NCBI GenBank assembly: GCA_018062445.1
Contig: JAGOSG010000003.1
Span: 29,842-93,841, forward strand
Length of the DNA stretch: 64,000 bases
From: Minisyncoccota bacterium
GTDB lineage: Bacteria > Patescibacteriota > Minisyncoccia > Phycocordibacterales > Phycocordibacteraceae
Direction of reading: 5' to 3'
Shown here: one piece after another, positions 1 through 64,000 of the stretch
Numbering within the stretch: position 1 is the stretch's first letter
Layout: the number at the start of each line of letters is the position of its first letter
Translations under genes and position numbers: made by a program
The notes under the pieces: model-generated
Seen by the model: only the letters and a program-made list of their open reading frames with translations
The model's database searches: none
Told to the model about the DNA's origin: nothing

Positions 1-19
1 GCTTTCAGGGGGACATTGG

Positions 20-60
20 TTAGGGGACAAAGTTAGCTTTCGACCCCTCGCTTTTAGGGA
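20..60. repeat. family B (TTAGGG/GTTTAGGG-type) motif copy
   Basis: ttaggggacaaagttagctttcgacccctcgcttttagggagg. Confidence 0.4.
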
Positions 61-74
61 GGAGTTGGAGGTTA

Positions 75-112
75 GAAGCTGGAAGCCGACAGCTGAAACC
101 TGACAGCTACTC
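75..112. repeat. family A intergenic repeat copy
   Basis: gaagctggaagccgacagctgaaacctgacagctactc; 3' of virB4. Confidence 0.6.
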
Positions 113-1918
113 AGATGCTTCCCTCTTCTGTTGGGCTATTGCAAGCAGTTGAGATGGGTCTGAGGTGATTATTTGGTCTTCAGTGTAGGATGCAATTATT
201 TTTATGGCGACATGTTTGAGCCCCGCGAAGAAAATCCCCTCACCCACATCAGATTCAAGCAGAAGGTATTTTTCTTCCTCCGTGAGGTTGAATGTTTTTT
301 GTACGGCATCTATGGATGTTGGTGATTGCTTCAAAAGAAGTTGGATTGATGAGTTAGTAAGCATCGGCAGTCCGTAGGGTGATTTTAGGAAGTCCTCAAC
401 ATCTTGAGTAATGGTAGCGAGACCAAGATAGTATTTTCTTCCGCGCTTTGCCATTCCGTAAAGGAACGCTGCAGTATCTTCTGATTTCATCATCCACCAC
501 GCCTCATCAATAACAAGAAGTCGTTTGCGCAAATCTTTTCTCACCGCATTCCAAATGAAGTGCGTAATGATGTACATCGCAATCGTTTTCAGTTCATCCT
601 CCATGTTCCGAACCGAGAACGCAACGAACTTTTTGTTGATGTCCACATTGGTTGGTCGATTAATAAAGCCAGACCATGTGCCCTTGGTGTATTTTGTGAT
701 TCTCTGAACTAAAGACTCACTTCCTTCCATGCCAGCAAGTACCAATTCGAAGTCAGAAAGGAGCGGTGGTTCCATGTTGGTGAAGTCGTTCGCACCAGTA
801 ATGTCTTTGAGTGCATATGTTTCTGTAATTGCGCGGTCAATAATTGCATCTTCTTCAGGAGTAAGACCTCCGAGCATTAAGCGAAATAGTCCCACGAGGT
901 TGATGATGTTTGAGCGGAGAATATCAGCTGGCGATTCATCTTCGCGAGGCACAGGCAAATCAAAAGGATTGATGCGATTTTCTGATGAGAGCGAGATATT
1001 GAAAAATCTTCCACCCACCGCATTTGCAAGATATTCATACTCGCTTTCAGGGTCTATAACAATGACCTCCGTGTCGAACATCAATGACCTCAAGATTTCA
1101 AGTTTTGTGCCGTATGATTTTCCTGAACCTGATTTTGCAAAGGTTACCGAATTGTAGTTTTCAAGTGAAAATCTATCAAAAAGAATCAATGATGAGTTGT
1201 GTCTGTTTATGCCGTAGAGAATTCCTTTATCGCTCGTAAGGTCGAAGGAAATAAACGGGAAGAAACTTGAGAGTGGTGCAGAATTCATCTTTGAATTAAC
1301 CGCCAGTTGGTCATCCCCTATTGGTATGACACTCTTGAATCCTTGTTCTTGTTGGAACAGGGCGGGTTTTATGTAGACAAGCTTTGAGTCAAGAATTGAG
1401 CGCATTTCTGCTTCAGTTTTGTCCAATTCGTCTTGGTTTGTGCCGTAAATTGAGATATAGAGGCCTACATCAAATACTCGTTCTTGCGCTTGTTGGAGTT
1501 GATTTCTGAGTTGCTCGATGTCTTGGTAGGCCGTGTCGAGCATTGGATCCCGCACCATCCCTTTTTCTTGACGGGTCATGATTTGGCTCTGTACCTCAGC
1601 AACTTTTTTCTGAAACTTCCGGAGAATTGCCGCAGTGTCTACAGGATGAATGAATATAGAAATATCGAGCACTCGGTCACGATTAATGATTGGTGCGAAC
1701 CATGTTCCCGATAGGAATCGAGGATACGAAATTACGTAGAATGTGCGCACCAACTTGTCGCCCAAGTTCATTTCACGCGGGGTAATTTTCAGAGCTGATG
1801 GTGCAATGATGTCTGCAAAGTCGAGTTTCGCAGCTTCATAAATATCCTTAGGTAAAAAAGGAGTTAGGGCGTCCTTATTTTTCCCAGCGTTACCTAAAAA
1901 TGTATCGAAGATTCCCAT
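107..1918 (-). CDS. virB4: VirB4/TrbE/TraE-family conjugal-transfer ATPase, C-terminal ATPase portion of a split gene
   Basis: Walker A FAKSGSGKSY, Walker B LLVIDEAWWMM, CagE/TrbE/VirB-type N-region; 603 aa. Confidence 0.8.
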   Translation of the reverse strand: MGIFDTFLGNAGKNKDALTPFLPKDIYEAAKLDFADIIAPSALKITPREMNLGDKLVRTFYVISYPRFLSGTWFAPIINRDRVLDISIFIHPVDTAAILRKFQKKVAEVQSQIMTRQEKGMVRDPMLDTAYQDIEQLRNQLQQAQERVFDVGLYISIYGTNQDELDKTEAEMRSILDSKLVYIKPALFQQEQGFKSVIPIGDDQLAVNSKMNSAPLSSFFPFISFDLTSDKGILYGINRHNSSLILFDRFSLENYNSVTFAKSGSGKSYGTKLEILRSLMFDTEVIVIDPESEYEYLANAVGGRFFNISLSSENRINPFDLPVPREDESPADILRSNIINLVGLFRLMLGGLTPEEDAIIDRAITETYALKDITGANDFTNMEPPLLSDFELVLAGMEGSESLVQRITKYTKGTWSGFINRPTNVDINKKFVAFSVRNMEDELKTIAMYIITHFIWNAVRKDLRKRLLVIDEAWWMMKSEDTAAFLYGMAKRGRKYYLGLATITQDVEDFLKSPYGLPMLTNSSIQLLLKQSPTSIDAVQKTFNLTEEEKYLLLESDVGEGIFFAGLKHVAIKIIASYTEDQIITSDPSQLLAIAQQKREASE

Positions 1919-1920
1919 AA

Positions 1921-2592
1921 TTATATAAATGGTGCGTTAGTTTGATCCACAACGATTGGTTTTTCCAATTCCCCAGGATTGAACTCTTTGTAGAGAAGTT
2001 CTATGACCTCTTCAGTGCCGAGAGGAACAGTTCGCACACCTGTTCGGGCCAACCCTTGTTCCACTACCCCCATTCTCTGCTCTAACTGTGTACGGTGTTC
2101 CTCAAAACCAATAGCATTTTCATCTCTCGATGACAGATTTGTCTTCCCAAACACTTTATTTTGCACTGCCTTTTTTATATCAAGAGCTGGTGGAGAGTAT
2201 GGAACAACAATAAAAAAATGTTTACTCATAATGTTCGCTCTCTCAATGAATGTTTTGATGAACTCTATATATTCGCGCACCTGTATTTTCATCAGTTCCT
2301 CTGTCTGCGCTTTAAGTCGTTCCTCCAGAAGTGCTATGTACGGCCTGATATCGAGTTTTCGAGATTGTATGAAAAACTGAACACTGAAATCAAGCGAATT
2401 CATAAAGCTCTGAAATTGCGAGAGTATGGCGTTTTGTTCGTCCTCTGACTTAAGTGCAAAGTTAATACTTGAAGCAAGCATTACACCGACGAGTGTGCCG
2501 CCTTTCATTACCATCACGCCCCCACGGACTTCCTTTACTGGAACGAAGTCCTGAGCCGCTTTTGTTTTTTTTGTTTTTTCGTCACCAGACAT
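1921..2592 (-). CDS. VirB4 N-terminal domain encoded as a separate ORF (split/frameshifted VirB4)
   Basis: DFVPVKEVRGG..INFALKSEDEQ..SVQF matches Gram-positive VirB4 (PrgJ/TcpF-type) N-termini; stop TAA then 2 nt then ATG of the ATPase ORF. Confidence 0.6.
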   Translation of the reverse strand: MSGDEKTKKTKAAQDFVPVKEVRGGVMVMKGGTLVGVMLASSINFALKSEDEQNAILSQFQSFMNSLDFSVQFFIQSRKLDIRPYIALLEERLKAQTEELMKIQVREYIEFIKTFIERANIMSKHFFIVVPYSPPALDIKKAVQNKVFGKTNLSSRDENAIGFEEHRTQLEQRMGVVEQGLARTGVRTVPLGTEEVIELLYKEFNPGELEKPIVVDQTNAPFI

Positions 2593-2600
2593 AATGTAAT

Positions 2601-2635
2601 AAGCTTCCAGCTGTCAGGTTCCGGCTTTCAGCTTC
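2601..2635. repeat. family A repeat, left inverted repeat flanking the four-helix-bundle gene
   Basis: aagcttccagctgtcaggttccggctttcagcttc; encodes the last residues of the ORF. Confidence 0.6.
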
Positions 2636-2997
2636 TCAATCATTGAAGCAAGCATTCGCCCGATCTCTTTTAGGGAAGCGATACAATCATTATACTCCAC
2701 CTCTTTGATGAATCTTAGATCTTTTGCAATTTCAATTTGTGTTTCCAGCTCACAAAGAGAGCCAACTGACATATAAAGAAATTGCACGAAATCTTTCCTG
2801 CTTCTGCGTCCCCTTCCCTCCGCGATATTCGATGGTATGGATATGGCAGACCGTCTCATCTGGGATGTCAGCCCAAACTTTTCTTCAGTCGGAAAAGAAT
2901 TTGTTATTTTATATAAGCGAATTACGAAGTCTTTTGATTTTTGCCACACCACTAAGTCACGATACGAGAGTATTTTTTGATTTTGAGTTGATGCCAT
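2614..2997 (-). CDS. four-helix-bundle protein (23S rRNA intervening-sequence protein family)
   Basis: YRDLVVWQKS..FP..E.FGLTSQ.RRSAISIPSNIAEG.GR signature; flanked by inverted repeats. Confidence 0.8.
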   Translation of the reverse strand: MASTQNQKILSYRDLVVWQKSKDFVIRLYKITNSFPTEEKFGLTSQMRRSAISIPSNIAEGRGRRSRKDFVQFLYMSVGSLCELETQIEIAKDLRFIKEVEYNDCIASLKEIGRMLASMIEKLKAGT

Positions 2998-3005
2998 TGA
3001 AGTTA

Positions 3006-3040
3006 AAAAGCTGGAAGCTGACAGCTGGAACCTGAAACCT
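3006..3040. repeat. family A repeat, right inverted repeat flanking the four-helix-bundle gene
   Basis: aaaagctggaagctgacagctggaacctgaaacct; inverted relative to 2601-2635. Confidence 0.6.
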
Positions 3041-3479
3041 ACCCCCGCTGTTTCTTGTCACTATACATACTCTCCTTTATATCCAAGCTCCACGCTAAGT
3101 CTTTAATTTTGTTTGAAGTGGCTGAGGGGGCATATTTTGCTGGATCTTCAGCGGGTGTTTGCCCAGGTAGAACAATTTCGTCAGGGAGGACAGTTTTTGA
3201 TTGTTTCTTTTCCCAAATATAGAGTTTTGTGCGAAAAAGGTACTGAAAGCCAGATTCGAGAGCGTTTATAAGTGGTCGGTCATTAATTTTATAGAATGCG
3301 AGCCCAGCACCCAACAGTGCGATTGGTCCACCAATAACTATTGCCAACCAGTGAGGCATAACAAACCAGAGGGCTACGAGAAACCCTCCTCCCCCGACGA
3401 GGTATATAAACTGTACTGCGGTCAGAGGGCCGAAAATTTTGTCTTCAACTTCAACGAATTGAGGAACTTGGAATTGCAT
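3039..3479 (-). CDS. PrgI/VirB3-like conjugation membrane protein
   Basis: N-terminus MQFQVPQFVEVEDKIFGPLTAVQF typical of PrgI family; two TM helices; sits upstream of VirB4. Confidence 0.6.
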   Translation of the reverse strand: MQFQVPQFVEVEDKIFGPLTAVQFIYLVGGGGFLVALWFVMPHWLAIVIGGPIALLGAGLAFYKINDRPLINALESGFQYLFRTKLYIWEKKQSKTVLPDEIVLPGQTPAEDPAKYAPSATSNKIKDLAWSLDIKESMYSDKKQRG

Positions 3480-3486
3480 ACTAATA

Positions 3487-3600
3487 AGAGTATAGCGTTT
3501 AGTAGTTAGCGTCTAGTGTTTTTCATCTAGTCATGGCTTCTAAAAACTTTTATAGCCATCGAAGTTAATGGAGTATTTCTTTAGAATTTCCCTAAACTCT
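3487..3600. repeat. family B motif pair in inverted orientation upstream of the PrgI-like gene
   Basis: tatagcgtttagtagttagcgtctagtg ... ccctaaactctatccactaacccc. Confidence 0.45.
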
Positions 3601-3622
3601 ATCCACTAACCCCTTTCCACTG

Positions 3623-4396
3623 TTACTCTACTGGCTCTCGGTACGGGTCAACCCCTCCTTTGTACGCTGGTTTTGGCGCTTCACTTACCTGTGGTTTTAT
3701 CGATGTGGGGTTTTGGGTTGCGGATGGAGTGCTATCTGTGGTTACTCCTTCTAATTTTTCTTCTGAGATTGGCGTTACCGGTATATCCGTTTCAGTTTTT
3801 TTAGTTTCAGGAGATGCATCTGCAACTAGTCCTAGTTTTTCCGCAACAATGCTTACTGAGGGTGTGTTTACGATTTCTTTTAATGTGACCGATGCTGTTG
3901 CGAGGCGTTTTTTTTCAGCTTCAGCCTCTGCTATTTCTTCAGGGTCAACCCAGCCTTCGATTTCTTCTTTTTCTGCGAGAGCGTCTAATTCTGCATCGGT
4001 CGGCATTCTGGTAGCTTCAGCTCCCTCTTGTGGCTTCGGGCCGAACTCTTCAGCATCCCACCCAGGCTCTGGTTCCATGATATTTTCACGGAGACGGCGA
4101 CTCGCCTCTTTGAAGATGCGGTCATTGAGATCATTTACTATCTCACGCATGGTTGCACTGCTAAGCTCAGGAAGAGCTTGATGGAGGTTGGTTTCAAGTG
4201 CCGACATAGGCTCTAGACCAAGCAGGGTAAGATTGGCAACCTTGCTCATTAAACTACCTTGCCATAAGTTAAGGTGGTTTTTTTTGATTAATCCGTCGTA
4301 TATTTCTGTGATTGTGTTCGAGCTTAAAAAGTCGCGAACTGGTTTCGGCAGTTTATCTTTTGCTTCCGCCCTCTCTTCTTTGGAGTATGTTTTCAT
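3623..4396 (-). CDS. hypothetical acidic protein, low-complexity C-terminus
   Basis: ORF in T4SS-like cluster; no recognisable domain. Confidence 0.45.
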   Translation of the reverse strand: MKTYSKEERAEAKDKLPKPVRDFLSSNTITEIYDGLIKKNHLNLWQGSLMSKVANLTLLGLEPMSALETNLHQALPELSSATMREIVNDLNDRIFKEASRRLRENIMEPEPGWDAEEFGPKPQEGAEATRMPTDAELDALAEKEEIEGWVDPEEIAEAEAEKKRLATASVTLKEIVNTPSVSIVAEKLGLVADASPETKKTETDIPVTPISEEKLEGVTTDSTPSATQNPTSIKPQVSEAPKPAYKGGVDPYREPVE

Positions 4397-4402
4397 ATAT
4401 TG

Positions 4403-7400
4403 TTAACTTCCAAAAGTATCCGTGTAAGCCGTCTCTTGTTCAGGAGTTAAGTGTTTCTGTTTACGCATTTCATCTAACCATGCTCGTGCTGAGTCACGTA
4501 TTGTACCCCCTGCTTTTACAGCGCGAATGAGGCCCCAGATAATAGCTCTCATTTTTGCTGGTGCAATGTACGTGTCTGTTTCGATGGCCTTTAGCTGCCT
4601 ACTGTCGAGTTCCTGAATGAAGTCTCTGCTTCCTAACATTTCTTCGGGCAATTCTTTCACAAGTTCAGCTGCTTCTGCTGGTGGAAGGTTATGGATGAGT
4701 GGTGCAATATCTTCGATGACCGTCGGCGTTTCAGGCACAGGAGGTGTCTCAGGGCTTTCTGGTGCTGCGCCTTCAGTCTGTATAGTAGTTGGCGCTGAAC
4801 CCGAAGAAGTTGCTCGACTTCGTAGTGCACTTGCAATACGAGATCGTGGTGTTTCTTCAAATTCGATTTGCCTCTCGATTGGCTGTCGGCTCACGGCAGA
4901 TGCATTCCTCTCCGCTATAGTCTCTATCTCGCTTGTTCGTCCTAGTCGGGACTCAACTTCTTCAAGTGACGCCATACCAAGACGTCTTCGTTCCTCGTTT
5001 ACCCTCTTTCGCATTTCGTCTGTGACCTCGTATTTTGATTGGCCGTCAGGGTTAGTGAGAATCCACTTTATGGCACTCTCATCACCGTAGACCAACATAC
5101 TGACACCCTGGTCTTCCATCCATACCGTATCTTTTGCAAGTCCGTATGCTTGACCAGCGTTAATGTATTTACCCATAAGCCGCTTACCCAAATCTTCCTG
5201 CTTCATTTCGTCTTGGATTTCGTTTGCCGCCTTTCCTTTGGCATATTTGAAGAAGTTATCTTCGGCGGTCTTTCTTTTTTCTGCCGCTCTGCGCACGTCT
5301 TGGTTTCGGCGGATCTTTCTCAGTTGCGCTTCCTGATCGCTCGTTATGATGCCCTTCTCGGTTTGTTCGCGCATTCGTGTATCAAACTCTTTGTCTGAGA
5401 GAGAGTCACCGTTTTCATCAAATGCATTTCTGGAAAGGAGATTTCGTTCCTGTTCACTCAGTCCCCTAGAAATGCTATTGCCTTGTTCATCTTTGTCTTG
5501 GATTGTGATTGTGTTGAAGACAGCGCTCGCTTCATCGTCAATTTTGAAGTTTATGTTTCCACGACGACGCTTGAGTGCACGCAACTTTCGTTTCTTTCCG
5601 CTCGCGATTCTAGAGTTTTTTTGTAGCTGTGTGTAAACCCCACTTGTTATTGCATCGTTGAATATTTCATTTTCCTGTAGACCCATTTCGAGACCTGGGT
5701 TTGACGTAAAGAAGTCAATTAATTCGTCAGCGGAGACGTTTTTCTTAAGCTCCTCATGGAGCCAGTAGCGTTTATCATTATACTCATCGCTGTATCTAAG
5801 TATTTTGCCCGCTGCCTTAGCTTCGTCCGTTAGTCTTCCATCAGCGGTGAGGTATTTTTCGTCTCCTTTCTTTGTGTCGACCGCATCCACGACTCTTGCT
5901 TCAAAGGCTTGGGCTGAAGTCATAACACCACCGAGGCGAGCCATTCGTATCTCGTCTCTTGTTTCACGGTCTATTGTCTTGTCCTTAACGATTTCGAGGG
6001 ACTGTTCTGTGGTGAGTGCTCGTGCCAACCTTTTGAACTCTGCTTTGTTACGTTTGTACTCTTCCTTAATGAGGTCAGTCGAGACATCGGCAAATGGCTG
6101 TTTCAGTTGATCAGTTGCATCGGCCATGGTGAGCATGATTTTCTCTCCATTCTTATCTACTGCCCCCGTATCGAACTTCTCCGTTCGCTTTAAGCGGTCG
6201 TTGTACGCGAATTTATTTTCCCAACCCCAGTTTCCGTCCTTATCTTTTACCCAACGTCTTCCTTCCCAGAGCGGTACGCCGTTCTTATCGATCTTGTTTC
6301 CATTTTGGTCCACCTTATCTCCGTCTTGCTTTCGCTTTGCTGTCCACTCCGCCCTCTCCTCGTCGTTCATCTTGTGCCAGTTTTTAGGAAGACCTGCTTT
6401 CACGAGGTCTTCCTTGCTGGATTTTCCGGTTATCTTTATGTCGTCTTCACCTTTCGCCACTGCCTTGTCGAACGCAGCTTTTACTGTAGCTTCTTGATCG
6501 AGGTGACCTCCTTTTTTTAGAGCATCCTCCTTTTTCTTGACGTAGTCGCTGACATTCGCGAGTTTGATAGTGCGTTGTTCTCTTTGCTCCTTCAAGTCCC
6601 CATAACTTGTCTTGCTACCAAACTTTGCATCTTTAAGAAACTTAGTGCCTTTCTGTATGCCACGGTCAAGAGTGGCGAGTCCTGGAACTTGGTCGAGGCG
6701 TCTTCCGCCAAGGAATCCCCATTCTCTTGCTGCAATTTTCTCTTCGTACCAGTGTCCAAGTTTATCGCCACCAAATCTCCCGATAGTTTCTCGCGCTGTC
6801 ATAGCCCCAACGTTAGTAGTAACCCAATTTGAAGCCTTGTATACATCGGTAAGGCGTTTTGCAGCTTCACTCATACCTTTAGCGATTTTGAGTGACTGCA
6901 ACATAAAGATTACTGCCACCATGAAAGTGAGTAGTGTGCCAATGAGGTTGGGACTTTCTCCGCTGAATGCGCCACTGGAATTATCAAGAATAGTGAGAGA
7001 AAAACCAACAAGAAGAAAGTACACGGGGGCAAAAAATGCCTGACTGAAAAGCGCTTCCCACCACTCCTTGGCGTATCTATTTATTTGCGGGATGGCAAGA
7101 CCGGCTATGCCGATTGGTGAGGTGATGAGAATGAGAATCAATGCGACGAATCGTCCCAATAATAGTGTGATAGCAGACAGAAATACAAATATTGTGATAC
7201 CAATGACTACGATAGCCAAAAGATCTTGCACGATTGCCATCCACTGGGAATCTTGTTTGATATCCCCAACTTTTTCATCTGCCAGATATGCCGCTATGTT
7301 GTGATTGTTGGTCCGGATGACTCTGTCAAAACGAGAAACAATGGTACAGCTCTCCCTACAATTTTCTGTGGATATGGTTGCCTTGTAGATTGCTGTAGCG

Positions 7401-8011
7401 AGAAAGTTAGAAGAATCAATAACAGCTCCTGCGAAAAAGAAACTAAAGTTTACAAGAAGAGCTGCAATGATGAGTCGCACCAAAAGTTTTTGGGCGTTTA
7501 TTGCTGCAAGATGCAGAATGGTACCAATGGCAGTTGCAATAAGGCCACCAATTATAGCGAGGTTTGCAAGGTCACGCATAATACGCCACGCGATTTGTAT
7601 ACCAACAGCGTCTGATGAGGTGACAAAGTGCCCCATGTTGACGACTAGCTGCTCCACAACGAAATTGAAAAAGCTTCCTACGAGGAAAAGAATAAATGTC
7701 ATTATTTGCACCAGTAGCCAGGTGATTATATGGAGGATGCCCCCAATAAGCTCTCCAAGAGGGTCTATCACGGCATCTTTTATTGCTTCCGCTATCCTGG
7801 CACCAGCCGCACCTTGTTCTGCTGAGTAGGTGGCTTCTGCAGTTTGTTGAGCTGTCGCAGCTTCAGGTGCAACAGTTGCAAGACCGCCAGCCGCCCCGCT
7901 TGCTCCAGGCTCCCCAGCAAATGCTAGATGTGAAGGCACCACAAACCCAGCGAGAGTAATGGTGAGTAAAAGAATTAAAAAAACTTTCTTCATGTCTAAT
8001 AGGTTCTGCAT
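4403..8011 (-). CDS. VirB6/TrbL-like polytopic membrane protein with ~800-aa charged coiled-coil-rich C-terminal extension
   Basis: Signal-like N-terminus, ~6-8 TM helices in the first 400 aa, then K/E/D/R-rich hydrophilic region; 1202 aa. Confidence 0.6.
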   Translation of the reverse strand: MQNLLDMKKVFLILLLTITLAGFVVPSHLAFAGEPGASGAAGGLATVAPEAATAQQTAEATYSAEQGAAGARIAEAIKDAVIDPLGELIGGILHIITWLLVQIMTFILFLVGSFFNFVVEQLVVNMGHFVTSSDAVGIQIAWRIMRDLANLAIIGGLIATAIGTILHLAAINAQKLLVRLIIAALLVNFSFFFAGAVIDSSNFLATAIYKATISTENCRESCTIVSRFDRVIRTNNHNIAAYLADEKVGDIKQDSQWMAIVQDLLAIVVIGITIFVFLSAITLLLGRFVALILILITSPIGIAGLAIPQINRYAKEWWEALFSQAFFAPVYFLLVGFSLTILDNSSGAFSGESPNLIGTLLTFMVAVIFMLQSLKIAKGMSEAAKRLTDVYKASNWVTTNVGAMTARETIGRFGGDKLGHWYEEKIAAREWGFLGGRRLDQVPGLATLDRGIQKGTKFLKDAKFGSKTSYGDLKEQREQRTIKLANVSDYVKKKEDALKKGGHLDQEATVKAAFDKAVAKGEDDIKITGKSSKEDLVKAGLPKNWHKMNDEERAEWTAKRKQDGDKVDQNGNKIDKNGVPLWEGRRWVKDKDGNWGWENKFAYNDRLKRTEKFDTGAVDKNGEKIMLTMADATDQLKQPFADVSTDLIKEEYKRNKAEFKRLARALTTEQSLEIVKDKTIDRETRDEIRMARLGGVMTSAQAFEARVVDAVDTKKGDEKYLTADGRLTDEAKAAGKILRYSDEYNDKRYWLHEELKKNVSADELIDFFTSNPGLEMGLQENEIFNDAITSGVYTQLQKNSRIASGKKRKLRALKRRRGNINFKIDDEASAVFNTITIQDKDEQGNSISRGLSEQERNLLSRNAFDENGDSLSDKEFDTRMREQTEKGIITSDQEAQLRKIRRNQDVRRAAEKRKTAEDNFFKYAKGKAANEIQDEMKQEDLGKRLMGKYINAGQAYGLAKDTVWMEDQGVSMLVYGDESAIKWILTNPDGQSKYEVTDEMRKRVNEERRRLGMASLEEVESRLGRTSEIETIAERNASAVSRQPIERQIEFEETPRSRIASALRSRATSSGSAPTTIQTEGAAPESPETPPVPETPTVIEDIAPLIHNLPPAEAAELVKELPEEMLGSRDFIQELDSRQLKAIETDTYIAPAKMRAIIWGLIRAVKAGGTIRDSARAWLDEMRKQKHLTPEQETAYTDTFGS

Positions 8012-10020
8012 TGGGCTAGCTCTGTAGTTGCGGTTGCGGTCATTTCTGCGAGCAATGTTTTAGATGCATCACGGTCATTGGTAAGAGAAGCGAGGTTATT
8101 TTGCGTATGTATAGGTCCATATGTTTTGAGAGAGTTGAATGCCTCAGAGAGCGCGTTAATTTCAGTAGAAGTTTCAGCACTCCCTACCTCCGATTGCAGT
8201 GCTTCGAGTGATGAAGAGGTGCTGTCTGAATTATCAAACGCAACTGAAGCTAATTCTATTTGGGGAGTGAGCGTAGTATGAACCGTTGAAGATGCCTGGT
8301 TCATTTTTGTGGTTGCCGTTGCAGAATCAATACCCAATCCTCCGCCCTTAGTGACGAGAGCTAGGTAGCAAGCTTGCACAGAAACATACCCGCTCTTTGT
8401 GTTCTCTAGATTAAGAATCATGTCGGCAAGAGTGGCTTGGTATGCGTATTCGATCACCAGCGATTTTTCTATGTTGTCGTTTAAGGTAAGTTTTGTTTGG
8501 TTTGCAGCACTGGCGCCGGTGTTTTGAGTTAGGTTATCAAGATATGAACCATTTCCCGTTGAGCTTTTATTAGACAGCCCAACTAAGCCTTTCAAGCTTG
8601 TGAGAGCCTGCTGACCGAGCTGTGCAAATAAAGAATTTACCAAGCTTCCAATATCATTTGCATTTTGTTGTTGACGCGCACCACTGAGCTGTGTGTCAGT
8701 GTGTACATCTTTTTGGTCAACCCCCGGCGTTGCAACTGCGTATGTTTGTAAGACTAAACATTCTTCCTCCGTGCCTGCCGTACTCCCGTCGCTACAAGTT
8801 ACTTTCGGATAGAACCCCTGACCATCACGGAGCTGTCGTTCTCTGTCGGCGGCAGCCAAAGTGTTTCTCTCCTGGATATACTTTTGGGTAATCATGGTGA
8901 GGCCTTCTGCTGTGCAACCATTCGTCAGAGTAATTGCTAGTCGTGTAGTACGTCTTTCGTCATCTGTTGAACCACATTGTGTAATATCTTTCATACACGC
9001 AACAACATCCACTTTCTCTGCTGGAGGGCATGCTACTTGCTCCGCAAAACTTGTTTTTAAATTAGTATTAGCCACTACATTTCTTTGAACTACAGGAACA
9101 AGAGATGGGACAATTCCACTGTTTGTTAGTAGATTATCAACGACATTTCTAGTGATTATGTCGTTGGTTGTGTGAGTGATTTCTACCAAAGATCTATTTT
9201 CAAAGATTGGCCCACCGTCTCTACCTGTGGTTGTGTATCTGGTATTTTCTTCAGCGAGTCGTGCTGTTGCGTCTATACGAGTTTTGCGTACTAAGACATT
9301 TTGTATACAGGTTACTTCAAGTTGCGTATCTTGGTCAGCTTGAATTTGTTTTGTGTTCCCTTGGATTTTCTGGTTAACATCATGGATTTTTTGAGTGTTG
9401 CTCTGCACCGTGCTGTCGCTCACTGGCACGGCACCCATTCCTCCGCCTATCAAACCTAATGCGCCTCCGGCGAGACCTCCGAGGCCACCACTTCCACCGA
9501 GCAAGCCCCCAATAGAGCCACCAATCCCACTGCTACTCCCGCCAAGTAATCCACTCACGGCGCCACCTATACTGCTTCCGCTACTTCCACCGAGTAAGTT
9601 TCCAACTACATTTCCCAAGCCTGAGCTACTGAGAATACTGCTTATGTTTCCATTACTACCGAGGAGACTTGAAATTATTTGGCCCGTCTGACTTCCGCCG
9701 GTAATGCTGCTGATAATTCCACTTATGTTACCGCCCTGCGCACCACTTAAAAGAGAACTGAGGTTACCTCCTTGGAATAATGATCCAAGTATTCCCGATA
9801 TTGAGCCAAGAGAACCTTGTGAGTTTGATTTACATCCTGCGACTTCAGCAGATTTACTGCTGTCGGTATCTGTGCCTGATGAAGAGAGGTTAATGTCGTT
9901 CGGCAATCCTGGGAGTAGTGTTGGATTGGTATCAATAGTTGTTGCTTCTATTGTCTCGCCAGCCGATACAGACAATGGAGCAAGAGCAAGTAACAAAATT
10001 ATGAGAATTATTTTTTTCAT
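7996..10020 (-). CDS. secreted Gly/Ser-rich repeat protein with Cys-containing C-terminal region (T4SS-associated surface protein?)
   Basis: Signal peptide MKKIILIILLLALAPLSVSA; GGLLGGS repeat tract; 16-nt overlap with upstream gene. Confidence 0.55.
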   Translation of the reverse strand: MKKIILIILLLALAPLSVSAGETIEATTIDTNPTLLPGLPNDINLSSSGTDTDSSKSAEVAGCKSNSQGSLGSISGILGSLFQGGNLSSLLSGAQGGNISGIISSITGGSQTGQIISSLLGSNGNISSILSSSGLGNVVGNLLGGSSGSSIGGAVSGLLGGSSSGIGGSIGGLLGGSGGLGGLAGGALGLIGGGMGAVPVSDSTVQSNTQKIHDVNQKIQGNTKQIQADQDTQLEVTCIQNVLVRKTRIDATARLAEENTRYTTTGRDGGPIFENRSLVEITHTTNDIITRNVVDNLLTNSGIVPSLVPVVQRNVVANTNLKTSFAEQVACPPAEKVDVVACMKDITQCGSTDDERRTTRLAITLTNGCTAEGLTMITQKYIQERNTLAAADRERQLRDGQGFYPKVTCSDGSTAGTEEECLVLQTYAVATPGVDQKDVHTDTQLSGARQQQNANDIGSLVNSLFAQLGQQALTSLKGLVGLSNKSSTGNGSYLDNLTQNTGASAANQTKLTLNDNIEKSLVIEYAYQATLADMILNLENTKSGYVSVQACYLALVTKGGGLGIDSATATTKMNQASSTVHTTLTPQIELASVAFDNSDSTSSSLEALQSEVGSAETSTEINALSEAFNSLKTYGPIHTQNNLASLTNDRDASKTLLAEMTATATTELAQCRTY

Positions 10021-10757
10021 GTTTTATTTTGAAATGCCATCACCGCTAAGAGTAGGGTATCCACACTCCCCTCAGTGTAGCTCTTTGCTTTATTAAATGT
10101 GTCCACATCGGAAAGAGCATCTATAGGATCGCCCTTCCATTTCGCCATGTTCTCAACGGCTCTTGCTAATGCCCCAACACTTTTCACCACTTCTAGGTGT
10201 TCTGTAGCGAGTGCTTTCGGCACCTCCATTATTAGCAGCGATGCTCCTATCTTTTTATATAAATCAGCCGTTGACTGAAGTGCGGGTGTTCCATAAATAT
10301 TGTCATTCATGACACTTTGTGTGAAAACCGTCACTTCATATTTTTTAACCTGACTGGCTTGACTCAAAATGACCACCAGTAGTTTGGAGTATGTGTCTAG
10401 CGAGGCCGTGTCACTGATATTTAAATCAACAAGATTGATGTTCGGCACTATAGCGGGACTCACCACTCTTTCTTTTACTAGCGAGGCAATGATGACGTCG
10501 CGCTCTCTTGCGCTGTAGTTTGTGTTTTCTGCAAGTTTTGCATACAGGTCCTCCGAAAGAGATCCTGTGAGGCTGTTATCTGAGGATTGTGTCACAGTAC
10601 TTGAAACAGATTGCCAACCTGTCATTGTTTCCCCACCAGGGATTACTGTTATTCTTTTTGGTTGATGTAGAAAGGAATACGCAGAAGATCCACCTATAAC
10701 AACGACTGCAAATATCACTGCCCAAAAAGCACCCCCCCATTTATTTTGGGTTTCCAT
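10017..10757 (-). CDS. bitopic membrane protein, possible VirB8-like component
   Basis: Short cytoplasmic N-terminus, single TM (AFWAVIFAVVVIGG), ~210-aa external domain; 4-nt overlap with downstream gene. Confidence 0.45.
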   Translation of the reverse strand: METQNKWGGAFWAVIFAVVVIGGSSAYSFLHQPKRITVIPGGETMTGWQSVSSTVTQSSDNSLTGSLSEDLYAKLAENTNYSARERDVIIASLVKERVVSPAIVPNINLVDLNISDTASLDTYSKLLVVILSQASQVKKYEVTVFTQSVMNDNIYGTPALQSTADLYKKIGASLLIMEVPKALATEHLEVVKSVGALARAVENMAKWKGDPIDALSDVDTFNKAKSYTEGSVDTLLLAVMAFQNKT

Positions 10758-10842
10758 CGTACCGTTAGTATAACCCCAGCTATAAAGGACGATTGTCCTT
10801 TATACATGCCTGTGGGGATTAGAAGCGTAGTGTTAAAAATAA

Positions 10843-10872
10843 AAACATCCGCCTGTTTGGTGGATGTTTTTA
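10843..10872 (-). terminator. intrinsic terminator after the small membrane-protein gene
   Basis: aaaaacatccgcc-tgtttg-gtggatgttttt (one mismatch in stem). Confidence 0.45.
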
Positions 10873-10890
10873 TCGGGGAAAGGTCTTTCG

Positions 10891-11160
10891 CTATTCAGGA
10901 CGATATGGGGCGTATTGTGATTCAAACTCTCGCATGAGAGATTTGATTTCAGCAATAGACAGCTGGTGTCCTTGTTCCACGGACTTTGGCGGAGATTTGG
11001 GGTTTAGAGACAAAGCCACCGCCGAAGCCCCCATAAGTCCTAGGGTAATAAGAAACGCTCTCCAAGAAATTTTCCTCTCCTCTTTCCCTCCATGTTTTTC
11101 ACTCGAATGTGTCATACCTGTTGTCTGATTTTTGATGAGCATACCATAAACACCCCACAA
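10891..11160 (-). CDS. small membrane protein
   Basis: One TM (AFLITLGLMGASAVAL); followed by an intrinsic terminator. Confidence 0.4.
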   Translation of the reverse strand: MWGVYGMLIKNQTTGMTHSSEKHGGKEERKISWRAFLITLGLMGASAVALSLNPKSPPKSVEQGHQLSIAEIKSLMREFESQYAPYRPE

Positions 11161-11251
11161 AGGTCCGACCTTTGTGGGGTGGGGGCATGGTTATTGGGTT
11201 GTTGTGTTAAAAATCTAGGATAGTGGCTCATGAGCAAGTTATAGTGTTGTT

Positions 11252-12163
11252 ATGTCTCGATTTAATGCTATTCCCTACCTCGCTTTCACCTCTATACTGC
11301 TCATTCTTTTACCGTTCGCTGTTCGAGCGAGTGAACCAGCACAAGTAAAGCAGGCGTCATTTGAAGGTACGGTACTCGAGGTTATTCCCTGCACAAACAT
11401 TTCAGGGTCTCTGGTTACGATTGGATCTTCTGGTTCCCAGTTTATATATAGAGGAGGTATTTCAAAATCAGCCCCTACCAATACTTCGCCTGCCGTAGGA
11501 AAAGAAGTCTCAGGGGTGTTATTCCCGTCATTTATTGATTGCGAAGTAGGAAATGGAGCGGAGGCAATCACCTTTAAACGACAATCCATACTTTATTATG
11601 TTTCCGCGAGCACTGCATATGCAGAGTCTTCACAAGCATCAGCACCTAGGTCATCCAATCAATCTCCTAGTTCATCGTCCAACGAGCCTTCTTTTGGTGG
11701 ATTTTCTGGTCTGTTTTCAAAACTCCAGAGTTCTTTCTCATCATTATTTTCTGGAAGTTCTGGGCAAACTCAATCAACTAGTGTCTCAACCCACACGACA
11801 TCAAACTCCAACACTTCTGCCAGTAATATTAATAACGCTAACACGTCTGGGGGAGCATCATCTGCAGGAGGTATAAGCATCAGTCAGCCATATGGCGGGA
11901 TAGTGTTGGCTGTGGTTCCTTGTACCTGTAGTGCGGGCGACTTTATGATCACACTCGGACCTCCTTCAGCAGGCACCTATCTTTTTAGTCCAACGAGTAT
12001 TCCCACCATCTACCCGTACGGATTAATTATTGTTCCTGGAGTTCATCACTTAGGTTTTTATCGCCCCTTTGGGTTCTGTAAGATGATTGCTACACCCTGC
12101 ACCGTTATTCCGATGACACGAGGCACCATCACTTCAGTAGGAACATCTCTACCGGGAAAGTAA
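11252..12163 (+). CDS. secreted Ser/Thr-rich protein with conserved Cys pairs
   Basis: Signal peptide, low-complexity S/T tract, CTC/C..C motifs. Confidence 0.5.
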   Translation: MSRFNAIPYLAFTSILLILLPFAVRASEPAQVKQASFEGTVLEVIPCTNISGSLVTIGSSGSQFIYRGGISKSAPTNTSPAVGKEVSGVLFPSFIDCEVGNGAEAITFKRQSILYYVSASTAYAESSQASAPRSSNQSPSSSSNEPSFGGFSGLFSKLQSSFSSLFSGSSGQTQSTSVSTHTTSNSNTSASNINNANTSGGASSAGGISISQPYGGIVLAVVPCTCSAGDFMITLGPPSAGTYLFSPTSIPTIYPYGLIIVPGVHHLGFYRPFGFCKMIATPCTVIPMTRGTITSVGTSLPGK

Positions 12164-12168
12164 TTTTT

Positions 12169-12975
12169 TTACTTCGCTAAATATTTTGTGAGAGCAAACC
12201 ACTGATCTAGAGTGATATCTTCGGCACGAGCTTTTCCAGGGATACCAACTCGCTCAAGAGCCTCTCCGGAATTAACACCAAGTATTTTTCTTAGGTTTCC
12301 TGCGAGCGTTTTTCTTTTCTGTGCGAAACCTGCTTTTACGATGCGGAAAAAATCTTCTTCTTCAATCTTTTTCAAATTTTTATTTGAAATGTCATACACG
12401 GCAAGTATCGCTGAATCAACTGATGGTGATGGATTGAAGCTTCCTCGAGAAACTGTTTTTATATATTTTGGAGTGCCATATGCTTTTACGGAGAGCGAAA
12501 GAATACTTTCTTTTTTACTTCGTGCAATTCTTTCCGCAACTTCTTTTTGTACCAGAAGTGCAAGCGAGACAGGTTTATTTTTTGCAGTTAAGCATGAGCG
12601 AATTAATTCTCCTGTGATGTAGTACGGAATATTTGCGGCAATTTTGTATGCGCCTTTTGGAAATACTTTATCAGGCGTATAGTCGCGAGCATCGCCCTCA
12701 ATCAGTGTCAGTAAACCCGAACTAAGTTCGTCAGTAAATTTTTCTTTGAGCACCGAAACCATTGCCGGATCTTTTTCAACTGCGGTTACTATTCCTCCAA
12801 GCGAAAGTATTTCTTTGGTTAGCATTCCCTTCCCTGGTCCTATCTCAAGCACCCTGTCTCCATGAGTAACATTTGCAGCAACAGCCACAGCACGGGCAAT
12901 GCCAACGTTAGTGAGTAGATGTTGTCCGAGTTTTGCACCTCGGCGCACTTTAGGTGATCGAGGGGATTTCATCAT
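12169..12975 (-). CDS. rsmA: 16S rRNA (adenine1518/1519-N6)-dimethyltransferase
   Basis: LGQHLL start, SAM motif VLEIGPGKG, KsgA-like length. Confidence 0.9.
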   Translation of the reverse strand: MMKSPRSPKVRRGAKLGQHLLTNVGIARAVAVAANVTHGDRVLEIGPGKGMLTKEILSLGGIVTAVEKDPAMVSVLKEKFTDELSSGLLTLIEGDARDYTPDKVFPKGAYKIAANIPYYITGELIRSCLTAKNKPVSLALLVQKEVAERIARSKKESILSLSVKAYGTPKYIKTVSRGSFNPSPSVDSAILAVYDISNKNLKKIEEEDFFRIVKAGFAQKRKTLAGNLRKILGVNSGEALERVGIPGKARAEDITLDQWFALTKYLAK

Positions 12976-14881
12976 TCCAGAAAGGAAACACTACCACATC
13001 GCGATACTCAGGATCGAGTTCAGTAATGAAAACTGAAGGCATATTTTCCGAGCGTGTGCCAAATATTCGACGCGTTCGCGCATAGGTTGTGTATACAAGA
13101 CTTTTTGCGCGCGTGAGAGCAACATAAAAAAGTCGTCGCTCTTCTTCAGTGTCTACGCCGTCTGCACCATCTCGCTCATGAGGAAATAACCCTTCTTCTA
13201 AGCCAGCAATAAAGACAACACTAAACTCTAAACCTTTTGCGGCGTGTACGGTCATTAACTTCACGCCAGATGCAGGTTTTTCTAGTTCATCTTGATCTGA
13301 CTGTAGTACGGCTTCTTCTATAAGGCGTTCAATACCAGTTCCCAGTGGAAGTGTGTCGTATTTCGTTGCAACAGTAACGAGCTCTTTTAGGTTTTCAAGT
13401 CTCTCTGCATCCTCAGCATTTTTTTCAGAATACAAACGCCACATGCCACTTTCGGTGAGAGCAAAATATACTGCTTCTGATGCGCTTTTTTCCTCTATGG
13501 CTTTTGCGATGCGAGAAAGTGTTTGACGAAAGAGGTGTATTTTTTCTTTTGCTGAAGCAGGAAGGTTTTCTTCTTGATGATTAATTATTTTTGCGAGTGT
13601 GACCTTACCAATGCCACGAGACGGCGTTGCAATTGCGCGTGTTATATCGGCTGCAGAATCAGGGTTCAGGGCTGCGCGCAAATAGGAGAGTGCATCTTTC
13701 ACTTCTTTGCGTTCAAAAAATCGAGTGCCAAGAACTTGGTATGGAACTCCGGCTCGCAAAAATCCTTCTTCCAAGACTCTCGATTGAAAGTTTGCACGAT
13801 ACAAAACTGCAATATCTTCTGCACGAAGCCCTTTCCCTATCAAATTTCGCGCTTCACGTGCAATAAAGTTTGATTCTTCATTTTCATCTGCAAATCCTGC
13901 CACTTGTATTTTTTCTCCATCTTCATTCTTTGTGTGCAATTCTTTGTCTCGGCGATTTACATTTTTTGCTATTGCATCGTTTGCAGCAGATAAAATTGTT
14001 TTGGTGGAACGGTAGTTTTCCGTGAGTAAAATGATTTCTGCATTTGGAAATGCTTTTTCAAAATTCATAATGTGTTCAATGGAAGCTCCTCGCCAGCTAT
14101 AAATGTTTTGATCGACATCACCAACAGCCGCGATATTGCCATGGCGCTCGCTTAGTAATTTTACAATTTCATACTGCACGCGGTTGGTGTCTTGGTACTC
14201 ATCAACGTGAATGTAGTCCCAGGCATTCTGGAAGTGTTCTCGCGCAGGGGGGTGGTTAGTAAGAAGCCAGTGCGCTGTAAGGAGGATGTCATCAAAATCG
14301 AGTGCTTTTTCTTTTTTCAAAATAGCTTCGTAGCGTCCCCAAACTTCTCCAACCGCTTCATCAATATATGAGGATGCATGTTCATTCTGAAATTCTCTCT
14401 GCCCTATGGCCTCCCCTTTCTTTCTGCTCATTATAGAAATTACTTTGCGAGGCTCTAGCTGTTTTGGGTCGAAGCCAGCTGCGGTGATAGCTTCCCTCAT
14501 GGCGCGGGTAGAATCTGCACGGTCATAAATAGTGAAACGCGCTGGCAACCCTACTGCACCGTGGAATGTTTTTATTATTTCCAAGGAGAGCCTATGAAAT
14601 GTGCCTATAAAAGGGTCGTGTCTTGGGGTGTCATATGGAGAAAGAACCAAATCTGTCTTTATAAGGTGGGAGACACGCTCTTTCATCTCCTTAGCTGCCT
14701 TATTGGTGAATGTAACTGCCAAAATGCGTTGCGGTGCGGTACCCTCGCGGATTATTTCAGCTATGCGGTGCACAATAACCCTCGTTTTGCCTGCCCCTGC
14801 CCCTGCCAATATAAGGAGTGCCCCCTTGGAATGCAGAACCGCTTTCTTTTGGGCTTCATTTAGGTGTTTAAGGTGGTCCAC
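12950..14881 (-). CDS. pcrA: ATP-dependent DNA helicase, UvrD/PcrA family
   Basis: LNEAQKKAV..AGAGAGKTRV Walker A; UvrD motifs; 643 aa. Confidence 0.9.
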   Translation of the reverse strand: MDHLKHLNEAQKKAVLHSKGALLILAGAGAGKTRVIVHRIAEIIREGTAPQRILAVTFTNKAAKEMKERVSHLIKTDLVLSPYDTPRHDPFIGTFHRLSLEIIKTFHGAVGLPARFTIYDRADSTRAMREAITAAGFDPKQLEPRKVISIMSRKKGEAIGQREFQNEHASSYIDEAVGEVWGRYEAILKKEKALDFDDILLTAHWLLTNHPPAREHFQNAWDYIHVDEYQDTNRVQYEIVKLLSERHGNIAAVGDVDQNIYSWRGASIEHIMNFEKAFPNAEIILLTENYRSTKTILSAANDAIAKNVNRRDKELHTKNEDGEKIQVAGFADENEESNFIAREARNLIGKGLRAEDIAVLYRANFQSRVLEEGFLRAGVPYQVLGTRFFERKEVKDALSYLRAALNPDSAADITRAIATPSRGIGKVTLAKIINHQEENLPASAKEKIHLFRQTLSRIAKAIEEKSASEAVYFALTESGMWRLYSEKNAEDAERLENLKELVTVATKYDTLPLGTGIERLIEEAVLQSDQDELEKPASGVKLMTVHAAKGLEFSVVFIAGLEEGLFPHERDGADGVDTEEERRLFYVALTRAKSLVYTTYARTRRIFGTRSENMPSVFITELDPEYRDVVVFPFWNDEIPSIT

Positions 14882-15082
14882 AGAAACCCACTATAACAGT
14901 AGGGTGGCAAAATAGACCTGAGGATTGAATCGGGGCCACGCCCTCAGCGTATTTATTTCGATATTTTTACCAGCATTTGTCAACTGTTATGGCATTTTTT
15001 GTTGTCCCCCGAAGCCTTTTAAGACAATTGACTTCAATTTTCAGCTCGGTATAGTGGTTGAACGACTGTTCGTCCGCGTTTC

Positions 15083-16255
15083 TTGTTTTGGCTTAATGGA
15101 GCCATTTTACTTGAAACACCCGTTGGCTACCCTGAGTGGGGATTACATATAAAAACAAAAGAGAACAACGCCCGCGACATTGCACATGCAGGTTCCCGAG
15201 CTACACAAAGAAAGTTTGCTTCGGCTTTCATTGCCGTCATAGTCCTTTTTTCGTGCCTCGGTACATTTAAAGAAGCCCATGCTTCTTTCTTCTCTTCATT
15301 GTCGGACTTTTTTGCTCCCCTATCTTCTGCCGTATCAGAGTCCTCTTCTATTACAGCCTTTTCTGCTTCAAAAACTCCCGCTCTTCGGGCGGCAGTGAAT
15401 GTAGATCCGAATCCGGCAAAGGGTGGTGGAGATATAACCATAGTTGGAGGAGTGGCTCTTGTTCCAGAAACTGGACCAGAGGGGACTCTCGCTGACATAC
15501 AGGACCAGAAGCCACACTCAAATCAGATTTCAATATACGTCGTTCGTGAAGGAGATTCTCTTTCAGAAATCGCTGGAATGTTTCATGTTTCTCCCAATAC
15601 CATTCTTTGGGCAAACAACCTGACAAACGCTAAATCAGTTCGTCCTGGAGATACCCTCGTTATTCTTCCTGTTACTGGAGTTGAGCATGTTGTCTTAAAA
15701 GGTGAAACGCTCGCGTCGATTGTTAAGAAGTATAAGGGCGACATGCAAGAGGTACTAGACTTTAATAGCTTATCCGCAGGAGCAAAGTTGGCGGTCGGTG
15801 ACTCAATCGTTATTCCTGACGGTGTTGATGCCCCACTGGTAACAAAATCTTCCACTCCAACATCGGCAGGCAACTCAAAGCTTATTCGTGGCGCAGGAGG
15901 GCCTATAGTTGAAGGATATTACCTCCGTCCTCTCATTGGCGGTAGAAAGTCGCAGGGACTCCATGGGTATAACGGAGTTGATATTAGTGTTCCAATTGGG
16001 ACATCGGTTATGGCCTCATGCCCCGGTACGGTTCTGGTAAGTAGAGACTCAGGTTGGAACGGAGGATACGGCGATTACATTGTTATTCAGTGTTCAAATG
16101 GAACGCAAACAGTGTACGGTCACCTGTCCAAAACAGAGGTGTCTGCAGGCGCATCAGTGGTTCAGGGGCAGGTGATTGGTCTTTCGGGTAACACCGGCCG
16201 CTCAACAGGTGCACACCTTCACTTCGAGATTCGCGGTGCCACAAATCCTTTTTAA
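15083..16255 (+). CDS. LysM-domain M23 family peptidoglycan metalloendopeptidase
   Basis: Two LysM repeats and C-terminal M23 motifs (HxxxD-like GVDI, GNTGRSTGAHLHFE); true start may be internal or a non-ATG codon. Confidence 0.8.
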   Translation: MFWLNGAILLETPVGYPEWGLHIKTKENNARDIAHAGSRATQRKFASAFIAVIVLFSCLGTFKEAHASFFSSLSDFFAPLSSAVSESSSITAFSASKTPALRAAVNVDPNPAKGGGDITIVGGVALVPETGPEGTLADIQDQKPHSNQISIYVVREGDSLSEIAGMFHVSPNTILWANNLTNAKSVRPGDTLVILPVTGVEHVVLKGETLASIVKKYKGDMQEVLDFNSLSAGAKLAVGDSIVIPDGVDAPLVTKSSTPTSAGNSKLIRGAGGPIVEGYYLRPLIGGRKSQGLHGYNGVDISVPIGTSVMASCPGTVLVSRDSGWNGGYGDYIVIQCSNGTQTVYGHLSKTEVSAGASVVQGQVIGLSGNTGRSTGAHLHFEIRGATNPF

Positions 16256-16258
16256 ATT

Positions 16259-17056
16259 TTAAGCAACGCGCCTTGCGTTATCAAAAAATTCTCCCCCATC
16301 GTTGTTTGGAGTGTCTGTTTGTTCAGGTTCTTCTATGTCAGCATCAGGTAACTCCTCTGACTCGGGTGCTTCTGTTGGGGCATTGTCATTTGCAGGGGGT
16401 CGCCTGAAAGCGGGTTGTGTTGGCTGGTACGCAGGCTTTTGTACAGGCTCATTTTTTTTCTGCGGGTTGACACCATCGACTGATTTATTTGATGTCGGAG
16501 TACTTTTGTTCGGAGTCTCTTTTAATGACTGACTTTGCGGGCGGCCGCTATCTTTATTTACTAAGTGTTCGGCGTCACGATTTCCTTCTGTCCCCCCTGT
16601 TGTTTTGGGAGTGCCACCGCTTTTCTCTGGGCTCCCTTGTGTTGGTGCCCCACCATCTTGTGTTCCAGGATTTTTCCCTTGGAGTGCACGAATGGCTTTC
16701 CCCTCAGCCTCTTCTGTTCTCGATTTTCCTTCGCTTTCTTCTCCAGCTAATGGCTCGGTGTTTGCTTTGTTAATGCGATATGAAATAAATACAAACGATG
16801 TTGAGCATGGCACGAATGGAAGTAGTTCTCCTGCTGCGTTCAGTAGTGTTTCGGCCATCATTTTGTCAGTGTTGTATCCATTAAGCCACCACATGCCACG
16901 GCAATATAGAATAAAGAAATCACCTGCCCCAGGAAGCCAAAAGAGTGCTGCGTCTACGGCAATCGCCCAAGCAAGGTAGGATTTATAGGAGTCTCTCGGT
17001 ATGCGTTTCTTGCCACCGAAAATCGAAAATATGTTACTTTTTGATCCTTCCGCCAT
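16259..17056 (-). CDS. membrane protein (DUF4112-like) with disordered Pro/Thr-rich tail
   Basis: AWAIAVDAALFWLPGAGDFF motif; low-complexity C-terminus. Confidence 0.45.
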   Translation of the reverse strand: MAEGSKSNIFSIFGGKKRIPRDSYKSYLAWAIAVDAALFWLPGAGDFFILYCRGMWWLNGYNTDKMMAETLLNAAGELLPFVPCSTSFVFISYRINKANTEPLAGEESEGKSRTEEAEGKAIRALQGKNPGTQDGGAPTQGSPEKSGGTPKTTGGTEGNRDAEHLVNKDSGRPQSQSLKETPNKSTPTSNKSVDGVNPQKKNEPVQKPAYQPTQPAFRRPPANDNAPTEAPESEELPDADIEEPEQTDTPNNDGGEFFDNARRVA

Positions 17057-17085
17057 GCCTGTATTGTAACCTCGTTTGCTATCGT

Positions 17086-18609
17086 CTACGTACGTAAAAT
17101 GCGTGGACGGTATTGGAGTGCTTCAAGCACATGCTCCGAGCCAACGAGTTCAGAATTTCCAAGGTCAGCAATGGTGCGTGCCAGTCGGAGGACTCGATGA
17201 TACGAGCGAGGTGAAAGTTTGAGATTTTTTGCAGCACCAGTGAGGGTATTTTGTGCGTCAACAGAAATACCTGCTCGTTCGTCAAGAACCTTTGAGGGGA
17301 GCTCACTGTTTGTATGAGTACGCAGTTTTAATTTTTTAGACCGTGCGATTTGTTTTTCTCTGGCACTCATAATACGCTCCCGTACCGTAAATGATTTTTC
17401 AGATTCGTTTTTACTCCCGAGTTTTTCGTGGGGTACATGTGGGACATCAATCCACACATCAATGCGATCAATAATGGCACCGGAGAGTTTTTTTTGAAAA
17501 CGCGCCATCTCTCGCGGGTTGGCATTATTTTCTGGTGGGTTCATTGCCGCCACTAACATGATGTTTGCTGGGAATGTTGTTGAACCGATGGCTCTAGATA
17601 TTGTTATTGCGCGATTTTCCAAAGGTTCCCTGAGTGCCTCAAGTGTTCGCCTATCAAATTCAGGAAATTCATCAAGGAAAAGAACACCACGATGTGCGAG
17701 TGTTATTTCTCCTGGACGAAGTGCGTTACCTCCGCCCACGAGCGCGACATACGATGAGGTGTGGTGTGGTGCCCGGATAGGGGCAAAGCGTATAAGTGTT
17801 TCTGTAAGAGTGCCTGCAACTGAATGGATTGCTGTTACTTCCACGGCTTCTTCAAAAGATAGTGGTGGGAGTATTCCCGCAAGTGCATGAGTGAGCATTG
17901 TTTTTCCTGTGCCAGGTGGTCCCACAAAGGCAATGTTGTGTCTACCCGCTGCAGCAATTTCAAGCCCACGCTTTGCAGTCTCCTGCCCTTTTATATCTGC
18001 AATATCTACCTGTGGAAGTTCACTTTCAACATTTTCTCCCGCATGATGCGGAGTTTCCTGCAACTCTTTTTTCTCTGTAATGTGCTCAATTACTTCTCGA
18101 AGTGATGTTGCCCCAAAAACGGAGATGCCGGCAACGAGAGCAGCTTCACGCGCGTTTTTTTCAGGAACAACTATAGCGGTGAACCCTTTTGCCTTTGCAG
18201 TTAGGGTTGCCGGTAAGATTCCTCGAATCTCTCGAAGTGTTCCATCGAGTGCTAATTCTCCCAAGAATGCTGTTTTTGTAGGGTCGAATGAAATTTCTTC
18301 GGCGGACAGGAGATATGAAAGCGCCATAGGTAAATCAAAAACTGCCCCTTCCTTTTTAAGTCCAGCGGGGGCAAGTGAGATAACTATTTTGTGATTGAAT
18401 GTCTTCGGTGATTTAAAACCAGAATGTTTTATGGCAGCAGAGAGTCGGTCGCGCGCTTCTTCAACGGCTTTATCCGCGAGACCTACAACTGAAAACGCAT
18501 ACAGTGTTTTTTCAGTGACATCTGCTTCCACGGTAACAATTTCAGAGTGAGGAAATCCAGGCTGAACGCTATACACGCGTGCAAACATAGTGAGCATGAT
18601 AGCAGGCAT
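17086..18609 (-). CDS. comM: YifB/ComM family Mg-chelatase-like AAA+ ATPase
   Basis: Lon-like N-domain, Walker A GPPGTGKT, 507 aa. Confidence 0.9.
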   Translation of the reverse strand: MPAIMLTMFARVYSVQPGFPHSEIVTVEADVTEKTLYAFSVVGLADKAVEEARDRLSAAIKHSGFKSPKTFNHKIVISLAPAGLKKEGAVFDLPMALSYLLSAEEISFDPTKTAFLGELALDGTLREIRGILPATLTAKAKGFTAIVVPEKNAREAALVAGISVFGATSLREVIEHITEKKELQETPHHAGENVESELPQVDIADIKGQETAKRGLEIAAAGRHNIAFVGPPGTGKTMLTHALAGILPPLSFEEAVEVTAIHSVAGTLTETLIRFAPIRAPHHTSSYVALVGGGNALRPGEITLAHRGVLFLDEFPEFDRRTLEALREPLENRAITISRAIGSTTFPANIMLVAAMNPPENNANPREMARFQKKLSGAIIDRIDVWIDVPHVPHEKLGSKNESEKSFTVRERIMSAREKQIARSKKLKLRTHTNSELPSKVLDERAGISVDAQNTLTGAAKNLKLSPRSYHRVLRLARTIADLGNSELVGSEHVLEALQYRPRILRT

Positions 18610-18635
18610 TTTGTATCTACTGATATTGATTTATT

Positions 18636-18664
18636 AAAAACACCTCAACGATGAGGTGTTTTTA
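18636..18664 (-). terminator. intrinsic terminator after the dksA/traR-like gene
   Basis: aaaaacacctca-acg-atgaggtgttttt. Confidence 0.65.
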
Positions 18665-18683
18665 AGATTGCACTAAAAAAGTT

Positions 18684-19058
18684 TTATACAGCTTCTCGCA
18701 TGTGCTTTTTGCAGGTGGGAGCAGCTGGGTTTGCTTCGAGACGATCCATTTCAATCGCTTCACCAGAAATTTCACAAGTGCCGTAGGTGCCTTCTGTGAT
18801 TTTTAAAAGTGCATTCATAACTTGATTCAACCTGCCTTCGAGTTCATTGAGAGCCGCATTGTTATCCTGCATGTCTTCAATGATGTCGGCATTGTCATTT
18901 CGATCAGCACCAAATTCATCTCCCGCAGGTTTGACAGGTACCCAGTCCGATGCGTTTGAAGGGTTTCTACTCCCAAGCTCAGAAAGCTCAGTTTCAAGGA
19001 GCACCTTCTCCTCTTCAAGTAATTTCTTAAATTTTACGAGGTCATTTTGTGTGAGCAT
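18684..19058 (-). CDS. DksA/TraR family C4-type zinc-finger protein
   Basis: C-terminal CEISGEAIEMDRLEANPAAPTCKKH zinc finger. Confidence 0.75.
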   Translation of the reverse strand: MLTQNDLVKFKKLLEEEKVLLETELSELGSRNPSNASDWVPVKPAGDEFGADRNDNADIIEDMQDNNAALNELEGRLNQVMNALLKITEGTYGTCEISGEAIEMDRLEANPAAPTCKKHMREAV

Positions 19059-19085
19059 GCGGGTATCCTAACATAGACAGGTCAT

Positions 19086-19152
19086 AGGTGTCAGGTTCCA
19101 GCTGTCAGCTTCAAACCTCTCCCTAGAAGCTGAAACCTAGCACCTTGAACCT
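19086..19152. repeat. family A repeat copy (extended)
   Basis: aggtgtcaggttccagctgtcagcttcaaacc...gaagctgaaacctagcacc; upstream of the traR-like start. Confidence 0.6.
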
Positions 19153-20455
19153 ACTTACTGCTTTGCAGTGAAAGTCGAGTTATTACCTCACGAAGCGTGC
19201 TTTCGTTTGTGGTGATGAGAATGAGGTCTGGGCGAAGGAAGGCATACATAATGTGCCATTCCAACTGACTTTCTCGGACATCAGTATTTTTAATAGTACG
19301 GTCAGTGAATATGAGCGCAGGAGGAGTAGATGCGATGCTTGCGGGAGCAAGCGATGACGGTCTGAAGAAGTTCCCCAATCCTTCATTCATACGAGTTTCC
19401 CATGAAAGCATCGCATCGAATGCATGATCGTATGCAGACACCGTGATTAAAATAAATGGTTGGTTGCGATCAAATGCATGTACACCAACCATGACGCTCC
19501 GTGCATTCCGCACTAGTTCATTTGGTGCACCAAAAAGACCGAGGATGTCGTCCGTGCGAAGGGGAATGCCGTTTTTAGTAATAATAAATGCCTCCACTTC
19601 CCCAAGGTTGAGTGTTGCGGAGTCTTTTATTTTTCCGAGAGTGATAGGTAGGGCTTCCTCGGGCGCGTATTCTACTGTTCTCGAGTGATTTGCAGGTATG
19701 AGTAATCGCTCCGATGTGGCTATGTTTGTTTGTTTATTAAAAACGAACGCTGCGCCGAGGCTCAGTATTCCAATAGCGGTAAGAAAAACTGATCCTATTA
19801 AAAACATTCGCATGCGATTAGCGCGTTTGGTTATTGCCACAGTATCTTCGTAGGGACCTTCGGTTATTGTTCGCTGTTGTTCTGCTCCCACAATTGAAGT
19901 GAGTGTGGTGTTTCGTTTCCTGATTTCAGTGCTGATGTCGTTTGCATAGGTACGCACACGAGGAAGCCCGGTATCGGTCTCAGTGGATTGTTTTATCGCG
20001 TTAATTTCTGGTGGTGGATTTTTCTCCCTTACTGGCTCTTCCTCGAGACCTATCTCACGAGCGCTTCTTTCAAAAGGATTTGCGGCAGGCGTAGATTGTA
20101 AGGTGGGCTTTTCGACTTCTTTTTCAACTTTTGCAACAGGAAAAATTTTCTTCGTTGCTTCAACTACCGCATTGCCTGTATACAAAGAACTTACCGCTTT
20201 TGCTAATGCTTCTACTGTTTTAAATTTCGGCAATGAAGGCGCCTGCATTATCGGCTTCTCTACATTTTTTTCAATGACAGGGAGTGGTTTAGGTGGAACG
20301 ATAGGTTGTGTCGGGGTATTCACCACCATTAAGGAGTGAGGTTCCTGTGTCGGCGCAGCCAATAGAAGCTCGTCTTTAGATGGAAGAGTGTTGTCGACAA
20401 GTGCTTTTTTGTTCTCCTCGTCTATTTCCATTTCGTCTATCATTGTAACCCCCAC
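19151..20455 (-). CDS. hypothetical single-pass membrane protein
   Basis: One TM (MFLIGSVFLTAIGILSLGAAFVF); no recognised domain. Confidence 0.45.
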   Translation of the reverse strand: MGVTMIDEMEIDEENKKALVDNTLPSKDELLLAAPTQEPHSLMVVNTPTQPIVPPKPLPVIEKNVEKPIMQAPSLPKFKTVEALAKAVSSLYTGNAVVEATKKIFPVAKVEKEVEKPTLQSTPAANPFERSAREIGLEEEPVREKNPPPEINAIKQSTETDTGLPRVRTYANDISTEIRKRNTTLTSIVGAEQQRTITEGPYEDTVAITKRANRMRMFLIGSVFLTAIGILSLGAAFVFNKQTNIATSERLLIPANHSRTVEYAPEEALPITLGKIKDSATLNLGEVEAFIITKNGIPLRTDDILGLFGAPNELVRNARSVMVGVHAFDRNQPFILITVSAYDHAFDAMLSWETRMNEGLGNFFRPSSLAPASIASTPPALIFTDRTIKNTDVRESQLEWHIMYAFLRPDLILITTNESTLREVITRLSLQSSK

Positions 20456-20477
20456 CTAACCCTTCCTTCCTTGTGTC

Positions 20478-22604
20478 CTATGCAGCTGGTTTCAATCCTT
20501 TTCGTGTTGCAAACTCTGGATCAATCATTTTTATTGAGAGATTCACGCGTCCTTGATCGTCTACTTCTTTTACTACTACTTTTACAATGTCTCCGACTTT
20601 AAATGCTTCGTCTACCGTCGCTATTCTAAATGGTGCAACTTCAGAAATATGCACCAACCCCTCAGCTTTAGCACTGAGTTTTATGAATGCGCCGAAGTTC
20701 ATGAGACGAGTAACTGGTCCTTCAATAATGTCGCCGACTTTGAATACTCGCGTTATGTCGCGGATGATTTGAGCAGCCTTCTCTGGTGCATCGGCGAGTC
20801 CTGTAAGAAATACTGTGCCGTCATCTTCTATCGTCACTGAGGCAACACCAGTTTCTTCTTCGATTTTTCTAATATTCTTTCCTTGTGGACCGATGACCAT
20901 ACCGATCATGTCGACAGGAATTGAGATAGAAACTATTTTTGGTGCGCGTGGCGAAATATCTTTACGAGGTTCTGCAATAGCGCCAGCCATAACTTCAAGA
21001 ATACTCAGGCGCGCCTTTTTTGCCGCAATAAGTCCTTCTGCTAATACTGCCACTGGTACACCTTCAACTTTTACATCGAGCTGAATTGCAGTTACTCCAT
21101 TTTTTGTACCCGCTACTTTAAAGTCCATGTCGCCATGGTGGTCTTCAGGTCCCTGGATGTCAGTCATTATTGCGTAACGAGTTGGGCTATCGTACATGAC
21201 ACCCATAGCAATACCAGCTACAGGAGATGTCATTGGTACTCCCCCATCCATGAGTGCAAGCGTTGATGCACACACAGAAGCCATGGATGTGGAACCATTT
21301 GATGCGAGCGCTTCAGACACTAAACGAATTGTGTAGGGGAAGACTTCTCTTGATGGAATAGCAGCTGAGAGTGCTTTTTCTGCAAGTGCGCCGTGACCAA
21401 TCATGCGACGATTCATACCACCCATGCGTCCGGTTTCTCCAACTGAAAATGGAGGAAAGTTGTAGTGATGCATGAAGTGCTTTTTTACTTTCTTGCCTTC
21501 AATAGAATCCACCACTTGCGAATCATCGGGTCCACCCAAGGTGAGAGCTGAGAAAACGTGCGTTCCGCCTCGATAGAAAATTCCTGAGCCGTGAAGTATT
21601 GGAGAAAAACCACCTGCCTCAGCGAACAGCGGCCTGAGTTCATCAAGGGCTCTACCGTCAACGCGTTCTTTATTGTCAATGGCGCGGGTACGCATTGCTT
21701 CTGCGACCTGATCTTCAAAATATGAGTCAGCCATTTTCACTATTTCTGGAGCCGTTTCAGCAACGGTTTTCAAAAATCTATCTTTCAATTCCCCCATCGC
21801 CTCTTTACCAGGGACTCCTGAGAAGACTGCTTTTCCAAATTCTCCTTCTACTGCCTTAAAGAATTCAGGAATTTGTGGATCAACAACACGGACGGGTACT
21901 ATTTTTTTCTGCTTGCCCATAGCAGTGATTATTTCTTTTTGGAATTTCTGTATTTTTTCGATTTCTTCAACTCCGCGCGTTAGTGCAGCGGTGAGTACAT
22001 CCTCATCGACTTCTTTTGCGCCAACCTCAACCATAGTAACAACACCGTCTTTACCACACACCAGTAAGTCGAGTTCTGCGTCATCGGCATTTCTCATTGC
22101 GTAGGTAGGGTTCACGATAAATTCAGTCGTTCCCTTTTTTCGTCCAATGCGCACTGCAGATACGGGACCATTCCATGGGGTTGGAGAGATAGCGAGGGCG
22201 ATTGATGCAGCATTCACTGCAAGAATATCTGGGTCGTCTTCTTCAATTGAAAGTACCGTAGTAACCACCTGTACTTCTTGGCGGAGATTGCTATCAAAGA
22301 GTGGGCGCACCGTGCGGTCAATGACACGTCCAGAAAGAATGGCGTCCTCAGACGGCCTGCCTTCCCTGCGGATATACTGTGAACCTAAAATAGAGCCTGC
22401 CGCATAAAACTTCTCTTCGTACTCAACGGTGAGTGGAAAATAATCAATGTCATTGCGCTCTTTTTTACTCATGACTGCCGTTGCAAACACTATCGTGTTG
22501 CCGTAGCGAACAATGACACTTCCGTGCGCTTGCTCAGCAAGGTCTGTGAATGTAGCGGTTAATTTCTTCCCGCCAATTTCAGTCGAGAATTCTTTTTTTT
22601 GCAT
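20478..22604 (-). CDS. pnp: polyribonucleotide nucleotidyltransferase (PNPase)
   Basis: Two RNase PH domains, KH and S1 domains; 708 aa. Confidence 0.95.
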   Translation of the reverse strand: MQKKEFSTEIGGKKLTATFTDLAEQAHGSVIVRYGNTIVFATAVMSKKERNDIDYFPLTVEYEEKFYAAGSILGSQYIRREGRPSEDAILSGRVIDRTVRPLFDSNLRQEVQVVTTVLSIEEDDPDILAVNAASIALAISPTPWNGPVSAVRIGRKKGTTEFIVNPTYAMRNADDAELDLLVCGKDGVVTMVEVGAKEVDEDVLTAALTRGVEEIEKIQKFQKEIITAMGKQKKIVPVRVVDPQIPEFFKAVEGEFGKAVFSGVPGKEAMGELKDRFLKTVAETAPEIVKMADSYFEDQVAEAMRTRAIDNKERVDGRALDELRPLFAEAGGFSPILHGSGIFYRGGTHVFSALTLGGPDDSQVVDSIEGKKVKKHFMHHYNFPPFSVGETGRMGGMNRRMIGHGALAEKALSAAIPSREVFPYTIRLVSEALASNGSTSMASVCASTLALMDGGVPMTSPVAGIAMGVMYDSPTRYAIMTDIQGPEDHHGDMDFKVAGTKNGVTAIQLDVKVEGVPVAVLAEGLIAAKKARLSILEVMAGAIAEPRKDISPRAPKIVSISIPVDMIGMVIGPQGKNIRKIEEETGVASVTIEDDGTVFLTGLADAPEKAAQIIRDITRVFKVGDIIEGPVTRLMNFGAFIKLSAKAEGLVHISEVAPFRIATVDEAFKVGDIVKVVVKEVDDQGRVNLSIKMIDPEFATRKGLKPAA

Positions 22605-22694
22605 GTATCTCTTTGTTATGAGATTCGCAGATTTCAGGTTCGGCGAGCCGTCCTGCCTATCTGAGAACCTCGCTTTTAATATGTTGAGTATAGC

Positions 22695-22726
22695 AAAAAA
22701 CGCCTTTTGTGAAAGACGTTTTTTGT
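22695..22726 (-). terminator. hairpin with flanking A/T runs in the NYN-pnp intergenic region (terminator or pnp leader processing hairpin)
   Basis: aaaaaacg-(14-nt loop)-cgtttttt. Confidence 0.3.
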
Positions 22727-22745
22727 AAAGTGTCTGCTGTTACAA

Positions 22746-22788
22746 AAAGCTGAAAGCTGAAAGCTGGAACCTGACACCTGAAAGCTTC
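22746..22788. repeat. family A repeat copy
   Basis: aaagctgaaagctgaaagctggaacctgacacctgaaagcttc; between NYN stop and pnp start. Confidence 0.6.
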
Positions 22789-22792
22789 TCAG

Positions 22793-23416
22793 CTATCTCT
22801 CATCCGTATCTGATCCAACTACCATAGGAGCAGAGTCGTCATCATCGAATGTTCCATGTTTTGGGGCAGTGCCAATTGCTTCTGCTGCCATATCAAGGAA
22901 GTTTTTGCCGTGAGGCATGAGGAACTTTTTAGGTTCTTCCGACATGTCAATAAAGTCGTTTGCGGACTCTATGAGTCGTGCTGAGGATGATTTACCAAAC
23001 GAGATAACTTCCACTTGTGTGCCGTGGCTGTTTTTAAGGTACTCAACGAGCGGTACGAAGTCCCCGTCCCCTGTTGCAAGGATAACGGCATCTAGTTTTG
23101 GAGCCATCTTTACAGCATCAACTGCCATACCAACATCCCAGTCTGCCTTCTTTGCACCACCATAGAAAATTTGGAGATCCTTTGTTTTAGTTTCGATACC
23201 AATTTTTGTCAGTGCATCAAAAAATGCTTTCTCTTCGCCAGATTCTGTTGTCACTACATACGCGACTGCACGAATAAGGATGCGCCCCGCAACTGATTCC
23301 TTTAGAACATTTGCGAAATTGACCCTCGCTTTGTATAAGTTTTTTGCACTGTGATAGAGATTTTGTGTGTCTATGAAGACACCAACCCTCTGTGCTTTGT
23401 GTTTAATTGCTGCCAT
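22793..23416 (-). CDS. NYN-domain (LabA-like) protein
   Basis: RVGVFIDTQNLYHSAK.. N-terminus typical of PF01936. Confidence 0.75.
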   Translation of the reverse strand: MAAIKHKAQRVGVFIDTQNLYHSAKNLYKARVNFANVLKESVAGRILIRAVAYVVTTESGEEKAFFDALTKIGIETKTKDLQIFYGGAKKADWDVGMAVDAVKMAPKLDAVILATGDGDFVPLVEYLKNSHGTQVEVISFGKSSSARLIESANDFIDMSEEPKKFLMPHGKNFLDMAAEAIGTAPKHGTFDDDDSAPMVVGSDTDER

Positions 23417-23420
23417 ATAA

Positions 23421-23456
23421 ATTAGGTTTTAGGTGCTAGCTTCTAGGAACTAGCTT
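23421..23456. repeat. family B leader motif upstream of the NYN gene
   Basis: aaattaggttttaggtgctagcttctaggaactagc; coding sense ..cctaaaacctaatttATG. Confidence 0.5.
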
Positions 23457-23583
23457 AATGAAAATAAGTAATTAATTTAAAAATATCGACCTCTTGAGTG
23501 TAGACGGTCTAAGGTCAGAGTAGCTTACAAGAAGAACGGATATAGCCGTCTCTTCATACTACTCCCCGTTGAGTAAAAAAGAT

Positions 23584-23751
23584 TCAAGCGGTTCCTACGG
23601 TCCTGCGTCGTCGCCCGTCTTTAGTGTCAGGATTCCTAGGCCCACTGATGAGTCTTGCTATAGCATCAAGCGCCTCTTGAGCCCGTTCATTTCGGCGGGC
23701 ACTTCTGAATGATCCGTTACCTTCACTGTGAGATGTTCCTGCTTCTCCCAT
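23584..23751 (-). CDS. possible small ORF (55 aa) in rpsO-NYN gap
   Basis: ATG..TGA frame MGEAGTSHSEGNGSFRSARRNERAQEALDAIARLISGP..; below ORF-track cut-off; no SD. Confidence 0.2.
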   Translation of the reverse strand: MGEAGTSHSEGNGSFRSARRNERAQEALDAIARLISGPRNPDTKDGRRRRTVGTA

Positions 23752-23846
23752 ATTTTTTTGCTTATGAAAATTACTTTCCTAAGCAACAATTATACTACCT
23801 CGGTAGCAAACTCAAAAAACAATTCAGAAGGATAAATGCAGAGAAA

Positions 23847-24113
23847 CTACTTCTTCAAGCCCAAACTCTTGATGACCTTGTTGTATTCCTTTTTGTCGGA
23901 CTTTTCGAGGTATTTGAGGTGGCTTCGTCGGTCAGCAACCATCTGAAGAAGGCCCCGGCGTGAGTGCTTATCCTTGAGGTGCTTGCGGAGGTGTGTGGTT
24001 AATTCACCGATTTGTTTCGTTAAAAGGGCAACTTGAACAGATGCTGAGCCAGTATCAGTCTGGTGTTTCTGTACGGTCTTCATAACCCGTGCTTTCTGCG
24101 TTTTGGTGAGCAT
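23847..24113 (-). CDS. rpsO: 30S ribosomal protein S15
   Basis: MLTKTQKARV..GSASVQVALLT..HSRRGLLQMV..; start taken at the internal Met of the ORF. Confidence 0.9.
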   Translation of the reverse strand: MLTKTQKARVMKTVQKHQTDTGSASVQVALLTKQIGELTTHLRKHLKDKHSRRGLLQMVADRRSHLKYLEKSDKKEYNKVIKSLGLKK

Positions 24114-24156
24114 GTGCGCCAATATACCACGCACTTAGGCTTTTCGCAAGAATATT

Positions 24157-25086
24157 GTGCGAAGTTGGCGTTATACTCTATGGATGGATATTCAGAACCT
24201 GAAACGAGAATTTCTTGAATACATTGAGATCACTAAAGGTCGAAGTATAAAAACTGTTGAAAATTACGACCACTACCTCACTCGCTTCCTCGAATTTTCA
24301 AAAGCGAGTGATGTTGCTGATGTGAGCGAAGAAAAACTTCGTGAATTTCGTTTGTGGCTTAACCGCCAGCCAGGCACAGCTGGCAATATGATGAAACGCA
24401 AAACTCAGAACTACTACCTTATTGCGCTTCGCGCATTTTTAAAATTTCTTGCAAAGCGAGGCATTAAAGCGCTTCCCCCTGAACATATTGAGCTTGCAAA
24501 GGTTCCGGAGCGCTCACTCGACCTCATTACAGCGAACGAATTGGAGCGGTTAATGAAGTCTCCTGTGGGGAATGGAGTAAAAGAGCTCCGTGACAGAGCC
24601 ATTATGGAAATGTTTTTCTCAACCGGGCTTCGTGTCTCCGAATTATGTGCACTTGATACTGATTTAGACCTTTCTCGTGATGAACTCTCTGTTCGCGGAA
24701 AAGGCGATAAAGTGCGTGTAGTGTTTCTCTCCCCTACCGCAAAGACCAGCGTGTCTGCGTATTTAAAAGCACGAAAAGATATGGCCGAAGCTTTGTTTGT
24801 TCGACATAGTACGGGGAAGAAAATTCCTTCACGTCTCACCCCTCGCTCTATAGAGAATATTATAAAAAGTTGTGCCATTAAGGCAGGTATTACAAAAAAA
24901 GTTACCCCTCACGTCATTCGCCACTCGTTTGCCACTGATCTTTTGGAAAATGGTGCTGATTTACGTAGCGTTCAAGCCCTTTTAGGTCATGCAAATATTG
25001 CCACTACGCAGATTTATACGCACGTTACCGACAAGCACCTCCTCGATGTACATAAGGCGTTTCATGGAAAGAAAAGAGTGAAGTAA
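24157..25086 (+). CDS. xerD: tyrosine site-specific recombinase XerC/XerD family
   Basis: SAM-like N-domain; catalytic R..HxxR..Y (RHSFATDLLENGADLRSVQALLGHANIATTQIYTHV). Confidence 0.85.
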   Translation: MRSWRYTLWMDIQNLKREFLEYIEITKGRSIKTVENYDHYLTRFLEFSKASDVADVSEEKLREFRLWLNRQPGTAGNMMKRKTQNYYLIALRAFLKFLAKRGIKALPPEHIELAKVPERSLDLITANELERLMKSPVGNGVKELRDRAIMEMFFSTGLRVSELCALDTDLDLSRDELSVRGKGDKVRVVFLSPTAKTSVSAYLKARKDMAEALFVRHSTGKKIPSRLTPRSIENIIKSCAIKAGITKKVTPHVIRHSFATDLLENGADLRSVQALLGHANIATTQIYTHVTDKHLLDVHKAFHGKKRVK

Positions 25087-25099
25087 CATGTTTTGAAGT

Positions 25100-25897
25100 A
25101 TGAAACTCATATCGTGGAACGTGAACGGCATTCGGGCAGTCCATAGGAAGGATCTCTTCGTACCGTTTGTAGAGAAATACAAGCCAGACATTCTCTGTTT
25201 GCAAGAAACAAAGGCAGAACAGCACCAGTCAGAAGTGGATTTGCCTGAGTATGAGGAATATTGGAATTCAGCCACGAAGAAAGGCTATGCAGGCACAGCA
25301 ATTTTCACCCGCATGAAACCCAAGAGTGTTCTTCTCGACTTTCCAAGCGACATTGTTTCAAAGTTTGCATTCAAAGATTCGTACGGCGACACTAATAGCG
25401 AAGGCAGGGTACTTGCCCTTGAATTTGAGAAGTTTTTTGCAGTAACGGTTTACACACCAAATTCTAAACCTGACCTAAGTCGTTTAAAGCTTCGCCACTC
25501 TGTGTGGGATACGGCCTTTCTTTTGTATATGAAGCAATTAGAAAAGAAAAAGCCAGTTATTTTTTGTGGTGACTTGAATGCAGCACACACTGAAGATGAC
25601 CTTGCAAATCCGAAAGCAAATGAGGGTGAGCACGGATTCACTAAGGAAGAGCGAGAAGGAATTGATTCTATTATCAAGGCGGGTTTTGTTGATTCATTTA
25701 GGATATTTACGAAAGGGAAAGGACACTATAGTTGGTGGAGTCATTTTGCAAAGTCTCGCGAGCGAAATGTTGGCTGGCGTATTGATTACTTTTTTGTTAG
25801 CAAAGCCCTTGCACCTTCTGTAAAAAAAGCAGAAATCCTCCCACAAGTTTTAGGCTCTGACCATTGCCCTGTCACCCTCGAAATCAAGATCGAATAG
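25100..25897 (+). CDS. xth: exodeoxyribonuclease III
   Basis: MKLISWNVNGIRA..LCLQETK; ExoIII/APE fold, 265 aa. Confidence 0.9.
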   Translation: MKLISWNVNGIRAVHRKDLFVPFVEKYKPDILCLQETKAEQHQSEVDLPEYEEYWNSATKKGYAGTAIFTRMKPKSVLLDFPSDIVSKFAFKDSYGDTNSEGRVLALEFEKFFAVTVYTPNSKPDLSRLKLRHSVWDTAFLLYMKQLEKKKPVIFCGDLNAAHTEDDLANPKANEGEHGFTKEEREGIDSIIKAGFVDSFRIFTKGKGHYSWWSHFAKSRERNVGWRIDYFFVSKALAPSVKKAEILPQVLGSDHCPVTLEIKIE

Positions 25898-26281
25898 AAT
25901 GTGCCCGATATAGGTGTTTCCCGTTCTGTGCAACCTCCGGAGGTTGCACAGAAGAGCCTCAAACGAATATAGGTAAACGATATGCACAGGGTAAAGCTAG
26001 GAATTCCTAAAGGACAGGAGATAATCATATAGGACAGTTCTTTCCTGAGGCAGATCAGAAGCCCAAGTTATACGCGCTTTCAAAAAACATTGATAAAGAG
26101 GCGCTATAAAGGCATCTGCCCTTAAAGGCTCGCTATACGGGGATTCCGTACAGCGGGCTTTTTCTATAGGACATGAGTAGGAGTTGCTGTTTCTATTTTC
26201 ACTAAACTCTAGTCACTAAGTGATCCCCGTGGATCTGACGAAGCCTGTTCCCTACGGAACCGACGAAGCGTCGCCTGCTTC

Positions 26282-27745
26282 TTATACATGGTGCTTTGCT
26301 CTGATTTCTTCAAGTTCTTTCTCTTCCGCCTTTTCACGAGCTTTTTTCCCCTCTTCCCCCATCTCTTTGAGCGTGGAATCCTCCATTAGTGACAGAATCT
26401 GAACTTTTTCTTCCAGATATTCTTTCGTATTCTTTTTGGGGTCTTCTAGCACCTCTTCTAGTAATGCGTGCAATATCCAACCAACTCGAGGCCCTGGTTT
26501 TTCACCGAGGATTTTTATAACGGATTCTCCATTAACTGCCAGCATGGCAACCGAGATAGGATCACGAAGCGCCTCATCCACCATTGATTTATATTTACGA
26601 AAACGAAATGGCTGCTCCTTAGGGCGACCAGTACCAATGCGGTCGCAGATACGGAGATTCAGGAGGTCCCAAATATTTTCCTGCCCAACATTAACTATCA
26701 TGCGCCTAACGGCTGAAAGTGTAATTTTGTCAGGGTCTGAAAAGAACATGTGCCAGCGCACCAGCTTAGTCGTTTTTTCAATGATTTCGTTTGGGAATTT
26801 TAAATCTTGAAGAGCCCGTTTTGCCACTCGAGCACCAACCACTTCATGTCCATGGAATGTCCAATCCTTTTTTTCATCAGACCACCGCCTAGTTTCTGGT
26901 TTTGAGATGTCATGGAAAAGCGCAGCAAGGCGGATGATAAACGGCCACTCTTTGTCAGCAGCATGTTGCATGGCGCGAAGCAGGTGTTCGAATACATCGA
27001 ATGAGTGTGCCTGATTTTGTCCTATGCCAATTCCCCGCTCGATGTCTGGTGCAATATATTTCAAAAGCCCAAGTTTATGGGAAAGAAAGATTGCTTGCAT
27101 CGGCGTGGCAGTTTCAAGAATACGAATAAATTCATCACGGATTCTTTCTTTAGATATTTTTTCAAGTTGTGGAGCATTTGCGTGCAAGGCCTCAGCCGTC
27201 TCTTGTTCAATAGCAAACCCTAGTTCTGCCGAAAGACGAACGCCACGCATCATGCGAAGAGCATCTTCTTGAAAGCGTGCACTAGGGTTTCCTACGGCTT
27301 TAATTAAGCATTTTTTTATGTCTTCATGGCCCCCGTGCAGATCCACCATCTCCCCTGTTTTTGGTCGATATGCGATGGCGTTCACTGTAAAATCTCTCCG
27401 TTTTAAATCTTCCTCCAGAGAAACACCAAACTCCACACTGTCGGGTCTTCGGGCATCTGAGTAGGTGCCTTCTTTGCGGTATGGTGTGACCTCAATAACC
27501 TTAAGTGTTGGGTCTTCCGACTCCCCTACTACGCCGACAGTTCCATATGTATTTTCATAGAAAGTTTCTGGAAATATTTTCTGTATCTCTTCAGGTGTTG
27601 CATTTGTTGTAAGATCCCAATCTTTCGGTTTTTTCTCAAGAATAATGTCACGAACGCAACCTCCAACTAGGTATGCTTCAAAGCCGGTATTCTCAAGGCC
27701 ATCAGCAACGAGCAGTACTTCTTTTGGAATTGCTAATTTCGTCAT
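26282..27745 (-). CDS. cca: CCA tRNA nucleotidyltransferase with HD domain
   Basis: GGCVRD nucleotidyltransferase motif and C-terminal HD domain. Confidence 0.85.
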   Translation of the reverse strand: MTKLAIPKEVLLVADGLENTGFEAYLVGGCVRDIILEKKPKDWDLTTNATPEEIQKIFPETFYENTYGTVGVVGESEDPTLKVIEVTPYRKEGTYSDARRPDSVEFGVSLEEDLKRRDFTVNAIAYRPKTGEMVDLHGGHEDIKKCLIKAVGNPSARFQEDALRMMRGVRLSAELGFAIEQETAEALHANAPQLEKISKERIRDEFIRILETATPMQAIFLSHKLGLLKYIAPDIERGIGIGQNQAHSFDVFEHLLRAMQHAADKEWPFIIRLAALFHDISKPETRRWSDEKKDWTFHGHEVVGARVAKRALQDLKFPNEIIEKTTKLVRWHMFFSDPDKITLSAVRRMIVNVGQENIWDLLNLRICDRIGTGRPKEQPFRFRKYKSMVDEALRDPISVAMLAVNGESVIKILGEKPGPRVGWILHALLEEVLEDPKKNTKEYLEEKVQILSLMEDSTLKEMGEEGKKAREKAEEKELEEIRAKHHV

Positions 27746-27815
27746 AGGCTCATTGTACGATAGGAACTTGGCACTCTAGTGGCTCGAGTATAAGAAAATT
27801 TCTGTGTGAAATTTA

Positions 27816-27975
27816 ATTGTACTCCCGGAGGGATTCGGTCACGCATAATTTTCCTCTGAAAATTTTAGCTAAGCCTCTCGGCACGATTTTCTAATCGCCC
27901 GCCTCACTCGCCTTCGCTCGCTCCGGCTTTCGAATCCCTCCGCAACATAGCAAAATCTGCTAACGCCGATTTTTT
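27816..27975 (-). ncRNA. tRNA-Arg-associated structured element (family of 3)
   Basis: Immediately 3' of tRNA-Arg on the minus strand; contains hairpin tagcagattttgcta, core ggagggattcgaaagccggagcg, and ends gtgaccgaatccctccgggagt, a copy of the tRNA-Arg T-arm/acceptor 3' end. Confidence 0.4.
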
Positions 27976-27978
27976 ATG

Positions 27979-28050
27979 TGCTCCCGGAGGGATTCGAACC
28001 CCCAACGACTGCTTCGAAGGCAGTTATGATATCCATTTCACTACAGGAGC
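27979..28050 (-). tRNA. tRNA-Arg (anticodon TCG)
   Basis: Manual fold: acceptor gctcctg/cgggagc, anticodon loop cTTCGAa, T-arm ggggg-ttcgaat-ccctc. Confidence 0.85.
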
Positions 28051-28172
28051 AACTGTTCTATCCTACGCTACACATTCGCTTCAAACAAATACCCCTTCAA
28101 AAGAAGGTCGGTGTTCTTGTAGAGCGTTCCCCTAGTCTCACTGACTCGAAGTGTGCTATAAATAAGCACATT

Positions 28173-28243
28173 GCGGGTATGGTTTAGTGGTAGAATGCGT
28201 CCTTGCCAAGGACGAGACTCGGGTTCGATTCCCGATACCCGCA
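28173..28243 (+). tRNA. tRNA-Gly (anticodon GCC)
   Basis: Acceptor gcgggta/tacccgc, anticodon loop tTGCCaa, T-loop ttcgatt; CCA not encoded. Confidence 0.9.
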
Positions 28244-28265
28244 CAAAAAATGAAGTTTTTTGTGC
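28242..28265 (+). terminator. hairpin with flanking A/T runs after tRNA-Gly
   Basis: cacaaaaaa-tgaag-ttttttgtg; the 5' arm is the tRNA 3' end. Confidence 0.5.
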
Positions 28266-28412
28266 GGGTATAGCAAGCCATTTGTTTGGCTTGCGTAAGG
28301 GAATCGAAGCGCGGAGCGATGTTTCCCGTTGCGGGAAACCGTGAGCGGGGGTTGCGACCGAGGCGAACATGGGTGAGCCGAGAGTTGTAACCGATTCCCG
28401 ATACCCGCACCA
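28264..28412 (+). ncRNA. tRNA-Gly-associated structured element (family of 3)
   Basis: Starts gcgggtat (same as tRNA-Gly 5' end), hairpin agcaagcca..tggcttgc, core gtaagggaatcgaagcgcggagcg, internal hairpin gtttcccgttgcgggaaac, ends gtaaccgattcccgatacccgcaCCA (21-nt copy of the tRNA-Gly 3' end plus encoded CCA). Confidence 0.45.
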
Positions 28413-28705
28413 ATTTTTATGTCAGCAGAGATAGTAGACTTTGAGTCGGCTCGCAGGAGTGACTTGTGGCGCAAGGCCCGCCCTCTAGTTGGCGCTCAAA
28501 TTATTCTTACTTTGAAGTGTTGGCGTGACAAGCCCAATAAACCAATCTCCAGGTTTCATTTACTTGGCACAGGAGTCAGTACATCTGGTAGACCAAGTTT
28601 ATTTGTACAAGCAGGCAGAGTCACTACATCGATAGCTATAGGCTTCGATGAGATAGACCGCATCGATTTTGAAAGTTGGGGTAAGGATGTTCCATAAGAA
28701 ACGCG

Positions 28706-28717
28706 TTTCACGTGAAA
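28706..28717. promoter_or_regulatory. perfect palindrome TTTCACGTGAAA (copy 1)
   Basis: 12-bp palindrome, repeated 151 bp downstream at the yraN start. Confidence 0.35.
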
Positions 28718-28856
28718 TATATGACCTTTATAGACGTTTTTGTGGATAACACTGTGCCTTATGTGTATAAAGGACATAATGTATTGTCCATGAATATGCC
28801 TCTAATCATTTAAATGGCTTTAAATAAAGGTTTATTGTAAAAGACAAATTTAGTAG

Positions 28857-28868
28857 TTTCACGTGAAA
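28857..28868. promoter_or_regulatory. perfect palindrome TTTCACGTGAAA (copy 2), abutting the yraN start codon
   Basis: Identical 12-mer ending 2 nt before the ATG at 28870. Confidence 0.35.
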
Positions 28869-28869
28869 C

Positions 28870-29271
28870 ATGGCTAAGCATAATGAAGTAGGAAAAATTG
28901 GAGAGGGTATAGCGAAGGAATTCCTTATGGGAAAAGGGTTTATATTTGTATCTGCAAACTACCGTAAACCATATGGAGAAATAGACCTTATCTTCAAGGA
29001 CATCTCAAATAAGTATGTATTTATTGAGGTTAAGAGTGTTTCATGGGAAACGCCCACCACAGGCAATCCTTCTGTTTCCCATGAAACACCTCACCCAGAG
29101 GAGAATATTCATCCCCAGAAGATTCAAAGATTGAAGCGAGTTATACAAACCTACCTTGTTTCACATGAAATAGTGGGGGATTGGCAGTTTGATGTCATTG
29201 CAGTTTTTCTTGATCAGAAAAACCAAAATGCCAAAATCAGGCATTTAAAAAATATTATCTTAGAGACTTAA
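28870..29271 (+). CDS. yraN: YraN family (UPF0102) endonuclease-like protein
   Basis: GEIDLIF.D....VFIEVK motif. Confidence 0.75.
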   Translation: MAKHNEVGKIGEGIAKEFLMGKGFIFVSANYRKPYGEIDLIFKDISNKYVFIEVKSVSWETPTTGNPSVSHETPHPEENIHPQKIQRLKRVIQTYLVSHEIVGDWQFDVIAVFLDQKNQNAKIRHLKNIILET

Positions 29272-29282
29272 ATCAAACTTAG

Positions 29283-29353
29283 TCGGGGCGCCGAGAATCG
29301 AACTCGGTCTATCTGCTCCCAAAGCAGACGTACTACCGGTATACTACGCCCCG
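29283..29353 (-). tRNA. tRNA-Pro (anticodon TGG)
   Basis: Minus-strand fold: acceptor cggggcg/cgccccg, anticodon loop tTTGGGa, T-loop ttcgatt. Confidence 0.85.
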
Positions 29354-29575
29354 AGGCGAGGAAGAGAATGGGTGCTCGCACACATTCTTTCCGAGACGAA
29401 GGGGCGAAAACTTGGCTTCCAAGTTTACAACCCGAGACATCTCCGGAACGGAGAAGCGAACCTCCCCTCCCGTTTCACCTCAGACAATACCACTTTTTTC
29501 AAAAAAAAGCTCTTCTGTTAAGTAGAGATTCTATGTCCTTTAGAAAATTAAGCATAGTGTTGCTATACTGCCCAA

Positions 29576-30952
29576 ATGAGACCAACCACCTCCTTTGATT
29601 CATTCTCACCAATCGATTATCGATACTGGGACGAATCACTTTCTCCGTATTTTTCTGATAGGGGATTTTTAGACTATAAAATGCAAGCAGAAATTGCTCT
29701 TTTAAAGGCGCTTGAGAAACACAAGATGTGCCCGGCCTCTGTTGTTCAGGAAGTAGAAATCGCATGCAAATCTGTTACCTCTGAAGAAGTATATGAGGAA
29801 GAGGAGCGTATCAAGCACGACATTCGAGCGCTGGTGAATGTGATTCGTTCAAAAGTGTCTGACAGTGCAAAGCCATTTGTACATATGACGGCTACATCGT
29901 ATGACATTATTGATACGGCAAACGCTGCGCGATTTCGTGATGCAACACAGAAAGTTCTCGTTCCTGCACTGAAAGATCTTGAAAAAGTACTCATTGATTT
30001 AACTCTTCGTGAAGCAGGCACAGTACAGGTCGGGCGTACGCATGGACAGCATGCGGTTCCCATAACATTTGGTTTTGCACTGTCAGGCTACGTGAGTCGT
30101 TTAGGTGTCTGCATCGAAGCGCTTGATGCTCTTGCGAAAGAGCTTCGAGGAAAGTTTTCCGGTGCAGTTGGTGCATACAACGCATCATCACTTTTCTTTG
30201 ATGACCCTGAGGGTTTTGAGAATGATGTACTCACAGGGCTAGGTCTCCAAGCTTCAGAGCAATCAACACAAGTTACACAACCAGAGCCAATGGCGCGTTT
30301 GATGGCAGAGGTTTCTATTACTCTCGGTGTACTCGCCAATCTTTCTGATGATATGCGCGCACTACAGCGTACAGAAATAGGGGAGATAGGGGAGGAATTT
30401 GAAGCTTCTCAAGTTGGATCTTCAACGATGCCACAAAAGAGAAACCCTATAAATTTTGAAAATGTAAAAAGTATTTGGAAAATAGTAATGCCTCGCGTTG
30501 TAACTATTTTTCTAGACCAAATTAGTGAGCATCAACGAGACCTCACCAATTCGGCTTCGTCTCGTACCTATGGTGAGTCAATCGCATACACCTTGTCTGC
30601 GGTGAAGCGTTTAACTAAGACAATGTCGAAGTTGAAGGTAGACATGGGTAATCTTGAAAAAAATCTTGCCCTTGGTCGTGGATCGGTCGCTGCGGAACCC
30701 CTCTACATTATCCTCGCGTCTCTAGGGCATCCTGATGCGCATGAAAAAGTTCGAAATCTTACGCTCACTGCAGGACAGGAAGGGAAGGGGTTAGAAGAAG
30801 TGGCACTAAGTGATGCTGAAATGGCGCCATATCTTTTGCGGATGACTGAAGCACAGAAAAATATACTTAAAAATCCATCCTTATATACAGGAATCGCAGA
30901 GAAAAAGGCGAAAGCGGTTGCTGAAAATTGGCACAAAAGATTGTCACTTTAA
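29576..30952 (+). CDS. purB: adenylosuccinate lyase
   Basis: Fumarate-lyase signature GSSTMPQKRNPINFEN (PurB-type SSxMPxKxNPIxFEN). Confidence 0.8.
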   Translation: MRPTTSFDSFSPIDYRYWDESLSPYFSDRGFLDYKMQAEIALLKALEKHKMCPASVVQEVEIACKSVTSEEVYEEEERIKHDIRALVNVIRSKVSDSAKPFVHMTATSYDIIDTANAARFRDATQKVLVPALKDLEKVLIDLTLREAGTVQVGRTHGQHAVPITFGFALSGYVSRLGVCIEALDALAKELRGKFSGAVGAYNASSLFFDDPEGFENDVLTGLGLQASEQSTQVTQPEPMARLMAEVSITLGVLANLSDDMRALQRTEIGEIGEEFEASQVGSSTMPQKRNPINFENVKSIWKIVMPRVVTIFLDQISEHQRDLTNSASSRTYGESIAYTLSAVKRLTKTMSKLKVDMGNLEKNLALGRGSVAAEPLYIILASLGHPDAHEKVRNLTLTAGQEGKGLEEVALSDAEMAPYLLRMTEAQKNILKNPSLYTGIAEKKAKAVAENWHKRLSL

Positions 30953-31184
30953 AAATGGCAAAGATTCGGATGGGTGCTTCCGAATCTTTCCCCCGTCTTC
31001 GCTCGAAAAATATGAAAGTAAAACTCTCATGTTCTTTCTCGCTTGCCGTGTAAAACTTTCTACGGAAACCTCGAGAGTTTTTCTGCCGTCCTTAGCTCGA
31101 GAATGTAAAAGAGGACTTTCCCGTTCCCCTCGCTTTCGTCGGCAGTAAGTGCGACCCGTCTTTCCCGTCTTACAATAGGAGAAC

Positions 31185-31706
31185 ATGAAGGGAAGTACTG
31201 AAGAGGCTTTTCTGGCGGTATTCCGTGAACATTATGACGGACTTTTTCGACACGCCTTCTTTCGAGTGAGCTCACGGGAACGCGCACTCGATCTCACACA
31301 AGATACTTTTATCAAAGCATGGGATTATCTTCGTGGCGGTGGAGAAGTAAAACAGTTTAAGGGATTTTTATACCGCATTATGCACAATCTCATCATCGAC
31401 GAGTACCGTCGCAAAAAAGCAGAGTCGCTTGATGGTATGAGTGATGAGCGCCGGGCACATATAGATGCAGACATGGCTGAGGGTAGTGTATGGGAAACGG
31501 AAGAGCATATTGATGAAGAAGCGCTTGTAGTGAAGGTGCGTGAACAGCTCACGAATCTTTCACCCGAGTATTGTTCAGTCGTAACGATGCGCTACATAGA
31601 CGGGTTTTCTCCAAAGGAAATTTCACAGATGACGGGTGAGACGGAAAATGTAATATCAGTCAGGCTTCATCGCGCCATTATTAAACTTCGCACCATGCTC
31701 TCATAA
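31185..31706 (+). CDS. RNA polymerase sigma-70 factor, ECF subfamily
   Basis: Region 2 (FIKAWDYL..) and region 4 HTH (GFSPKEISQMTGETENVISVRLHRA). Confidence 0.85.
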   Translation: MKGSTEEAFLAVFREHYDGLFRHAFFRVSSRERALDLTQDTFIKAWDYLRGGGEVKQFKGFLYRIMHNLIIDEYRRKKAESLDGMSDERRAHIDADMAEGSVWETEEHIDEEALVVKVREQLTNLSPEYCSVVTMRYIDGFSPKEISQMTGETENVISVRLHRAIIKLRTMLS

Positions 31707-31707
31707 C

Positions 31708-32949
31708 TTGCATATGAAAATTAATCTCACTGATTACATAAAAAAAGCTGGCGATACCACATCGCTCTCGGCATTGGAGCGAGAGAAGCTTGAGGGTGTG
31801 TTGACTGAATATATGGCGATGAAGCCAATACGGGGCGTGCATTCGTCTAAAGATGAGCGTCATGTAGAGACTAAAGGAAGTTTTTTCTCGTCCTCGTTTT
31901 TTGTGCATTCAAAGAGAAAATATATCCCTATCGCAATTGTTTTAGGGCTCCTGCTCTCGGGCACTGCGTCGTATGCCGCAGAAGGTTCTATGCCGGGTGA
32001 TTTGTTGTATCCAGTAAAGGTGGGCGTTAATGAAAAAGTGGGAGGCGCGCTAGCATTGTCTTCCGAGTCTAAAGCTAAGTTGCAGGCTGAGTTTGCGGAG
32101 CGTCGTCTTTCGGAGGCCACGAATCTCGCGGTTGATAATAAGTTGACTGCTGACGTACGAGCAAAACTTTCAGATGACTTTGCAAAGCACGCTGACTTGG
32201 CGGTAGCGCAAACAAAAGATTTAGAAAAGAAAAATGTAGCTATTGCAATTGGTCTTGCGTCAAATTTTGAAAGCAATCTCTCTGCTCATGAGGCACTTCT
32301 TGTACAAATTGATACACAGGGTGATGCAGATGATCTCGTGCAACTTATTCGTGCGAAATCACGCACGGTAGGAGAGCTTCGTATGAAGGCTGAGGGTGGG
32401 GTGCATGTGAGAGCACGGGCTTCCGAAGACACTTCAGCATCTATTGCAACAGAAACAAAAAATACAGATGGAGTAGATACTAAAGAAAGAGCCGCTCTTG
32501 CAATGGGAGAAGTGGCAAAAACTGCAGTTAAAGACTCGGCTGTTCTATTGGCGCGCGTTTCGGGAAATCTTGAAGCATCCGCGAACCTAAATGCACAAGC
32601 GCAAGTGAAGACTGCGTCAGATCTTGTTATAAAAGGCGATGCATTTCTCGAAAAAAAGAATTTTACTGGCGCGTTCCAGTCATACCAGAATGCATTAGTC
32701 ACAGTGAGAAGACTGTCAGTATATCTGAATGTGTCAAAAAAGGTTCAAATAAACATTTTTCATCCGGACGAGAAGGTTTCTGAGAACGAGAAGAAAGACA
32801 AGTTTATTGAGAGTCGTCAGGATGCTGAGGATAGGTCAGGATCGAGGCAGGTTGAAAGTAGTGGGCAGATAGATATTGAGTCAAAGGTGCACACAGGGAG
32901 TGTGAATATTCTAGATACTGGAAGAGTGCGTGTTGATATAGGAATCTAA
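31708..32949 (+). CDS. putative anti-sigma factor / DUF5667-like membrane protein
   Basis: Immediately follows ECF sigma (stop/start overlap), cytoplasmic N-domain, single TM (IPIAIVLGLLLSGTASYAA), extracytoplasmic helical domain. Confidence 0.5.
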   Translation: MHMKINLTDYIKKAGDTTSLSALEREKLEGVLTEYMAMKPIRGVHSSKDERHVETKGSFFSSSFFVHSKRKYIPIAIVLGLLLSGTASYAAEGSMPGDLLYPVKVGVNEKVGGALALSSESKAKLQAEFAERRLSEATNLAVDNKLTADVRAKLSDDFAKHADLAVAQTKDLEKKNVAIAIGLASNFESNLSAHEALLVQIDTQGDADDLVQLIRAKSRTVGELRMKAEGGVHVRARASEDTSASIATETKNTDGVDTKERAALAMGEVAKTAVKDSAVLLARVSGNLEASANLNAQAQVKTASDLVIKGDAFLEKKNFTGAFQSYQNALVTVRRLSVYLNVSKKVQINIFHPDEKVSENEKKDKFIESRQDAEDRSGSRQVESSGQIDIESKVHTGSVNILDTGRVRVDIGI

Positions 32950-33065
32950 GGATAGGGTTTTTGTAGATCGCGTAAGATTCGGACAGAGCAATAATACCGA
33001 GTTCTCCCAAATCTTCTATTCGGTGCTCTATTTGAAAAAAATTCGAGGTCGAGGTAAAATAAAGC

Positions 33066-34595
33066 ATGATTGTAGTTCTCAATTTTGGAGGACAGTTTGC
33101 TCACCTTATTGCAAGAAGGGTCCGTGATCTCGGCGTGAAGGCCGAGATTTTGCATGGAGACGCAACGATAGCTGAGATTCAATCCCTGAATCCCGTGGGC
33201 GTTATTCTCTCAGGAAGCCCGCATTCAGTACTCGAAGGTGGTCCGCTACCAGACAAGCGAGTATTTGAGCTTGGTATCCCTGTTCTTGGTATTTGTTACG
33301 GGCATCAATTAATGGCGCATCTTTTAGGTGGAAAGGTGCAAAATAAAGAGAATAAAGAGTTCGGAAAAGAAGTTGTTTCAATAAAAAAGAAAACAGGCAT
33401 TCTTAAAGGACTTGTAGCGAAAGAGGTTGTATGGTTTTCACACGGCGATCAAGCAACAAAGTTACCAAAAGGATTTGTAATTACGGCTTCTACTAAAACG
33501 TGTGCACATGCAGGATTTGCAGACGAGAAACGCAGGTTTTTTGGTATTCAATTTCATCCAGAAGTAACACATACGGTCCATGGGAAAAAAATAATTTCTA
33601 ATTTTATTTTTGGTATCTGCAAAGCCAAAAAAGATTGGGATATGAAGTCTGTTGCGAAAAATATTATTGTAGACTTAAAAAAAGAAATTGGTGACGGACA
33701 TGTGGTGGTCGGTATTTCTGGTGGCGTGGATTCGCTTGTTGCTGCCACTCTGCTCTATAAAGCAATAGGAAATCGTCTGCACGCAGTTTTTGTAGATACA
33801 GGCTTACTCCGCAAAGGGGAAGTGGAGAGCGTTTCCAAATCTCTTCGCTCACAGGGATTCAAAAACCTGCATGTTATTGATGCAAGTGACATGTTTTTAT
33901 CGCGTTTGGTGGGGGTTATTGAACCAGAAGAAAAGCGCAAAATTATTGGACACTCGTTTGTAGAGGTTTTTGAAAAAGCGCTGACTGAAGAACTAAAGGC
34001 ATATCCAATTGGCTACCTTGCGCAGGGGACTATTTATCCTGATCGTGTTGAGTCAGCCTCAACATCGAAACACTCATCCAAAATAAAAAGTCATCACAAT
34101 CTCACACTACCCGAGCGAATGAAATTAAAAATAGTTGAGCCAGTGAAAGATCTGTATAAGGATGAGGTGCGTCGTGTTGGAGAAGAATTAGGATTGCCAC
34201 ATGCGCTCGTATGGCGCCACCCATTCCCAGGCCCAGGGCTTGCGATTCGTATTGTTGGTGAGATTACACCTGAACGCCTTGCGATTTTGCGTGAAGCAGA
34301 CGCTGTGTTTACTGAAGAGCTAAAGCTGGCAGGGGAGTACGAGAAGATTTGGCAGTCATTCGCCGCATTATTGCCTCTCAAAGTAGTTGGCGTTATGGGT
34401 GATGCTCGCACGTATGAGTACATAATTGCGCTTCGCGCAGTTGACTCCATAGATGGAATGAGCGCTGACTGGCACAAGATGCCACACGAACTTTTGGAGA
34501 AAATCTCAAGTGCCATAGTTGGCAAAGTTCGTGGTGTAAATCGGATTTTGTACGATGTTACCCAGAAACCTCCTGCAACTATTGAGTACGAGTAG
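33066..34595 (+). CDS. guaA: GMP synthase (glutamine-hydrolysing)
   Basis: GATase1 domain (GICYGHQLM), ATP-PPase SGGVDS, C-terminal dimerisation domain ..TIEYE. Confidence 0.95.
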   Translation: MIVVLNFGGQFAHLIARRVRDLGVKAEILHGDATIAEIQSLNPVGVILSGSPHSVLEGGPLPDKRVFELGIPVLGICYGHQLMAHLLGGKVQNKENKEFGKEVVSIKKKTGILKGLVAKEVVWFSHGDQATKLPKGFVITASTKTCAHAGFADEKRRFFGIQFHPEVTHTVHGKKIISNFIFGICKAKKDWDMKSVAKNIIVDLKKEIGDGHVVVGISGGVDSLVAATLLYKAIGNRLHAVFVDTGLLRKGEVESVSKSLRSQGFKNLHVIDASDMFLSRLVGVIEPEEKRKIIGHSFVEVFEKALTEELKAYPIGYLAQGTIYPDRVESASTSKHSSKIKSHHNLTLPERMKLKIVEPVKDLYKDEVRRVGEELGLPHALVWRHPFPGPGLAIRIVGEITPERLAILREADAVFTEELKLAGEYEKIWQSFAALLPLKVVGVMGDARTYEYIIALRAVDSIDGMSADWHKMPHELLEKISSAIVGKVRGVNRILYDVTQKPPATIEYE

Positions 34596-34741
34596 CTCAC
34601 CTTTTCGGTTTTTCGGATACCATTTTTTCTTCTGATTTCGGTTTTATTTTTGCCTCTGGTGCACCACGGCCTTCGCCAATAAATGCTTGCCCGTCATTGT
34701 TGTACGGCCACGGAGCCGATTCTTTTTTGTTCATAGTGTTT

Positions 34742-35440
34742 TTAAGTGTTGGTAGTGCTCGTGCCCATGAGGGCGTTTTTCCCTTTCAGGAAGACCGCTT
34801 CGAAGTTGCGGACGGTTATAAGTGGTCGTAGGTCGTTGTCGCGCATTCCACTCCCACTTTGCACAAGGTCTGCCGTTATATCTGCAACACCAAATGCTGG
34901 GGCACCCTCTACTGAGCCATCCATATATTCAATTGATTTTGGAATTATATTTTTTGTAGCAAGGTAGTTTGCTACTATTTTTGGGAATGATGTTGCTATT
35001 GTTTTCCCATTTATGCCCTCCAGTGTTGTTATTGGTGAGTTTTTAGGAATTTGAATAACTAACGAAGATTCCGCACTACCTAATTTTGTGGCAATAAGGT
35101 CTTCTAACCCCATTTCAATTGCTTTGTCTTCTCCTACAATTCCAAAATCAGCTTGCCCTCTTTCGACTAATCTTGGTATGTCACTTTGTTTGAATAAACC
35201 GATTTTTAGATTAGGGGCTAAAATTGGCGAAATCACCACTCTCTTGTCTCGTTTTTTGGAGTCGATTTCTGGGACATCTATTCCGGCAGTTTCCAAGCAG
35301 GTAGATAATAATGCCCATGAAATTGCCGACAGTCTGCCGTCTTTCTGAATAGCAATGCGGAGATCTTCCTGCGTCTCTATTGCTTTGGAGAGAATATTGA
35401 TTGCTTCTTTCATACGCTGTATGGCCATATAGGTCGCCAC
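34742..35440 (-). CDS. hisG: ATP phosphoribosyltransferase (HisG-like)
   Basis: LRIAIQKDGRLS N-terminus and HisG fold; no other his genes nearby. Confidence 0.7.
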   Translation of the reverse strand: MATYMAIQRMKEAINILSKAIETQEDLRIAIQKDGRLSAISWALLSTCLETAGIDVPEIDSKKRDKRVVISPILAPNLKIGLFKQSDIPRLVERGQADFGIVGEDKAIEMGLEDLIATKLGSAESSLVIQIPKNSPITTLEGINGKTIATSFPKIVANYLATKNIIPKSIEYMDGSVEGAPAFGVADITADLVQSGSGMRDNDLRPLITVRNFEAVFLKGKNALMGTSTTNT

Positions 35441-35670
35441 CCATTACCGTCGCAGTTCACGCAGGGCTTGCTGTCGTCATCCCACTTCTCGCATTTCACT
35501 ACACGACGAACTCCCCTGCATATCTCGCAGGTCTTATTTGAGCCTCTACACAGAGGACAGATAATTGATTCTTCGCGTTCTTTTTCTATTATCACTTTTC
35601 TTTCGAGTCGCCTATAGAGACCAAATGCTCTCCACATGGCCTGTTTTGTTACACTGAGTTTCTCGTTCAT
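35410..35670 (-). CDS. small Cys-rich zinc-ribbon protein
   Basis: Three CxxC pairs; overlaps hisG start by 31 nt; preceded by 32-bp palindrome. Confidence 0.45.
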   Translation of the reverse strand: MNEKLSVTKQAMWRAFGLYRRLERKVIIEKEREESIICPLCRGSNKTCEICRGVRRVVKCEKWDDDSKPCVNCDGNGWRPIWPYSV

Positions 35671-35725
35671 ATTTTTTTATTAGATTTGTATTTTTTATTC
35701 GTTTATTTTTCCCTTCTACTTTGTG

Positions 35726-35757
35726 TATGTATCACTGTAGTACTACAGTGATACATA
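35726..35757. promoter_or_regulatory. perfect 32-bp palindrome TATGTATCACTGTAGTACTACAGTGATACATA (copy 1)
   Basis: Exact self-complementary 32-mer about 55 nt upstream of the zinc-ribbon/hisG start; identical copy at 36378. Confidence 0.6.
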
Positions 35758-35801
35758 GCGGAAAGCGTTCTTGTGTTCAACGATGAAGGTTCAGCCATTC
35801 A

Positions 35802-36020
35802 CTAGCCTTCACGGAGAAGGTCCCAAGGATCTGCCTTACTGCTCTCTAATATTTTCCGCATCTCTCTGTCTTCCTCAGTGAACGCTCCAGGTGTGTTGCG
35901 TTTAATCAGAAAGTTTTTATCCTTGAGTCGCAGAGGTTTCTGTCTTCTACTTTTTCCATTTTCCATAATTGATGTAGTTAGCATAATAAAAAACCGCCTG
36001 TGGGGCGGTATGCATTTCAT
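35802..36020 (-). CDS. hypothetical small basic protein (uncertain)
   Basis: ORF between palindrome copy 1 and the TrpR-like gene; the annotated longest ORF overlaps the upstream gene, so the start is taken at an internal Met. Confidence 0.25.
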   Translation of the reverse strand: MKCIPPHRRFFIMLTTSIMENGKSRRQKPLRLKDKNFLIKRNTPGAFTEEDREMRKILESSKADPWDLLREG

Positions 36021-36051
36021 TTTTCTTTTCTTGCCTCTGATTTTTATCAGA

Positions 36052-36375
36052 TTATTTTTTATGCAGTCGAGAAATGATGGTGCTGTATCCGCCCCGTCCA
36101 TGGTGGAGCCAATGGGAAACACGACTCACTGTCGTAGTTGATGCACCTGTTTCGTCTGCTGCGTTGCGGTAGGAAACATCTTTGGTAAGGAGGCGAGCAA
36201 TAGCAAAACGCTCAGCAAACGCTTCCAGCTCTGCCTTAGTGCAAAGGTCACGCATGAATGCAGAACACTCCTCACGATTTTTTAGTGAAAGAAAGGCAGT
36301 ATATAAAGCCTCTAGGTTTTGCTTCGAACCTGAGGTTTTTGCAGAGGCTTTGTTTGTGGTGTTCACTCTATTCAT
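36052..36375 (-). CDS. TrpR/YerC/YecD-family DNA-binding protein
   Basis: HTH LTKDVSYRNAADETGASTTTVSRVS resembles Trp-repressor family; start taken at internal Met so the CDS begins 3 nt downstream of palindrome copy 2. Confidence 0.6.
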   Translation of the reverse strand: MNRVNTTNKASAKTSGSKQNLEALYTAFLSLKNREECSAFMRDLCTKAELEAFAERFAIARLLTKDVSYRNAADETGASTTTVSRVSHWLHHGRGGYSTIISRLHKK

Positions 36376-36377
36376 GG

Positions 36378-36409
36378 TATGTATCACTGTAGTACTACAG
36401 TGATACATA
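36378..36409. promoter_or_regulatory. perfect 32-bp palindrome (copy 2), putative autoregulatory operator
   Basis: Identical to 35726-35757; immediately upstream of the TrpR-like gene. Confidence 0.6.
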
Positions 36410-36533
36410 CTGTAGCAGAGAGATGTAGATGAAGTCAAGTTGGGCGGAAACGGGGCTAGGTTGGGGGCAGATGATGTCGAGCCGAAAGCAGATGTTGCCT
36501 TAAAGACCTTTTGTGTCTTGGGAAGATAGATTG

Positions 36534-37694
36534 CTATCGGCTTTCTATGGCTTTTATCAGTTGTGCAGTGAGTGCTGGAGCTACGGTGCTCCCAAAGGTT
36601 TGTGCCGCTACCGCAGTATCACCGTTAAGGTAGGTATCAATACCTACACCAGATTCTTTTTTGAAGTCCCGAATGATATAGGAAGTTGTAATTGCGCGTA
36701 AATCACGGGAAGCAGTGTCAGGCGCATCAGTTGCCGTTACGATAATGCCTATGAGAGAGCCAATGTCGTTCACTGCAGCACCTCCGGATGCCCCTTGCTG
36801 GGCAACAACGGAGCCTCCCAAAGAGAACAGATCGATAGTGTCTGTTTTGAAAGTAAATAATTCCTCGACACGCGTTATTGCCGAGCTGGCATAGAGATCC
36901 TTTTGTACCGTAATGCCTCCTAAAAATCCCGCAGGGTAGCCTGCGGCAATGAGTGTCTGCCCTTCCTCAGGTGGAGTAATAGATACCGAGAGAAATGAAA
37001 ATGCTGTGGGCAGTATGATATTTGGATGCACTGTTCCTGTGATACGCAAGAATGCATAGTCGTGCTCCCCGTTTCCTGTTGGTTTTGATTGATTTATTTT
37101 TGATGCGTTATCAGCAATCCATGAAGGAGGAAGGAAAAGAAGCTCTGCTGTGTATTTTGGCTGAGCAGGGCTTCCTGTTCGAATAGTGCATTCTATAAAT
37201 CCAGGACTCGGGTAGTCTTTAAGAAGAAGATATTGTCCAACATGAGAGTTTGTAATGATGGTGCCCCTTGGATCGATAATGACACCGCTAGCAGAAATAG
37301 AATTTAAAGGCCCTGCGTTTTTTGTTACGCAGATGATATTCACGATCGCTTCGCGCACCTTATTATTGAGTGCTATTTGATTTACGGACCCTTTTACAGG
37401 AGGGGTGGTAATAACTGCAACAGTTGTTTTTGGGGTAGTCGTTTGTTTCGGTGTGGTGGTAGTTAGTTTTTTTGCTGGACTAATTTCGCTGGCGCCACTC
37501 TCTGTCGCCTTTGTGTTGCCGTTGATGATATCGGCAAGAGTGCTGGTTGAGATAGCTCCGAATGAATTTTGTGGACTCGTTGTTGTGTTTTCTTGTGAAA
37601 TTGAAACATGATCAGGGGAGGTCGATAACCCAGCTACTATGGCAAATGCGAGTCCTGCGAGTGCAAACAAGAGTGTACGAAGGAAAGCGAACAT
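36534..37694 (-). CDS. S1-family trypsin-like serine protease, membrane-anchored
   Basis: N-terminal TM; catalytic-region motifs TNSHV and GGSGGAAVN (Ser protease GDSGG-like). Confidence 0.8.
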   Translation of the reverse strand: MFAFLRTLLFALAGLAFAIVAGLSTSPDHVSISQENTTTSPQNSFGAISTSTLADIINGNTKATESGASEISPAKKLTTTTPKQTTTPKTTVAVITTPPVKGSVNQIALNNKVREAIVNIICVTKNAGPLNSISASGVIIDPRGTIITNSHVGQYLLLKDYPSPGFIECTIRTGSPAQPKYTAELLFLPPSWIADNASKINQSKPTGNGEHDYAFLRITGTVHPNIILPTAFSFLSVSITPPEEGQTLIAAGYPAGFLGGITVQKDLYASSAITRVEELFTFKTDTIDLFSLGGSVVAQQGASGGAAVNDIGSLIGIIVTATDAPDTASRDLRAITTSYIIRDFKKESGVGIDTYLNGDTAVAAQTFGSTVAPALTAQLIKAIESR

Positions 37695-37706
37695 CTTGTT
37701 AGTTTA

Positions 37707-37735
37707 CAGGTGCTAGGTGTCAGGTTCCAGCTTTT
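37707..37735. repeat. family A repeat copy
   Basis: caggtgctaggtgtcaggttccagctttt; 13 nt upstream of the protease start. Confidence 0.55.
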
Positions 37736-37786
37736 GGAGTCAATGCTTCTGGCTTTAAGCGCTTAGTTTTGATAGAGTTGAGCAAC

Positions 37787-37857
37787 GCGGGATTAGTTTA
37801 ATGGTAGAACATCAGTTTTCCAAACTGATAGCAAGGGTTCGATTCCCTTATCCCGCA
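37787..37857 (+). tRNA. tRNA-Trp (anticodon CCA)
   Basis: Acceptor gcgggat/atcccgc, anticodon loop tTCCAaa, T-loop ttcgatt. Confidence 0.85.
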
Positions 37858-37866
37858 CCTTAATTA

Positions 37867-37895
37867 AAATGACCCGCTTTCTGCGGGTCATTTTA
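37867..37895 (+). terminator. intrinsic terminator after tRNA-Trp
   Basis: aaaatgacccgc-tttc-tgcgggtcatttt. Confidence 0.55.
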
Positions 37896-37906
37896 ATTTA
37901 CGGATA

Positions 37907-38058
37907 GCGGGATGAGTGAGCAAATGGCTTTGCTCACGTAGGGAATCGAAAAGCGCAGGCATATTTTTGTTTGCGTTTCGCAAGGCAAAAATGCCGAGCT
38001 GGGGTCGCGAGAAATTTCCGTCAGGAAATTTACTTGTGACCGATTCCCTTATCCCGCA
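37907..38058 (+). ncRNA. tRNA-Trp-associated structured element (family of 3)
   Basis: Starts gcgggat (same as tRNA-Trp 5' end), hairpin gagtgagcaaa..tttgctcac, core gtagggaatcgaaaagcgcagg, nested hairpins, ends gtgaccgattcccttatcccgca (copy of the tRNA-Trp 3' end). Confidence 0.45.
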
Positions 38059-38065
38059 CCCATTT

Positions 38066-38093
38066 AAAAACCCCGCCATTAGGCGGGGTTTTT
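38066..38093. terminator. bidirectional intrinsic terminator
   Basis: aaaaaccccgcc-atta-ggcggggttttt, between the Trp element and the hup 3' end. Confidence 0.6.
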
Positions 38094-38116
38094 AAATGAA
38101 ACTTTCTTCCTAAAAG

Positions 38117-38389
38117 TTACTTCACCGCATCCTTAAGACCCTTTGCTGCACGGAATTTTGGTACGCGCATAGAAGGAACCTTAATGCTCTCGCCAGTGCG
38201 AGGATTACGACCAGTTCTAGCTGGGCGCATCTTTGTTGAGAAGATACCCAATCCTGCGATTGATACCTCATCGCCTTTCTTAAGGGCAGCAATAATAGAA
38301 TCAACTACGGTTTCAACAACAGCCTCAGACTGTGTCTTAGTACCGCCGAGCATATCGTGAACTTTTCCTGCGAGATCTGCTTTATTCAT
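38117..38389 (-). CDS. hup: HU family DNA-binding protein
   Basis: MNKADL..GLGIFSTKMRPARTGRNPRTGE..; 90 aa. Confidence 0.9.
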   Translation of the reverse strand: MNKADLAGKVHDMLGGTKTQSEAVVETVVDSIIAALKKGDEVSIAGLGIFSTKMRPARTGRNPRTGESIKVPSMRVPKFRAAKGLKDAVK

Positions 38390-38542
38390 GAAATATAAAC
38401 TAGTGGCTAATCGCCATTATTTTCTAAAGGGCGTTAAAACATTATATACATAGGCTTTTTTCATGCAATACCTAACGGGAAAGTTGACTTAGCCTTAGGG
38501 TAATGTATAAAAGATTGAACAGGGCAGTAAAAATTCAAAAAA

Positions 38543-38704
38543 ATGGCACATTCAGTTGAAATAACACATGACCGTGGCGGGTACTTTCAAGCCCTAGAAG
38601 ATGCATATAATTTTTGTGGGAGTGATCTCGACAAAGACGCAGGAATGAAGGGTGAAAGACGAGATGCTTGTGTTGAGGGGTTTTTGAAGGGGCGTGGTTT
38701 TTGA
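38543..38704 (+). CDS. possible small ORF (53 aa)
   Basis: MAHSVEITHDRGGYFQALEDAYNFCGSDLDKDAGMKGERRDACVEGFLKGRGF; lies between hup and the rny terminator; under ORF-track cut-off. Confidence 0.2.
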   Translation: MAHSVEITHDRGGYFQALEDAYNFCGSDLDKDAGMKGERRDACVEGFLKGRGF

Positions 38705-38722
38705 TGTTTTTAATATACGAAC

Positions 38723-38753
38723 AAAAAACGCCCATTTTAGGGCGTTTTTTGTT
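38723..38753 (-). terminator. intrinsic terminator downstream of rny
   Basis: aaaaaacgccc-atttta-gggcgtttttt. Confidence 0.6.
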
Positions 38754-38769
38754 CGTATCGGTTGCTGTT

Positions 38770-40299
38770 CTAGTGCGCAAATTCTATGGTTCTCGTCTCT
38801 CTGATTACGTTAATTTTCACTTCACCAGGATAATGCATTTCATTTTCAACACGCATAGCGATATTGCGAGCTAAATCATGTGCCTGTAAGTCTGAAATTT
38901 CTTCTGGTTTTACGAAGATGCGCACCTCACGACCTGCTTGAATCGCATATGCTTTCTCAACTCCCGCAAATGATGTAGCGATCGCCTCAAGCTCCTGCAA
39001 GCGCTTGATGTAGTTCTCTACAGAGTCTCGGCGTGCGCCTGGGCGACCACCTGAGATTGAATCTGCCACCTGCACGATGAGGGATTCCATAGTCTCATAA
39101 GGGTATTCTTCGTGGTGTGCCTGCATTGCCTGAATGACACGCTTATCAACGCCAAATTTTTCGAGAATTCTTCGGCCAATCTCTACATGTGTACCTTGGA
39201 CTGCATGGTCTACTGCTTTGCCTATGTCATGCAGGAGTGCTCCCGTCTTTGCAACCTTTACATCAAGTCCTAATTCTGTCGCCAGTACGCCTGCGATGTG
39301 CGCCATTTCAATCGAGTGCTGGAGAACATTTTGTCCATAGCTAGTGCGGAAGTACAAACGCCCAAGGATAGACATAAGACGAGGGTCAAGACCGTGAATA
39401 CCACACTCATAGGCCGCCTGCTCAGCCTTCTCTTTCATTACTTTACCGATTTCTTCTTTTGCTTTTTCAACAGCGTCTTCAATGCGTGCAGGTTGTATGC
39501 GAGCATCAATGATGAGATTCTCAAGAGCAACACGCGCGATGTTTCTGCGCACTGGGTCGAAGCACGAGAGAGTAATGGCACCCGGTGTATCGTCAACAAT
39601 CAAATCAACACCTGTTGCTCGCTCAAAGGCACGGATATTTCTTCCTTCTCTGCCGATGATTTTTCCCTTGATGTCATCTGATGGAATAGGAACCGAAGAG
39701 GTGAGTACATCAGAGTGTACTGAGTTGCCCATGCGGTGAATTGCGGTCGTCAAAATCTCCCGAGCTTTTGCATCGAGTCTCTCCTTGCCATCAATTTCGA
39801 GTTTTTGTACTCGAACCATCATGTCTTCCTCGTGATTTTTTTCTAAGCCCCTGAAGAGCTCTGCTCTCGCTTCTTCTTCGGTGAGCTTTGCCACATCTTG
39901 GAGAGATTTCTCACGGTCAAGAATGAGTTTGTCGGCACGCTCTTTGATTCGCTTCACTTCTTCTATTTGTGCCTTGATGCGATCGGCTTCTTTATCAATA
40001 TCAAGCTGTCGTTTATCCAGATAGGTTTCTTTTTCTCCAATACGTTTTTCCTTAAGGAGCGCTGCTTCTTCTTTAAGGCGGAGTTCATCACGAAGTCCCG
40101 CTTCTAACTTACCGGATTCTTTTTCTCCTTCAGAGATAATTCTTTTTGCTTCTTCTCTTGCCTCAAGCAACCGTTGCTTGATTTGAAGTTCTACTGAACC
40201 TTTTTGCCCAAGAGCAACAAGTAAGCGAAGTGCATATCCTGCACCAATGCCAATAAGACCCGTGAGGGCGAGGACGATGAGGAGTGTGGTTGTAGACAT
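38770..40299 (-). CDS. rny: ribonuclease Y
   Basis: N-terminal TM, coiled coil, KH domain, HD domain (HDIGK). Confidence 0.9.
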   Translation of the reverse strand: MSTTTLLIVLALTGLIGIGAGYALRLLVALGQKGSVELQIKQRLLEAREEAKRIISEGEKESGKLEAGLRDELRLKEEAALLKEKRIGEKETYLDKRQLDIDKEADRIKAQIEEVKRIKERADKLILDREKSLQDVAKLTEEEARAELFRGLEKNHEEDMMVRVQKLEIDGKERLDAKAREILTTAIHRMGNSVHSDVLTSSVPIPSDDIKGKIIGREGRNIRAFERATGVDLIVDDTPGAITLSCFDPVRRNIARVALENLIIDARIQPARIEDAVEKAKEEIGKVMKEKAEQAAYECGIHGLDPRLMSILGRLYFRTSYGQNVLQHSIEMAHIAGVLATELGLDVKVAKTGALLHDIGKAVDHAVQGTHVEIGRRILEKFGVDKRVIQAMQAHHEEYPYETMESLIVQVADSISGGRPGARRDSVENYIKRLQELEAIATSFAGVEKAYAIQAGREVRIFVKPEEISDLQAHDLARNIAMRVENEMHYPGEVKINVIRETRTIEFAH

Positions 40300-40745
40300 A
40301 GGTCACGCGCGGCGTGCCGATGTATACAAAAATAGTTCAAACTTAAACGAAGTGTACGTCGTCGGATCGAGTACTGAAAATTCTGGCTAAAATAACACTG
40401 TTCGTCATGTATCTGCTCTGTTTTTGCATTATCGGTCGTTATCGCTACTATTCAAATTTGATCATAAAAGGGACTTTCTTAGTGTATCAGATGAGGAGTG
40501 TCTTAAGCAATAAATAATTGTGTTTAGTGCATTTTGCTGTATTCTAGCCATTATGAAAATGGAAGCTACCCCGAGAGAGGTTCCGCCATCTGGGGTCGAT
40601 ATGGCTCCAGTGCACCGTGCACTACTTCAGACTGGTCGTAATGCGTATAGTCTTGGTGACAAAGGGCGCCTTGAGAGCGTCAAAGGATTGATGCGCTTTT
40701 TTGGGTTTCAGATCCCAATTTGAGGTTTTCTTTGGACTTAACCGC

Positions 40746-41393
40746 CTAGTCTTTCGAGCCTCTCTTGTAGATATCGTCAATGATGCCGTATTTCTTGGCT
40801 TCATCTGAGGTCATCCAATAGTCACGCTCAGCATCAGCTTCAACTTGTGCGAAGGTTTTGCCAGTATTCTTTGCGAGAATTTTATTGAGATTCTCTTTGG
40901 TGCGGAGGATGTGCTTTGCAGCGATTGCAATATCTGTTGCTTGTCCTTCTACGCCACCCATAACCTGGTGAATCATTACTTCTGAGTTTGGAAGGGTGAA
41001 GCGCTTGCCTTTTTTACCCGCCGAAAGAATGACAGCGGCAGCAGAAGCAGCAATACCAACGCACACCGTTGCGATGTCAGGCTTTACGTAGTTCATGGTG
41101 TCCAAGATTGCCAAGCCTGCAGATACTGAGCCACCCGGAGAGTTTATATAAAGGAACACATCTTTTTTTGGATCTTCCGCTTCAAGGAAAAGAAGTTGAG
41201 CAATAACAAGGTTCGCAGTGTAGTCATCAATCGGACCTCCCAAGAAAACAATGCGCTCTTTTAGAAGGCGCGAGTAGATGTCATACGCACGTTCACCGAG
41301 AGCGGTTTTTTCAATGACCATTGGGATGACACTGTTTGAAGGGGCTTGTGTTTTTTTGTTCGTCATAGTGTCTTCACTATACTCCAGCTTCAC
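40746..41393 (-). CDS. clpP: ATP-dependent Clp protease proteolytic subunit
   Basis: [23 protein letters not shown], active-site region [11 protein letters not shown]; start may be the internal Met. Confidence 0.9.
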
Positions 41394-42186
41394 TTTTCAC
41401 GCCAAGTCCAGATTGTTTGTCGAGTCGTTTTGCTTCCGCCCACGCCAGCTCAAAAATTTTTTTCATGGCGTCAGCAATCTCTGCACTCTCTATGATGATG
41501 CCGAGTTTTTCTCGCCATGAAGCAATCATTACTTTGTTGTCATATACATTGATTGCGGGATGAAAGCCAAATTGATCGGCCGGAACAAACACTGATTCAC
41601 GATATTCTTCGGGGTCTTTTTTTGCCCGCTCTATTCCCATTGAGGTCTGCGGGAATATCGCGCGCATAAATAATTTTCTCTTCGCGCGTCGTCGGTAGTA
41701 TTCTGGAAAGTATCCTTTTATGACGGAATGCTGATCTTCAATAGAGGAGAAAGCGATTATATTGTCCGACTCTGCCTTTAAACTATCTTCAAAAACATAC
41801 CGCAAGCCTTCGATTCCTTCATAAAACTTAATTTGAGGTCGAGTTGCAGATTTTTGTATTAGCTTAAGCTCAGATGCAAATTCCTTAGCTTTCTCAGCGG
41901 CTCGGGTAGATTCTTCAGCTTGCTTCTCTAGGTATGTTGCAAGTTTATCGGGAGACTCTGCGTAGTATTCTTGCTTCGGTTTTTTCCCTGACATGCTCGC
42001 GAGCCCTTTATTGATGAGTGAATCAAGGATTACATAGGTAGTGGCTCGATTAACATTTGCCTTACGCGATGTCTGCGCAACGGTACCTCTATCAATAGTT
42101 AGGAGGGCGATATACACAGAGGCTTCTTTCTCTGAGAGGCCAAAGGAAATCAATTTTCCGGTGAGATTATCGACTGGTTTTTTCAT
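41377..42186 (-). CDS. TrmB-family transcriptional regulator
   Basis: N-terminal wHTH ([13 protein letters not shown]..), C-terminal TrmB-like domain; upstream of clpP. Confidence 0.55.
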
Positions 42187-42192
42187 ATTTCC

Positions 42193-42222
42193 ATTATATT
42201 CTTATTACTCAAATTGTGTCAA
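42193..42222 (-). promoter_or_regulatory. sigma-70-like promoter (TTGACA-18-TATAAT) for the TrmB-like gene, near-leaderless
   Basis: Minus-strand reading ttgaca caatttgagtaataagaa tataat ending ~7 nt before the ATG at 42186. Confidence 0.4.
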
Positions 42223-42301
42223 TAAAAATTAACAGAAAAATGTGAATATCGAATCAATCATATTTTAAATATGTATTTCAAATATATATTGAAAATATAG
42301 A

Positions 42302-42329
42302 TTGACAAAAAAAGATTGCTCAATATACT
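42302..42329 (+). promoter_or_regulatory. sigma-70-like promoter (TTGACA-16-TATACT) on plus strand with no annotated plus-strand gene downstream
   Basis: ttgaca aaaaaagattgctcaa tatact. Confidence 0.3.
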
Positions 42330-42459
42330 AGCCACATATGAAGCGAGAAGCATTATCCACGCATGTAGCAGAACAGCCTATACCGTTTCCTCTAAGGTGG
42401 TGGTGTAGTCGATGCAGAGACTGGCATCGGCTCAGATGTCCAAGGACATCTTTATAGCG

Positions 42460-43521
42460 TTAGCTCTTAGGAGTTTCCGTAGGTTTTTCTTCGGATGATT
42501 CTACGATATCGATTGGTTCTTTTGAAATTGAGCGGGCACCAAGGAGTTCCCAGACTTTTTCACGCATGACGGTTGCACGGACATACTGATGTGCGCGGTC
42601 GTGTTCCACGCCTTGCTCAATGAGTGCGTGTGCAAGTCGTTCTTCATCTTTTGAGTCAGCTTCTATTTTTTCTGCACGAGCTATCTCACCGAAAATAAGA
42701 TCGAGAGCAACACGCTTTTCTGCAGGAACTTGGAGTTCTGCACGAACGGTGTCTTCAGTCTTGCCGATGCGCTTCAAGTAGTCATTGAAGGGAACGCCTT
42801 GCGCTGCAACATCGCGTTTCGTTGCGTCCAAGAGCGCTCCTGCTTCTTCGCCGATTATGAGTTTAGGGATAGCGCATGATGCTTTTTCAATCAATGCTTC
42901 CGCTATAGCACCTCGCTTTTTTTGAAGTTCGCGCTCTTTCACGGCACGCACCGATTCTTCTTTGAGGAAGTGCTCAACAGCGAGCGAATTTTCAAAGCCA
43001 AGCTTCTTTGCCTCGTCGTCAGAGAGAATGGTGGTTGCGTCTCCCGTGGACTGGGTCATTTGCCTTGCTTGCATGCGAAGTGCCTGAAGGGCTGCTTCTT
43101 GTTCCTTTTCTTCATCGAGGGCAGGGAGTTTGGCAGATGCTTTTTTTGCAACATCTTTGAAGTTCTCAATTGAACAACTTGGCGCAACGATAGCAACGAT
43201 TTCAAAGGGAACATCAGTATCTATGTCAGAAGCACCTAAGGTTGCGGCAACGGGCATGATTGGCATAACCGCATGTTCTTTTAGTAATTCTTCCACTTTT
43301 GATTTCAGTGCATCTTCCGCGGCTTCCCTCCAGAGGGCTTTTTCTCCTACATGCTCGCGCACCTTTTCAATTGGCGCTGTACCTTTGCGGAAGCCTGGCA
43401 ATGTTATTTCACGATGAATAGCCGTCAAAGTTCTCTCCTTCGTTTGTATGACGAGGTCTTTTGGAATAGTGCCTGAAATTGAAACTTCAGCATTTGGGCG
43501 AGTGTCTTTTTTTGTTTGCAT
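42460..43521 (-). CDS. tig: trigger factor (short form)
   Basis: N-terminal ribosome-binding domain with GFRKG motif; 353 aa. Confidence 0.85.
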   Translation of the reverse strand: MQTKKDTRPNAEVSISGTIPKDLVIQTKERTLTAIHREITLPGFRKGTAPIEKVREHVGEKALWREAAEDALKSKVEELLKEHAVMPIMPVAATLGASDIDTDVPFEIVAIVAPSCSIENFKDVAKKASAKLPALDEEKEQEAALQALRMQARQMTQSTGDATTILSDDEAKKLGFENSLAVEHFLKEESVRAVKERELQKKRGAIAEALIEKASCAIPKLIIGEEAGALLDATKRDVAAQGVPFNDYLKRIGKTEDTVRAELQVPAEKRVALDLIFGEIARAEKIEADSKDEERLAHALIEQGVEHDRAHQYVRATVMREKVWELLGARSISKEPIDIVESSEEKPTETPKS

Positions 43522-43555
43522 AAGTGTCTATCCTAACGCATCGTCATGGTAAAGC

Positions 43556-43592
43556 AAAAGCCCGCCCTCAATCCTTGAGGGCGGGCTTTTGG
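43556..43592 (-). terminator. intrinsic terminator
   Basis: aaagcccgccctcaa-tcc-ttgagggcgggctttt. Confidence 0.7.
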
Positions 43593-43607
43593 CGAAGTGA
43601 TTAGTTA

Positions 43608-43961
43608 TTACTGAGCACTTGCGCCTCCATTTACCGTAGCAGCAGAGCTTTCAATGCCTGAAAAATCAGTGGCATTGATGTCAGCTTCAATGCTGTCTAA
43701 TTCATCTGATGAGCTCTGACTTAAAGCAGCTTGCACATCAGGATCGTTAGATGTTTGAAGTTCTTCAACGGTGCCGGCTGGTGCATCAACTGATAGTTTT
43801 TCAAGACTCTGATTCAAGAAGTACCAAGCTCCTGCTGCAAGGATGCTCACGATAATCACAATGACGGCAATTGGACCAATAGCCATAGTACTTTTCTTCG
43901 GCATTTCGGTTGATGATGTCGAGGTTGGGGGAGGAGTTTGAGTAGCTTCGTTTGTGTCCAT
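43608..43961 (-). CDS. small membrane protein
   Basis: Single TM (MAIGPIAVIVIIVSILAAGAWYF), acidic C-terminus. Confidence 0.45.
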   Translation of the reverse strand: MDTNEATQTPPPTSTSSTEMPKKSTMAIGPIAVIVIIVSILAAGAWYFLNQSLEKLSVDAPAGTVEELQTSNDPDVQAALSQSSSDELDSIEADINATDFSGIESSAATVNGGASAQ

Positions 43962-43988
43962 ATTTTTATTTTAGTTTTTAAAAAGAAT

Positions 43989-44801
43989 TTATATTCTTGG
44001 CGTTGTGGTTGCGTTTTGGCGGATAGCACGAGCTGCTACACCGAGCTTCTTAACTGCGCTTTCAATTGCTTCACGCGCTTTCTTTATATGCATCTGCGCA
44101 CTATCTGTAGTGGTGCGGATAGGGGCGAGACTTGCTGATACAGCTGCCATGTTGGATGCGTTCAATATACTTACCGCTGCCGCTTGTATGGTTGAAAGAT
44201 CTTGTTTTGCAGCTGCGATTTCAGTTTTTGCAATTGCTATGTCAGTCCGTGCGTCAGTGGTGTTTCCGCCTGCCTGATCTATTTTTGTGGCACGCGATTC
44301 AATACGTACAATGATTTCTTCCAGTCGATGAATGACAGCAAGGAGTCTTTCTGCAAGGCGTTTCATTTCCTCTTTGATTCTTTGTTCGTTGCGTTCGCGT
44401 GTAGTAGTGCTCATATTCCCAGGTCGAGTTGTAGAGGCAATTCCAGGGCGTACTACTGGGCGAGTACTTGAACCAGCACGATCATCCATGCGATCACGAA
44501 TTGGTGTTGTTGAAGCGCGTGGTGGCATTGGACGAGGAGGTACTCCTACAGTTGTTGAGCCATGACCTCCAACTAGAATAGGTCGATCTGGCTGGTGTCC
44601 TGGTCTTACTGGGTCGGTATAACCAGCTCTAGGGTCTGTCTTTTGGTTATTGTTCCCGAGATTATCAAGATATGCTTTTGCAGAAGGTATTTTTGGTAAC
44701 ACCCTTGCGCCCGTTTCTTCCGCCGATGCAACGGTTGCAGAGCTGGCGATGAGCACTACTGCAATGAGTGCGAGTGCGTTATATGTCCATGTGCGTTTCA
44801 T
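43989..44801 (-). CDS. secreted hypothetical protein
   Basis: Signal peptide; Pro/Thr/Arg-rich linker; helical C-terminal domain. Confidence 0.5.
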   Translation of the reverse strand: MKRTWTYNALALIAVVLIASSATVASAEETGARVLPKIPSAKAYLDNLGNNNQKTDPRAGYTDPVRPGHQPDRPILVGGHGSTTVGVPPRPMPPRASTTPIRDRMDDRAGSSTRPVVRPGIASTTRPGNMSTTTRERNEQRIKEEMKRLAERLLAVIHRLEEIIVRIESRATKIDQAGGNTTDARTDIAIAKTEIAAAKQDLSTIQAAAVSILNASNMAAVSASLAPIRTTTDSAQMHIKKAREAIESAVKKLGVAARAIRQNATTTPRI

Positions 44802-44903
44802 AGTGGTTCAATGGTTAGTTTTTACAATAACAACCATCCAAATACCTATTTAGATGTTTCTATACATTATATAGCTCGTGGCAGTGTTGGGAAGCTAAAA
44901 AGC

Positions 44904-44942
44904 AAAATCCCCGCTTTTCTCTAGAGAAAAGCGGGGATTTTG
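44904..44942 (-). terminator. intrinsic terminator downstream of ppa
   Basis: aaaatccccgcttttctc-taga-gaaaagcggggatttt. Confidence 0.7.
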
Positions 44943-44945
44943 AGG

Positions 44946-45476
44946 CTATGCGGGGAACTTTTCTTTGTAGAGTCCCAAGGATTTTGCAAATGCTTCCTTC
45001 GCCTCTTTTGCTCCTTTGAACCCTTGGATATCAACAACATTTTCTTTTCCTTTGAGCTGTTTGTATGTCTCGAAAAAGTGTTGGATTTCTTTGATGGTGT
45101 GCTTGTTTACATCAGCAAGGTCTTTCACCTCGTCCCAGCGCTTATCTTTCACAGGCACTCCGAGTACTTTGAAATCTGATTCGCCATCGTCAATCATTTC
45201 CATGACTGCTACAGGACGTACTTTTACAAGAATGCCGGGGTGAATAGGAAAGGTAGAAAGCACCATAACATCGAGTGCGTCGCCATCATCCCAGAGTGTC
45301 TTTGGTACAAAACCGTAGTCAACTGGATATGGGGCGGATGAGTAGTTCGCTCGATCAAGTTTAATGAGTCCTGTTTCTTTATCGATCTCGTATTTATTGT
45401 GTGAACCCTTAGGAATTTCAATAATGACATTTATCTCGTCTGCAGTACCTGGGTCTATGTCGTGCCAAAGATTCAT
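44946..45476 (-). CDS. ppa: inorganic pyrophosphatase
   Basis: Family I PPase motifs (DGDALDVMVL, EIPKGS.NKYE). Confidence 0.9.
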   Translation of the reverse strand: MNLWHDIDPGTADEINVIIEIPKGSHNKYEIDKETGLIKLDRANYSSAPYPVDYGFVPKTLWDDGDALDVMVLSTFPIHPGILVKVRPVAVMEMIDDGESDFKVLGVPVKDKRWDEVKDLADVNKHTIKEIQHFFETYKQLKGKENVVDIQGFKGAKEAKEAFAKSLGLYKEKFPA

Positions 45477-45479
45477 AAA

Positions 45480-45520
45480 TTAGGTTTTAGTGATTAGGGT
45501 ATAGAGTTTAGTGTATCAAG
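45480..45520. repeat. family B leader motif upstream of ppa
   Basis: aaattaggttttagtgattagggtatagagtttagtgtatc; the same aaattaggttttag start as at the NYN gene. Confidence 0.5.
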
Positions 45521-45522
45521 AA

Positions 45523-46770
45523 TTACGCGTCAGCTTTTTCTACTGATTGCTCAATGGGAGCTTCTTCGATTGCTTCGGTTTCTGCCTCACCAACCTCTTT
45601 ATCTTCAGGAGAAGAGAGTTCTTCTGCTGATAGTCCGACTGCGCCACCTTCATTTTCGCTCACCGCTACTGCTGTTCCGCCAACAGGGCGGATGTCGATT
45701 GACCAGCCAGTTAGTTTGGCGGCGAGGCGTACATTTTGACCACCGCGACCAATAGCAAGAGATTGCTGGTCTTCTGATACCTCGGCAACTGCACGGTGTG
45801 TTTCTTCATCAAGTTCAATTGAAAGAATTTGAGCAGGGGAGAGTGCGTCTTCAATAAATTGCTTTATTTCTTCTGACCATTCGATGATATCGATGCGTTC
45901 ACCTCCGAGTTCACTCATGACTGTTGAAACACGAACACCTCTCTGACCTACAAGTGCACCCACTGGGTCGATGCGTGAATCAGTTGCGTGTACGGCAACT
46001 TTTGAGCGACCACCAGCTTCACGAGCAATTGCTTTTATAACAACGGCGCCACTTGCGATTTCAGGTACTTCAAGTTCAAAAAGTTTTTCCAAGAATTTTG
46101 GATGTGCTCGGGACAAACGCAAGAATACTCCACGCACCCCTTCTTCAACTGAGAAGAGGTATGCGCGAACACGCTCACCCGCACGGTAACGCTCACCGGG
46201 GATTTGCTCGTGGTATGGCATGATGCCCGTTGCACGACCCAAGTCGACATACAGGTTTCCACGCTCAATGCGTTGCACGATGCCGTGAACGATATCGCCT
46301 TCTTTTCCGCCGTATTCTTCAACAACTGAAGCTCGTTCTGCTTCACGAATTTTCTGCATGATGACTTGCTTCGCGGTTTGTGCGGCAATGCGTCCGAAGT
46401 CAGTCTTTTTTTCTAGAGGAAATATGAGTTCGTCACCCACAGCAACATCTCTTTTAATTCTCTTTGCATCTTCAAGGAAAAGGAAACGCTCTTCGTTGTA
46501 GTGAGGACGATCGTCGCCTTCTTCTACGGGCGATTCGTCGCCGTCCATACGAACCTCTTCAGGTGCGACAACCATTTTTACTTGGTAGAAATCAACACCA
46601 CCCGTTGAAATATCAAAATGTGCGCGAACTATTTGGTCACGCTTTCCGTACTCACGCTTATAGGCAGTTGCAACAGCACCTTCAATGGCTTCTATCATTT
46701 TGTCACGAGGGATACCTCGCTCTTCAGAGAGTTGTTCGATGACGAGGTTTATTGTTTTTAGGTCAAACAT
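45523..46770 (-). CDS. nusA: transcription termination/antitermination factor NusA
   Basis: N-terminal domain, S1 and two KH domains. Confidence 0.9.
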   Translation of the reverse strand: MFDLKTINLVIEQLSEERGIPRDKMIEAIEGAVATAYKREYGKRDQIVRAHFDISTGGVDFYQVKMVVAPEEVRMDGDESPVEEGDDRPHYNEERFLFLEDAKRIKRDVAVGDELIFPLEKKTDFGRIAAQTAKQVIMQKIREAERASVVEEYGGKEGDIVHGIVQRIERGNLYVDLGRATGIMPYHEQIPGERYRAGERVRAYLFSVEEGVRGVFLRLSRAHPKFLEKLFELEVPEIASGAVVIKAIAREAGGRSKVAVHATDSRIDPVGALVGQRGVRVSTVMSELGGERIDIIEWSEEIKQFIEDALSPAQILSIELDEETHRAVAEVSEDQQSLAIGRGGQNVRLAAKLTGWSIDIRPVGGTAVAVSENEGGAVGLSAEELSSPEDKEVGEAETEAIEEAPIEQSVEKADA

Positions 46771-46771
46771 G

Positions 46772-46800
46772 TTAGTTAAGGACTAGTGTTTAGGGGTAAG
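46772..46800. repeat. family B leader motif upstream of nusA
   Basis: gttagttaaggactagtgtttaggggtaag. Confidence 0.45.
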
Positions 46801-46901
46801 AAAGCGTCAATCTTCCAAAAAAAGAGGCCCGCTACGCGGACCCATGGAGGGAAACTGACTTCAAAAGTATAGCGCGGGGAGGTGTCGCTGTCAATTACAT
46901 C

Positions 46902-46927
46902 AAAAAAGACACCTTGAGTGTCTTTTT
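46902..46927. terminator. bidirectional intrinsic terminator
   Basis: aaaaaagacac-cttgag-tgtctttttt. Confidence 0.6.
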
Positions 46928-46950
46928 TGATGTAACAGAGCCAAAGGTCT

Positions 46951-47292
46951 CTAATAACGGTCTCGAGGTCGGGTAACCATCCGCCAAAGTTTTCCAGCCC
47001 AGGTCAGTGAAAGCCAAGCTGCAACATCGAATGCAATAACTTCTTTGTGAGTTACAATCCCATCAAACCCATCTCTCAACAGCTCTGCATTTGCTCCAAT
47101 AATATCTCCGAGGTATGGCACCAATGAAACATTCTGAGCTTCAGGAGCTTTACTTCCAAGCGTAGATGGAAGATGTGTAAGTGTAGGAATGTCTCCTGTG
47201 TGTAAATTTCGTTCGGGATTTGTTCTTCGTACGGTGCGCGCAACTTGCGGTCTTTCGAATCTGAATCCTTCACCAACAGTAATGTCAGTCAT
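46951..47292 (-). CDS. hypothetical protein
   Basis: 113-aa ORF upstream of nusA; no recognised motif. Confidence 0.3.
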   Translation of the reverse strand: MTDITVGEGFRFERPQVARTVRRTNPERNLHTGDIPTLTHLPSTLGSKAPEAQNVSLVPYLGDIIGANAELLRDGFDGIVTHKEVIAFDVAAWLSLTWAGKLWRMVTRPRDRY

Positions 47293-47460
47293 ATATATAA
47301 TTTCTTTGTATTTCTAATCCGCGCAGGGTACTACACTTAAATCACTCTGTCAAGTACTCCCCCTTAGGCATTTTTAATGCCACTTTCTGGTATTTTTTCC
47401 GCCATCTTTTAATTTTTTCTTCTTGATATTTCATTTCTAATTTTATTTTTAATATTTCGC

Positions 47461-47547
47461 CCTCCTACCGCCTGTCTCGTTTCAGCTCAACATCGGCGGT
47501 CCCCGAAACGGGATCGGAGGAAAATTGAAGCAATTCAATTTTCCTCC
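47461..47547 (+). promoter_or_regulatory. structured pilB 5' leader with mutually exclusive pairings
   Basis: cctcc/ccgcc...ggcgg/ggagg stems plus a cccgaaacggg hairpin, versus a 14-bp hairpin ggaggaaaattgaa-gcaa-ttcaattttcctcc that reuses the ggagg. Confidence 0.35.
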
Positions 47548-47580
47548 ACTAAACCCTATTCACTAAACGCTCAACCCTGC
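47548..47580. repeat. family B leader motif upstream of pilB (reverse orientation)
   Basis: actaaaccctattcactaaacgctcaaccctg. Confidence 0.45.
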
Positions 47581-47605
47581 TCTGCGATGTTATTCTTACC
47601 AAAGA

Positions 47606-49342
47606 ATGATTGTTCCTGACGCACAATTAAAGACATTCATAATTGATTCTGGCTTAGTATCTCGTAAGGATTTTGAAGCTGCAGAGCGAGATGCAAAAGA
47701 CACAGGGCAACCGTTGAGTGACGCCCTCGTCTCGGGAGGAGTCTTGGGTGAAGACGAACTTCGTCGTATGCAGGCGCACATACTCGGCATTCCTTTTATA
47801 TCTCTTGCTGGCATAAAGATAGATTTTGAAGTTCTCTCGCTTATCCCTGAACCTATTGCCCGCAAGCATAATGTCATTGCTTACAAAAAAACTGCGGATG
47901 CATTGGAAGTTGCCATGCTCTATACCGGCGACTTAGAGCCACTTAATTTCATAAAAAAGAAAATTGGCTTAAAGATTTTGCCTCGACTTACTGACACGGC
48001 ATCTCTGAAAAGTGCACTGCTGCAGTATCAAAAATCCCTCAAGGAGGAGTTTGGCAATATTATTCAGGGCGCGTCACTTTCAATAGAAGATAATCCCTCC
48101 TTAGATACTGCTGGGTTAAAAAAACTTGCTGATGATCTGCCTGTTATAAAGGTGGTTGATACGCTTCTTCGACACGCAATTGTTCAGGGTGCATCTGACA
48201 TACACATTGAACCTTTGGAAGAAATGCTTCTAGTTCGTTATCGCATTGACGGGATACTCCATGACGCAATGGAGTTGCCAAAAAATATTTCAGCAGGAGT
48301 AACAGCACGTATTAAGGTTTTGGCCAATTTAAAACTTGATGAGAAACGTCTTCCGCAAGATGGGCGTTTTAAAATGGAAGCAGATAGAGAGCGAGTGTCC
48401 TTGCGTGTATCGGTGATGCCAACGTATTTTGGAGAAAAGACTGTGATGCGGTTACTTAGAGAAGGTGGTGGAGGTTTTACTCTCGAATCATTAGGTTTCC
48501 ATGGTGTTGCACTAGAGCGGATACATTCAGCCTCTAAGCAGTCGACAGGAATGATTTTGATGACGGGACCAACTGGCAGTGGAAAGACGACGACTCTCTA
48601 TACGATTTTGGATATTCTAAACACTCCTGATGTAAATATTTCTACCATTGAAGATCCTATCGAATATCAAATGCCTCGTGTAAACCAGACACAAGTGAGA
48701 GCCGACATTGGATTTACTTTCGCATCGGGACTCCGCTCACTTGTGCGTCAAGATCCCGACATAATAATGGTAGGAGAAATTCGCGACACTGAAACAGCAT
48801 CGCTCGCCATTAATGCAGCACTCACTGGACACCTCGTCCTTTCAACTTTGCACACTAACTCAGCTGCAGCGACTATCCCTCGGCTCATGGACATGGAAGC
48901 CGAGCCGTTTCTTCTCGTATCAACACTCCGTGTCATCGTTGGGCAGAGACTTGTTCGTCGTCTGGCATCGGACCGTACTGAATATATTCTTTCTGAAGAG
49001 GAAATTGCACAATTAAAATCTGCTGTAGATATTGATAGGGTGCTTGCTGTTTTGAAAGAAGAAAAACTCATTCCTAAAGAGGCAACTATTAAAGAAATTC
49101 CATTCTTTAAACCAAAAGAAAATGGCGTCTCCCCTGATGGATATTCGGGACGTATCGGTATACACGAAGTATTGCCAGTGACGCATGAAGTACGAGAGCT
49201 TATTCTCAAGCGAGTTTCGGCCGATGACATCGAGCTACAAGCAAAGCGCGAAGGTATGCTTACAATGGTTGAGGATGGTATTTTCAAGGCAGTTACCGGA
49301 GTTACAACCATTGAAGAAGTTCTCCGAGTTATATCTGAATAA
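47606..49342 (+). CDS. pilB: type IV pilus assembly ATPase PilB (GspE family)
   Basis: N-terminal GspII_E domain, Walker A GPTGSGKTTT, Asp and His boxes; 578 aa. Confidence 0.9.
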   Translation: MIVPDAQLKTFIIDSGLVSRKDFEAAERDAKDTGQPLSDALVSGGVLGEDELRRMQAHILGIPFISLAGIKIDFEVLSLIPEPIARKHNVIAYKKTADALEVAMLYTGDLEPLNFIKKKIGLKILPRLTDTASLKSALLQYQKSLKEEFGNIIQGASLSIEDNPSLDTAGLKKLADDLPVIKVVDTLLRHAIVQGASDIHIEPLEEMLLVRYRIDGILHDAMELPKNISAGVTARIKVLANLKLDEKRLPQDGRFKMEADRERVSLRVSVMPTYFGEKTVMRLLREGGGGFTLESLGFHGVALERIHSASKQSTGMILMTGPTGSGKTTTLYTILDILNTPDVNISTIEDPIEYQMPRVNQTQVRADIGFTFASGLRSLVRQDPDIIMVGEIRDTETASLAINAALTGHLVLSTLHTNSAAATIPRLMDMEAEPFLLVSTLRVIVGQRLVRRLASDRTEYILSEEEIAQLKSAVDIDRVLAVLKEEKLIPKEATIKEIPFFKPKENGVSPDGYSGRIGIHEVLPVTHEVRELILKRVSADDIELQAKREGMLTMVEDGIFKAVTGVTTIEEVLRVISE

Positions 49343-49406
49343 CTTAGGTACACATGGTGTACCAATTAGCACACTAAGAATTATTTTTTGACGTTATACT
49401 GAAAAA

Positions 49407-50621
49407 GTGAAATTCAAAGTTACAGCGATCACTCAGACTGGTGAAACGTATTCCGATATCGTTGACGGAGTTGATCGTTTTGCGGTGCACCACGATATAC
49501 GCGAGAGAGGTGACCGAGTACTGGAACTCAAAGAGGTGCGCGCGAACAACTTATTTTCACTCGACGCTATTCTAGAAATTTTTCACACTGTTTCACTTGA
49601 TGAAAAAGTAATTCTCACACGCAATCTTGCCACAATGGTTGAAGCGGGTTTAACTATTTCTCGCTCACTTGAGGTGGCAAAGAGGCAAACACGCAATACC
49701 CACTTGCAAGAAGTTTTGATCGAAATAATTACCAGTGTAAAGAAAGGAGAGTCTTTCTCTACCGCTCTTTCTGCATTTCCTAAAATGTTTACCTCCCTTT
49801 TGGTTTCCATGGTGCGCGCTGGAGAAGAATCGGGGAAATTGACCGAGTCATTGCGCGTCGCATCTATTCAAATGGAACGCGCATCTAATTTGCAGAAAAA
49901 AATTAAAAGCGCACTTATTTACCCGAGCATTGTTTTGAGTGCAATGGTTTGTATTGGTATACTGATGTTGATATATGTTGTTCCTACATTGTCAGGAACT
50001 TTTAGAGAGTTACATGCATCTCTACCCCCCACAACTCAATTCATAATTAGTGCCAGTGATTTTTTGATTCACAACACAGTGATTGCACTAGTGTTATTAG
50101 GGATTTTTATCTTTGTATTGCTTTCGGTGGTTCGATCAGCGAAGGGAAAAATTTTCTTGGACTGGTTTCTTTTAAAGGTTCCTATCATCGGTGGACTGAT
50201 CGTTGAAGTGAATGTTGCTCGTGCGACCCGCACACTCGCTTCATTGTTTTCATCGGGAGTCGATATGGTTTTGTCGGTCAAGATTACCCATGATGTGCTC
50301 GAGAATAGTCAGTATAAAAAGGTTTTTGTTGAAGCTGAGAAAAGTCTTACCGAAGGGTCGCCCCTCTCACTATCTCTCGCAAAACATCCTACTCTTTTCC
50401 CACCGTTGGTTGCTGAGATTGTTGCTGTGGGCGAAGAAACAGGGCGCTTGTCGAGCCTTCTTAAGGAAACCGCAGAATTTTATGAAGAATCGGTTGAGCG
50501 AAAAACAAAAGACCTCTCTACAGTTATTGAGCCATTTCTCATGGTTATTATTGGCGCTATGGTTGGTTTTTTTGCGATTTCGATGATTGCTCCTATCTAC
50601 TCGCTGTCGAGTCATATTTAA
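49407..50621 (+). CDS. pilC: type IV pilus inner-membrane platform protein PilC (GspF family)
   Basis: Two GspF repeats, 3 TM; 404 aa. Confidence 0.9.
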   Translation: MKFKVTAITQTGETYSDIVDGVDRFAVHHDIRERGDRVLELKEVRANNLFSLDAILEIFHTVSLDEKVILTRNLATMVEAGLTISRSLEVAKRQTRNTHLQEVLIEIITSVKKGESFSTALSAFPKMFTSLLVSMVRAGEESGKLTESLRVASIQMERASNLQKKIKSALIYPSIVLSAMVCIGILMLIYVVPTLSGTFRELHASLPPTTQFIISASDFLIHNTVIALVLLGIFIFVLLSVVRSAKGKIFLDWFLLKVPIIGGLIVEVNVARATRTLASLFSSGVDMVLSVKITHDVLENSQYKKVFVEAEKSLTEGSPLSLSLAKHPTLFPPLVAEIVAVGEETGRLSSLLKETAEFYEESVERKTKDLSTVIEPFLMVIIGAMVGFFAISMIAPIYSLSSHI

Positions 50622-50623
50622 AT

Positions 50624-50656
50624 GAGGTGTCAGCTTTCAGCTTTCAGCTTTCAGGG
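50624..50656. repeat. family A repeat copy (triple GCTTTCA)
   Basis: gaggtgtcagctttcagctttcagctttcaggg; between pilC stop and the pilin start. Confidence 0.6.
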
Positions 50657-50658
50657 AA

Positions 50659-51074
50659 TGCGGAAGAAGATTTCGCGAGGGATGACACTTATCGAGGTAG
50701 TTGTTGCAGTCTCTTTGATGCTTATAATTTTCTTGGGGTTTTTTGGTGCGTATGCTGCATCCGCTACATTAGTGCAAAGTATCGCGTCGCGGACAAATGC
50801 GAGTGCGCTTATTGCAGGCACTATCGAATATGCGAGAGGGCTTCCCTATGTGAGCGTCGGGGTTGTTGGCGGTGCCCCCCCGGGAGTTTTGGTGTCCACT
50901 GAATCACGAGTTGTTAATAATATTCTGTACACGCTTCGAACAGTGGTGACATATAAGGATGATCCAGCGAATGGCGCAGGTGCGGGCGATTATAAGGTAG
51001 TAAAAGTTGAGGCAAGTTGGAATATACGCGGATTTTCACACAGCATGTCTGCGGTTACCTATGTTGCACCATAA
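50659..51074 (+). CDS. prepilin-type N-terminal cleavage/methylation domain protein (pilin/pseudopilin)
   Basis: KKISRG|MTLIEVVVAVSLMLI class III signal with E+5; start taken at Met downstream of the family A repeat. Confidence 0.75.
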
Positions 51075-51146
51075 AAACAACACAGAGCGAGCATGACCCC
51101 GTTGTGAATTTTTGCCATAGAATAAGGAAAGGCTCAGTACTTTGAG

Positions 51147-51788
51147 ATGACACATATGATCAAGAAACATTCACAATCACGCATTCTGCTCGCAAGGCGA
51201 GCATGGCAAAAATCTACAACAGGGATGAGTTTGATAGAGGTTTTGGTGACCCTCGCGGTCGTTTCATTGATTATGGTGAGTGCATCAAATTCGGTATTGG
51301 CGCTCTACAAAACAAACAACACAGGGACTCGCGCCCTAACGCAAATTAGCAGCGCTCGGTCTGCGCTCACGGCATTGATGACGGACTTGCGGAGCGTGGC
51401 GTATGGCAATGGCGGTTCGTATCCAATTGTGTCGATGTCTGCTTCGTCATTAACTTTTTTTAGTAACATTCCAAACAGCACTGGAGCTACGCGTTTTCAA
51501 TATCAAATTAATGGAACAACACTTTCTCGGAGCCAAGTGAGCGCAGGTACTCCGCCAACATACAGTGGTGTTCCAGTGAGTGAGTCGCTAGTCACATACA
51601 TACGGAGCGGCGCTGGCTCTGCGGCACTTTTCCGCTATTACGATCGCAACGGTATTGAAGTTACTGATATGAATCGAGTAACTGATGTAGCGTCAATACT
51701 GGTTTCTATTGATGTACTTGCTCCGGGAATGAGTACACCGTTTATACTTACTGCCACTACCACGCTTCGTAATTTAAAAACACCATGA
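51147..51788 (+). CDS. prepilin-type N-terminal domain protein (minor pilin)
   Basis: TTG|MSLIEVLVTLAVVSLIM with E+5. Confidence 0.7.
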   Translation: MTHMIKKHSQSRILLARRAWQKSTTGMSLIEVLVTLAVVSLIMVSASNSVLALYKTNNTGTRALTQISSARSALTALMTDLRSVAYGNGGSYPIVSMSASSLTFFSNIPNSTGATRFQYQINGTTLSRSQVSAGTPPTYSGVPVSESLVTYIRSGAGSAALFRYYDRNGIEVTDMNRVTDVASILVSIDVLAPGMSTPFILTATTTLRNLKTP

Positions 51789-53011
51789 AGAAGGTTCCAG
51801 GTTCCTACTCCAAAAGTGCGGGAGGGTTTATGACCGTTTTTGTACTTATTGCTTCTGCCGTTTTTTTCTTTCTGCTCTCTGATTTTATGAGTGCGCTCAC
51901 ACTTGAGAGAACTAAGGAGCGCTTTGGGTCCGAGACTGACAAAGCATTCAGTATTTCTGAGGCAGGCCTTGAATACTATCGATGGCATTTCGCAGAATTT
52001 CCTGCCGATGTACAAGATGGTACTGGTTCGTCGGGGCCATATGTACATGCGGTTTTGGATCCAGAAAGCGGAGCTACTGTCGGGAATTTTTCTCTCGCTA
52101 TCTCAGGCATTACTTCCTGCGGGGTGCTCACCTCTGCAACCGTACGTTCGACTGGTTGGGCATTAGAAAATGCGTCACACACAAAAACACTTATTGCTCA
52201 GTATGGGACGGAGACGTTGGCGGCATCAACAAGTCCAGCAAAGTCTGATGGGGCAGTGATTAATACCACCCTCACAAACTTAAAAACATATGCACAAACA
52301 TCGGGGGTATATCTTGCGCCTGCATCGGGTGGAGCATATGGATACAAAATTGTTTTCAAGTCGAACGGGACATTTGATGCGAGTCCGGTGACTGCAGTTA
52401 CTGAGATAATGGGATATTCAGATGATGAAGGTTGGGAGGAAGAAAACACAATAATTACTTCAATTGGCGCCACCATAAATTACGCCATACCTGCAGGATG
52501 TCCCGTTGTCTTTGTAGAAGATTCTGTTTGGCTTGAGGGGGTCGTGTCTGGAAAGGTTACATTCGCCGCTGCAAATATGGCGAGCCCCAGTATTAAGCCA
52601 GACATTATTATTACTGGAAATATTACCTATGCGCATGCATATGATGATGGGTTGACTGCAATTGCTGAGCGATCAGTATTGATTTCACTCCAATCACCCG
52701 ATGTGTTGCAGATGAATGGTGTTTTCGTGGCAGGCACTGGCCATTTTGGGCGACATCGCTATGATTCCTCGGGTACGCACGCTGTTCCTACTGGCCTGCA
52801 GTCATATGTACTTCGTTCCACGCTAAATACCTTCGGTACATTTGCATCGCCTGGTACTGTTGAAACAAAATGGACATCCTCTGGCGCGTTTATTTCGGGC
52901 TATAGCACTCGGACAGATGTCCACGATGCTCTCTTGGCACAACTGCCACCACCATTCACTCCAGCAATAGCCAGTGGATTTCGTATTATTGATTGGCGTA
53001 CGCAGGACTAG
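51785..53011 (+). CDS. putative minor pilin / PilX-GspK-like pilus protein
   Basis: N-terminal hydrophobic segment AGG|FMTVFVLIASAVFFFLL without E+5; 4-nt overlap with the preceding pilin gene. Confidence 0.45.
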   Translation: MKKVPGSYSKSAGGFMTVFVLIASAVFFFLLSDFMSALTLERTKERFGSETDKAFSISEAGLEYYRWHFAEFPADVQDGTGSSGPYVHAVLDPESGATVGNFSLAISGITSCGVLTSATVRSTGWALENASHTKTLIAQYGTETLAASTSPAKSDGAVINTTLTNLKTYAQTSGVYLAPASGGAYGYKIVFKSNGTFDASPVTAVTEIMGYSDDEGWEEENTIITSIGATINYAIPAGCPVVFVEDSVWLEGVVSGKVTFAAANMASPSIKPDIIITGNITYAHAYDDGLTAIAERSVLISLQSPDVLQMNGVFVAGTGHFGRHRYDSSGTHAVPTGLQSYVLRSTLNTFGTFASPGTVETKWTSSGAFISGYSTRTDVHDALLAQLPPPFTPAIASGFRIIDWRTQD

Positions 53012-53012
53012 C

Positions 53013-53090
53013 TACTAGTAGGGGTTAGGGTTTAGAGATTAGCGTTTAGGGAAAATTCCAATTCAAAGCTCTTTCCTAAACCCTTCTCAA
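53013..53090. repeat. family B motifs in both orientations upstream of tpiA
   Basis: ggggttagggtttagagattagcgtttaggg ... ctttcctaaaccc. Confidence 0.5.
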
Positions 53091-53108
53091 ACATGTTACG
53101 ATTTCTCA

Positions 53109-53861
53109 ATGAAGAAATTGATTGTGGGGAATTGGAAACTCTATGTGAGTACTCCTGCCGAAGGGAAAAAGCTTATTCGGGACATTGATAAAAAATTGCC
53201 ACGTGGACTGAAAGTAGAAGTGGCTCTTTGCCCTCAGGTGTCGCTCGCGCCACTTTTGAAGAGTAGTTACGGCGGAAAGCGTATAGCCTTTGGTACTCAG
53301 GATGTTTTTTTCGAAGAGGGCGGGGCTCACACGGGGCAGACTTCACCGAAGGCTCTCGTTTCGTCGGGAATTAAATATGTGATTATTGGGCATGCTGAGC
53401 GACGTCGAGAGGGAGATACCGACGACATTGTTGCAAAGAAAGCGATCACTGCAATTAAGGCAAAATTACATCCCGTTATTTGTGTTGGGGAGCCTACGCG
53501 AGACACTGAAGGTGCGTATCTCACCTACTTAACTAACAACGTAGTGTCTTCACTCTCGCGTATTAATGCAGTAGACGCTTCGAAATTTACGATAGCGTAT
53601 GATCCACTTTGGGCGATTGGTGCCACGGAGGCTCCATCTCCTCGTATTGTTGCAGAGGCAGTGATGTTTATCCGCAAGACCATCGCAGATATGTGGGGAC
53701 GAGAGAGCGCGCTTAAGGTGCGCATCATCTATGGGGGATCAGTCAATGCAGAAAGTGCCGCATTGTTTGCGGCAACTCCCGGCATACAAGGACTTCTTCC
53801 TGGGCGTGCAAGTGTTAATGCTGAAGAATTTACAAATATTGTTCGCGCATTTCAAAAATAA
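53109..53861 (+). CDS. tpiA: triosephosphate isomerase
   Basis: GNWK, IIGHAERR, YGGSV motifs. Confidence 0.9.
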   Translation: MKKLIVGNWKLYVSTPAEGKKLIRDIDKKLPRGLKVEVALCPQVSLAPLLKSSYGGKRIAFGTQDVFFEEGGAHTGQTSPKALVSSGIKYVIIGHAERRREGDTDDIVAKKAITAIKAKLHPVICVGEPTRDTEGAYLTYLTNNVVSSLSRINAVDASKFTIAYDPLWAIGATEAPSPRIVAEAVMFIRKTIADMWGRESALKVRIIYGGSVNAESAALFAATPGIQGLLPGRASVNAEEFTNIVRAFQK

Positions 53862-53872
53862 TTATTACTCAC

Positions 53873-54991
53873 ATGCGTTCCATTGAAGAATGTACTGATT
53901 TAAAGGGTGCGCGCGTATTACTCCGAGCATCTCTGAATGCTCCGATTGTGAATGGCGTAGTTTCTGATGGTATTCGTATTGATAGAGCACTCCGAACAAT
54001 TAATTTTCTTATTGCAAAAGGTGCGCGTATCGTACTCGCAAGTCACATGAGTGACTCCGCTGGTTCATTATTCCCGGTTTATGAATATTTAAAAGAAAAA
54101 GTTTCTCTTACTTTTGTTAATGATATTGTGGGAAACATTGCGCAAGACGCCGTGGGGTCACTCAAGGATGGGGAGATAGTTCTTCTCGAAAATCTCCGTC
54201 GTAATGCTGGAGATAAAACAAATGATCCCGCGTTTGCCAAGAGTCTTGCATCCCTCGCTGATATTTTTGTAAATGATGATTTTCCCGTATCGCATCGTTC
54301 GCATGCTTCTGTTGTCGGTGTGGCAGAACTTTTACCAGCATACGCAGGTTTGCAGTTTCTCGATGAAGTTGCAGGCCTTACGCCCGCACTCACCCCTAAC
54401 AGCCCATCGCTTGCAATAGTTGGTGGTGCGAAACTTGCCACGAAGGTTGCATTAATAGAGACATTGCTTAAAAAATATGACTCCGTGTTTGTTGGTGGGG
54501 CTATTGCCAATGATTTTTTCAAAGCAAAAGGATACGAAGTGGGATTGTCTCTTGTGTCGGGAAATGATACCGCCAAGACCATGCTTGGTAATTCAAAAAT
54601 AATTCTTCCGGAGTTCGTCACAGTAGAAGGGCCCAATGGACGACGAGACATCCTTGCGAGCGAGGTTGGGGCAGACGAAGCTATTTTAGATATTGCCCCC
54701 GCATCTGTTCAAGCACTCCAACCTATTATTAATGCATCACATTCAATACTGTGGAATGGTCCGATGGGAAATTTTGAAAAAGGATTTACCGCAGGAACGG
54801 ACGCACTTGCCGCTGCCATTGCTGGGTCATCTGCAGAATCTATCGTTGGTGGAGGAGATACGCTTTCATCAATTCAAAACCTCGGACTCATGGACAAGTT
54901 CACCTTCGTTTCAACCGCAGGTGGTGCGATGTTGGATTTTCTTGCAAACGGAACACTGCCTGGGATTGAAGCGATTGAGAAAAATTCTTAG
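53873..54991 (+). CDS. pgk: phosphoglycerate kinase
   Basis: RxxLNxP N-terminus; nucleotide-binding GGGAxxxD-like region GGGDTLS. Confidence 0.9.
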   Translation: MRSIEECTDLKGARVLLRASLNAPIVNGVVSDGIRIDRALRTINFLIAKGARIVLASHMSDSAGSLFPVYEYLKEKVSLTFVNDIVGNIAQDAVGSLKDGEIVLLENLRRNAGDKTNDPAFAKSLASLADIFVNDDFPVSHRSHASVVGVAELLPAYAGLQFLDEVAGLTPALTPNSPSLAIVGGAKLATKVALIETLLKKYDSVFVGGAIANDFFKAKGYEVGLSLVSGNDTAKTMLGNSKIILPEFVTVEGPNGRRDILASEVGADEAILDIAPASVQALQPIINASHSILWNGPMGNFEKGFTAGTDALAAAIAGSSAESIVGGGDTLSSIQNLGLMDKFTFVSTAGGAMLDFLANGTLPGIEAIEKNS

Positions 54992-55401
54992 TTTAAAATA
55001 CTCCGTATTTTCTCCGCAACAATTTTCGCTTCGCCTTCTTTGTATTCAGTTCCTACCCATGGCTTGTGGAAGTCACCTTCAATGCGGGGAATGATGTGTA
55101 TGTGTGCGTGGAAGACGAGCTGGTGTGCAGCAGGTTCGTTATTCATTGCGAGGTTAATGCCATCTGCTCCGACAGCTTCTTTTATTTTAGGTCCAAGATA
55201 GTGCACAGTTTTCATTACTTCCAGCCAAACACCGATCGGCATGTCCAGCATGTTTCTGTAGTGAGTTTTTGGAACCACAAGTGTGTGGCCTGCATTGTTG
55301 GGACGAATATCAAGAAATGCGAACGTGTGTTCATTTTCAAATATAATTTCCGCAGGAATTTCTCTCGCAACGATTCTACAGAAAAGACAATCGGTTTCCA
55401 T
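54988..55401 (-). CDS. HIT family (histidine triad) hydrolase
   Basis: CLFCRI...HxHxHxx triad HAHIHIIPR; start taken at internal Met (METDCLFC). Confidence 0.8.
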   Translation of the reverse strand: METDCLFCRIVAREIPAEIIFENEHTFAFLDIRPNNAGHTLVVPKTHYRNMLDMPIGVWLEVMKTVHYLGPKIKEAVGADGINLAMNNEPAAHQLVFHAHIHIIPRIEGDFHKPWVGTEYKEGEAKIVAEKIRSILN

Positions 55402-55426
55402 ATGTGAAAATGGTATCATGCCCTGA

Positions 55427-57088
55427 ATGCAGATACTCCACCCATTAGTCGAGCGAATTTTAGAGAACAGGAAGATTACAGACAAAGAATTGTTTTTGAA
55501 TCCTCTCTACGATGCTCGTCATGACCCGTTTCTTTTGAAGGGAATGGATGTCGCGGTAGCTCGCATTCTTGACGCAATAAAAAAGAAAGAAAAGATTTGT
55601 GTTTGGCATGACTACGATTGCGATGGTATTCCAGGAGGAGCACTCCTCTTTGATTTTTTTCGTCGCATTGGATATGAAATAGAAACATATGTACCCGAGC
55701 GGAGCGAAGGATATGGTTTGAATGTTCCCGGCATTGATTCTCTGAAAGAAAAAGGAATCTCTCTCATCATCACTGTTGATTGTGGAATCACTGATGTTAG
55801 AGAGGTGGCTCATGCAAGCGCTGTTGGAATTGAAACAATTGTCACTGACCACCATCTTCCACAGGCAACACTTCCACCGGCACTTGCAGTTATCAATGCA
55901 CACCAAGCAGACGACGTGTATCCATTCAAGGGACTTTGTGGCACGGGAGTTGCATTTAAGTTAGTTGAGGCTTTGATTCAAAAAGGTTCGTTTGATATTC
56001 AGGAAGGCTCGGAGAAATGGCTTTTGGATTTAGTCGCTGTTGCAACGGTTGCGGACATGGTTCCACTAACCGGAGAAAATAGAACACTCGTAAAATTTGG
56101 ACTTACGGTTTTGAGAAAAGGCAGGCGTCCTGGACTCAAAGCGCTTCTTGAAGCTGAACGAATACCCCTGATGACCGCTCTAGAAGATGACATAGCTTTT
56201 TCTATCGCACCAAAAATAAATGCAGCATCGCGCATGAAAAGTCCCAAGCTTTCTTTTGAACTGTTAACCACTGAATCAGATTCGCGAGCGCGCGAAATTG
56301 CCAAAGAGTTGGTGCAGTTAAATCAGGAACGAAAAATTGAAGGAATGCGTGTGGCGAAAGATGTAAAGAAGCGCATGGAAATGACACCCACATCGGACTC
56401 CGTGATTGTGATGGGGAGTCAGTCGTGGAGGCCGTCACTTTTAGGAATTGCTGCAACGAGTGTTGTTGAAACGTATCAACGAACAGTGTGTTTGTGGGGA
56501 ATGGATGGAGGATTAATTAAAGGCTCATGCAGGTCAAATGGCACGGTGAACATTGTTTCTTTAATGGTGGAAGCCAAAGACGCATTTTTGGATTTTGGCG
56601 GACATGAACTTGCGGGCGGTTTTTCTGTCTCGCCTGAAAAAATTCATGATCTACCATTAAAGCTTCAACAAGCGCTTGAACTAATTACAGCAAGAGGGGG
56701 TGAGGAGATAGATTCGGGTGGCAGGAATAAAGGAATAGTGGAAAGCTCGCTCACCCTTGCCGAAGTAAATGATGTTGCGTTCGATGCACTCCGCTCACTT
56801 GGCCCATTCGGGATGGAGAACCCCAAACCATTTTTTCGGTTTCACGATGTTTCAATTATTGGAATTAATTATTTTGGTAAAGCAAAGGATCACCTCCGAC
56901 TTACTCTCGCTGATGATTCAGGTAGGAAGGCCGATGCGATAGTCTTTTTCGTTCCACGCTCTCTATTTAAGGAGAAACTGGGTCTTCTTTCAGTTGGTGA
57001 TGTTTGCACCATTGAAGCCTCTGTGGAACGCTCTTACTTTGCAGGTAGGAAGGAGCTCAGATTGCGGGTAGAGAATGTGATTGTCTAG
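55427..57088 (+). CDS. recJ: single-stranded-DNA-specific exonuclease RecJ
   Basis: DHH motifs (HDYDCDGI, TDHH), DHHA1 domain (GGHELAGG). Confidence 0.9.
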   Translation: MQILHPLVERILENRKITDKELFLNPLYDARHDPFLLKGMDVAVARILDAIKKKEKICVWHDYDCDGIPGGALLFDFFRRIGYEIETYVPERSEGYGLNVPGIDSLKEKGISLIITVDCGITDVREVAHASAVGIETIVTDHHLPQATLPPALAVINAHQADDVYPFKGLCGTGVAFKLVEALIQKGSFDIQEGSEKWLLDLVAVATVADMVPLTGENRTLVKFGLTVLRKGRRPGLKALLEAERIPLMTALEDDIAFSIAPKINAASRMKSPKLSFELLTTESDSRAREIAKELVQLNQERKIEGMRVAKDVKKRMEMTPTSDSVIVMGSQSWRPSLLGIAATSVVETYQRTVCLWGMDGGLIKGSCRSNGTVNIVSLMVEAKDAFLDFGGHELAGGFSVSPEKIHDLPLKLQQALELITARGGEEIDSGGRNKGIVESSLTLAEVNDVAFDALRSLGPFGMENPKPFFRFHDVSIIGINYFGKAKDHLRLTLADDSGRKADAIVFFVPRSLFKEKLGLLSVGDVCTIEASVERSYFAGRKELRLRVENVIV

Positions 57089-57138
57089 CGTAAGGTGTCT
57101 GCAGAAATTTTGATTGAGGTATACGATACAATACCCAA

Positions 57139-57558
57139 ATGTCGCACATAATTATTTATACTGATGGAGGTTCGCGAGGTAATCCAGGACCGTCAGGGGC
57201 TGGCGCTGTCGTCAAAGATTTGAAAGGGAAGAATGCGGCGAGCATCTCGGCTTTTTTAGGTACGCGCACTAATAATTGGGCAGAGTATGAGGCGCTTATT
57301 TTGGCACTTCGTGCAACGGTTGATTCGTTTGGAACGCCAGTGCCACATCCTGTGATTGTGAGAATGGATTCAGAATTAATTGTTCGTCAGATGAAAGGGG
57401 AGTACAAAGTGAAGCATCCGGTACTTAAAGAACAACACACAAAAGTGCGTGTACTCATTGCAGAATCATTTCCTCAGATAAAATTTATGCACATACCGCG
57501 CGAAGAAAATAGCGAAGCGGACGCTCTTGCAAACGAAGCAATGGATCGAGGGGTTTGA
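57139..57558 (+). CDS. rnhA: ribonuclease HI
   Basis: IYTDGGSRGNPGPSGAG..; catalytic D/E/D pattern; 139 aa. Confidence 0.85.
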   Translation: MSHIIIYTDGGSRGNPGPSGAGAVVKDLKGKNAASISAFLGTRTNNWAEYEALILALRATVDSFGTPVPHPVIVRMDSELIVRQMKGEYKVKHPVLKEQHTKVRVLIAESFPQIKFMHIPREENSEADALANEAMDRGV

Positions 57559-57598
57559 TTGTCAGTATGTCTTTATTTTTCTCTCCTAAAAACTCTGT

Positions 57599-59008
57599 AT
57601 GATATATCATACAGAGTTTTTCAAGAGTTTTTTTGTTCGAAATGTCGTTCCGATACTCTGCATTGGGATTGTTGTTGGCGCAGGAGCGTATTCGGTACTG
57701 GTGCCTGAAAAACTTCATTCGATTTTTGAAGACTCAGTTGATACTAGTGTTGTCATTGAAGGCGTTGTAGTGAGAGACTCTGACCAGCGTGAACGCACCA
57801 CACACCTTGTTGTGAAAGTGCAAAAGTTGAATGGTGTTTCTGTTGCAGAAAAAGTACGAGTACTTCTCTTTGCGGATTCGTTTGAGACTGCCGTCTATGG
57901 TGATCGCATTAGTGTAAAAGGAAAACTTAAAAAACCTGAGCCTTTTGAAACTGACTCAGGGCGAACATTTAATTATCCAAAGTATCTTCGTGCACATAAC
58001 ATTCTCTACACCATTTCATTTCCGCAGGTTACGAAACTGGCAACAGGAGAGGGGCATCCAATTGTTGCGGGACTTCTATCTGTTAAACATTTATTTATTA
58101 AAGGAATTGAGCGTGCAGTTCCAGAACCTCAATCCGCACTTCTTGCGGGTTTACTTCTCGGTGAAAAACAATCGCTCGGAGAAAAAATAACAGGGGCATT
58201 TAGGAATGCTGGCGTGGTGCACATTATTGTTCTCTCTGGCTACAACGTTGCGCTCGTGATTCAGTGGATTTCTTTTGTTTTTCTAAAAATATTTTCACGC
58301 AAAGTTGCATATAGTTTCTCTGCGGTTTTTGTCATTGGCTTTGCAGTGATGACTGGCGGATCTGAGACAACTATTCGCGCACTCATCATGGCACTCTTAA
58401 TGATGGTTGCAACTGTTTTGCATCGGCCAAAGGCAGCACTTCGTATGCTCGCAATTGCGGCAGCGGTGATGGCTCTTTGGAATCCATACATTGTTCTTTA
58501 TGATCTTTCGTTCCAGCTCTCCATTCTTGCAACGCTCGGACTTATACTCTTTTCTGAAACAATCGCCAGTCGTTTGAAGTTCATTCCCGATTTTAGATAT
58601 TTCCCATTTCGTGAAATTGTTTCAACTACTCTTGCAACGCAGGTGACGGTGTTGCCACTTCTTATATTTTCTATCGGGGCGGTGTCATTAGTTTTTTTGC
58701 CAGCTAATGTTTTGGTTCTTCCTGCAGTTCCGATTGCAATGTTTGTTGGATTCTTTGCATCAATTATCTCACTTGTCTCTCCGGTACTTGCTTTCCCGTT
58801 AAGCATTCTCGGTTATGGAATTCTTTCCTATATTATTTCTATAGCAACATTTTTCGGCTCATTGCCGTTTGCATCACTCCCTATTCCACGAGAGTGGATG
58901 TGGCCACTTTTGATGATACTTGGATTTTTGTATGGAGTGGCAGGCTTGTTGTTTTTGCGTCTTAGGAAGGGAAACGCGATTGAACCACAGCGCCATTCAA
59001 ATTTTTAA
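57599..59008 (+). CDS. comEC: ComEC/Rec2-family DNA-uptake channel protein (DUF4131 plus competence domain; lacks MBL domain)
   Basis: N-terminal OB-like DUF4131 region then polytopic Competence domain; 469 aa. Confidence 0.8.
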   Translation: MIYHTEFFKSFFVRNVVPILCIGIVVGAGAYSVLVPEKLHSIFEDSVDTSVVIEGVVVRDSDQRERTTHLVVKVQKLNGVSVAEKVRVLLFADSFETAVYGDRISVKGKLKKPEPFETDSGRTFNYPKYLRAHNILYTISFPQVTKLATGEGHPIVAGLLSVKHLFIKGIERAVPEPQSALLAGLLLGEKQSLGEKITGAFRNAGVVHIIVLSGYNVALVIQWISFVFLKIFSRKVAYSFSAVFVIGFAVMTGGSETTIRALIMALLMMVATVLHRPKAALRMLAIAAAVMALWNPYIVLYDLSFQLSILATLGLILFSETIASRLKFIPDFRYFPFREIVSTTLATQVTVLPLLIFSIGAVSLVFLPANVLVLPAVPIAMFVGFFASIISLVSPVLAFPLSILGYGILSYIISIATFFGSLPFASLPIPREWMWPLLMILGFLYGVAGLLFLRLRKGNAIEPQRHSNF

Positions 59009-59537
59009 AGAATGCCTCTATATAGGTCTTTTTTTCGGCTGGAGTGTAGTCCACCATGTAGGCGTGTTCCCACATATCAAGAGCGAGGATTGTCTTTGTG
59101 TCATTGAGTTGTCCTAGCTCGTGGTCAGCAACAAAGTGAGTGATGAAGTTTTTGGTGGTCGCATCATATGAAAGCAGTGCCCAGCCGATGCCTCGCATCA
59201 TTCCGACTGCTTTGAATTCGTTCTCCCAAGATTCATATGAGCCATATTGCGCCGCCAGCGCATCTTTCAGAGGGTCTTCGATAGGGGTGGGCGTTCCCTC
59301 CCACTGTGAGAAGTAGTGTTCGTGCATTCGCATGCCGTTCCACTCAAATCCGATGCGTCGAGTTACTTCAGCGAGAGCGTATGCATTTTTTTCAGAATCT
59401 TTTTTTAAGTCTACAGCAGTTTCCTCAAGTGTGTTTAAGAATTTTACATAGCCCTCATAGAGCTTGATGTGTACTTCCAGCTGTTTTGGCGAAATACCGT
59501 CTAAGTTTCCAAAGTTGAATTTTTTTGCAGTGTACAT
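58962..59537 (-). CDS. sodA: Fe/Mn superoxide dismutase
   Basis: DMWEHAY signature; convergent 47-nt overlap with the comEC 3' end. Confidence 0.85.
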   Translation of the reverse strand: MYTAKKFNFGNLDGISPKQLEVHIKLYEGYVKFLNTLEETAVDLKKDSEKNAYALAEVTRRIGFEWNGMRMHEHYFSQWEGTPTPIEDPLKDALAAQYGSYESWENEFKAVGMMRGIGWALLSYDATTKNFITHFVADHELGQLNDTKTILALDMWEHAYMVDYTPAEKKTYIEAFFKNLNGAVVQSRFPS

Positions 59538-59578
59538 ATGGGTGAGGGTATAGCGTTTAGGGGATAGGGTTTAGGGAA
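59538..59578. repeat. family B leader motif upstream of sodA
   Basis: atgggtgagggtatagcgtttaggggatagggtttaggg. Confidence 0.5.
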
Positions 59579-59623
59579 ACATCTTCTGAGTAGCTACTCT
59601 AGCCTTGGTGCCATTATATCATT

Positions 59624-60466
59624 GTGGGTATGGCACGCATTTTTTTGATCGGGCTACTCATTTTTGGGAACATTTTTGTCTGGACGGTTCCTATTCCCCA
59701 CGGACTCAAAGTTTCTTTTTTAAATATTGGGCAAGGGGATTCTATTTTTATAGAAGGTCCGACAGGCATTCAAATGCTTGTTGATGCCGGCCCCCCTGAT
59801 AAATCAGTGCTTAGAGAATTAGGAAGTGTGATGCCTATGTTTGATCGCTCCATTGATGCTGTTGTTGAGACGCATCCAGACCAAGATCATCTTGGGGGTA
59901 TTCCTGATGTGTTTGAGCGCTACAGGGTGGGAGCATTTTTGGAACCAGGAATTCCAAACGACACGAAAGCGACGAAAGCAACTGTTGTCGCAATCAAAAA
60001 GTCGGGAGTAAAAAATGTTGTTGCTAGACGTGGCATGCGACTCATCTTAGGTGGTGGTGCGTATGCAGATATTCTTTTCCCAGATAGAGATGTATCCAAG
60101 ATTGAAACAAACACGGGCTCCATCGTCATGCGTGTTGTGTATGGAAACACATCATTTTTATTAAATGGGGACGCTCCGCAGGTTATTGAAAAGTATTTAA
60201 TTTCGATTGATGGTAAAAATCTCCAGAGCACTATTTTGAAAGCCGGGCACCATGGTTCAAAAAACTCCAGTGCACCTGAATTTGTGAAAGTAGTTAATCC
60301 AGAGTACGGAATATTTTCTCGTGGATGCGATAATAAGTACGGGCACCCAGCACCTAGGGTTGTGGATCTATTTCAGAGTCTCGATATTCCTATTCTTGAT
60401 ACCTGCAAGAATGGCAGAGTCACTTTCCTATCAGATGGCCGTACTCTCAAGGTTGCCAAATACTAA
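59624..60466 (+). CDS. MBL-fold metallo-hydrolase (ComEC C-terminal beta-lactamase-like domain as separate gene)
   Basis: N-terminal TM; HPDQDH, GD, AGHHGS motifs typical of the ComEC MBL domain. Confidence 0.75.
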   Translation: MGMARIFLIGLLIFGNIFVWTVPIPHGLKVSFLNIGQGDSIFIEGPTGIQMLVDAGPPDKSVLRELGSVMPMFDRSIDAVVETHPDQDHLGGIPDVFERYRVGAFLEPGIPNDTKATKATVVAIKKSGVKNVVARRGMRLILGGGAYADILFPDRDVSKIETNTGSIVMRVVYGNTSFLLNGDAPQVIEKYLISIDGKNLQSTILKAGHHGSKNSSAPEFVKVVNPEYGIFSRGCDNKYGHPAPRVVDLFQSLDIPILDTCKNGRVTFLSDGRTLKVAKY

Positions 60467-60680
60467 CGGATGTTTAGGCAGGAACGCAAATCACACACTC
60501 ATTTCTTTTGTGCGAGAACATATATGCGGGACGTTCTTTGCTGCACAAATTGCAGACTCTCACTACCCACTCTTCAAGGAGTGAGCGGCTTCTGTTTGGT
60601 GGAAATCTTTTTTCTGACATATGTTTCACAATAAAAAAACTCCCTAACGTAAACGGCGTACCGTCTACCTTAAAGAGTGG

Positions 60681-60923
60681 TTAAATAATATTAGCTTTTT
60701 TGAGTGTCTTAAAAGCACCACGCTTCGCAATAGTCTTTACAGCACGAGCTGAAAGAAGAAGCGAGATATGCTTATTAAGCTCAGGCACAAAGATTTTGTG
60801 CTTTTGTAGGTTTGCCTTACGGCGCACCTTGCCGCATGGGTTGTACTGCGTCGCACGAGTGCGATTTGAATACCTCCCTCCGACGAGAGATGATTTACCA
60901 GTTACAGCGCATGCCTTAGCCAT
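60681..60923 (-). CDS. rpmB: 50S ribosomal protein L28
   Basis: MAKACAVTGK..; 80 aa. Confidence 0.9.
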   Translation of the reverse strand: MAKACAVTGKSSLVGGRYSNRTRATQYNPCGKVRRKANLQKHKIFVPELNKHISLLLSARAVKTIAKRGAFKTLKKANII

Positions 60924-60971
60924 AGTTTTTAGAGGATACCATCCTAAAAATGAAAAGTAAATCCCACGCTC

Positions 60972-61010
60972 AGAGTTTAGTTATTAGCCACTAGGGTTTA
61001 GGGACGATTC
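60972..61010. repeat. family B leader motif upstream of rpmB
   Basis: gagtttagttattagccactagggtttagggacg. Confidence 0.45.
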
Positions 61011-61017
61011 CTATTGG

Positions 61018-61734
61018 CTAGTTACTCTTCTCTAGGTACGCAACAATGGTACGACGCTTCCATGCACTTCCGTCAGCATGCTTGTGTTTGAAAGATTTTT
61101 CGATTTTGTGGATAGTGAAATAGGGCTCGAAGAACTCGCGCAGTGCCTCTTCTGTCCACACATATTCAGCCGTGTGTATTTCTGGGTGAATGTACATTCC
61201 CACCTCATCTCCTGGGCTTTCGCGAAGTAGGCGCTTGGCATGAGAATCGTCATCAAGAAGGAACGATTTAAAGAAAAGCCACCCTCCTGGTTTTAAGACA
61301 CGGAGTATTTCAGTTCGTAATTGTTCCCGTCCGGCAGTCTTCAAAACATGCGAGCTCATCATGTCGAGAGTGATAGTGACTGATGCATCTGGCAAGGGAA
61401 TTGGCTTCTCCATATCTTGTACAAAAAATTTGATAGGCAAACCTTCGCCTGCTTTTTTGGCGACAGTGATTGCTACTTCTGAAAGATCGTACCCGACGCC
61501 GCGCATACCAAATGTGTTTGCAAGATATATGAGGTTGCGTCCGTTACCGCATCCAATATCAAGTGCCTGTGCGGTTACATTAAGGAATTTTTTTCCATAT
61601 TCGCGCATCAAGAATCTTCCGAACTTTTCCAAGTCTTCAGATGGTTCGACAGAGAGTGCAAGGTGAGGATTTGCACCACCAGTGCGGTCTGATTTACCGT
61701 ATTCTTTATTCCAGAAATTGTTTTGTCGACTCAT
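61018..61734 (-). CDS. class I SAM-dependent methyltransferase
   Basis: ALDIGCGNGRN motif I; VLKPGGWLF post-I. Confidence 0.8.
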   Translation of the reverse strand: MSRQNNFWNKEYGKSDRTGGANPHLALSVEPSEDLEKFGRFLMREYGKKFLNVTAQALDIGCGNGRNLIYLANTFGMRGVGYDLSEVAITVAKKAGEGLPIKFFVQDMEKPIPLPDASVTITLDMMSSHVLKTAGREQLRTEILRVLKPGGWLFFKSFLLDDDSHAKRLLRESPGDEVGMYIHPEIHTAEYVWTEEALREFFEPYFTIHKIEKSFKHKHADGSAWKRRTIVAYLEKSN

Positions 61735-61737
61735 GAG

Positions 61738-61775
61738 AGTAGCTGTCAGGTTCTAGGTGTCAGCTTTCAGCTTTA
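61738..61775. repeat. family A repeat copy
   Basis: agtagctgtcaggttctaggtgtcagctttcagcttt; directly upstream of the methyltransferase ATG. Confidence 0.6.
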
Positions 61776-61798
61776 AATCTGAAATTTAACCTCTTTAA

Positions 61799-62539
61799 TT
61801 ATTTGAGAGCACCTTGGTGTCCGCGACTCCATTCGTAGAAGACTATTGCGGCGGAAGCGGCAGCATTTAATGATTCGGTGCGTGGATGTACAGGAATACG
61901 AAGCAACACATCGCAGAGACTTTCAGTTTTCTCACGAATGCCTTTTCCTTCATTCCCAACGATAAACAACGATGGTTCACTGAAAGATTCATCAATTAAA
62001 GATTGTGCGCCTTTACCTGCAAGTCCGTATGTCCAAAATCCTTTCTCCTTAAGAAGACGAATGGTTTGATTTACATTGCCAATAGTTACTAGAGGAATAC
62101 GGAATGCCATACCTGCTGATGTTTTTACAACCGCCCCTGTTATTGGAGCTGTTCGGTGTTCAGGGATTAAGACAGCGGAAAGTCCCATCGCTGCAGCGGA
62201 GCGAATTATTGCGCCTACATTGTGTGGGTCCTGCAATTCTCCTAGAAGTACCAATGCTGGCTTTTTAGAAATATTGAGTGTCTGTATGAATGTTTCAAAA
62301 GGAACCAAGAGCGCCTCGGTATCGATTATGGCGACGATACCTTGATGCACTGCATCGTTGCCCACCATATCGCTCCCTTTGAGTGTAGCGATAGTTATTT
62401 TTTTCTTCTCTAAAAGATTTTTTATTTTTTCATCATCAAAGACCGGCGAAAGGAAAACTTTCTTAACTACATGCGTGGCATGCTCGACCGCCTCAGCGAC
62501 GGCGTGCTTTCCATATATATAGACTTTTTCTCGTTGCAT
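61799..62539 (-). CDS. rlmB: 23S rRNA (guanosine-2'-O)-methyltransferase RlmB / SpoU-TrmH family
   Basis: N-terminal SpoU_sub_bind domain, LVLLGELQDPHNVGAIIRSA motif. Confidence 0.8.
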   Translation of the reverse strand: MQREKVYIYGKHAVAEAVEHATHVVKKVFLSPVFDDEKIKNLLEKKKITIATLKGSDMVGNDAVHQGIVAIIDTEALLVPFETFIQTLNISKKPALVLLGELQDPHNVGAIIRSAAAMGLSAVLIPEHRTAPITGAVVKTSAGMAFRIPLVTIGNVNQTIRLLKEKGFWTYGLAGKGAQSLIDESFSEPSLFIVGNEGKGIREKTESLCDVLLRIPVHPRTESLNAAASAAIVFYEWSRGHQGALK

Positions 62540-62560
62540 AGTGCGAGTGTAGCATCGAAG

Positions 62561-62614
62561 AGCTTTCAGGTGCCAGCTTTCAGCTTGGGTTAAAACCTGA
62601 CACCTATAACCTGA
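62561..62614. repeat. family A repeat copy in a divergent promoter region
   Basis: agctttcaggtgccagctttcagcttgggttaaaacctgacacctataacctga; between the rlmB and M50 protease starts. Confidence 0.6.
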
Positions 62615-62626
62615 TACACTATTCTC

Positions 62627-63256
62627 ATGGAATTCCTCATCGGCATCGTTATAGTTATTCTCTCAATAATCCTTCATGAGATTGCGCATGGCTTTGTAGC
62701 TAACTGGCTCGGCGATCCAACAGCGCGTTATGCGGGGAGATTGACCCTCAACCCATTGCCACATATTGATCCAGTAGGCTCAATTCTCATTCCGGGAATA
62801 CTTGCTCTAACAGGCTCCTCTTTTTTGATCGGATGGGCAAAACCGGTTCCTTATAATCCCTACAATTTAAAGAATCAGCGATGGGGAGAGGCGATGGTGG
62901 GGGTTGCGGGCCCGCTCACTAACATCCTCATTGCCCTTATATTTGGCCTTATTTTACGTTTTTCGGGTTCTTTGGGGCTTTCGGGGGCGATTCTCGGCAT
63001 ATGCGTAACCGTGGTATACGCCAATCTCGTGCTGGCAATCTACAATCTCATCCCAATACCACCTCTCGATGGCTCAAAAGTCCTCCGTTCTATCCTTCCA
63101 AGCAATCTCGCTGTCGCCTATGGACGCCTTGAAACCTCAATGTATGCGCTCGGCCCTTTTGGGCTGATTATGGTCAGCCTTGTTGCCATATACCTCTTAT
63201 GGCCGTACCTTTCGGGCTTTGTGCAGACCCTTTTCTCATTAATTGTTGGTACTTAA
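62627..63256 (+). CDS. site-2 protease family (M50) membrane metalloprotease, short form
   Basis: HEIAHG zinc motif in TM1; polytopic; LDG motif. Confidence 0.75.
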   Translation: MEFLIGIVIVILSIILHEIAHGFVANWLGDPTARYAGRLTLNPLPHIDPVGSILIPGILALTGSSFLIGWAKPVPYNPYNLKNQRWGEAMVGVAGPLTNILIALIFGLILRFSGSLGLSGAILGICVTVVYANLVLAIYNLIPIPPLDGSKVLRSILPSNLAVAYGRLETSMYALGPFGLIMVSLVAIYLLWPYLSGFVQTLFSLIVGT

Positions 63257-63711
63257 AAGCAGACTATTTAAAGACTATGGCACGCGAAGGGGTACAAAAA
63301 GGAAAGTGCGGGTACAAGAGATGTGGAACCTTAGGTTGGCACTACGGAGAATATGGGTTTCGGTGCTCAAAACACAAGCCCGCAGTGTAGATATTTTGGT
63401 GTTTCCTTATAAGGGCTCTACTTAAGCCTACTTTAGGCTGTCTGAGGTGAAAAACTTGACATGTGCTGTAGTTTTGGGTTATGTTGAACAATAATGAGAA
63501 TTTCACATGAGCGTCGAAACATAAAGCCTAGGTGCGGTGTTTGTGATGAGAGGGGTAAAAATTTCCAAGTTCGTTGGACTGATCGTGGATATCGGTGTAA
63601 AGCCCACTAGGATTTTAGGTATTTTGAAATAAAGAATAGCTCGCACTGTTGCGTTTTTGAGCCTTGCCTTGTATAGTATCCGAACTGCCCTTGCGCAGTT
63701 TTTTCGTAACA

Positions 63712-64000
63712 ATGGCTACAATAAATCAACTGAGGAAAAATCCTCGCAAAAAAACATCTCGCAAGACGAAAACCGTTGCTTTGTCGCGTGGTTTCAACGT
63801 ATTAAAGAATCGCCCTACCTTCTACCCTTCACCATTTAAACGAGGTGTTTGTACAAAAGTAACAACAAAGACTCCAAGAAAGCCAAACTCAGCTGTTCGT
63901 AAAATTGCTCGTGTTCGCTTAACAAACGGAATGGAAGTCACCGCATACATCCCTGGTGAAGGTCACAACTTGCAGGAACACTCAGTGGTTATGCTCCGTG
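63712..64000 (+). CDS. rpsL: 30S ribosomal protein S12 (5' partial, runs off window)
   Basis: [30 protein letters not shown]..; not in ORF track because no stop within the window. Confidence 0.9.

Follow-up and report, generated by a model that had tools for sequence, protein, structure and literature searches.

A four-helix-bundle gene between inverted arrays of five AG-anchored heptamers in a type IV secretion operon of a CPR bacterium, and its likeness to rRNA intervening sequences

The protein family PF05635/TIGR02436 is known chiefly as the open reading frame (ORF) of 23S rRNA intervening sequences and as a relative of Avd, a protein of diversity-generating retroelements; to our knowledge, its function has remained unknown since the 1990s. 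Repeats that accompany a gene or serve as binding sites are known from other systems. In the REP/REPIN-RAYT systems, a single gene has inverted flanking repeats, and the same repeats are dispersed as singlets and inverted doublets; the repeat family goes with the gene lineage, and RAYT is an HUH tyrosine transposase. TRAP is a ring of 11 subunits, which binds (G/U)AG repeats separated by spacers of 2–3 nt. Furthermore, we know of no diversity-generating retroelement that has inverted tandem arrays as a feature, nor of any link between the cyanobacterial STRR sequences and the PF05635/TIGR02436 family.

The intervening sequence of the Coxiella burnetii 23S rRNA gene has a terminal stem of 28 bp and, just upstream of its S23p ORF, three tandem heptamers (GACAGAT); RNase III cuts at the start of the first repeat (PMC4990558). 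Insertions in the 16S and 23S rRNA genes of CPR bacteria carry the same protein domain (bioRxiv 10.1101/2024.02.27.582315). One member of the family, XCC0516, is a homopentamer of four-helix bundles, according to the citations of Lin et al. 2006 in PMC4990558 and PMC10053308. Moreover, genes of the four-helix-bundle family have been found between cas genes, where they were read as Cas-associated (PMC3936711).

The locus compared here with these systems lies in a 64-kb stretch of DNA (hereafter, the window) from a Pacebacteria-like CPR bacterium, within an operon for type IV secretion on the chromosome; among the matches listed, it is a Candidatus Pacebacteria genome bin that contains the closest protein (99% identical). 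A preliminary description of this DNA had placed a four-helix-bundle gene between those for PrgI/VirB3 and VirB4. The position stands; the downstream neighbour, however, is not a whole VirB4 gene but that of a 223-aa TraC-like protein, which matches VirB4 models in the N-terminal part only. VirB4 is a split gene here, made of this TraC-like N-terminal piece and of an ATPase piece; the junction between the two in the window reads TAA-TT-ATG and holds no cassette. The coordinates of the features are reported in Table 1. An Rfam scan of the window retrieved four tRNAs only, with no rRNA and no RNA family at the arms of the cassette.

Table 1. Features of the secretion operon, of the cassette that it contains and of selected arrays without a gene (positions refer to the window)
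Feature	Position	Strand	Remarks
VirB6/TrbL-like gene	4403-8011	minus	operon member
Gene for a 257-aa protein	3623-4396	minus	between the VirB6/TrbL-like and PrgI genes
Gene-less inverted pair of five-unit arrays, AGCGTTT/AGGGTTT type	3487-3521 + 3587-3621		arrays ~65 nt apart
PrgI/VirB3-like gene, 146 aa	3039-3479	minus	PF12666, E 5.3e-9; upstream host gene
Whole exchangeable cassette	2596-3047	minus	limits are the homology breaks against L086/L087
5' arm	3006-3040	minus	five heptamers, sense strand: AGGTTTC AGGTTCC AGCTGTC AGCTTCC AGCTTTT
Four-helix-bundle gene, 127 aa	2614-2997	minus	PF05635/TIGR02436
3' arm	2602-2636	plus	five heptamers, read on the plus strand: AGCTTCC AGCTGTC AGGTTCC GGCTTTC AGCTTCT
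TraC-like gene, 223 aa	1921-2592	minus	PF26593; downstream host gene
VirB4 ATPase part, 603 aa	107-1918	minus	2 nt after the TraC-like gene
Array of the cassette's own unit family	77-104	plus	just downstream of the VirB4 stop
Gene-less inverted pair	19079-19113 + 19118-19159

The 127-aa protein matches PF05635 over profile positions 1–105 of 106 (E 1.4e-41; 141.4 bits, cut-off 33.8) and TIGR02436 with 142 bits (cut-off 24). The family is a large one, with more than 7,900 matches at E <= 1e-10 among the matches listed. Its member of solved structure XCC0516 (PDB 2gsc) matches the protein with E 4.8e-23, and both 2gsc and a second entry, 2rld, contain five chains. The alignment of 29 sequences revealed an RxxxSxxxNxxE motif, the residues of which (R49, S53, N57, and E60) are invariant. 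Since dN/dS is 0.05–0.14 in related cassettes, the protein is under purifying selection. No catalytic domain is known in it, nor does the cassette code for a recombinase; a phmmer search of the 64-kb window did not retrieve any further copy of the four-helix-bundle gene. The PADLOC models of defence-system proteins gave no match to the cassette protein at E <= 0.01, and a reading as a defence system was therefore dropped.

Each arm of the cassette is a tandem array of five 7-nt units, and each unit is made of an invariant AG followed by five lineage-specific bases; the fourth unit of the 3' arm (GGCTTTC) is degenerate. The two arms are separated by 378 nt and overlap coding sequence at both ends: the first AG of the 5' arm lies in the TAG stop codon of the PrgI gene, while the 3' arm codes for EKLKAGT, the last seven codons of the four-helix-bundle gene, and for its stop codon (2614–2616). 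They are complementary in two registers of 27 nt each, one at 2602–2628/3007–3033 (89%) and the other at 2609–2635/3014–3040 (85%). The alignment score of the inverted repeat is 39 in the window as well as in two identical copies of the cassette (L001 and L002), against a 99th percentile of 23 in the control, which consisted of 900 random placements of the same size in related loci; in the whole 64-kb window, this is the sole long-range inverted repeat with heptamer-periodic arms. The ORF is therefore bounded, as the preliminary description had it, by two inverted copies of ~35 nt, the left of which encodes its last residues. The folding check proposed there gave a concordant outcome: in the minus-strand RNA of positions 2590–3050, the arms pair with each other in both the minimum-energy and the centroid structures, over ~25–29 bp.

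When single arms were folded, none was more stable than shuffled sequence, which implies that they are not local hairpins or terminators. The mismatches between arms comprised 65 sense-compatible and 80 antisense-compatible transitions (p = 0.24). Given that there is no excess of G-U pairs on the sense strand, the complementarity of the arms seems to have arisen by a process at the DNA level and not through selection acting on the sense RNA, and for the same reason we make no claim of covariation for the RNA structure. Promoter and terminator scans of positions 1–4600 yielded counts at chance level, with no promoter-like site inside the cassette; one weak terminator-like match inside the 5' arm is not meaningful.

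The distribution of this architecture was checked with the alignment of 29 homologues as the query of a genome scan, from which the best 80 genome loci (47–57% identity) were kept. They belong to Flavobacteriia, several CPR groups, Acidobacteriota, Planctomycetota, Ignavibacteriota, Clostridia, Proteobacteria, and others, and the family lies between unrelated genes in many phyla. Inverted repeats scoring above the 99th percentile of the control flank 75 of 90 homologous genes, with a median ungapped arm of 27 nt and an arm separation of 340–489 nt; the period of the arms is 7 in 52 cases, 8 in 18, and 9 in 3. The dinucleotide AG recurs in phase at least four times in 73/101 and 66/101 arms (next-best dinucleotides, 40–48), and five is the commonest number of phased units in either arm; with the spacing fixed at 7 nt, five units were counted in 20 arms, four in 5, and six in 5–7. 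Over the 774 kb of loci, we counted 84 five-unit chains with 7-nt spacing and 36 with 8-nt spacing, versus 1–2 in shuffled sequence, and the counts for spacings of 6, 9, and 10 nt were at background. Of 52 cassettes with a close neighbour on either side, 49 have the orientation of the two neighbours. The inverted-array architecture thus characterizes the protein subfamily across many phyla and is not a local peculiarity.

To follow the cassette in closely related operons, 41 related loci were collected from short contigs and from a metagenome scan with the TraC-like protein, and junction occupancy was scored over 36 orthologous operons. The junction between the PrgI and TraC-like genes holds a cassette in 10 loci and is empty in 15 (gap of 2–84 nt), the latter showing the adjacency without insert that the preliminary description had suggested looking for in relatives of the virB3–virB4 region. 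A cassette occupies the TraC-like/VirB4 junction in 8 loci, with ~22 loci empty (gap of 1–47 nt), and the junction upstream of PrgI in three loci according to the junction table; another locus (L114) also has a cassette directly upstream of PrgI. Across the 36 loci, the cassettes are restricted to these three junctions of the operon, and all those of the secretion-system loci have the same orientation as their neighbours. Junctions free of the cassette can be as short as 1–3 nt and carry no scar; the comparison of occupied with empty junctions revealed no visible target-site duplication. The same gene in all orthologous loci and no flanking repeats, the pattern that had been named beforehand as contrary to a mobile cassette, is not what these operons contain.

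A case of replacement is provided by two loci (L086 and L087) whose TraC-like protein is 96–98% identical to that of the window and whose DNA is 90–100% identical to it in both flanking genes. At the PrgI/TraC-like junction, they harbor a four-helix-bundle gene that is only 53–54% identical to the window's and is accompanied by the other unit family, and the DNA identity falls to 30–68% exactly from ~3047 to ~2595; the limits of the cassette lie about six codons before the PrgI stop codon and 2–3 nt upstream of the TraC-like start codon. Similarly, a swapped cassette was found at the TraC-like/VirB4 junction on comparing two loci (L104 and L098) with hosts 90% identical. Moreover, the protein of the window is 76% identical to those of cassettes located at the TraC-like/VirB4 junction in hosts that are only 73–75% identical, with which it also shares the arrays. 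In general, cassette proteins group by unit family (mean identity 0.67 within and 0.50 between families) and not by host or junction. Gene and arms are gained, lost, and replaced as one unit at operon junctions. The suggestion of a mobile cassette is supported by these data, i.e., by variable occupancy, the use of three junctions, and the swap between near-identical genomes; the replacement in close relatives could also be explained by independent insertions followed by homologous recombination in the flanking genes.

Arrays also occur without the gene. The window contains 17 arrays in which four or more AG units follow one another at intervals of exactly 7 nt, compared with 2.3 in shuffles; most of them have no gene, 15 lie between genes, and the unit count is exactly five in 13. 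The arms of the cassette are members of this family of five-unit heptamer arrays, which is genome-wide. The arrays of the window belong to two unit families, the cassette's own and the AGGGTTT/AGCGTTT type, and some are arranged in gene-less inverted pairs, others singly. One such pair separates the gene for the 257-aa protein from that for PrgI, i.e., it sits at the junction that holds a four-helix-bundle cassette in L096, L109, and L113; gene-less inverted arrays were found at this junction in the window and in three relatives. The array that follows the VirB4 stop codon has a possible partner arm at bases 1–9, cut by the start of the window; in L086, the junction downstream of VirB4 contains an inverted pair of arrays, again without a gene, that belongs to the other unit family. 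Among the 80 genome loci, 36 have further arrays away from the cassette, and 44% of these contain a unit that agrees perfectly with the local cassette in the five variable bases (N5), against 3% in random locus pairs. A tblastn search (E <= 1) of the gene-less spacers revealed no gene remnants, so that an origin of these arrays by internal deletion would be conjectural.

On the whole, we interpret the cassette as an rRNA-intervening-sequence-type element residing in mRNA, that is, a promoterless gene placed in the sense orientation between inverted five-unit arrays, and we assign to this reading a probability of about 0.6. The likeness to the intervening sequences of Coxiella, Leptospira, Xanthomonas, and CPR bacteria concerns the protein family, with the S23p ORF enclosed in a stem loop, the terminal inverted repeats with a stem of ~28–30 bp (the pairing being predicted in our case), and the reliance on the host transcript (PMC4990558; bioRxiv 10.1101/2024.02.27.582315). 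It extends, for Coxiella, to AG-containing tandem heptamers 5' of the ORF, as GACAGAT is AGATGAC when written in AG phase; the 5' arm of the window has five of them. The link to rRNA intervening sequences drawn in the preliminary description thus holds, given the stem, the heptamers, and the RNase III cutting of Coxiella (PMC4990558). Two differences should be mentioned: the window cassette is embedded in a protein-coding operon, with no rRNA detected by Rfam, and purifying selection acts on its protein, in contrast to the Coxiella ORF, which is in decay and probably unexpressed. The data show the rRNA intervening sequence to be one of the settings of a general module, the spacers of protein-coding operons being another; the module turns over as a unit, and its grammar consists of inverted arrays of five AG-anchored units of 7 or 8 nt.

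In principle, the following mechanism can be depicted. The module would be co-transcribed with the operon, and its arms would form a duplex of ~25–30 bp, the base of which would bring the PrgI stop codon beside the start codon of the following gene. RNase III probably acts on this duplex as it does on the intervening sequences of 23S rRNA, and the processing would make the insertion tolerable; through such RNA processing, the arms may also affect the expression of the operon. As for the transfer of the cassette, exchange between dispersed arrays appears to be the simplest candidate, and a route via the flanking genes is also possible.

The number of units deserves attention in relation to the protein. 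A homopentameric family member and arrays of five units suggest, by a numerical match, possibly a coincidence, between the units of an arm and the subunits of a ring, one subunit per AG unit. By analogy with TRAP, the protein would probably bind its own five-unit arrays in this manner, and the variable bases of the units would provide the specificity of binding; such binding would, in turn, allow autoregulation and the upkeep or spread of the arrays. The parallel with TRAP lies in an oligomeric ring that is matched in number by short repeats containing AG at even intervals, with binding in our case put forward by analogy; the fold is unrelated, and the numbers differ (5 subunits and spacers of 5–6 nt here, 11 subunits and spacers of 2–3 nt in TRAP). 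A further step, which we take only tentatively and consider rather doubtful at present, is that the pentamer is a sequence-specific binder of five-unit arrays of AG heptamers or octamers and that the two together constitute a self-propagating repeat-gene system of operon spacers and rRNA loops in many bacterial phyla. If this were true, the large orphan family PF05635 would acquire a function, the intervening sequences of rRNA could be understood as one setting in which a general element occurs, and there would be a hint at what the ancestor of Avd recognised. The correspondence of five units with a pentameric ring makes the function of the protein directly testable by binding assays.

Taken as a whole, the gene and its dispersed arrays would resemble the REP sequences and their RAYT gene: the gene lies between two inverted copies of a repeat, further copies of which are scattered over intergenic DNA, and repeat family and gene lineage are paired. 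Unlike RAYT, the cassette protein is a small helical protein (a pentamer in the solved member) with no known catalytic site, and its profile matches are to PF05635 and Avd-like models only, with no HUH (Y1) transposase among them. Unlike REP sequences, the repeats are five-unit tandem arrays and not single palindromes, and the gene cassette shifts its position between relatives. The arrays share with the cyanobacterial STRR the organization in intergenic tandem heptamers, and the cassette shares with MITEs the character of a small non-autonomous element with inverted repeats; its inverted arms are accompanied by no visible target-site duplication and no transposase is present in it, though an enzyme acting in trans is conceivable.

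The most serious rival explanation is that the protein is an RNA- or DNA-binding regulator of the host, the arrays being the operator sites of its regulon and the cassette its autoregulated gene. Several of the above data would be expected under it: the strong purifying selection on the protein, the location of arrays at many operon junctions, beside start and stop codons, the five-unit rule, and the sharing of unit sequence between arrays and the local gene. We nevertheless hold it to be unlikely, although deserving of consideration, because the occupancy of one and the same junction varies in close relatives, where cassettes of different unit families interchange, and the gene is found at three junctions of a single operon; moreover, rRNA genes harbor the same module, and a regulon would make little sense there.

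Another scenario, which appears improbable, is that of an ancient vertical inheritance, in which an ancestor with cassettes at all the junctions underwent differential loss and no mobility exists at present. The restriction of the cassettes to three operon junctions in 36 loci is consistent with it, and some cassettes at the same junction do look vertically inherited, namely those of L094 and L103 (93% identical) and those of L086 and L087 (96%). It does not fit the comparison of the last two loci with the window, where near-identical flanks enclose genes with little more than half of their residues in common and a different repeat family, nor the finding that the window's gene is closest to cassettes of another junction in more distant hosts; differential loss would also have to account for scarless cassette-free junctions down to 1–3 nt.

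The position within the operon might suggest that the gene encodes an accessory protein of the secretion system or, in view of its homology, the Avd of a diversity-generating retroelement. The homologous pentameric four-helix-bundle fold is indeed shared with Avd (PF22296, E 2e-12; PHROG "Avd protein of DGR", E 3.8e-15); nevertheless, the protein reaches 49.2 bits against the cut-off of 80 of the curated Avd equivalog model NF033474, and no reverse transcriptase was detected among the annotated neighbours or the 25 larger window ORFs that were scanned. Diversity-generating retroelements, furthermore, have template and variable repeats, and none lies nearby. The retroelement reading was rejected on the score and on the lack of a reverse transcriptase among the ORFs scanned. 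An accessory role is at odds with the sporadic presence and variable position of the gene in orthologous operons and with the occurrence of the same family among cas genes (PMC3936711) and, in many phyla, between other genes that are unrelated; hence, both versions of this explanation seem very improbable, and the cassette of the secretion operon is more likely a passenger than a component of the system. Just as remote is a chance neighbourhood, in which generic intergenic heptamer arrays, present at 17 sites of the window and mostly without a gene, happened to flank an unrelated small gene: inverted arrays bracket 75 of the 90 homologous genes against a control rate of 1%, a different protein lineage comes with different arrays, and the C-terminus of the protein is encoded within the 3' arm.

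As far as the literature search reached, the array grammar is widespread yet undescribed. The published texts searched, the coverage of which was incomplete so that an earlier description is possible, gave no account of inverted five-unit arrays, of the polymorphic occupancy of junctions, or of gene-less arrays, and the architecture was not found described outside rRNA. What we consider new is the five-unit composition of the arms, the presence of arrays around 75 of 90 homologues, the arrays without a gene, and the recognition of the same plan in the Coxiella 23S rRNA gene. There may also be a consequence for genome annotation: genes of this kind were taken to be "associated" with CRISPR-Cas (PMC3936711), and in the present operon a misreading as part of the secretion system would be possible.

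Lastly, two properties of the arms were considered and set aside. The period of 7 could be thought of as a means to set stop codons in all frames, an idea that does not agree with a 5' arm that is nearly stop-free and with the period of 9 of some arrays. The polarity of the arms (AG-rich at the 5' side and CT-rich at the 3' side) was rejected as evidence for the orientation of the gene, as it is true on both strands of any such repeat; it is a rule of head-to-head arrangement.

The VirB4 coding region is split into two genes in all 36 of the orthologous secretion operons that were compared, and in the window the two pieces are separated by 2 nt and lie in different frames. In eight of the 36 relatives (L003, L004, L094, L097, L098, L100, L104, and L114), a cassette, i.e., a four-helix-bundle gene between inverted heptamer arms, is located exactly at the split; this position raises the possibility that the insertion of such a cassette may have produced the split.

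In some relatives, the VirB4 ATPase gene harbors an in-frame insert of about 650 residues near residue 270, which, according to its Pfam match, is an intein that contains a homing endonuclease (LAGLIDADG_3); the copy of the window is without it. Selfish elements have a hotspot in the secretion operon. In the more distant relative L114, the junction between the PrgI and TraC-like genes carries, in place of the four-helix-bundle gene, a gene coding for a PD-(D/E)XK protein and bracketed by a 20-nt inverted repeat, which may represent a second type of cargo for the same kind of site.

Features of the window and of the related loci (L-numbers)
Feature	Position	Strand	Details
VirB4 split point	window 1918-1923		223-aa TraC-like N-terminal gene / 603-aa ATPase gene
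Insert-bearing VirB4 ATPase gene	L098:3289-6315
Insert-bearing VirB4 ATPase gene	L102:4152-7622
Probable insert-bearing VirB4 ATPase gene	L114:4645-7669
PD-(D/E)XK gene, PrgI/TraC-like junction	L114:2888-3489		137 aa; PF13366 PDDEXK_3, E 1e-16
Inverted PrgI gene	L102:2604-3449; L004:1-392
Gene-less spacers	L096:3293-3504; 4145-4392		210 nt; 246 nt
Gene-less five-unit AG-heptamer arrays	window 22745-22786, 23424-23458, 37701-37735, 45482-45516, 47544-47578, 50625-50659, 53020-53054, 59545-59579, 60972-61033, 61741-61775, 62561-62588
tRNA genes	window 27979-28050, 28173-28243, 29283-29353, 37787-37857		Rfam
Palindrome copies	window 35725-35757; 36378-36410		33 nt
Trp-repressor-family gene	window 36052-36438	minus	128 aa; PF01371, E 2e-23

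Two relatives, L102 and L004, have the PrgI gene inverted relative to the TraC-like gene, the inversion in the former taking in the four-helix-bundle cassette as well; rearrangement at inverted arrays may account for both. Two junctions of another relative, L096, are occupied by gene-less spacers whose 3' segments have roughly 70 nt in common, and both contain composite arrays in which several unit families follow one another (e.g., about six tandem copies of AGTATTC adjoining TTAGG-type units).

The gene-less arrays of the window belong to two unit families, and no cognate four-helix-bundle gene for the second one (AGGGTTT type) is present in the window. They adjoin housekeeping genes at the start or the stop codon; these genes code for PNPase, an NYN-domain protein, a protease, PilB, PilC/pilin, and methyltransferases. 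The listed start of one ORF (50622-51074) falls within such an array; its true start is likely the ATG at 50657, from which a type IV pilin-like leader, MRKKISRGMTLIEV, is read (PF07963 N_methyl).

The Rfam scan of the window retrieved four tRNA genes, with no rRNA and no other family. Lastly, two copies of a perfect 33-nt palindrome, GTATGTATCACTGTAGTACTACAGTGATACATA, are separated by 620 nt around the beginning of the Trp-repressor-family gene; they may represent either operator sites or some small element.

Follow-up and report, generated by a model that had tools for sequence, protein, structure and literature searches.

The window, meaning the whole 64-kb stretch of DNA that was analysed, contains exactly three matches to a covariance model (R1) of the element described here, located after tRNA-Arg(UCG), tRNA-Gly(GCC) and tRNA-Gly(UCC). 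All three belong to an extensive family, so far uncatalogued, of short structured non-coding elements that are inserted where tRNA and tmRNA genes end. Their features, together with those of a neighbouring empty site and a recombinase gene, are listed below; X_L and X_R indicate the upstream and downstream direct repeats, and P1 to P5 the helices.

24157-25086: XerD-like gene
27819..27837, minus strand: Arg X_R, CGAATCCCTCCGGGAGTAC, 18/19 identical to the tRNA end
27830..27938, minus strand: Arg element core (R1 match of 43 bits, E = 1e-8, not in the seed; RNA folding z-score -3.4)
27939..27977, minus strand: Arg spacer, a weak hairpin without acceptor-strand copy (fold)
27978..28050, minus strand: tRNA-Arg(UCG) (ARAGORN, Rfam)
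27996 down to 27978, minus strand: Arg X_L, the 3' 19 nt of the tRNA
28173..28244, plus strand: tRNA-Gly(GCC) (ARAGORN; Rfam tRNA 70 bits)
28226-28244, plus strand: Gly(GCC) X_L, the last 19 nt of the tRNA, CGATTCCCGATACCCGCAC, positions C56-C74
28245..28263, plus strand: Gly(GCC) spacer, A6-loop-T6 (sequence)
28264..28298, plus strand: Gly(GCC) element, left arm (MFE fold, sequence)
28264-28271, plus strand: P1 5' strand, GCGGGTAT
28272-28294, plus strand: hairpin P1.1, followed by linker GTAA
28299..28399, plus strand: Gly(GCC) element, core (R1 match of 63 bits; RNA folding z-score -5.9)
28392-28410 (region 28392..28412), plus strand: Gly(GCC) X_R, the original tRNA-Gly 3' end (empty site of relative L121)
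28410-28412, plus strand: original encoded CCA, followed by the original trailer
29282..29353, minus strand: tRNA-Pro(UGG), an empty site (comparison with relatives)
37787..37859, plus strand: tRNA-Gly(UCC) (ARAGORN anticodon tcc; Rfam 76 bits)
37840-37858, plus strand: Gly(UCC) X_L
37860..37906, plus strand: long hairpin, AATTAAAATGACCCGC/GCGGGTCATTTTAATT, separating tRNA-Gly(UCC) from its element (sequence)
37907..37940, plus strand: Gly(UCC) element, left arm (fold)
37907-37913, plus strand: P1 5' strand, GCGGGAT
37914-37937, plus strand: hairpin P1.1, followed by linker GTA
37941..38048, plus strand: Gly(UCC) core, the best family match of the window (R1, 81 bits; RNA folding z-score -9.3)
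38041..38060, plus strand: Gly(UCC) X_R, matching the tRNA end exactly over 20 nt
38061..38098, plus strand: intrinsic terminator 3' of X_R (terminator scan: 17-bp stem plus T-run)

The elements lie where a preliminary description, made from the sequence, had placed them. The core of the Gly(GCC) element consists of the P2 5' strand GGGAATCG, the P3/P4 arm, the P5 arm, GTAAC and the P2 3' strand CGATTCCC. Its spacer, together with nucleotides 28262-28271, forms a perfect 16-bp palindrome with the acceptor 3' strand of the tRNA, which is kept in relatives L057 and L120 with symmetric differences. The Arg core belongs to a variant subfamily, also found in L003 and L122, whose middle carries GGGCGATTAGAAAATCGTGCCGAGAGGC and whose P5 base is partly degenerate; the sequence of its spacer is identical in L057. 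A copy of the 5' acceptor strand, first thought to open every element, is present in the two Gly copies and absent from the Arg copy, where the spacer sequence GCGGAG lengthens P2 so that the T-arm helix extends to 11 bp in the predicted fold. The two positions at which extra tRNA-Arg fragments had been reported, 27822 and 27930, correspond to both strands of this element's own closing helix.

The third copy, 10 kb away, is real, and its host is tRNA-Gly(UCC) rather than the tRNA-Trp first named (ARAGORN, Rfam). Repeat lengths, previously given as 21 nt for Gly and about 17 nt for Arg, were measured anew: exact identity covers 19 nt at Gly(GCC) and 20 nt at Gly(UCC), whereas the Arg repeat has 16 nt of exact identity and matches at 18/19 positions overall. 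As had been argued, the recurrence exceeds chance expectation: GTRACCGAWTCCC occurs three times in the window against 0.19 expected. Downstream of the Gly(UCC) repeat, the terminator at 38061..38098 is probably the original one of tRNA-Gly(UCC), in which case this element would sit within the transcription unit of the tRNA.

A strand-specific RNA fold shared by a large family

A combination of sequence pattern and covariance model identifies about 150 copies of the element in 114 loci. The covariance model R1, whose seed consists of 108 family members including both Gly copies of the window and excluding the Arg copy, recovers 132 + 21 copies, and the pattern scan at least 118 loci, where our own calculation predicts about 4 chance hits. 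Four of the latter (L014, L068, L107 and L118), found outside the expected phyla, lack the core, none of them scoring above 21 bits; they are non-members, in agreement with the number of chance hits. Nearly all copies are from Patescibacteria (CPR bacteria), with a few from Elusimicrobiota, and the host genes comprise 17 tRNA isotypes and tmRNA. The elements are about 110-200 nt long and contain no ORF; tandem and fragmentary arrays exist, as do truncated and partly degenerate copies. A same-strand tRNA or tmRNA gene lies less than 140 nt upstream of 82 of the 118 elements, none of the 118 has only an opposite-strand tRNA nearby, and all 82 elements with an adjacent tRNA are co-oriented with it.

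Read in the sense of the tRNA, the element adopts a three-way-junction fold made by P2, P3-P4 and P5. In the closing helix P2, which covaries, the element-encoded sequence GGGAWUCG pairs with the duplicated CGAWUCCC of the tRNA T-loop and T-stem; this is the case in all three window copies, bearing out the complementarity between core and T-arm half that had been noticed at the outset. Within the family, 94.0% of cells are paired versus 74.7% in shuffles, changes on both sides are found in 20 of 24 pairs, and the covariation score of 0.453 compares with 0.126 in shuffled alignments and at most 0.059 when the partners are slid. One G·U pair is kept in 120 of 129 sequences, which assigns the fold to the tRNA-sense strand; of 120 cores, 115 are more stable when the forward strand rather than the reverse complement is folded. 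Position 5 of P2 is occupied by U-A (68), A-U (44) or C-G (7), and agrees with the local T-loop variant in 81 of 82 cases. At tRNA-Pro sites, two relatives carry GAGAATCG or AGAATCG as P2 5' strand opposite CGATTCTC, and a third pairs GGGAATCG with the same partner, one of the pairs being G·U.

An acceptor-like helix, formed by another strand of the element and the duplicated 3' strand of the acceptor, is found in only about a third of the copies, a frequency far above chance, and is carried by both Gly copies of the window. At a tRNA-Asn site the acceptor-complement strand, which is tRNA-Ser-like, is clearly foreign, and it seems to be foreign at the tRNA-Pro sites too. With its strong strand-specific covariation and invariable co-orientation with the tRNA, the family agrees in outline with the suggestion that these are non-coding RNAs mimicking tRNA ends.

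No family of Rfam 15, a match to which the preliminary description had set against its claim of novelty, reaches the gathering threshold, and cmscan with 4227 families at E ≤ 10 returned tRNA-related noise only; no match to group I/II introns or to hammerhead, twister, hatchet, pistol or HDV-like ribozymes was found over the region at the same cutoff. Full-text literature searches retrieved no description of the family. The claim of outright novelty is qualified by the RtT repeats of Escherichia coli (RF00391), which share the same logic.

As had been stated from the start, the elements are not duplicate or intron-bearing tRNA genes either. Although the ends of both Gly copies equal tRNA ends, ARAGORN and RF00005 score neither strand even at E ≤ 10, neither ARAGORN nor RF00005/RF00023 detects a cloverleaf or tRNA-like domain in the elements, and the same non-tRNA core follows 17 isotypes. 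Virtual splicing across orphan elements gave only the ordinary intact tRNAs upstream. Derivation from a degenerate or interrupted tRNA is effectively refuted. One of the tRNAs recovered in this way carries an insert in its anticodon loop; the Patescibacteria tRNA introns treated in PMC13011429 are those at position 35/36 of this loop, which is not the element site.

Gain, precise loss and replacement among close relatives

The direct repeat flanking the insert is 19 bp long and spans tRNA positions C56 to C74, with repeat lengths peaking at 19-20 nt across the family. Its upstream copy completes the working tRNA, and empty sites in relatives identify the downstream copy as the original gene end, followed by the original trailer. 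Pairs of filled and empty versions were compared for the Pro, Gly and Arg loci; at the Gly site of L121, the empty sequence ...CCCGCA|CCAGTTTTTATGTCAGCAGAGG matches X_R plus the right flank. The CCA initially considered special to the Gly copy is therefore the genomic CCA of the tRNA gene itself. Copying from a mature tRNA was also considered and rejected: the downstream repeat has a CCA that the gene lacks in 4 cases, but the converse is seen in 2, and the CCA in the window is genomic.

Mapping of events in six close relatives on the tree of a neighbouring protein revealed one gain, at the Gly site; one precise loss by repeat-to-repeat deletion, at the Pro site in the lineage of the window; and one core replacement, at the Gly site of L057. 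The Pro site, empty in the window, holds one or two elements in all five close relatives, and occupancy of the same site varies between genomes that share 85-99% identity in a neighbouring protein. In addition, a single core subfamily is found next to tRNA genes for Ser, Cys, Asn and Leu, each of which retains its own intact end. Taken together with the tandem arrays, the gain, precise loss and core replacement lend support, in outline, to the earlier idea of a miniature mobile element that targets tRNA genes.

Mobile element or host RNA

The most probable interpretation, in our judgement, is that these are non-autonomous RtT-like elements of tRNA and tmRNA 3' flanks that are mobile, or at least recombinationally active. 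Gains, precise losses, exchanges between sites and tandem stacking of copies are seen among genomes that differ by 1-15% in a neighbouring protein. Lying between the tRNA and its terminator, an element would be co-transcribed with the tRNA, from which the tRNA end-processing enzymes may release it, and it could persist as a hitch-hiker on highly expressed essential genes to which it does no harm. The RNA fold would be required for stability, propagation or both, and an enzyme might, more speculatively, be supplied in trans. The strong purifying selection acting on the fold might just as well reflect a role for the host. The hairpin located between tRNA and element in several copies could terminate transcription.

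A more speculative version, whose insertion step we favour although we give the whole a low probability, makes the elements a new class of parasites of tRNA genes whose 5' strands (GGGAWUCG plus the acceptor complement) act as a guide by pairing with the 19-nt 3' strand of the tRNA acceptor/T-arm minihelix. A trans-acting enzyme would then insert the element and duplicate exactly the paired segment, using it as a 19-nt ruler, so that the tRNA would be regenerated and the element placed in one of the strongest transcription units of the cell; E. coli RtT would possibly be a distant analogue. Guide-directed insertion is not demonstrated, however, since the acceptor complement is local in only about a third of the copies and foreign at the Asn and, apparently, Pro sites.

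The elements could instead be host-beneficial, tRNA-linked regulatory or decoy RNAs, normal gene products processed by RNase P and RNase Z, whose mimicry of the tRNA top half would serve to bind a factor that handles tRNAs, for example the CCA-adding enzyme, EF-Tu, a toxin or a RelA-type sensor, and whose spread would be limited to duplication and gene conversion between tRNA genes. This explanation, to which we give a minority share of belief, draws on the deep covariation and conserved junction nucleotides, which point to selection on the RNA, on the acceptor-like helix being far more frequent than by chance, and on the position of every copy inside the tRNA unit and in its orientation. It also draws on a precedent: rtT RNA has been detected experimentally as a product of the tyrT operon in E. 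coli (cited in PMC3318445), and it reportedly influences the stringent response (bioRxiv 10.1101/2024.07.17.603846). It is weakened by the variable occupancy of sites among genomes so closely related, by the existence of degenerate, truncated and arrayed fragments and by the absence of the acceptor mimic from most copies, as well as by the lack of any conserved partner gene nearby upon ORF clustering at 118 loci.

Two recombinase-based readings fare less well. According to one, improbable in our view, the inserts are att-site scars or CIME-like minimal elements, remnants or satellites of larger islands, generated when a tyrosine integrase or Xer-type recombinase, provided in trans, recombines within the T-loop. 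The repeat does start in the T-loop and tmRNA genes are used as well, features that are reportedly typical of integrase targets; precise loss between repeats does occur, and a XerD-like gene is present in the window. Nevertheless, neither cargo gene nor integrase is found in or beside the approximately 150 copies; clustering of ORFs near the 118 loci yields housekeeping families only, with no recurring integrase, reverse transcriptase or transposase; and searches of IMG/VR, GenBank phages and PLSDB plasmids returned no match, so that a phage or plasmid origin was rejected. The XerD-like gene keeps a constant position in all relatives, whether their sites are filled or empty. An element carrying its own replacement end, furthermore, could not yield intact local tRNA ends at four isotypes, and the core is a strand-specific folded RNA with a conserved G·U rather than decayed island DNA. 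In its simple form, the proposal of att-site scars left with the help of the nearby XerD is not supported.

The other reading, more improbable still, invokes a folded single-stranded DNA site, comparable to attC of integrons or attP of CTX phage, that is recognized by a Xer/IntI-type recombinase. Structure is indeed conserved more than sequence and in a strand-specific way, and the genome encodes a tyrosine recombinase; on the other hand, G·U (in DNA, G·T) pairs are frequent and one of them is conserved, no attC-type motifs were seen, and no recombinase linkage was found near the 118 loci. Moreover, the Arg copy and the Gly(GCC) copy, separated by 350 bp, are on opposite strands, so that the folded strand follows tRNA transcription and not the direction of replication.

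If the elements are mobile, they would exemplify a harmless colonization of essential genes in very small Patescibacteria genomes by what would be a new insertion chemistry; if they are functional RNAs, they would rank among the most abundant uncatalogued structured RNAs of these bacteria. In either case the family merits an Rfam entry, and accounts for spurious "tRNA fragments" beside tRNA genes in Patescibacteria assemblies.

Relationship to known systems

Tyrosine-integrase islands and their CIME-type remnants have in common with the elements the intact tRNA, a direct repeat starting in the T-loop, the use of tmRNA targets and precise excision. Unlike them, the elements lack integrase and cargo, measure only 110-200 nt and have a conserved interior that is a folded RNA, while one and the same subfamily occurs at many isotypes with the correct local end each time. 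RNA-folding MITEs such as Correia, ERIC and REP-type sequences are likewise small, non-autonomous and multi-copy, have inverted complementarity at their ends and are co-transcribed with their neighbours. The elements differ from these in their strict location at tRNA 3' ends, a repeat of 19 bp rather than 2-10 bp, an "inverted repeat" built of target sequence and a conserved three-way junction instead of a simple long hairpin. The inserts accordingly do not qualify as MITEs, their duplication being 19 bp and their inverted complementarity being to target-derived sequence and strong in about a third; no cognate autonomous element with a transposase was seen in 8-kb flanks, and we know of no transposase that fits a 19-bp duplication. 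Casposon and CRISPR-type (Cas1) integration also generates long, target-regenerating duplications and repeat-insert-repeat arrays, and some casposons use tRNA 3' ends; this resemblance, a possible lead, does not extend to Cas1 or polymerase genes or to casposon-type terminal inverted repeats, which the elements are without.

The closest known analogue in architecture is E. coli RtT, the 178-bp repeats of the tyrT operon (RF00391, rttR), which annotations of this species have included since the late 1970s, with no consensus on where they come from or what they do. RtT units are non-coding, lie directly downstream of a tRNA on the same strand, end in a 19-nt copy of its 3' end and occur in tandem; their outer helix pairs a 5' segment with the tRNA-derived tail (consensus GgGaaGG with CCuuCcC), and their multibranch interior contains two hairpins. 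The Patescibacteria elements are nevertheless not members of RtT. RF00391 (gathering threshold 45 bits), which scores 133-137 bits at the E. coli tyrT locus used as positive control, has no match in window positions 27700-28500 at E ≤ 10 or in CPR loci at E ≤ 1, and R1 in turn does not match the tyrT locus. Sequence kinship was thus rejected, the models not cross-hitting and the word pair GATGAGAA...CGAAGGG being present in one locus only. The repeat register is A58-A76 in E. coli and C56-C74 in the Patescibacteria elements, and the hosts of RtT are the tRNA-Tyr genes of enterobacteria, compared with 17 isotypes plus tmRNA across a phylum. In summary, the family constitutes a phylum-wide analogue of RtT that, with its roughly 150 copies in 114 small loci, its many subfamilies and its datable gains, precise losses and core swaps, offers comparative material on the origin and role of tRNA-linked repeats, and for which, unlike RtT, insertion polymorphism is documented.

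Structured elements behind tRNA genes of Patescibacteria

The window belongs to an ordinary chromosome of a Patescibacteria (CPR) bacterium, with neighboring genes for PNPase, an NYN-domain protein, a XerD-like recombinase, exonuclease III, a CCA-adding enzyme (an identical NCBI copy is labelled 'Candidatus Pacebacteria' MAG), YraN, adenylosuccinate lyase and an ECF sigma factor. ARAGORN and Rfam both place four tRNA genes in it:

27978-28050, minus strand, tRNA-Arg(UCG)
28173-28244, plus strand, tRNA-Gly(GCC)
29282-29353, minus strand, tRNA-Pro(UGG)
37787-37859, plus strand, tRNA-Gly(UCC), taken for tRNA-Trp in the preliminary description

Immediately 3' of the Arg gene and of each Gly gene, in the same orientation as the tRNA, lies an element of ~110-160 nt. 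As first described, each contains a GGGAWTCGAA strand that is reverse-complementary to the T-loop and 3' T-stem, then a variable structured middle and a conserved GTRAC; the 3' end repeats the tRNA exactly, starting at C56 of the T-loop. The 5' copy of the acceptor strand, also claimed for all, is confined to the two Gly copies, which carry the first 7-8 nt of the tRNA and a hairpin 5' of GGGAATCG; the Arg copy has neither. Predicted RNA folds of the three elements are much stabler than those of shuffled sequence (z-scores −5.9, −9.3 and −3.4). Identification as a tRNA, a tRNA pseudogene or an intron-bearing tRNA was rejected using ARAGORN, Rfam and virtual splicing, in line with the preliminary description.

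A 92-aa ORF without Pfam match (28419-28697, plus strand) starts 7 nt 3' of the Gly(GCC) element; because the relative L121, whose tRNA-Gly site is empty, has a 92-residue gene call in the corresponding place and its post-tRNA DNA aligns with the window's, the ORF is taken to lie outside the element. The CCA-adding enzyme gene (26282-27745, minus strand) lies 73 nt from the Arg element end, an adjacency that is apparently coincidental, since the synteny is shared by relatives that carry the element and by those that lack it.

Scanning one genome per prokaryotic species with the pattern GGGAWTCGAA-N(68-98)-GTRACCGAWTCCC returned at least 118 loci (L001-L118), against ~4 matches expected by chance on our own estimate. 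Four of these (L014, L068, L107 and L118, from Planctomycetaceae, Longimicrobiales, Acidimicrobiales and Acidobacteriia) match the pattern without the core; the remaining listed loci are nearly all from Patescibacteria of many classes, with a few MAGs of doubtful label. Among the matches listed are Saccharibacteria, Paceibacteria/Parcubacteria, Kaiser-, Nomura-, Campbell-, Falkow-, Morani-, Yonath-, Lloyd-, Adler- and Yanofskybacteria, Gracilibacteria and Peribacteria, as well as five Elusimicrobiota loci. The shared core persists on alignment, with consensus GGGAWUCGAA-AG-NC-GGAG-[variable hairpin]-CGAG-GN-GGGGUCGMG-[variable hairpin]-YGUGACCGAWUCCC, and the covariance model R1 recovers exactly three copies in the window, 132 in L001-L100 and 21 in L101-L118; ~35 of these, many in tandem, had been missed by the pattern. 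R1 has no match in an E. coli control locus, the window elements have none in Rfam 15 even at E ≤ 10, and full-text searches of the literature turned up no description of the family. The elements represent a new family within a known, poorly understood kind, the RtT-like tRNA-linked repeats, and this family is widespread in Patescibacteria.

Fold, strand and match to the host tRNA

A same-strand tRNA or tmRNA gene lies upstream of 82 of the 118 listed elements, which start a median of 58 nt after it; none of the 118 has only an opposite-strand tRNA nearby. Hosts among the matches listed comprise 17 isotypes, Ser being the commonest, and five tmRNA genes. Several seeming orphans stand behind tandem elements or behind a tRNA missed by ARAGORN because of an anticodon-loop insert. 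One such gene, tRNA-Leu(UAA) at L108 (minus strand, about 7140-7440 in reverse-complement coordinates), stands directly 5' of an R1-type element; its ~240-nt insert looks like a group I intron.

RNAalifold and pair counting describe a three-way junction of a closing helix P2 (GGGAWUCG with CGAWUCCC), P3 with P4, and P5. Standard pairs occupy 94.0% of cells (74.7% in 500 shuffles), the covariation score is 0.453 (0.126 shuffled; at most 0.059 with partners slid), and 20 of 24 pairs have changed on both sides (12.4 in shuffles). One G·U pair of P5 is conserved in 120 of 129 sequences and a second pair of the fold is either G-C (62) or G-U (42); in the complementary strand, G·U positions would be A·C mismatches. 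Predicted stability is higher for the forward strand than for the reverse complement in 115 of 120 cores (mean −50.1 versus −40.8 kcal/mol). Folded single-stranded DNA is a possible alternative reading of this strand specificity; however, the Arg and Gly(GCC) copies occupy opposite DNA strands, 350 bp apart, each in the sense of its own tRNA, so that orientation tracks transcription and not replication. There is thus good evidence that the fold belongs to a functional RNA on the tRNA-sense strand rather than to a duplex-DNA site.

The exact repeat common to tRNA and element starts at C56 and peaks at 19-20 nt (C56 to C74), shorter repeats being decayed copies and a tail reaching 61 nt where the trailer is repeated too. 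Within P2, the pair at T-loop position 59 is U-A (68), A-U (44) or C-G (7), agreeing with the neighboring tRNA in 81 of 82 cases. At tRNA-Pro sites the P2 3' strand is CGATTCTC, faced by an element strand GAGAATCG or AGAATCG in two relatives and by GGGAATCG, with one G·U, in a third. Not every element has the acceptor-like helix P1: about one third of copies, far more than chance would give, contain a stretch of 7 nt or more complementary to the local acceptor 3' strand, and duplex energies are better than those of permuted pairings (p = 3e-4). At a tRNA-Asn site, the P1 position holds an 11-nt complement of a tRNA-Ser end.

Filled and empty sites

Five syntenic relatives (L057 and L120-L123), whose CCA-adding enzymes are 85-99% identical to the window's, were placed by a neighbor-joining tree of that enzyme; the same tRNA loci proved filled in some and empty in others.

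Occupancy of tRNA sites in the window and five relatives
tRNA-Pro: filled in all five relatives (two in tandem in L121); empty in the window; one precise loss in the window lineage
tRNA-Gly(GCC): filled in the window, L057 and L120 (one clade); empty in L121, L122 and L123; one gain
tRNA-Arg: filled in the window, L057 and L122 (R1-type) and in L120 (unrelated 163-nt element); empty in L121 and L123; mixed

In the window, tRNA-Pro ends in a lone CGATTCTCGGCGCCCCGAC, followed by the trailer that elsewhere follows the downstream repeat. The empty tRNA-Gly(GCC) site reads CGATTCCCGATACCCGCA joined to CCAGTTTTTATGTCAGCAGAGG, that is, the window's downstream repeat and right flank; it follows that the gene originally ended in the downstream copy with its CCA, and that the copy now joined to the tRNA (GCA followed by CAAAAAATG) is the new one. 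The element is an insertion, probably within the tRNA transcription unit: the tRNA stays intact, the 19-nt 3' strand of its acceptor/T-arm minihelix is present twice, and the displaced original tRNA end serves as one strand of the closing helix.

Turnover is fast. The L057 Gly(GCC) site holds a different core subfamily, although its CCA-adding enzyme is 98.6% identical to the window's; the core at this L057 site shares 88% identity with that of the Gly(UCC) copy in the window. One copy of the L121 tRNA-Pro element is a mosaic of a Pro-site-specific left part and a window Gly(GCC)-type core, the Arg copies of the window and L057 are degenerate at different places, and arrays at other loci combine whole and broken units. 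N runs in the public-collection copies mask part of the tRNA-Pro-linked element of L057 (about 1369-1427) and the sequence just 5' of the L113 element (upstream of 697).

Several further arrangements were observed. The unrelated 163-nt element of L120 (about 3600-3770, minus strand), 3' of tRNA-Arg(UCG), has a direct T-arm-like GGGTTCGAAC and no R1 match; because it is flanked by a 19-nt C56-C74 repeat, at least two families use one insertion signature. The tRNA-Arg(UCG) gene is inverted between R1-type carriers (window, L057, L122) and L120, L121 and L123, which on the enzyme tree needs at least two inversions or lateral exchange. Array-end partial units at L052 (4330-4420, plus strand) and L073 (2940-3130, minus strand), one a truncated left arm ending at GGG and the other a lone right end, CTGTTAC followed by CGAATCCCTC, indicate that breakpoints cluster at both P2 strands. 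At L003 (700-950, plus strand), an Arg-type-subfamily element breaks a 5'-truncated second tRNA-Gln copy exactly after T55, without upstream repeat and with three short AATTRGRGTT copies (tRNA-Gln 46-55) nearby.

Proposed origin and comparison with RtT

Simple integrase att-site scars, an explanation offered in the preliminary description, were rejected: the inserts contain no ORF and the XerD-like gene keeps its position in relatives irrespective of occupancy. ORF clustering around the 118 listed loci yielded housekeeping families only, and IMG/VR, GenBank phages and PLSDB plasmids contained no match. Nor does the element bring its own replacement end, one core subfamily occurring after Ser, Cys, Asn and Leu with the local end correct each time. 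Copying of the downstream repeat from mature tRNA is likewise rejected, because the repeat rarely has CCA where the gene lacks it. The observation made in that description thus stands, with corrections, and the interpretation put forward there is, overall, partly supported.

A terminator 3' of the downstream repeat of the Gly(UCC) copy (38061-38098) suggests that the element is transcribed together with its tRNA; tRNA 3'/5' processing would then release it, and the element may be a harmless hitch-hiker. More speculatively, base pairing between its 5' strands and the 19 nt that end up duplicated could determine which target is used, an idea favored by the agreement of P2 with local T-loop variants and by the perfect palindrome of the Gly(GCC) copy, a recent gain, and disfavored by the foreign Ser-like complements at Asn and Pro sites. 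An RNA with a host function is a serious rival to the hitch-hiker, since selection on the fold is very clear.

The E. coli tyrT RtT units each lie 3' of a tRNA-Tyr gene or of another RtT unit. One such repeat unit is the source of rtT RNA, which has been detected by experiment (Bösl & Kersten 1991, as cited in PMC3318445) and whose mode of action is still called unknown (bioRxiv 10.1101/2024.07.17.603846). At L022 (minus strand), just 5' of an R1-type element (plus strand, 3021-3139), a short element consisting of GGGAGGGATGAGAAC, a hairpin and CCCGAAGGGGAATCCCTCTCTCTGCA has the words GGATGAGAA and CCCGAAGGG in common with E. coli RtT, a pair found at L022 only; RF00391, the Rfam model of RtT, gives it no score. 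Because RF00391 and R1 show no cross-matches and the Patescibacteria repeat register is shifted by two nucleotides, the elements cannot be counted as RtT members. The architecture is nevertheless common to both: each RtT unit ends in AATCCTTCCCCCACCACCA (19 nt, A58-A76), and GGGGAAGG pairs with this tRNA-derived tail, closing a two-hairpin multibranch.

Follow-up and report, generated by a model that had tools for sequence, protein, structure and literature searches.

A duplicated 32-bp palindrome as the very probable operator of a HisR-type repressor next to hisG in a Patescibacteria genome

Organisation of the hisR-hisG locus

The window (the whole 64-kb stretch of DNA analysed here) belongs to a Patescibacteria (Parcubacteria/'Pacebacteria') genome, and all relevant genes of the locus lie on its minus strand. 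The series begins with hisR (yerC/yecD; 36052–36375), which encodes a 107-aa TrpR-family helix-turn-helix repressor as judged by Pfam, NCBIfam and PDB matches. An intrinsic-terminator-like hairpin with a T-tract lies 3′ of hisR on the same strand (35993–36009), and the same hairpin follows hisR in the related loci L085, L086 and L113. Between this terminator and the first of two palindrome copies is a small conserved ORF of 60 aa (35802–35984), with the C-terminus ...GAFTEEDxExxKxLESxxDPWDLLREG, which is a gene call in L001–L003, shares 60% identity over 40 aa with a 56-aa ORF of L086 and has a further homologue in L111. Beyond the palindrome lies the hisG unit, consisting of a lineage-specific Cys-rich ORF of 86 aa with four CxxC motifs (35410–35670), hisG itself, encoding a short-form ATP phosphoribosyltransferase of 223 aa (34742–35413), and a conserved 45-aa ORF (..PWPY..GQAFIGEGRGAPEAKIKPK..; 34597–34734) that borders directly on the 3′ end of guaA, a convergent gene. 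This last ORF is 64% identical to a 47-aa ORF of L086, has an identical protein in L001 and has counterparts in L085 and L104. With the hisG ATG at 35413, the Cys-rich ORF and hisG are in translational overlap by 4 nt (35410–35413), in agreement with an earlier note on this DNA, which had described a zinc-ribbon gene overlapping hisG.

HisG matches Pfam PF01634 (4.1e-32) and TIGR00070 (122.6 bits against a cut-off of 75.75) and gives no match to PF08029, so that it is without the C-terminal HisG_C regulatory domain. It is 100% identical to an NCBI protein named ATP phosphoribosyltransferase from a Candidatus Pacebacteria MAG. The Cys-rich ORF matches no Pfam or NCBIfam family even at E up to 5, and the DnaJ CXXCXGXG and anti-TRAP families match it only at E>0.2. 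Among 5.8 billion proteins it has a single homologue (92% identical). It corresponds to an insertion of about 250 bp relative to L113, and its copies in the window and L001 differ synonymously at 4 codons and non-synonymously at 6.

The earlier note regarded hisG as a lone gene, and this holds within the window, where further his genes, hisZ, hisA, hisF, hisH, hisB, hisC and hisD among them, were looked for and not found up to about 9 kb from hisG, and where hisIE had no match anywhere in the 64 kb; close relatives, however, carry hisG-hisIE at the same place. The arrangement of hisG without hisIE is shared by the window, L116 and L117, in which guaA and purB are the neighbours of hisG. Downstream of the first palindrome copy, the hisG segment is a mosaic. 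HisG of the window is only 43% identical to that of L086 and L104 although the flanks are 85–89% identical, and its hisG DNA is 83% identical to that of L113 although the flanks there are only 70–72% identical. hisG has been swapped as a cassette at this locus.

The palindrome and its position relative to promoters

The 32-mer TATGTATCACTGTAGTACTACAGTGATACATA is exactly self-complementary and occurs in the window at 35726–35757 (copy 1) and 36378–36409 (copy 2), with 0 mismatches, so that the two perfect copies first noticed by the earlier note were both recovered. Its judgement that such a duplication is very unlikely by chance is likewise borne out, the chance expectation being 0.00 in 100 dinucleotide-preserving shuffles. 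Even when as many as 3 mismatches are tolerated, the window has no further match to the 32-mer, to its central 22-mer or to the 16-nt half-site. Because a G stands before both copies the direct repeat extends to 33 nt, and copy 2 becomes a 34-bp palindrome once its flanking G/C is counted. TGTA/TACA elements begin at positions 3, 11, 19 and 27, and this 8-bp phasing gives two overlapping TGTA-N12-TACA 20-mers. The centre reads CACTGTA-GTAC-TACAGTG, with an N4 central spacer. As RNA the 32-mer is predicted to fold into a hairpin of −26 kcal/mol (z = −4.6).

Copy 2 (the putative O-hisR) is tied closely to a promoter identified by consensus scan on the minus strand (36409–36438), with a −35 element TTGACT (36438–36433), an 18-nt spacer and a −10 element TACAGT (36414–36409). 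The palindrome shares the last base of the −10 element and stops 2 nt short of the hisR ATG at 36375, slightly less than the 3 nt given previously; the length of the HTH protein also needs a small correction, from 108 to 107 aa. The promoter pattern TTGACn-17/18-TAnnnT is kept in nine orthologous loci, in which the spacer sequence has diverged. Copy 1 (the putative O-hisG) lies 55 nt 5′ of the start of the Cys-rich ORF at 35670, as had been estimated. Here a putative promoter for the hisG unit (35752–35780, minus strand) comprises a −35 element TTGAAC (35780–35775), a 17-nt spacer and a −10 element TATGTA (35757–35752), the last being the first six bases of the palindrome copy. The arrangement TTGAAC-17-TATGTA recurs in L086 and L001; since L104 and L113 have not kept it, this promoter is one that we infer.

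Several other functions for the palindrome were considered and set aside. Neither copy is followed by a T-tract and neither is reported by a terminator scan, which argues against an intrinsic terminator. Rfam at gathering thresholds yields four tRNAs only in the window, so a known RNA element was also rejected. An ATG within the palindrome opens an in-frame MYHCSTTVIHT extension of hisR, but a coding role was discounted because a 2-nt difference in L085 breaks the frame and annotated homologues start with MN...

A regulator of the HisR type

The 107-aa protein matches Pfam PF01371 (1.5e-23; 83.1 bits against a cut-off of 27) and the NCBIfam YerC/YecD family TIGR02531 (84.3 bits against a cut-off of 42.2). 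By sequence homology, residues 19–107 match the solved HisR/YerC structures 3FRW (2.9e-20), 3G1C (4.8e-17) and 3KOR (5.9e-17), and the acidic helix-2 motif EEC..F.RDLCT..E.E...ER is present. The assignment to a TrpR/YerC-family HTH protein proposed in the earlier note is therefore upheld, in that the protein passes the family HMMs whose failure would have spoken against it. The protein is not TrpR proper, since it scores 24.5 bits with TIGR01321, below the cut-off of 67.25.

YerC is the published HisR, a TrpR-family, histidine-dependent repressor of his genes in which the tryptophan-contacting residues of TrpR are replaced (PMC9413887). HisR binds 20-bp palindromic operators that precede his genes and, in many cases, hisR as well; it is frequently autoregulated, with L-histidine as corepressor, and histidine-dependent DNA binding has been shown in vitro for the R. 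gnavus protein (PMC9413887). Its motifs are lineage-specific, and regulons have been described in Firmicutes, Actinobacteria, Synergistetes and Proteobacteria (PMC9413887).

Conservation of the palindrome among relatives

Close relatives were gathered through exact-protein look-ups. A profile search of genome contigs with the HisR alignment returned at least 600 distant homologues, with a best identity of 51% among the matches listed and no close Parcubacteria loci among them. In 18 of 80 distant loci, again among the matches listed, hisR is directly upstream of hisG, and L006 has the gene order hisR-hisG-hisD-hisC.

At hisR, the 32-mer is identical and in the same position in L001, L086, L104, L111 and L113, and is retained at 30/32 positions in L085. 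The HisR proteins of these six loci are 70–95% identical to that of the window, and their coding-flank DNA is only 69–87% identical; L001 is 95% identical to the window. hisG is found downstream of hisR in the window and in L001, L085, L086, L104, L113, L116 and L117. The hisG-proximal site is present in the window, L001, L086, L104 and L113, all of which have hisG; in L111, which is without hisG, it has degenerated to a 6-mismatch relic. In L085, L116 and L117 the stretch from hisR to hisG contains no site.

Loci in which the recognition helix of HisR reads ...RVSHW... carry the identical 32-mer, and those with ...RVA[HY]W... (L114, L116 and L117) carry a degenerate or different long palindrome in the same promoter position. 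Related yGTA-N4-TACr cores are found in the hisR promoters of Peregrinibacteria, where hisR heads a hisG-hisD-hisC operon, and in more distant hisR orthologues this position is occupied by other palindromes. Elsewhere in relatives, the palindrome adjoins hisG-hisIE or an AstE/AspA-like gene, and in L088, L090 and L091 it lies beside a gene for a membrane protein of 203 aa for which no family was found.

Many copies in unrelated intergenic regions would have suggested a generic repeat to the authors of the earlier note, and this is not what was found. The 18-nt core has 24 exact matches among 241 million metagenome records, six of them on three contigs (609 kb in total) of one sample. About half of the 24 were treated as unrelated, because they share the 18-nt core (arm 9) alone or carry different arms on contigs that seem not to be patescibacterial. 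Relatives do hold a few copies of the same core without an evident promoter, namely at convergent gene ends in L086 (8439–8470) and L097, between khpA and trmD in L110 and after a malic-enzyme gene in L105. A REP-like or mobile palindromic repeat is disfavoured by the low copy number (2 per 64 kb, besides the metagenome count), and a phage or mobile origin was rejected in view of the 0 matches to the core in viral contigs.

Symmetric variation of the palindrome

Variants at inner positions of the palindrome are strictly two-sided, with A6/T27 changed to G/C twice and T7/A26 changed to C/G once. Three measures of covariation exceed those of all shuffles (500/500). Palindromy also runs outwards into site-specific flanks, giving arms of 19–23, and in L113 the flank on the right exactly complements the ancestral one on the left. 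Two-sided variation and flank growth of this kind are needless for a dimeric repressor and are expected of a hairpin-based element.

Discussion

We consider the two palindromes to be operators of the HisR protein encoded at 36375–36052 on the minus strand, with a probability of about 0.8 on the sequence evidence. The neighbouring YerC/HisR very probably binds the duplicated palindrome and shuts off its own gene and hisG in this tiny groundwater bacterium. The site is locked to the hisR promoter in relatives and the arrangement follows the published HisR pattern (PMC9413887), both of which support the repressor operator and autoregulation first suggested by the earlier note. From the last −10 base down to the ATG, the hisR operator takes in the whole of the short leader as well as the transcription start predicted there, and so bound HisR would exclude RNA polymerase and bring about negative autoregulation. 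Copy 1 would supply the −10 element of the promoter for the Cys-rich ORF, hisG and the 45-aa ORF, and HisR bound there should also block any read-through coming from upstream. By analogy with characterised HisR proteins, L-histidine would be the required corepressor, and the 8-bp phasing suggests that two or more dimers may bind in tandem, as with TrpR.

The core circuit is already published for other phyla, in which this family has been described as HisR, and what we present is accordingly a new example of it in a phylum outside that study (PMC9413887). The locus resembles the known regulons in the protein family, in having a palindrome upstream of both a his gene and hisR, and in the position of hisR directly upstream of hisG, but its target is a single hisG with small ORFs as opposed to a his operon or known histidine transporter (PMC9413887). 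The site shares CAC...GTG around a T-rich/TA half-site with the HisR consensus cacTTTA-N6-TAAAgtg, from which it differs in its N4 spacer and in being a perfect palindrome of 32 bp compared with a 20-bp box; it also shares the TGTA-N12-TACA frame of the published consensus TGTAnTArnnnnyTnTTACA. The histidine auxotroph Acholeplasma laidlawii, in which HisR controls the hisXYZ transporter operon (PMC9413887), is similar in that a reduced genome keeps HisR without the biosynthetic pathway, but the putative target here is hisG, and in relatives hisG-hisIE, the AstE/AspA-like gene or the 203-aa membrane protein. There are also likenesses to E. coli TrpR, which is of the same fold family and is an autoregulated repressor with an operator over the −10 element and start site. 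TGTA...TACA ends 16 bp apart, as in TGTAcTnGTnnACnAgTACA, are common to the site and the E. coli trp/aroH/trpR operators, and the 8-bp phasing of the half-sites in the window is compatible with tandem dimers; the sub-threshold TIGR01321 score nevertheless sets the two proteins apart.

The palindrome could instead be primarily a structural hairpin or cruciform of REP-like character (acting at transcript ends, in RNA stability, as a roadblock or as a small mobile palindrome), in which case it would lie beside hisR and hisG by coincidence or matter there at the RNA level. The copies that relatives carry where 3′ ends converge or in unrelated intergenic DNA, the compensatory symmetric variants with their covariation, the growth of palindromy into instance-specific flanks and the stability of the RNA hairpin are all in keeping with this. 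Yet the sequence itself, beyond its pairing, is invariant at hisR despite about 70% flanking identity, and the site is locked to the −10 element such that the hisR transcript would begin within the left arm and the full hairpin could therefore not form. The lack of a T-tract, the very low copy number with no transposase or RAYT gene seen nearby, the other palindromes at the same place in distant hisR orthologues, the decay of the site upon hisG loss in L111 and the absence of any Rfam hit at the palindrome all weigh in the same direction, and we regard a primarily structural role as improbable. A role mainly as recombination sites bounding an exchangeable cassette, comparable to attC or dif sites, with regulation secondary, would suit the mosaic hisG segment and the palindromes on both sides of hisG-hisIE and a small ORF in L086. 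This is less probable still, as there is no integrase or recombinase gene at the locus, the upstream breakpoint lies about 70 nt past the palindrome within the first ORF (at about 35657), the window is without a downstream copy, and the hisR-proximal copy bounds nothing variable.

An operator for some DNA-binding protein other than HisR (LexA-like, TrmB-family or unidentified) is, to our minds, just as remote. The core CTGT...ACAG is reminiscent of the SOS box of E. coli, one variant copy, in L097, has a TrmB-family gene in its vicinity and another such gene occurs at 41377–42186 in the window, and the Firmicutes HisR consensus is not exactly matched. Against this, the spacing here is CTGT-N6-ACAG and not the N8 of a LexA SOS box, and the neighbours are hisR and hisG, with no association to SOS genes. 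Moreover, hisR is the sole gene adjoining the site in every locus, the operator sequence shifts together with the HisR recognition helix, and an autoregulated hisR with his targets is the pattern already published (PMC9413887).

With HisR as the preferred regulator, the locus offers a concrete regulator–operator pair in Patescibacteria that would be experimentally simple, with a 107-aa protein, a 32-bp site and histidine as the likely ligand. The concept of a HisR regulon would then cover a further phylum, in which the box is distinct and unusually long. To our knowledge, transcriptional regulation in Patescibacteria is almost wholly uncharacterised, and a literature search found no work on hisG in this group. 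A regulated hisG that persists without the rest of the pathway is of specialist interest, the hosts being thought amino-acid auxotrophs. A bolder and rather unlikely extension is that HisR of such ultra-small bacteria has ceased to govern histidine synthesis and instead controls a stand-alone short HisG working outside the canonical pathway, for example in the economy of ATP/PRPP or purine nucleotides, and that its operator is a self-perfecting palindrome, maybe seeding copies and marking exchanged hisG cassettes.

The perfect symmetry of the site probably exceeds the needs of protein binding. The simplest explanation would be hairpin-templated (template-switch) correction of a long palindrome on top of selection for a HisR box. 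Quasipalindrome template-switch mutagenesis is a known mutational mechanism in E. coli and would account for both the two-sided substitutions and the outward growth of the palindrome; we know of no documented case in which it shapes operators in Patescibacteria. The loci compared here provide a data set in which a long operator palindrome changes solely by symmetric substitutions.

The palindrome overlaps the hisR promoter and a putative promoter of the hisG unit

The 32-mer TATGTATCACTGTAGTACTACAGTGATACATA equals its own reverse complement and occurs in the window at 35726–35757 (copy 1, hisG-proximal) and 36378–36409 (copy 2, hisR-proximal). As a direct repeat the two copies agree over 33 nt, and at copy 2 the palindrome extends to 34 bp. 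Searches of all 64 kb with the 32-mer, its central 22-mer or the 16-nt half-site, allowing up to 3 mismatches, found no third match, and shuffled sequence gave a chance expectation of 0.00, bearing out the earlier note's view that two perfect copies are improbable by chance.

All relevant elements of the locus lie on the minus strand. A sigma-70-like promoter (TTGACT-18-TACAGT, 36438–36409) precedes hisR (36375–36052, 107 aa); copy 2 begins on the final base of the -10 element and ends 2 nt ahead of the ATG. Beyond hisR lie a terminator hairpin (36009–35993), a conserved 60-aa ORF (35984–35802) and a putative promoter of the hisG unit, TTGAAC-17-TATGTA, in which TATGTA forms the first bases of copy 1. 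Three ORFs make up this unit: one of 86 aa that carries four CxxC motifs (35670–35410), the 223-aa hisG overlapping it (35413–34742) and a conserved one of 45 aa (34734–34597), which adjoins the end of the convergent guaA (33066–34595). The 60- and 45-aa ORFs have no family assignment and are kept in related genomes whichever hisG cassette lies between them; their homologues in the related locus L111 have degenerate palindrome relics upstream. As had been claimed, hisG stands alone in this window: no further histidine gene was found among the neighbours within ~9 kb (purB, an ECF sigma factor, a DUF5667 protein, a trypsin-like protease, tRNA-Gly, HU, RNase Y, ClpP, a TrmB-family regulator and trigger factor), and the HisIE of a relative, used as tblastn query, had no match anywhere in the window.

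The regulator belongs to the YerC/YecD family

The 107-aa protein matches Pfam Trp_repressor (1.5e-23), NCBIfam TIGR02531 'YerC/YecD family TrpR-related protein' (84.3 bits; cut-off 42.2) and the solved chains 3FRW, 3G1C and 3KOR (3e-20 to 6e-17), in agreement with the TrpR/YerC-like identity first proposed. TrpR proper was rejected (24.5 bits, below the cut-off of 67.25). The nearest database proteins come from Patescibacteria, Paceibacterota and Kaiserbacteria MAGs. YerC has been described as HisR, a histidine repressor of the TrpR family. In 492 genomes it was predicted to recognise palindromes of ~20 bp that precede his operons and genes for histidine transporters, and about half of the genomes have a predicted site ahead of hisR itself; R. 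gnavus HisR requires L-histidine for DNA binding in vitro (PMC9413887). Patescibacteria lay outside that survey (PMC9413887). The sequence comparisons support a HisR/YerC family member doing what HisR is known for in a phylum where this had no prior description, with a predicted box that is distinct from the published sites and longer.

The site is conserved with hisR among relatives

Orthologous loci of related genomes were retrieved through exact-protein look-ups. The hisR copy of the 32-mer is unchanged in L001, L086, L104, L111 and L113 and matches at 30/32 positions in L085, while the HisR proteins of these six loci share 70–95% identity and the flanking coding DNA only 69–87%. By our own arithmetic, 32 bases would remain unchanged at 72% background identity with a probability of ~3e-5 per genome. 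The -35 (TTGACn) and -10 (TAnnnT) positions of the hisR promoter are kept, and the spacer sequence has diverged. In more distant hisR orthologues a different long palindrome occupies the equivalent place in the promoter: a perfect 24-mer in L116 (TATCAGCGTATTAATACGCTGATA), a 32-mer with one mismatch in L117 and a degenerate version of the window's site in L114. These three loci have the recognition helix RVA[HY]W in place of RVSHW. Peregrinibacteria hisR promoters contain related yGTA-N4-TACr cores, and in L006, from this group, hisR is the first gene of a hisG-hisD-hisC operon; across distant loci, hisR lies directly upstream of hisG in 18/80. The hisG-proximal copy is found in the window, L001, L086, L104 and L113, and is reduced to a 6-mismatch relic in L111, which has lost hisG. 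Combined, these comparative results support the palindrome as a sequence-specific, HisR-linked predicted operator with autoregulation. The repressor-operator circuit including hisG that the earlier note envisaged is thus supported by family membership and comparative conservation.

In such a circuit, HisR dimers would bind the palindromes, probably with L-histidine as corepressor, and would occlude RNA polymerase at two promoters: that of hisR, which would make the gene autoregulated, and that of the hisG unit, where read-through would also be blocked. TGTA/TACA elements at positions 3, 11, 19 and 27 of the 32-mer make up two TGTA-N12-TACA frames that overlap with an 8-bp offset. TrpR binds in tandem with this geometry, so two or more HisR dimers may bind cooperatively.

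The hisG segment is an exchanged cassette

Window HisG scores 122.6 bits against TIGR00070 (cut-off 75.75), which identifies it by profile as a bona fide short-form ATP phosphoribosyltransferase, and it is 100% identical to a protein from a Candidatus Pacebacteria MAG. The content of the unit varies: hisG (283 aa)-hisIE in L085, L086 and L104, hisG alone in L117, hisG followed by an AstE/AspA-like gene in L116, no hisG in L111, and the Cys-rich ORF with a 223-aa hisG, without hisIE, in the window and L001. Window HisG shares just 43% identity with the L086 protein and ~45% with the L104 one, whereas the DNA flanks are 85–89% identical; conversely, its hisG DNA is 83% identical to L113, with flanks at 70–72%. 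It follows from these contrasts that the segment downstream of the operator (34742–35690) has been exchanged, with hisG as a swapped cassette. The upstream breakpoint lies at ~35657, just within the first ORF after the operator. A non-canonical role for HisG, as previously suggested, would be compatible with recurrent hisIE loss.

Compared with L113, the Cys-rich ORF amounts to an insertion of ~250 bp; among 5.8 billion proteins it has a single near-identical homologue. This orphan (motifs CPLCRGS, CEICRGV, CEKW and CVNCDGNG) shares its MNE.. start with the relatives' long-form hisG and bears a faint, sub-threshold likeness to DnaJ CXXCXGXG and anti-TRAP. Long-form HisG (L085 6424–7278, L086 6724–7575, L104 2623–3474, L117 6001–6816) has a ~75-aa N-terminal extension (MNETLKRP...ILEYY...), matching no family, ahead of the canonical catalytic domain. 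The AstE/AspA-family (succinylglutamate desuccinylase/aspartoacylase-like) gene (L116 6657–7577, L114 6297–7016) follows hisG in L116 or a 311-aa gene in L114, directly downstream of hisR, and may be a further member of the HisR-controlled unit.

Copies elsewhere are few

Across 241 million metagenome records the 18-nt core occurred in just 24 stretches, and a scan of viral contigs gave none. Such a low copy number is what a small regulon would have, not a generic repeat with many unrelated copies. About half of the 24 matches have only the core in common or are apparently non-Patescibacteria; the Patescibacteria-type matches include hisR and hisG sites. One sample held six exact-core copies, spread over three contigs that add up to 609 kb, a count per sample and not per genome. 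In L088 (475–506), L090 (2473–2504) and L091 (599–630) the palindrome has arms of up to 23 and comes directly after an IMPDH/GMP-reductase-family gene, near purN and metK, 52 nt upstream of a gene for a 203-aa multi-pass membrane protein. This protein, which has no match among Pfam or NCBIfam families, is a candidate for a further HisR target and possibly a transporter.

Promoter control leaves some copies unexplained. Symmetrically changed variants (TATGTGTCAC...GTGACACATA) lie between convergent gene ends at L086 8439–8470 (= L102; small ORF/guaA) and L097 2811–2842 (ABC-transporter ATPase/TrmB-family gene), with neither promoter nor T-tract evident, and they fall outside what the operator model explains. 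Nor is a promoter evident at the copy between khpA and trmD (L110) or at the one that follows a malic-enzyme gene (L105).

Strict symmetry calls for more than a dimeric repressor

We counted symmetry pair by pair in 17 aligned instances. Within the inner 14 positions per arm every change is two-sided and none is one-sided: A6/T27 became G/C twice and T7/A26 became C/G once, the latter between the orthologous sites of L090 and L091. Three covariation measures exceeded all 500 shuffles. Palindromy also reaches into instance-specific flanks, giving arms of 19–23 in L090, L091, L097, L105 and L113; the right flank of the L113 site exactly complements its left flank, which is homologous to the window's flank. 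A dimeric repressor accounts for the conserved sequence but not for this strict symmetry, which leaves two candidates: the site may be under selection for a hairpin or cruciform, or it may undergo template-switch correction with a hairpin as the template. We tentatively favour template-switch correction because the hisR transcript should begin within the left arm.

A separate repeat lies at the neighbouring tRNA-Gly(TCC) gene (37787–37859). Its last 20 nt, CGATTCCCTTATCCCGCACC (37840–37859), recur exactly 201 bp downstream at 38041–38060, with hairpins between the copies, and the pair looks like a scar or att-site pair from integration at this tRNA gene.

Follow-up and report, generated by a model that had tools for sequence, protein, structure and literature searches.

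A recurrent tRNA- and tmRNA-linked element with arms matching the adjacent gene end and a predicted three-way junction in Patescibacteria and Elusimicrobia

Within the window, i.e., the entire 64-kb stretch of DNA analyzed here, a tRNA gene at positions 37787-37857 (+ strand) is followed by a spacer hairpin, a 152-nt element (37907-38058, +; termed c1) and a second hairpin, beyond which lies the convergent ORF of an HU gene (38117-38389, minus strand). An initial reading of the sequence alone had assigned the tRNA to tryptophan. Instead, ARAGORN and Rfam (RF00005, 76.4 bits) identify it as tRNA-Gly(UCC), with the 7-nt anticodon loop TTTCCAA and the anticodon TCC. It is the only tRNA called by both searches at this locus, none being called over 37907-38058, and neither detects a tmRNA in the 64-kb window. 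The spacer hairpin (37866-37894, +), AAAATGACCCGC-TTTCT-GCGGGTCATTTT, was recognized by sequence inspection as terminator-like, with a T-run and A/T runs on both sides, and comparable spacer hairpins are present in relatives. The hairpin that follows c1 (38061-38098) was found in a terminator scan and is bidirectional, terminator-like and common to the c1 side and the convergent HU gene.

The element had been described as bracketed by two terminators, which was taken to suggest a discrete transcription unit. Both hairpins exist, the first with its T-run, but this first one is not called by the terminator scan and the second also serves the HU gene. The notion of a discrete unit was not borne out, as the promoter search that had been proposed found no sigma-70-type promoter within c1 or between the two hairpins, and the downstream terminator is shared. 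Across 106 copies of the family described below, -10-like hexamers show no positional enrichment upstream of the element, and the sequence TATATT is found 4-6 nt ahead of the 5' arm only in a subset of copies of one architecture (type B, see below). An own sigma-70 promoter was thus rejected. Transcription of the element would proceed in the tRNA sense and would come mostly from transcripts that run on past the tRNA.

The element c1 starts 50 nt past tRNA-Gly(UCC). Its first 7 nt, GCGGGAT (37907-37913, +), constitute the outer part of the 5' arm; they equal the 5' acceptor strand of tRNA-Gly(UCC) and are the reverse complement of ATCCCGC at 38051-38057. The family-conserved hairpin hp1 (37914-37937, +; GTGAGCAAA / TTTGCTCAC), which shows a compensatory G/C swap in the copy of a relative, separates this outer part from the inner part of the 5' arm, AGGGAATCG (37940-37948, +). 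The latter is the reverse complement of tRNA positions 56-64 and has its partner at 38041-38049. The conserved interior (37949-38040, +) was delineated by a MAFFT alignment, RNAalifold, pair counts and a covariance model (R1) and forms a predicted three-way junction. It is composed, on the + strand, of AAA, the short helix P_a (37952-37954 with 37998-38000), a GNA/GA internal loop, the P_b hairpin (37958-37995), GGG and the P_c hairpin (38004-38040), which ends in GTGAC. The 3' arm (38041-38060, +) is a direct copy of tRNA positions 56-73 plus CC, identical at 20 of 20 nt (repeat family D9) to the original at 37840-37859 (+). The 3' terminus of c1 itself, CGATTCCCTTATCCCGCA, completes this perfect 20-nt repeat together with the next CC. 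The predicted fold of c1 has an energy of -81.8 kcal/mol (z = -9.5 against shuffled sequences). Only 181 nt lie between the two direct repeats and the neighbors are a peptidase gene and the HU gene; an integrase gene or a larger island is absent between the repeats, and no integrase is found in or near the units.

The 152-nt element with its conserved blocks is thus present as initially reported, and its ends fit the adjacent tRNA and not the tRNAs of the other two copies, its last 20 nt being 100% identical to 37840-37859. The observation is genuine and lies far outside what chance would produce. It was also correctly taken as the third copy of one element family: covariance model R1 recovers three copies in the window and no others (91.7, 68.9 and 62.8 bits), and the next match reaches 13 bits. 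The copy c2 (28264-28409, +; 68.9 bits) has arms of the Gly-GCC type and lies 19 nt downstream of tRNA-Gly(GCC) (28173-28244); a CCA follows it. Both c1 and c2 contain perfect 7-bp acceptor-like helices plus the discriminator. The copy c3 (about 27820-27942, minus strand; 62.8 bits) lies downstream of tRNA-Arg(UCG) (28050-27978, minus strand), from which its 3' arm differs by one mismatch. The claim that all three copies have the same architecture holds insofar as they belong to a common family, but c3 lacks the 5' acceptor strand and its 5' arm pairs with just 12 nt of its 3' arm. A gene of the CCA-adding enzyme/poly(A) polymerase family (26282-27745, minus strand) begins approximately 75 nt downstream of c3 on the same strand, so that c3 could be located in the leader of this gene.

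To capture further members, a pattern common to the three window copies (GGGAWTCGAA ... GTRACCGAWTCCC) was used to scan 185,579 species genomes, which yielded at least 118 loci compared with approximately four expected by chance according to our own estimate. Five matches (L011, L055, L075, L093 and L105) were discarded as family members, being chance or antisense-tRNA matches without the interior consensus, though L075 and L011 still score weakly with model R1 (29.1 and 25.7 bits). Among the matches listed, nearly all hosts are Patescibacteria (Saccharibacteria, Paceibacteria, Kaiserbacteria, Nomurabacteria, Gracilibacteria and others) and Elusimicrobia, with a few from assembled genomes that carry doubtful labels. 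In this same set of listed matches, the element shares its strand with a tRNA that ends 20-90 nt ahead of it, approximately 19 tRNA isotypes are represented (including Ala, Arg, Asn, Cys, Gln, Glu, Gly, His, Leu, Lys, Met, Pro, Ser, Trp, Tyr and Val), and the 18-nt 3' arm from C56 to the discriminator is identical at 18 of 18 nt to the upstream tRNA in 45 of 82 cases.

Model R1, built from a MAFFT alignment of 115 copies, recovered about 30 further copies in the collected loci that had been missed by the pattern. These follow tRNAs with other T-loops, and both of their arms are altered to suit: in Leu-linked copies, TTCAAGTCTCC is accompanied by the arms GAGACTTGAA and GTGACCAAGTCTCC, and in Val-linked copies, TTCGAGTCCC is accompanied by the arms GGGACTCGAA and GTGACCGAGTCCC. 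Six copies (L026, L037, L061, L072, L102 and L117) are situated 50-70 nt downstream of a tmRNA gene and exhibit tmRNA-type arms; the best-scoring copy of the family is tmRNA-linked. In the collected loci, which form an ascertainment-biased set, 76 of 157 tRNAs have their positions 56-71 copied again (in at least 14 of 16 nt) no more than 450 nt farther downstream, and GTGAC immediately precedes the copy in 61 of these 76.

No Rfam family matches any copy, as searches at gathering and permissive thresholds return only tRNAs and terminator-driven noise, and none of the known Rfam ribozyme models matches c1 at E <= 10. One Saccharibacteria locus (L004) carries a LOOT RNA (RF03000, 72.7 bits) at its positions 6513-6628. 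Carriage of the family by phages was rejected, since a search of 2.9 million viral contigs gave 0 matches. The literature search returned no description of the family and surfaced only the work on Escherichia coli tRNA-linked repeats. The family is a widespread, unannotated, tRNA- and tmRNA-linked predicted structured RNA.

The consensus of the family reads (5' arm) GGGAWTCG AAA G-N-C GNA (P_b) GA G-N'-C GGG GTCGCG (P_c) ..GTGAC CGAWTCCC (rest of 3' arm), with an interior of approximately 95 nt that forms the conserved three-way junction and has GTGAC at its 3' end. Two architectures can be distinguished. In type A, which includes c1 and c2, the hairpin hp1, often with a CUGC loop, divides the 5' arm into an acceptor and a T-stem part, whereas in type B the 5' arm is unbroken and an hp1-like hairpin lies ahead of it. 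RNAalifold, applied to a structure-blind alignment, predicted 20 base pairs, 13 of which show compensatory changes; the counts for one such pair are, for example, CG 53, GC 34, AU 13 and UA 3. Standard pairs occupy 93.2% of the cells (71.5% in shuffled alignments), and 502 cells are changed on both sides (165 when shuffled). The covariation score of 0.532, compared to 0.154 for shuffled data, was reached by none of 500 shuffles and dropped to at most 0.07 in a control in which the partners were slid by 1-3 columns. Compensatory changes are also found between close relatives. The tRNA-sense strand contains 87 G.U but only 36 A.C pairs and is therefore the folded strand. This strand-biased tolerance of G.U pairs fits RNA, and a single-stranded DNA intermediate that tolerates G.T pairs would fit as well.

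The identity between tRNA and 3' arm begins at C56 and its length peaks at 18-22 nt, that is, 0-4 nt beyond the discriminator. The 5' arm corresponds to the reverse complement of the last ~20 bp of the upstream gene, extending from T-loop position 54/56 through the discriminator into 1-4 trailer bases. Accordingly, the four bases ahead of the 5' acceptor strand complement the discriminator and the encoded trailer (TTGT for A|CAA, TTGA for T|CAA and TTGG for C|CAA). The tmRNA-linked copies are informative in this respect: the 5' end of the tmRNA is GGGGATG with a G3.U70 pair, whereas the linked elements exhibit GGAGATG (A3-U70). The A3 at the position of the tmRNA G3 identifies the 5' arm as the reverse complement of the 3' gene end, and its origin as a copy of the gene's own 5' end was ruled out. 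An origin from mature tRNA, by retro-copying or in the manner of a primer-binding site, was likewise discarded. A CCA that is present in the element but absent from the tRNA gene was found in just 2 of 40 cases, which argues against mature tRNA as the source of the arms, and it is the encoded trailer CAA, not CCA, that finds its partner in the 5' arm. What the arms reproduce is the genomic sequence with its trailer and not the CCA end of a mature tRNA. Among 40 tRNA genes followed by an intact copy, 18 have CAA and eight have CCA as the three bases behind the discriminator, and the element repeats them.

The element had originally been interpreted as a mimic of tRNA ends. The ends of c1 do match those of the tRNA, with a 7-bp acceptor-like helix, but in the family the 5' arm mirrors the 3' end of the gene, the discriminator and trailer are often paired, and a T-loop is missing. 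Many members consequently have no free NCCA-like tail, which weakens this interpretation. No more than about 37 of 106 copies still have the canonical 5' acceptor strand. Decay of one arm is independent of that of the other: at least 12 of 34 copies with a diverged or truncated 3' arm retain a 5' arm with 7/7 Watson-Crick complementarity to the tRNA, and many other copies combine a perfect 3' arm with an unrecognizable outer 5' arm.

Comparisons between closely related strains revealed a pronounced turnover. Three of the collected loci (L046, L059 and L122) belong to Parcubacteria bacterium Greene0714_7, which is approximately 93% identical to window positions 22684-30589. Its element behind tRNA-Gly(GCC) is the positional orthologue of c2, yet it carries hp1 and the interior of c1 (94% interior identity). 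Five changes in 108 nt separate it from c1, among them a compensatory change of A-T to G-C and the aforementioned G/C swap in hp1, and both of its arms are of the local Gly-GCC type. A third c1-like interior (93% over 116 nt) is found in this organism in a tandem array behind tRNA-Val(GAC), where the truncated copy carries the Val-type block GTGAGGGATTCGAA and has a local 5' T-stem complement and a decayed 3' arm.

A similar picture emerges from ten syntenic loci whose HU protein is identical to that of the window. In all ten, tRNA-Gly(UCC) adjoins the HU gene, whereas the content between them varies and consists of one to three copies that can be different, tandem, truncated or interrupted. 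One of these loci has a c1-type copy identical to that of the window, another (L124) combines a c2-type interior with Gly-UCC arms, and several (L120, L127 and L128) have two tandem copies with degraded arms. In L121 and L122, the copies are interrupted by an insertion with a small ORF. Here, the Gly-UCC-linked element is cut directly after GGGAATCGAAAGGC (L121 ~2850-3150 and L122 ~2880-3150, minus strand), and the inserted segment contains TTGACA with a -10-like promoter sequence and an ORF of about 51 amino acids. The 3' flank of the tRNA thus also gathers small gene cassettes.

Interiors of copies behind different tRNAs in one assembled genome are 86-92% identical, and a tmRNA-linked and a tRNA-Cys-linked copy share 93% of their interior but differ in hp1 and arms. 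Tandem arrays are present in L010, L063, L110, L120 and L128, with identical tandem pairs in L110 and L010. Together, the comparisons of strains and loci lead to the conclusion that interiors move or swap between loci faster than the flanking genes diverge, while the arms are always local. A clean pair of empty and filled sites was not found among the loci compared.

Repeats linked to tRNA genes have been known in E. coli since 1978, and neither their function nor their origin has been explained. A total of 22 units at ten loci, in arrays of one to five, have been reported, with a terminal stretch of 18-19 bp that repeats the 3' end of the preceding tRNA or rRNA (5S) gene without mismatch and with no known function (PMC8144298). 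These repeats (RttR/RtT RNA, Rfam RF00391; RrA/B/F) resemble the present family in several ways. Both closely follow a tRNA gene (in E. coli also a 5S gene) in the same orientation, both occur singly or in short tandem arrays, and both end in a copy of the upstream gene end, as seen for the 20 of 20 nt of c1 and the fully identical 18-nt arms in 45 of 82 matches listed. In addition, an upstream complement, GGGGAAGGAT, closes the fold of the E. coli tyrT units. In contrast to the family, the copied segment in E. coli starts at about position 58 and includes CCA, and the fold of the tyrT unit is weak (z = -1.06), whereas the family has a strongly covarying three-way junction, is linked to some 19 isotypes plus tmRNA and occurs in other phyla. 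Homology to RttR was rejected: RF00391 does not match c1 at E <= 10 or c2 and c3 at E <= 0.01, and R1 misses all four tyrT units tested. As the two share the same logic while homology is undetectable in either direction, the family can be regarded as a larger and structurally conserved representative of the tRNA-linked-repeat kind and not as a member of RtT.

As the best explanation, to which we assign somewhat better than an even chance, c1 would be one copy of a multi-copy cassette that occurs at tRNA and tmRNA genes in Patescibacteria and Elusimicrobia, encodes a structured RNA, recombines and is possibly mobile. This explanation unites the established linkage to tRNA and tmRNA genes, the architecture, the selection on structure and the turnover between close strains. 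In this model, the two arms would close the fold, with selection acting on the inner helix and the junction. The arms would be made from the DNA of the local gene when a copy is formed or renewed, the inverted 5' arm acquiring local sequence as well, and would be perfect at that time; their outer parts would then drift, while the inner, T-region helix would be kept by selection. Interiors would be swapped between loci via the conserved blocks. Candidate processes for the arms are duplication or unequal exchange between the 20-bp direct repeats, which would both make and remove tandem units, and templated correction of quasi-palindromes (the tRNA end with the 5' arm, or the 5' arm with the 3' arm). 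A dedicated mechanism might consist of an integrase-type insertion at the segment from T-loop to 3' end, or of one in which the 5' arm serves as guide and the target becomes duplicated. At the loci inspected, no associated protein such as a recombinase or a reverse transcriptase was noticed. The rapid turnover of the copies points to an element that is selfish or accessory and not to an RNA essential for the host.

The perfect acceptor-like helices and discriminators of c1 and c2, the conserved RNA structure, the proximity to a tRNA on the same strand, the CCA after c2 and the gene for a CCA-adding enzyme next to c3 would also suit a host small RNA. Its closing helix would mimic the acceptor/T minihelix of the cognate tRNA, so that it might be processed, stabilized, charged or titrate enzymes acting on tRNA ends (RNase P, RNase Z, CCA-adding enzyme, possibly a synthetase). 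Some members indeed share an acceptor-like closing helix with the tRNA-like domains of tmRNA and of the bacterial Y RNA YrlA, but the family has no analogue of the D-loop, and no model of these RNAs matches it. We consider such a host RNA unlikely, as a 95-nt insert takes the place of the T-loop and its 3' half is paired, pairing of the 5' arm frequently extends over discriminator and trailer so that no NCCA is left free, and most copies have lost the canonical 5' acceptor strand. Moreover, tmRNA-linked copies have A3-U70 and not G3.U70, the determinant for AlaRS, and copies are truncated and swapped between near-identical strains. A different origin is conceivable in which integrase-type mobile elements that target the T-loop-to-3'-end segment of tRNA and tmRNA genes left the cassette behind as a relic or miniature, with a displaced attR fragment as its 3' arm. 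Such a block is reportedly the hallmark of att sites within genes of these two types, and the identity block from the T-loop to 0-4 nt beyond the gene agrees with it, as do the use of both types of genes, the tandem arrays and the polymorphism between strains. Unlike att sites of integrative elements, however, the units comprise only 150-200 bp with no integrase in or near them and have an added inverted copy. A plain att relic explains neither this inverted local copy nor an interior that covaries across phyla, and matches to viral contigs are missing; this origin is therefore held to be improbable.

An exact antisense of the gene end including its trailer could alternatively serve as a guide. 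In such a self-targeting mobile RNA or DNA, the 5' arm would direct insertion to the 3' end of the gene, insertion would duplicate 20 bp, and the interior would act as a scaffold for an enzyme supplied in trans. The conserved scaffold, the copies that keep the 5' arm fully complementary to the tRNA (7/7 in at least 12) despite a decayed 3' arm of their own, and the tandem arrays expected from re-use of a duplicated target would be in line with this proposal. Many copies with an intact 3' arm, however, have no recognizable outer 5' arm, the guide would be sequestered in the closing helix, no partner protein was seen and no empty site is documented, which makes the proposal distinctly improbable. 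Folded single-strand recombination sites such as integron attC offer a further point of comparison. These, too, are imperfect hairpins with arms that are inverted copies of the core of a primary site, and they share with the family a structure that is conserved above sequence, strand-specific folding and the occurrence in arrays. In the family, by contrast, the arms are 18-22 nt long and tRNA-specific, the sequence of the interior is conserved and no integron integrase is present. In its most far-reaching form, a mobile interpretation would posit that a new class of mobile element is specific for the ends of tRNA and tmRNA genes in Patescibacteria and Elusimicrobia, with a ~95-nt scaffold made of RNA (or of single-strand DNA that folds), a guide arm antisense to the last 20 bp, target-duplicating insertion and a trans-acting enzyme. 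We regard this form as speculative and give it only a small chance; if true, the same logic would explain the E. coli tRNA-linked repeats.

Whichever process shapes the arms, the cassette family, with copies numbering in the hundreds, constitutes a far larger and structurally conserved counterpart of the E. coli repeats in at least two phyla of small-genome bacteria, for which Rfam has no model. It provides a comparative system for how direct and inverted copies of an adjacent tRNA end arise, and one in which to ask whether such units are selfish cassettes or RNAs acting on tRNA ends, and what binds the junction. For annotation, it is relevant that metagenome-assembled genomes may have such elements mislabeled as tRNA fragments, att sites or terminators.

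The window contains further repeats. Three families with a 7-base period (AGCTGTC/AGGTTCC/AGCTTTC..., TTAGGGT/TTAGAGA/TTAGCGT...) occupy short intergenic gaps, mostly directly upstream of a start codon, and may be leader or translation-initiation elements: D1 (2600-2637, 19077-19114, 37706-37743, 61732-61783 and 62552-62589), D2 (3487-3521, 45475-45523, 53020-53054, 59545-59579 and 60972-61006) and D3 (65-110, 2997-3042 and 22736-22781). Finally, two identical copies of a perfect 33-nt palindrome, GTATGTATCACTGTAGTACTACAGTGATACATA (35725-35757 and 36377-36409), flank an ORF for a Trp-repressor-like protein (36052-36438, minus strand) and look like putative operators.
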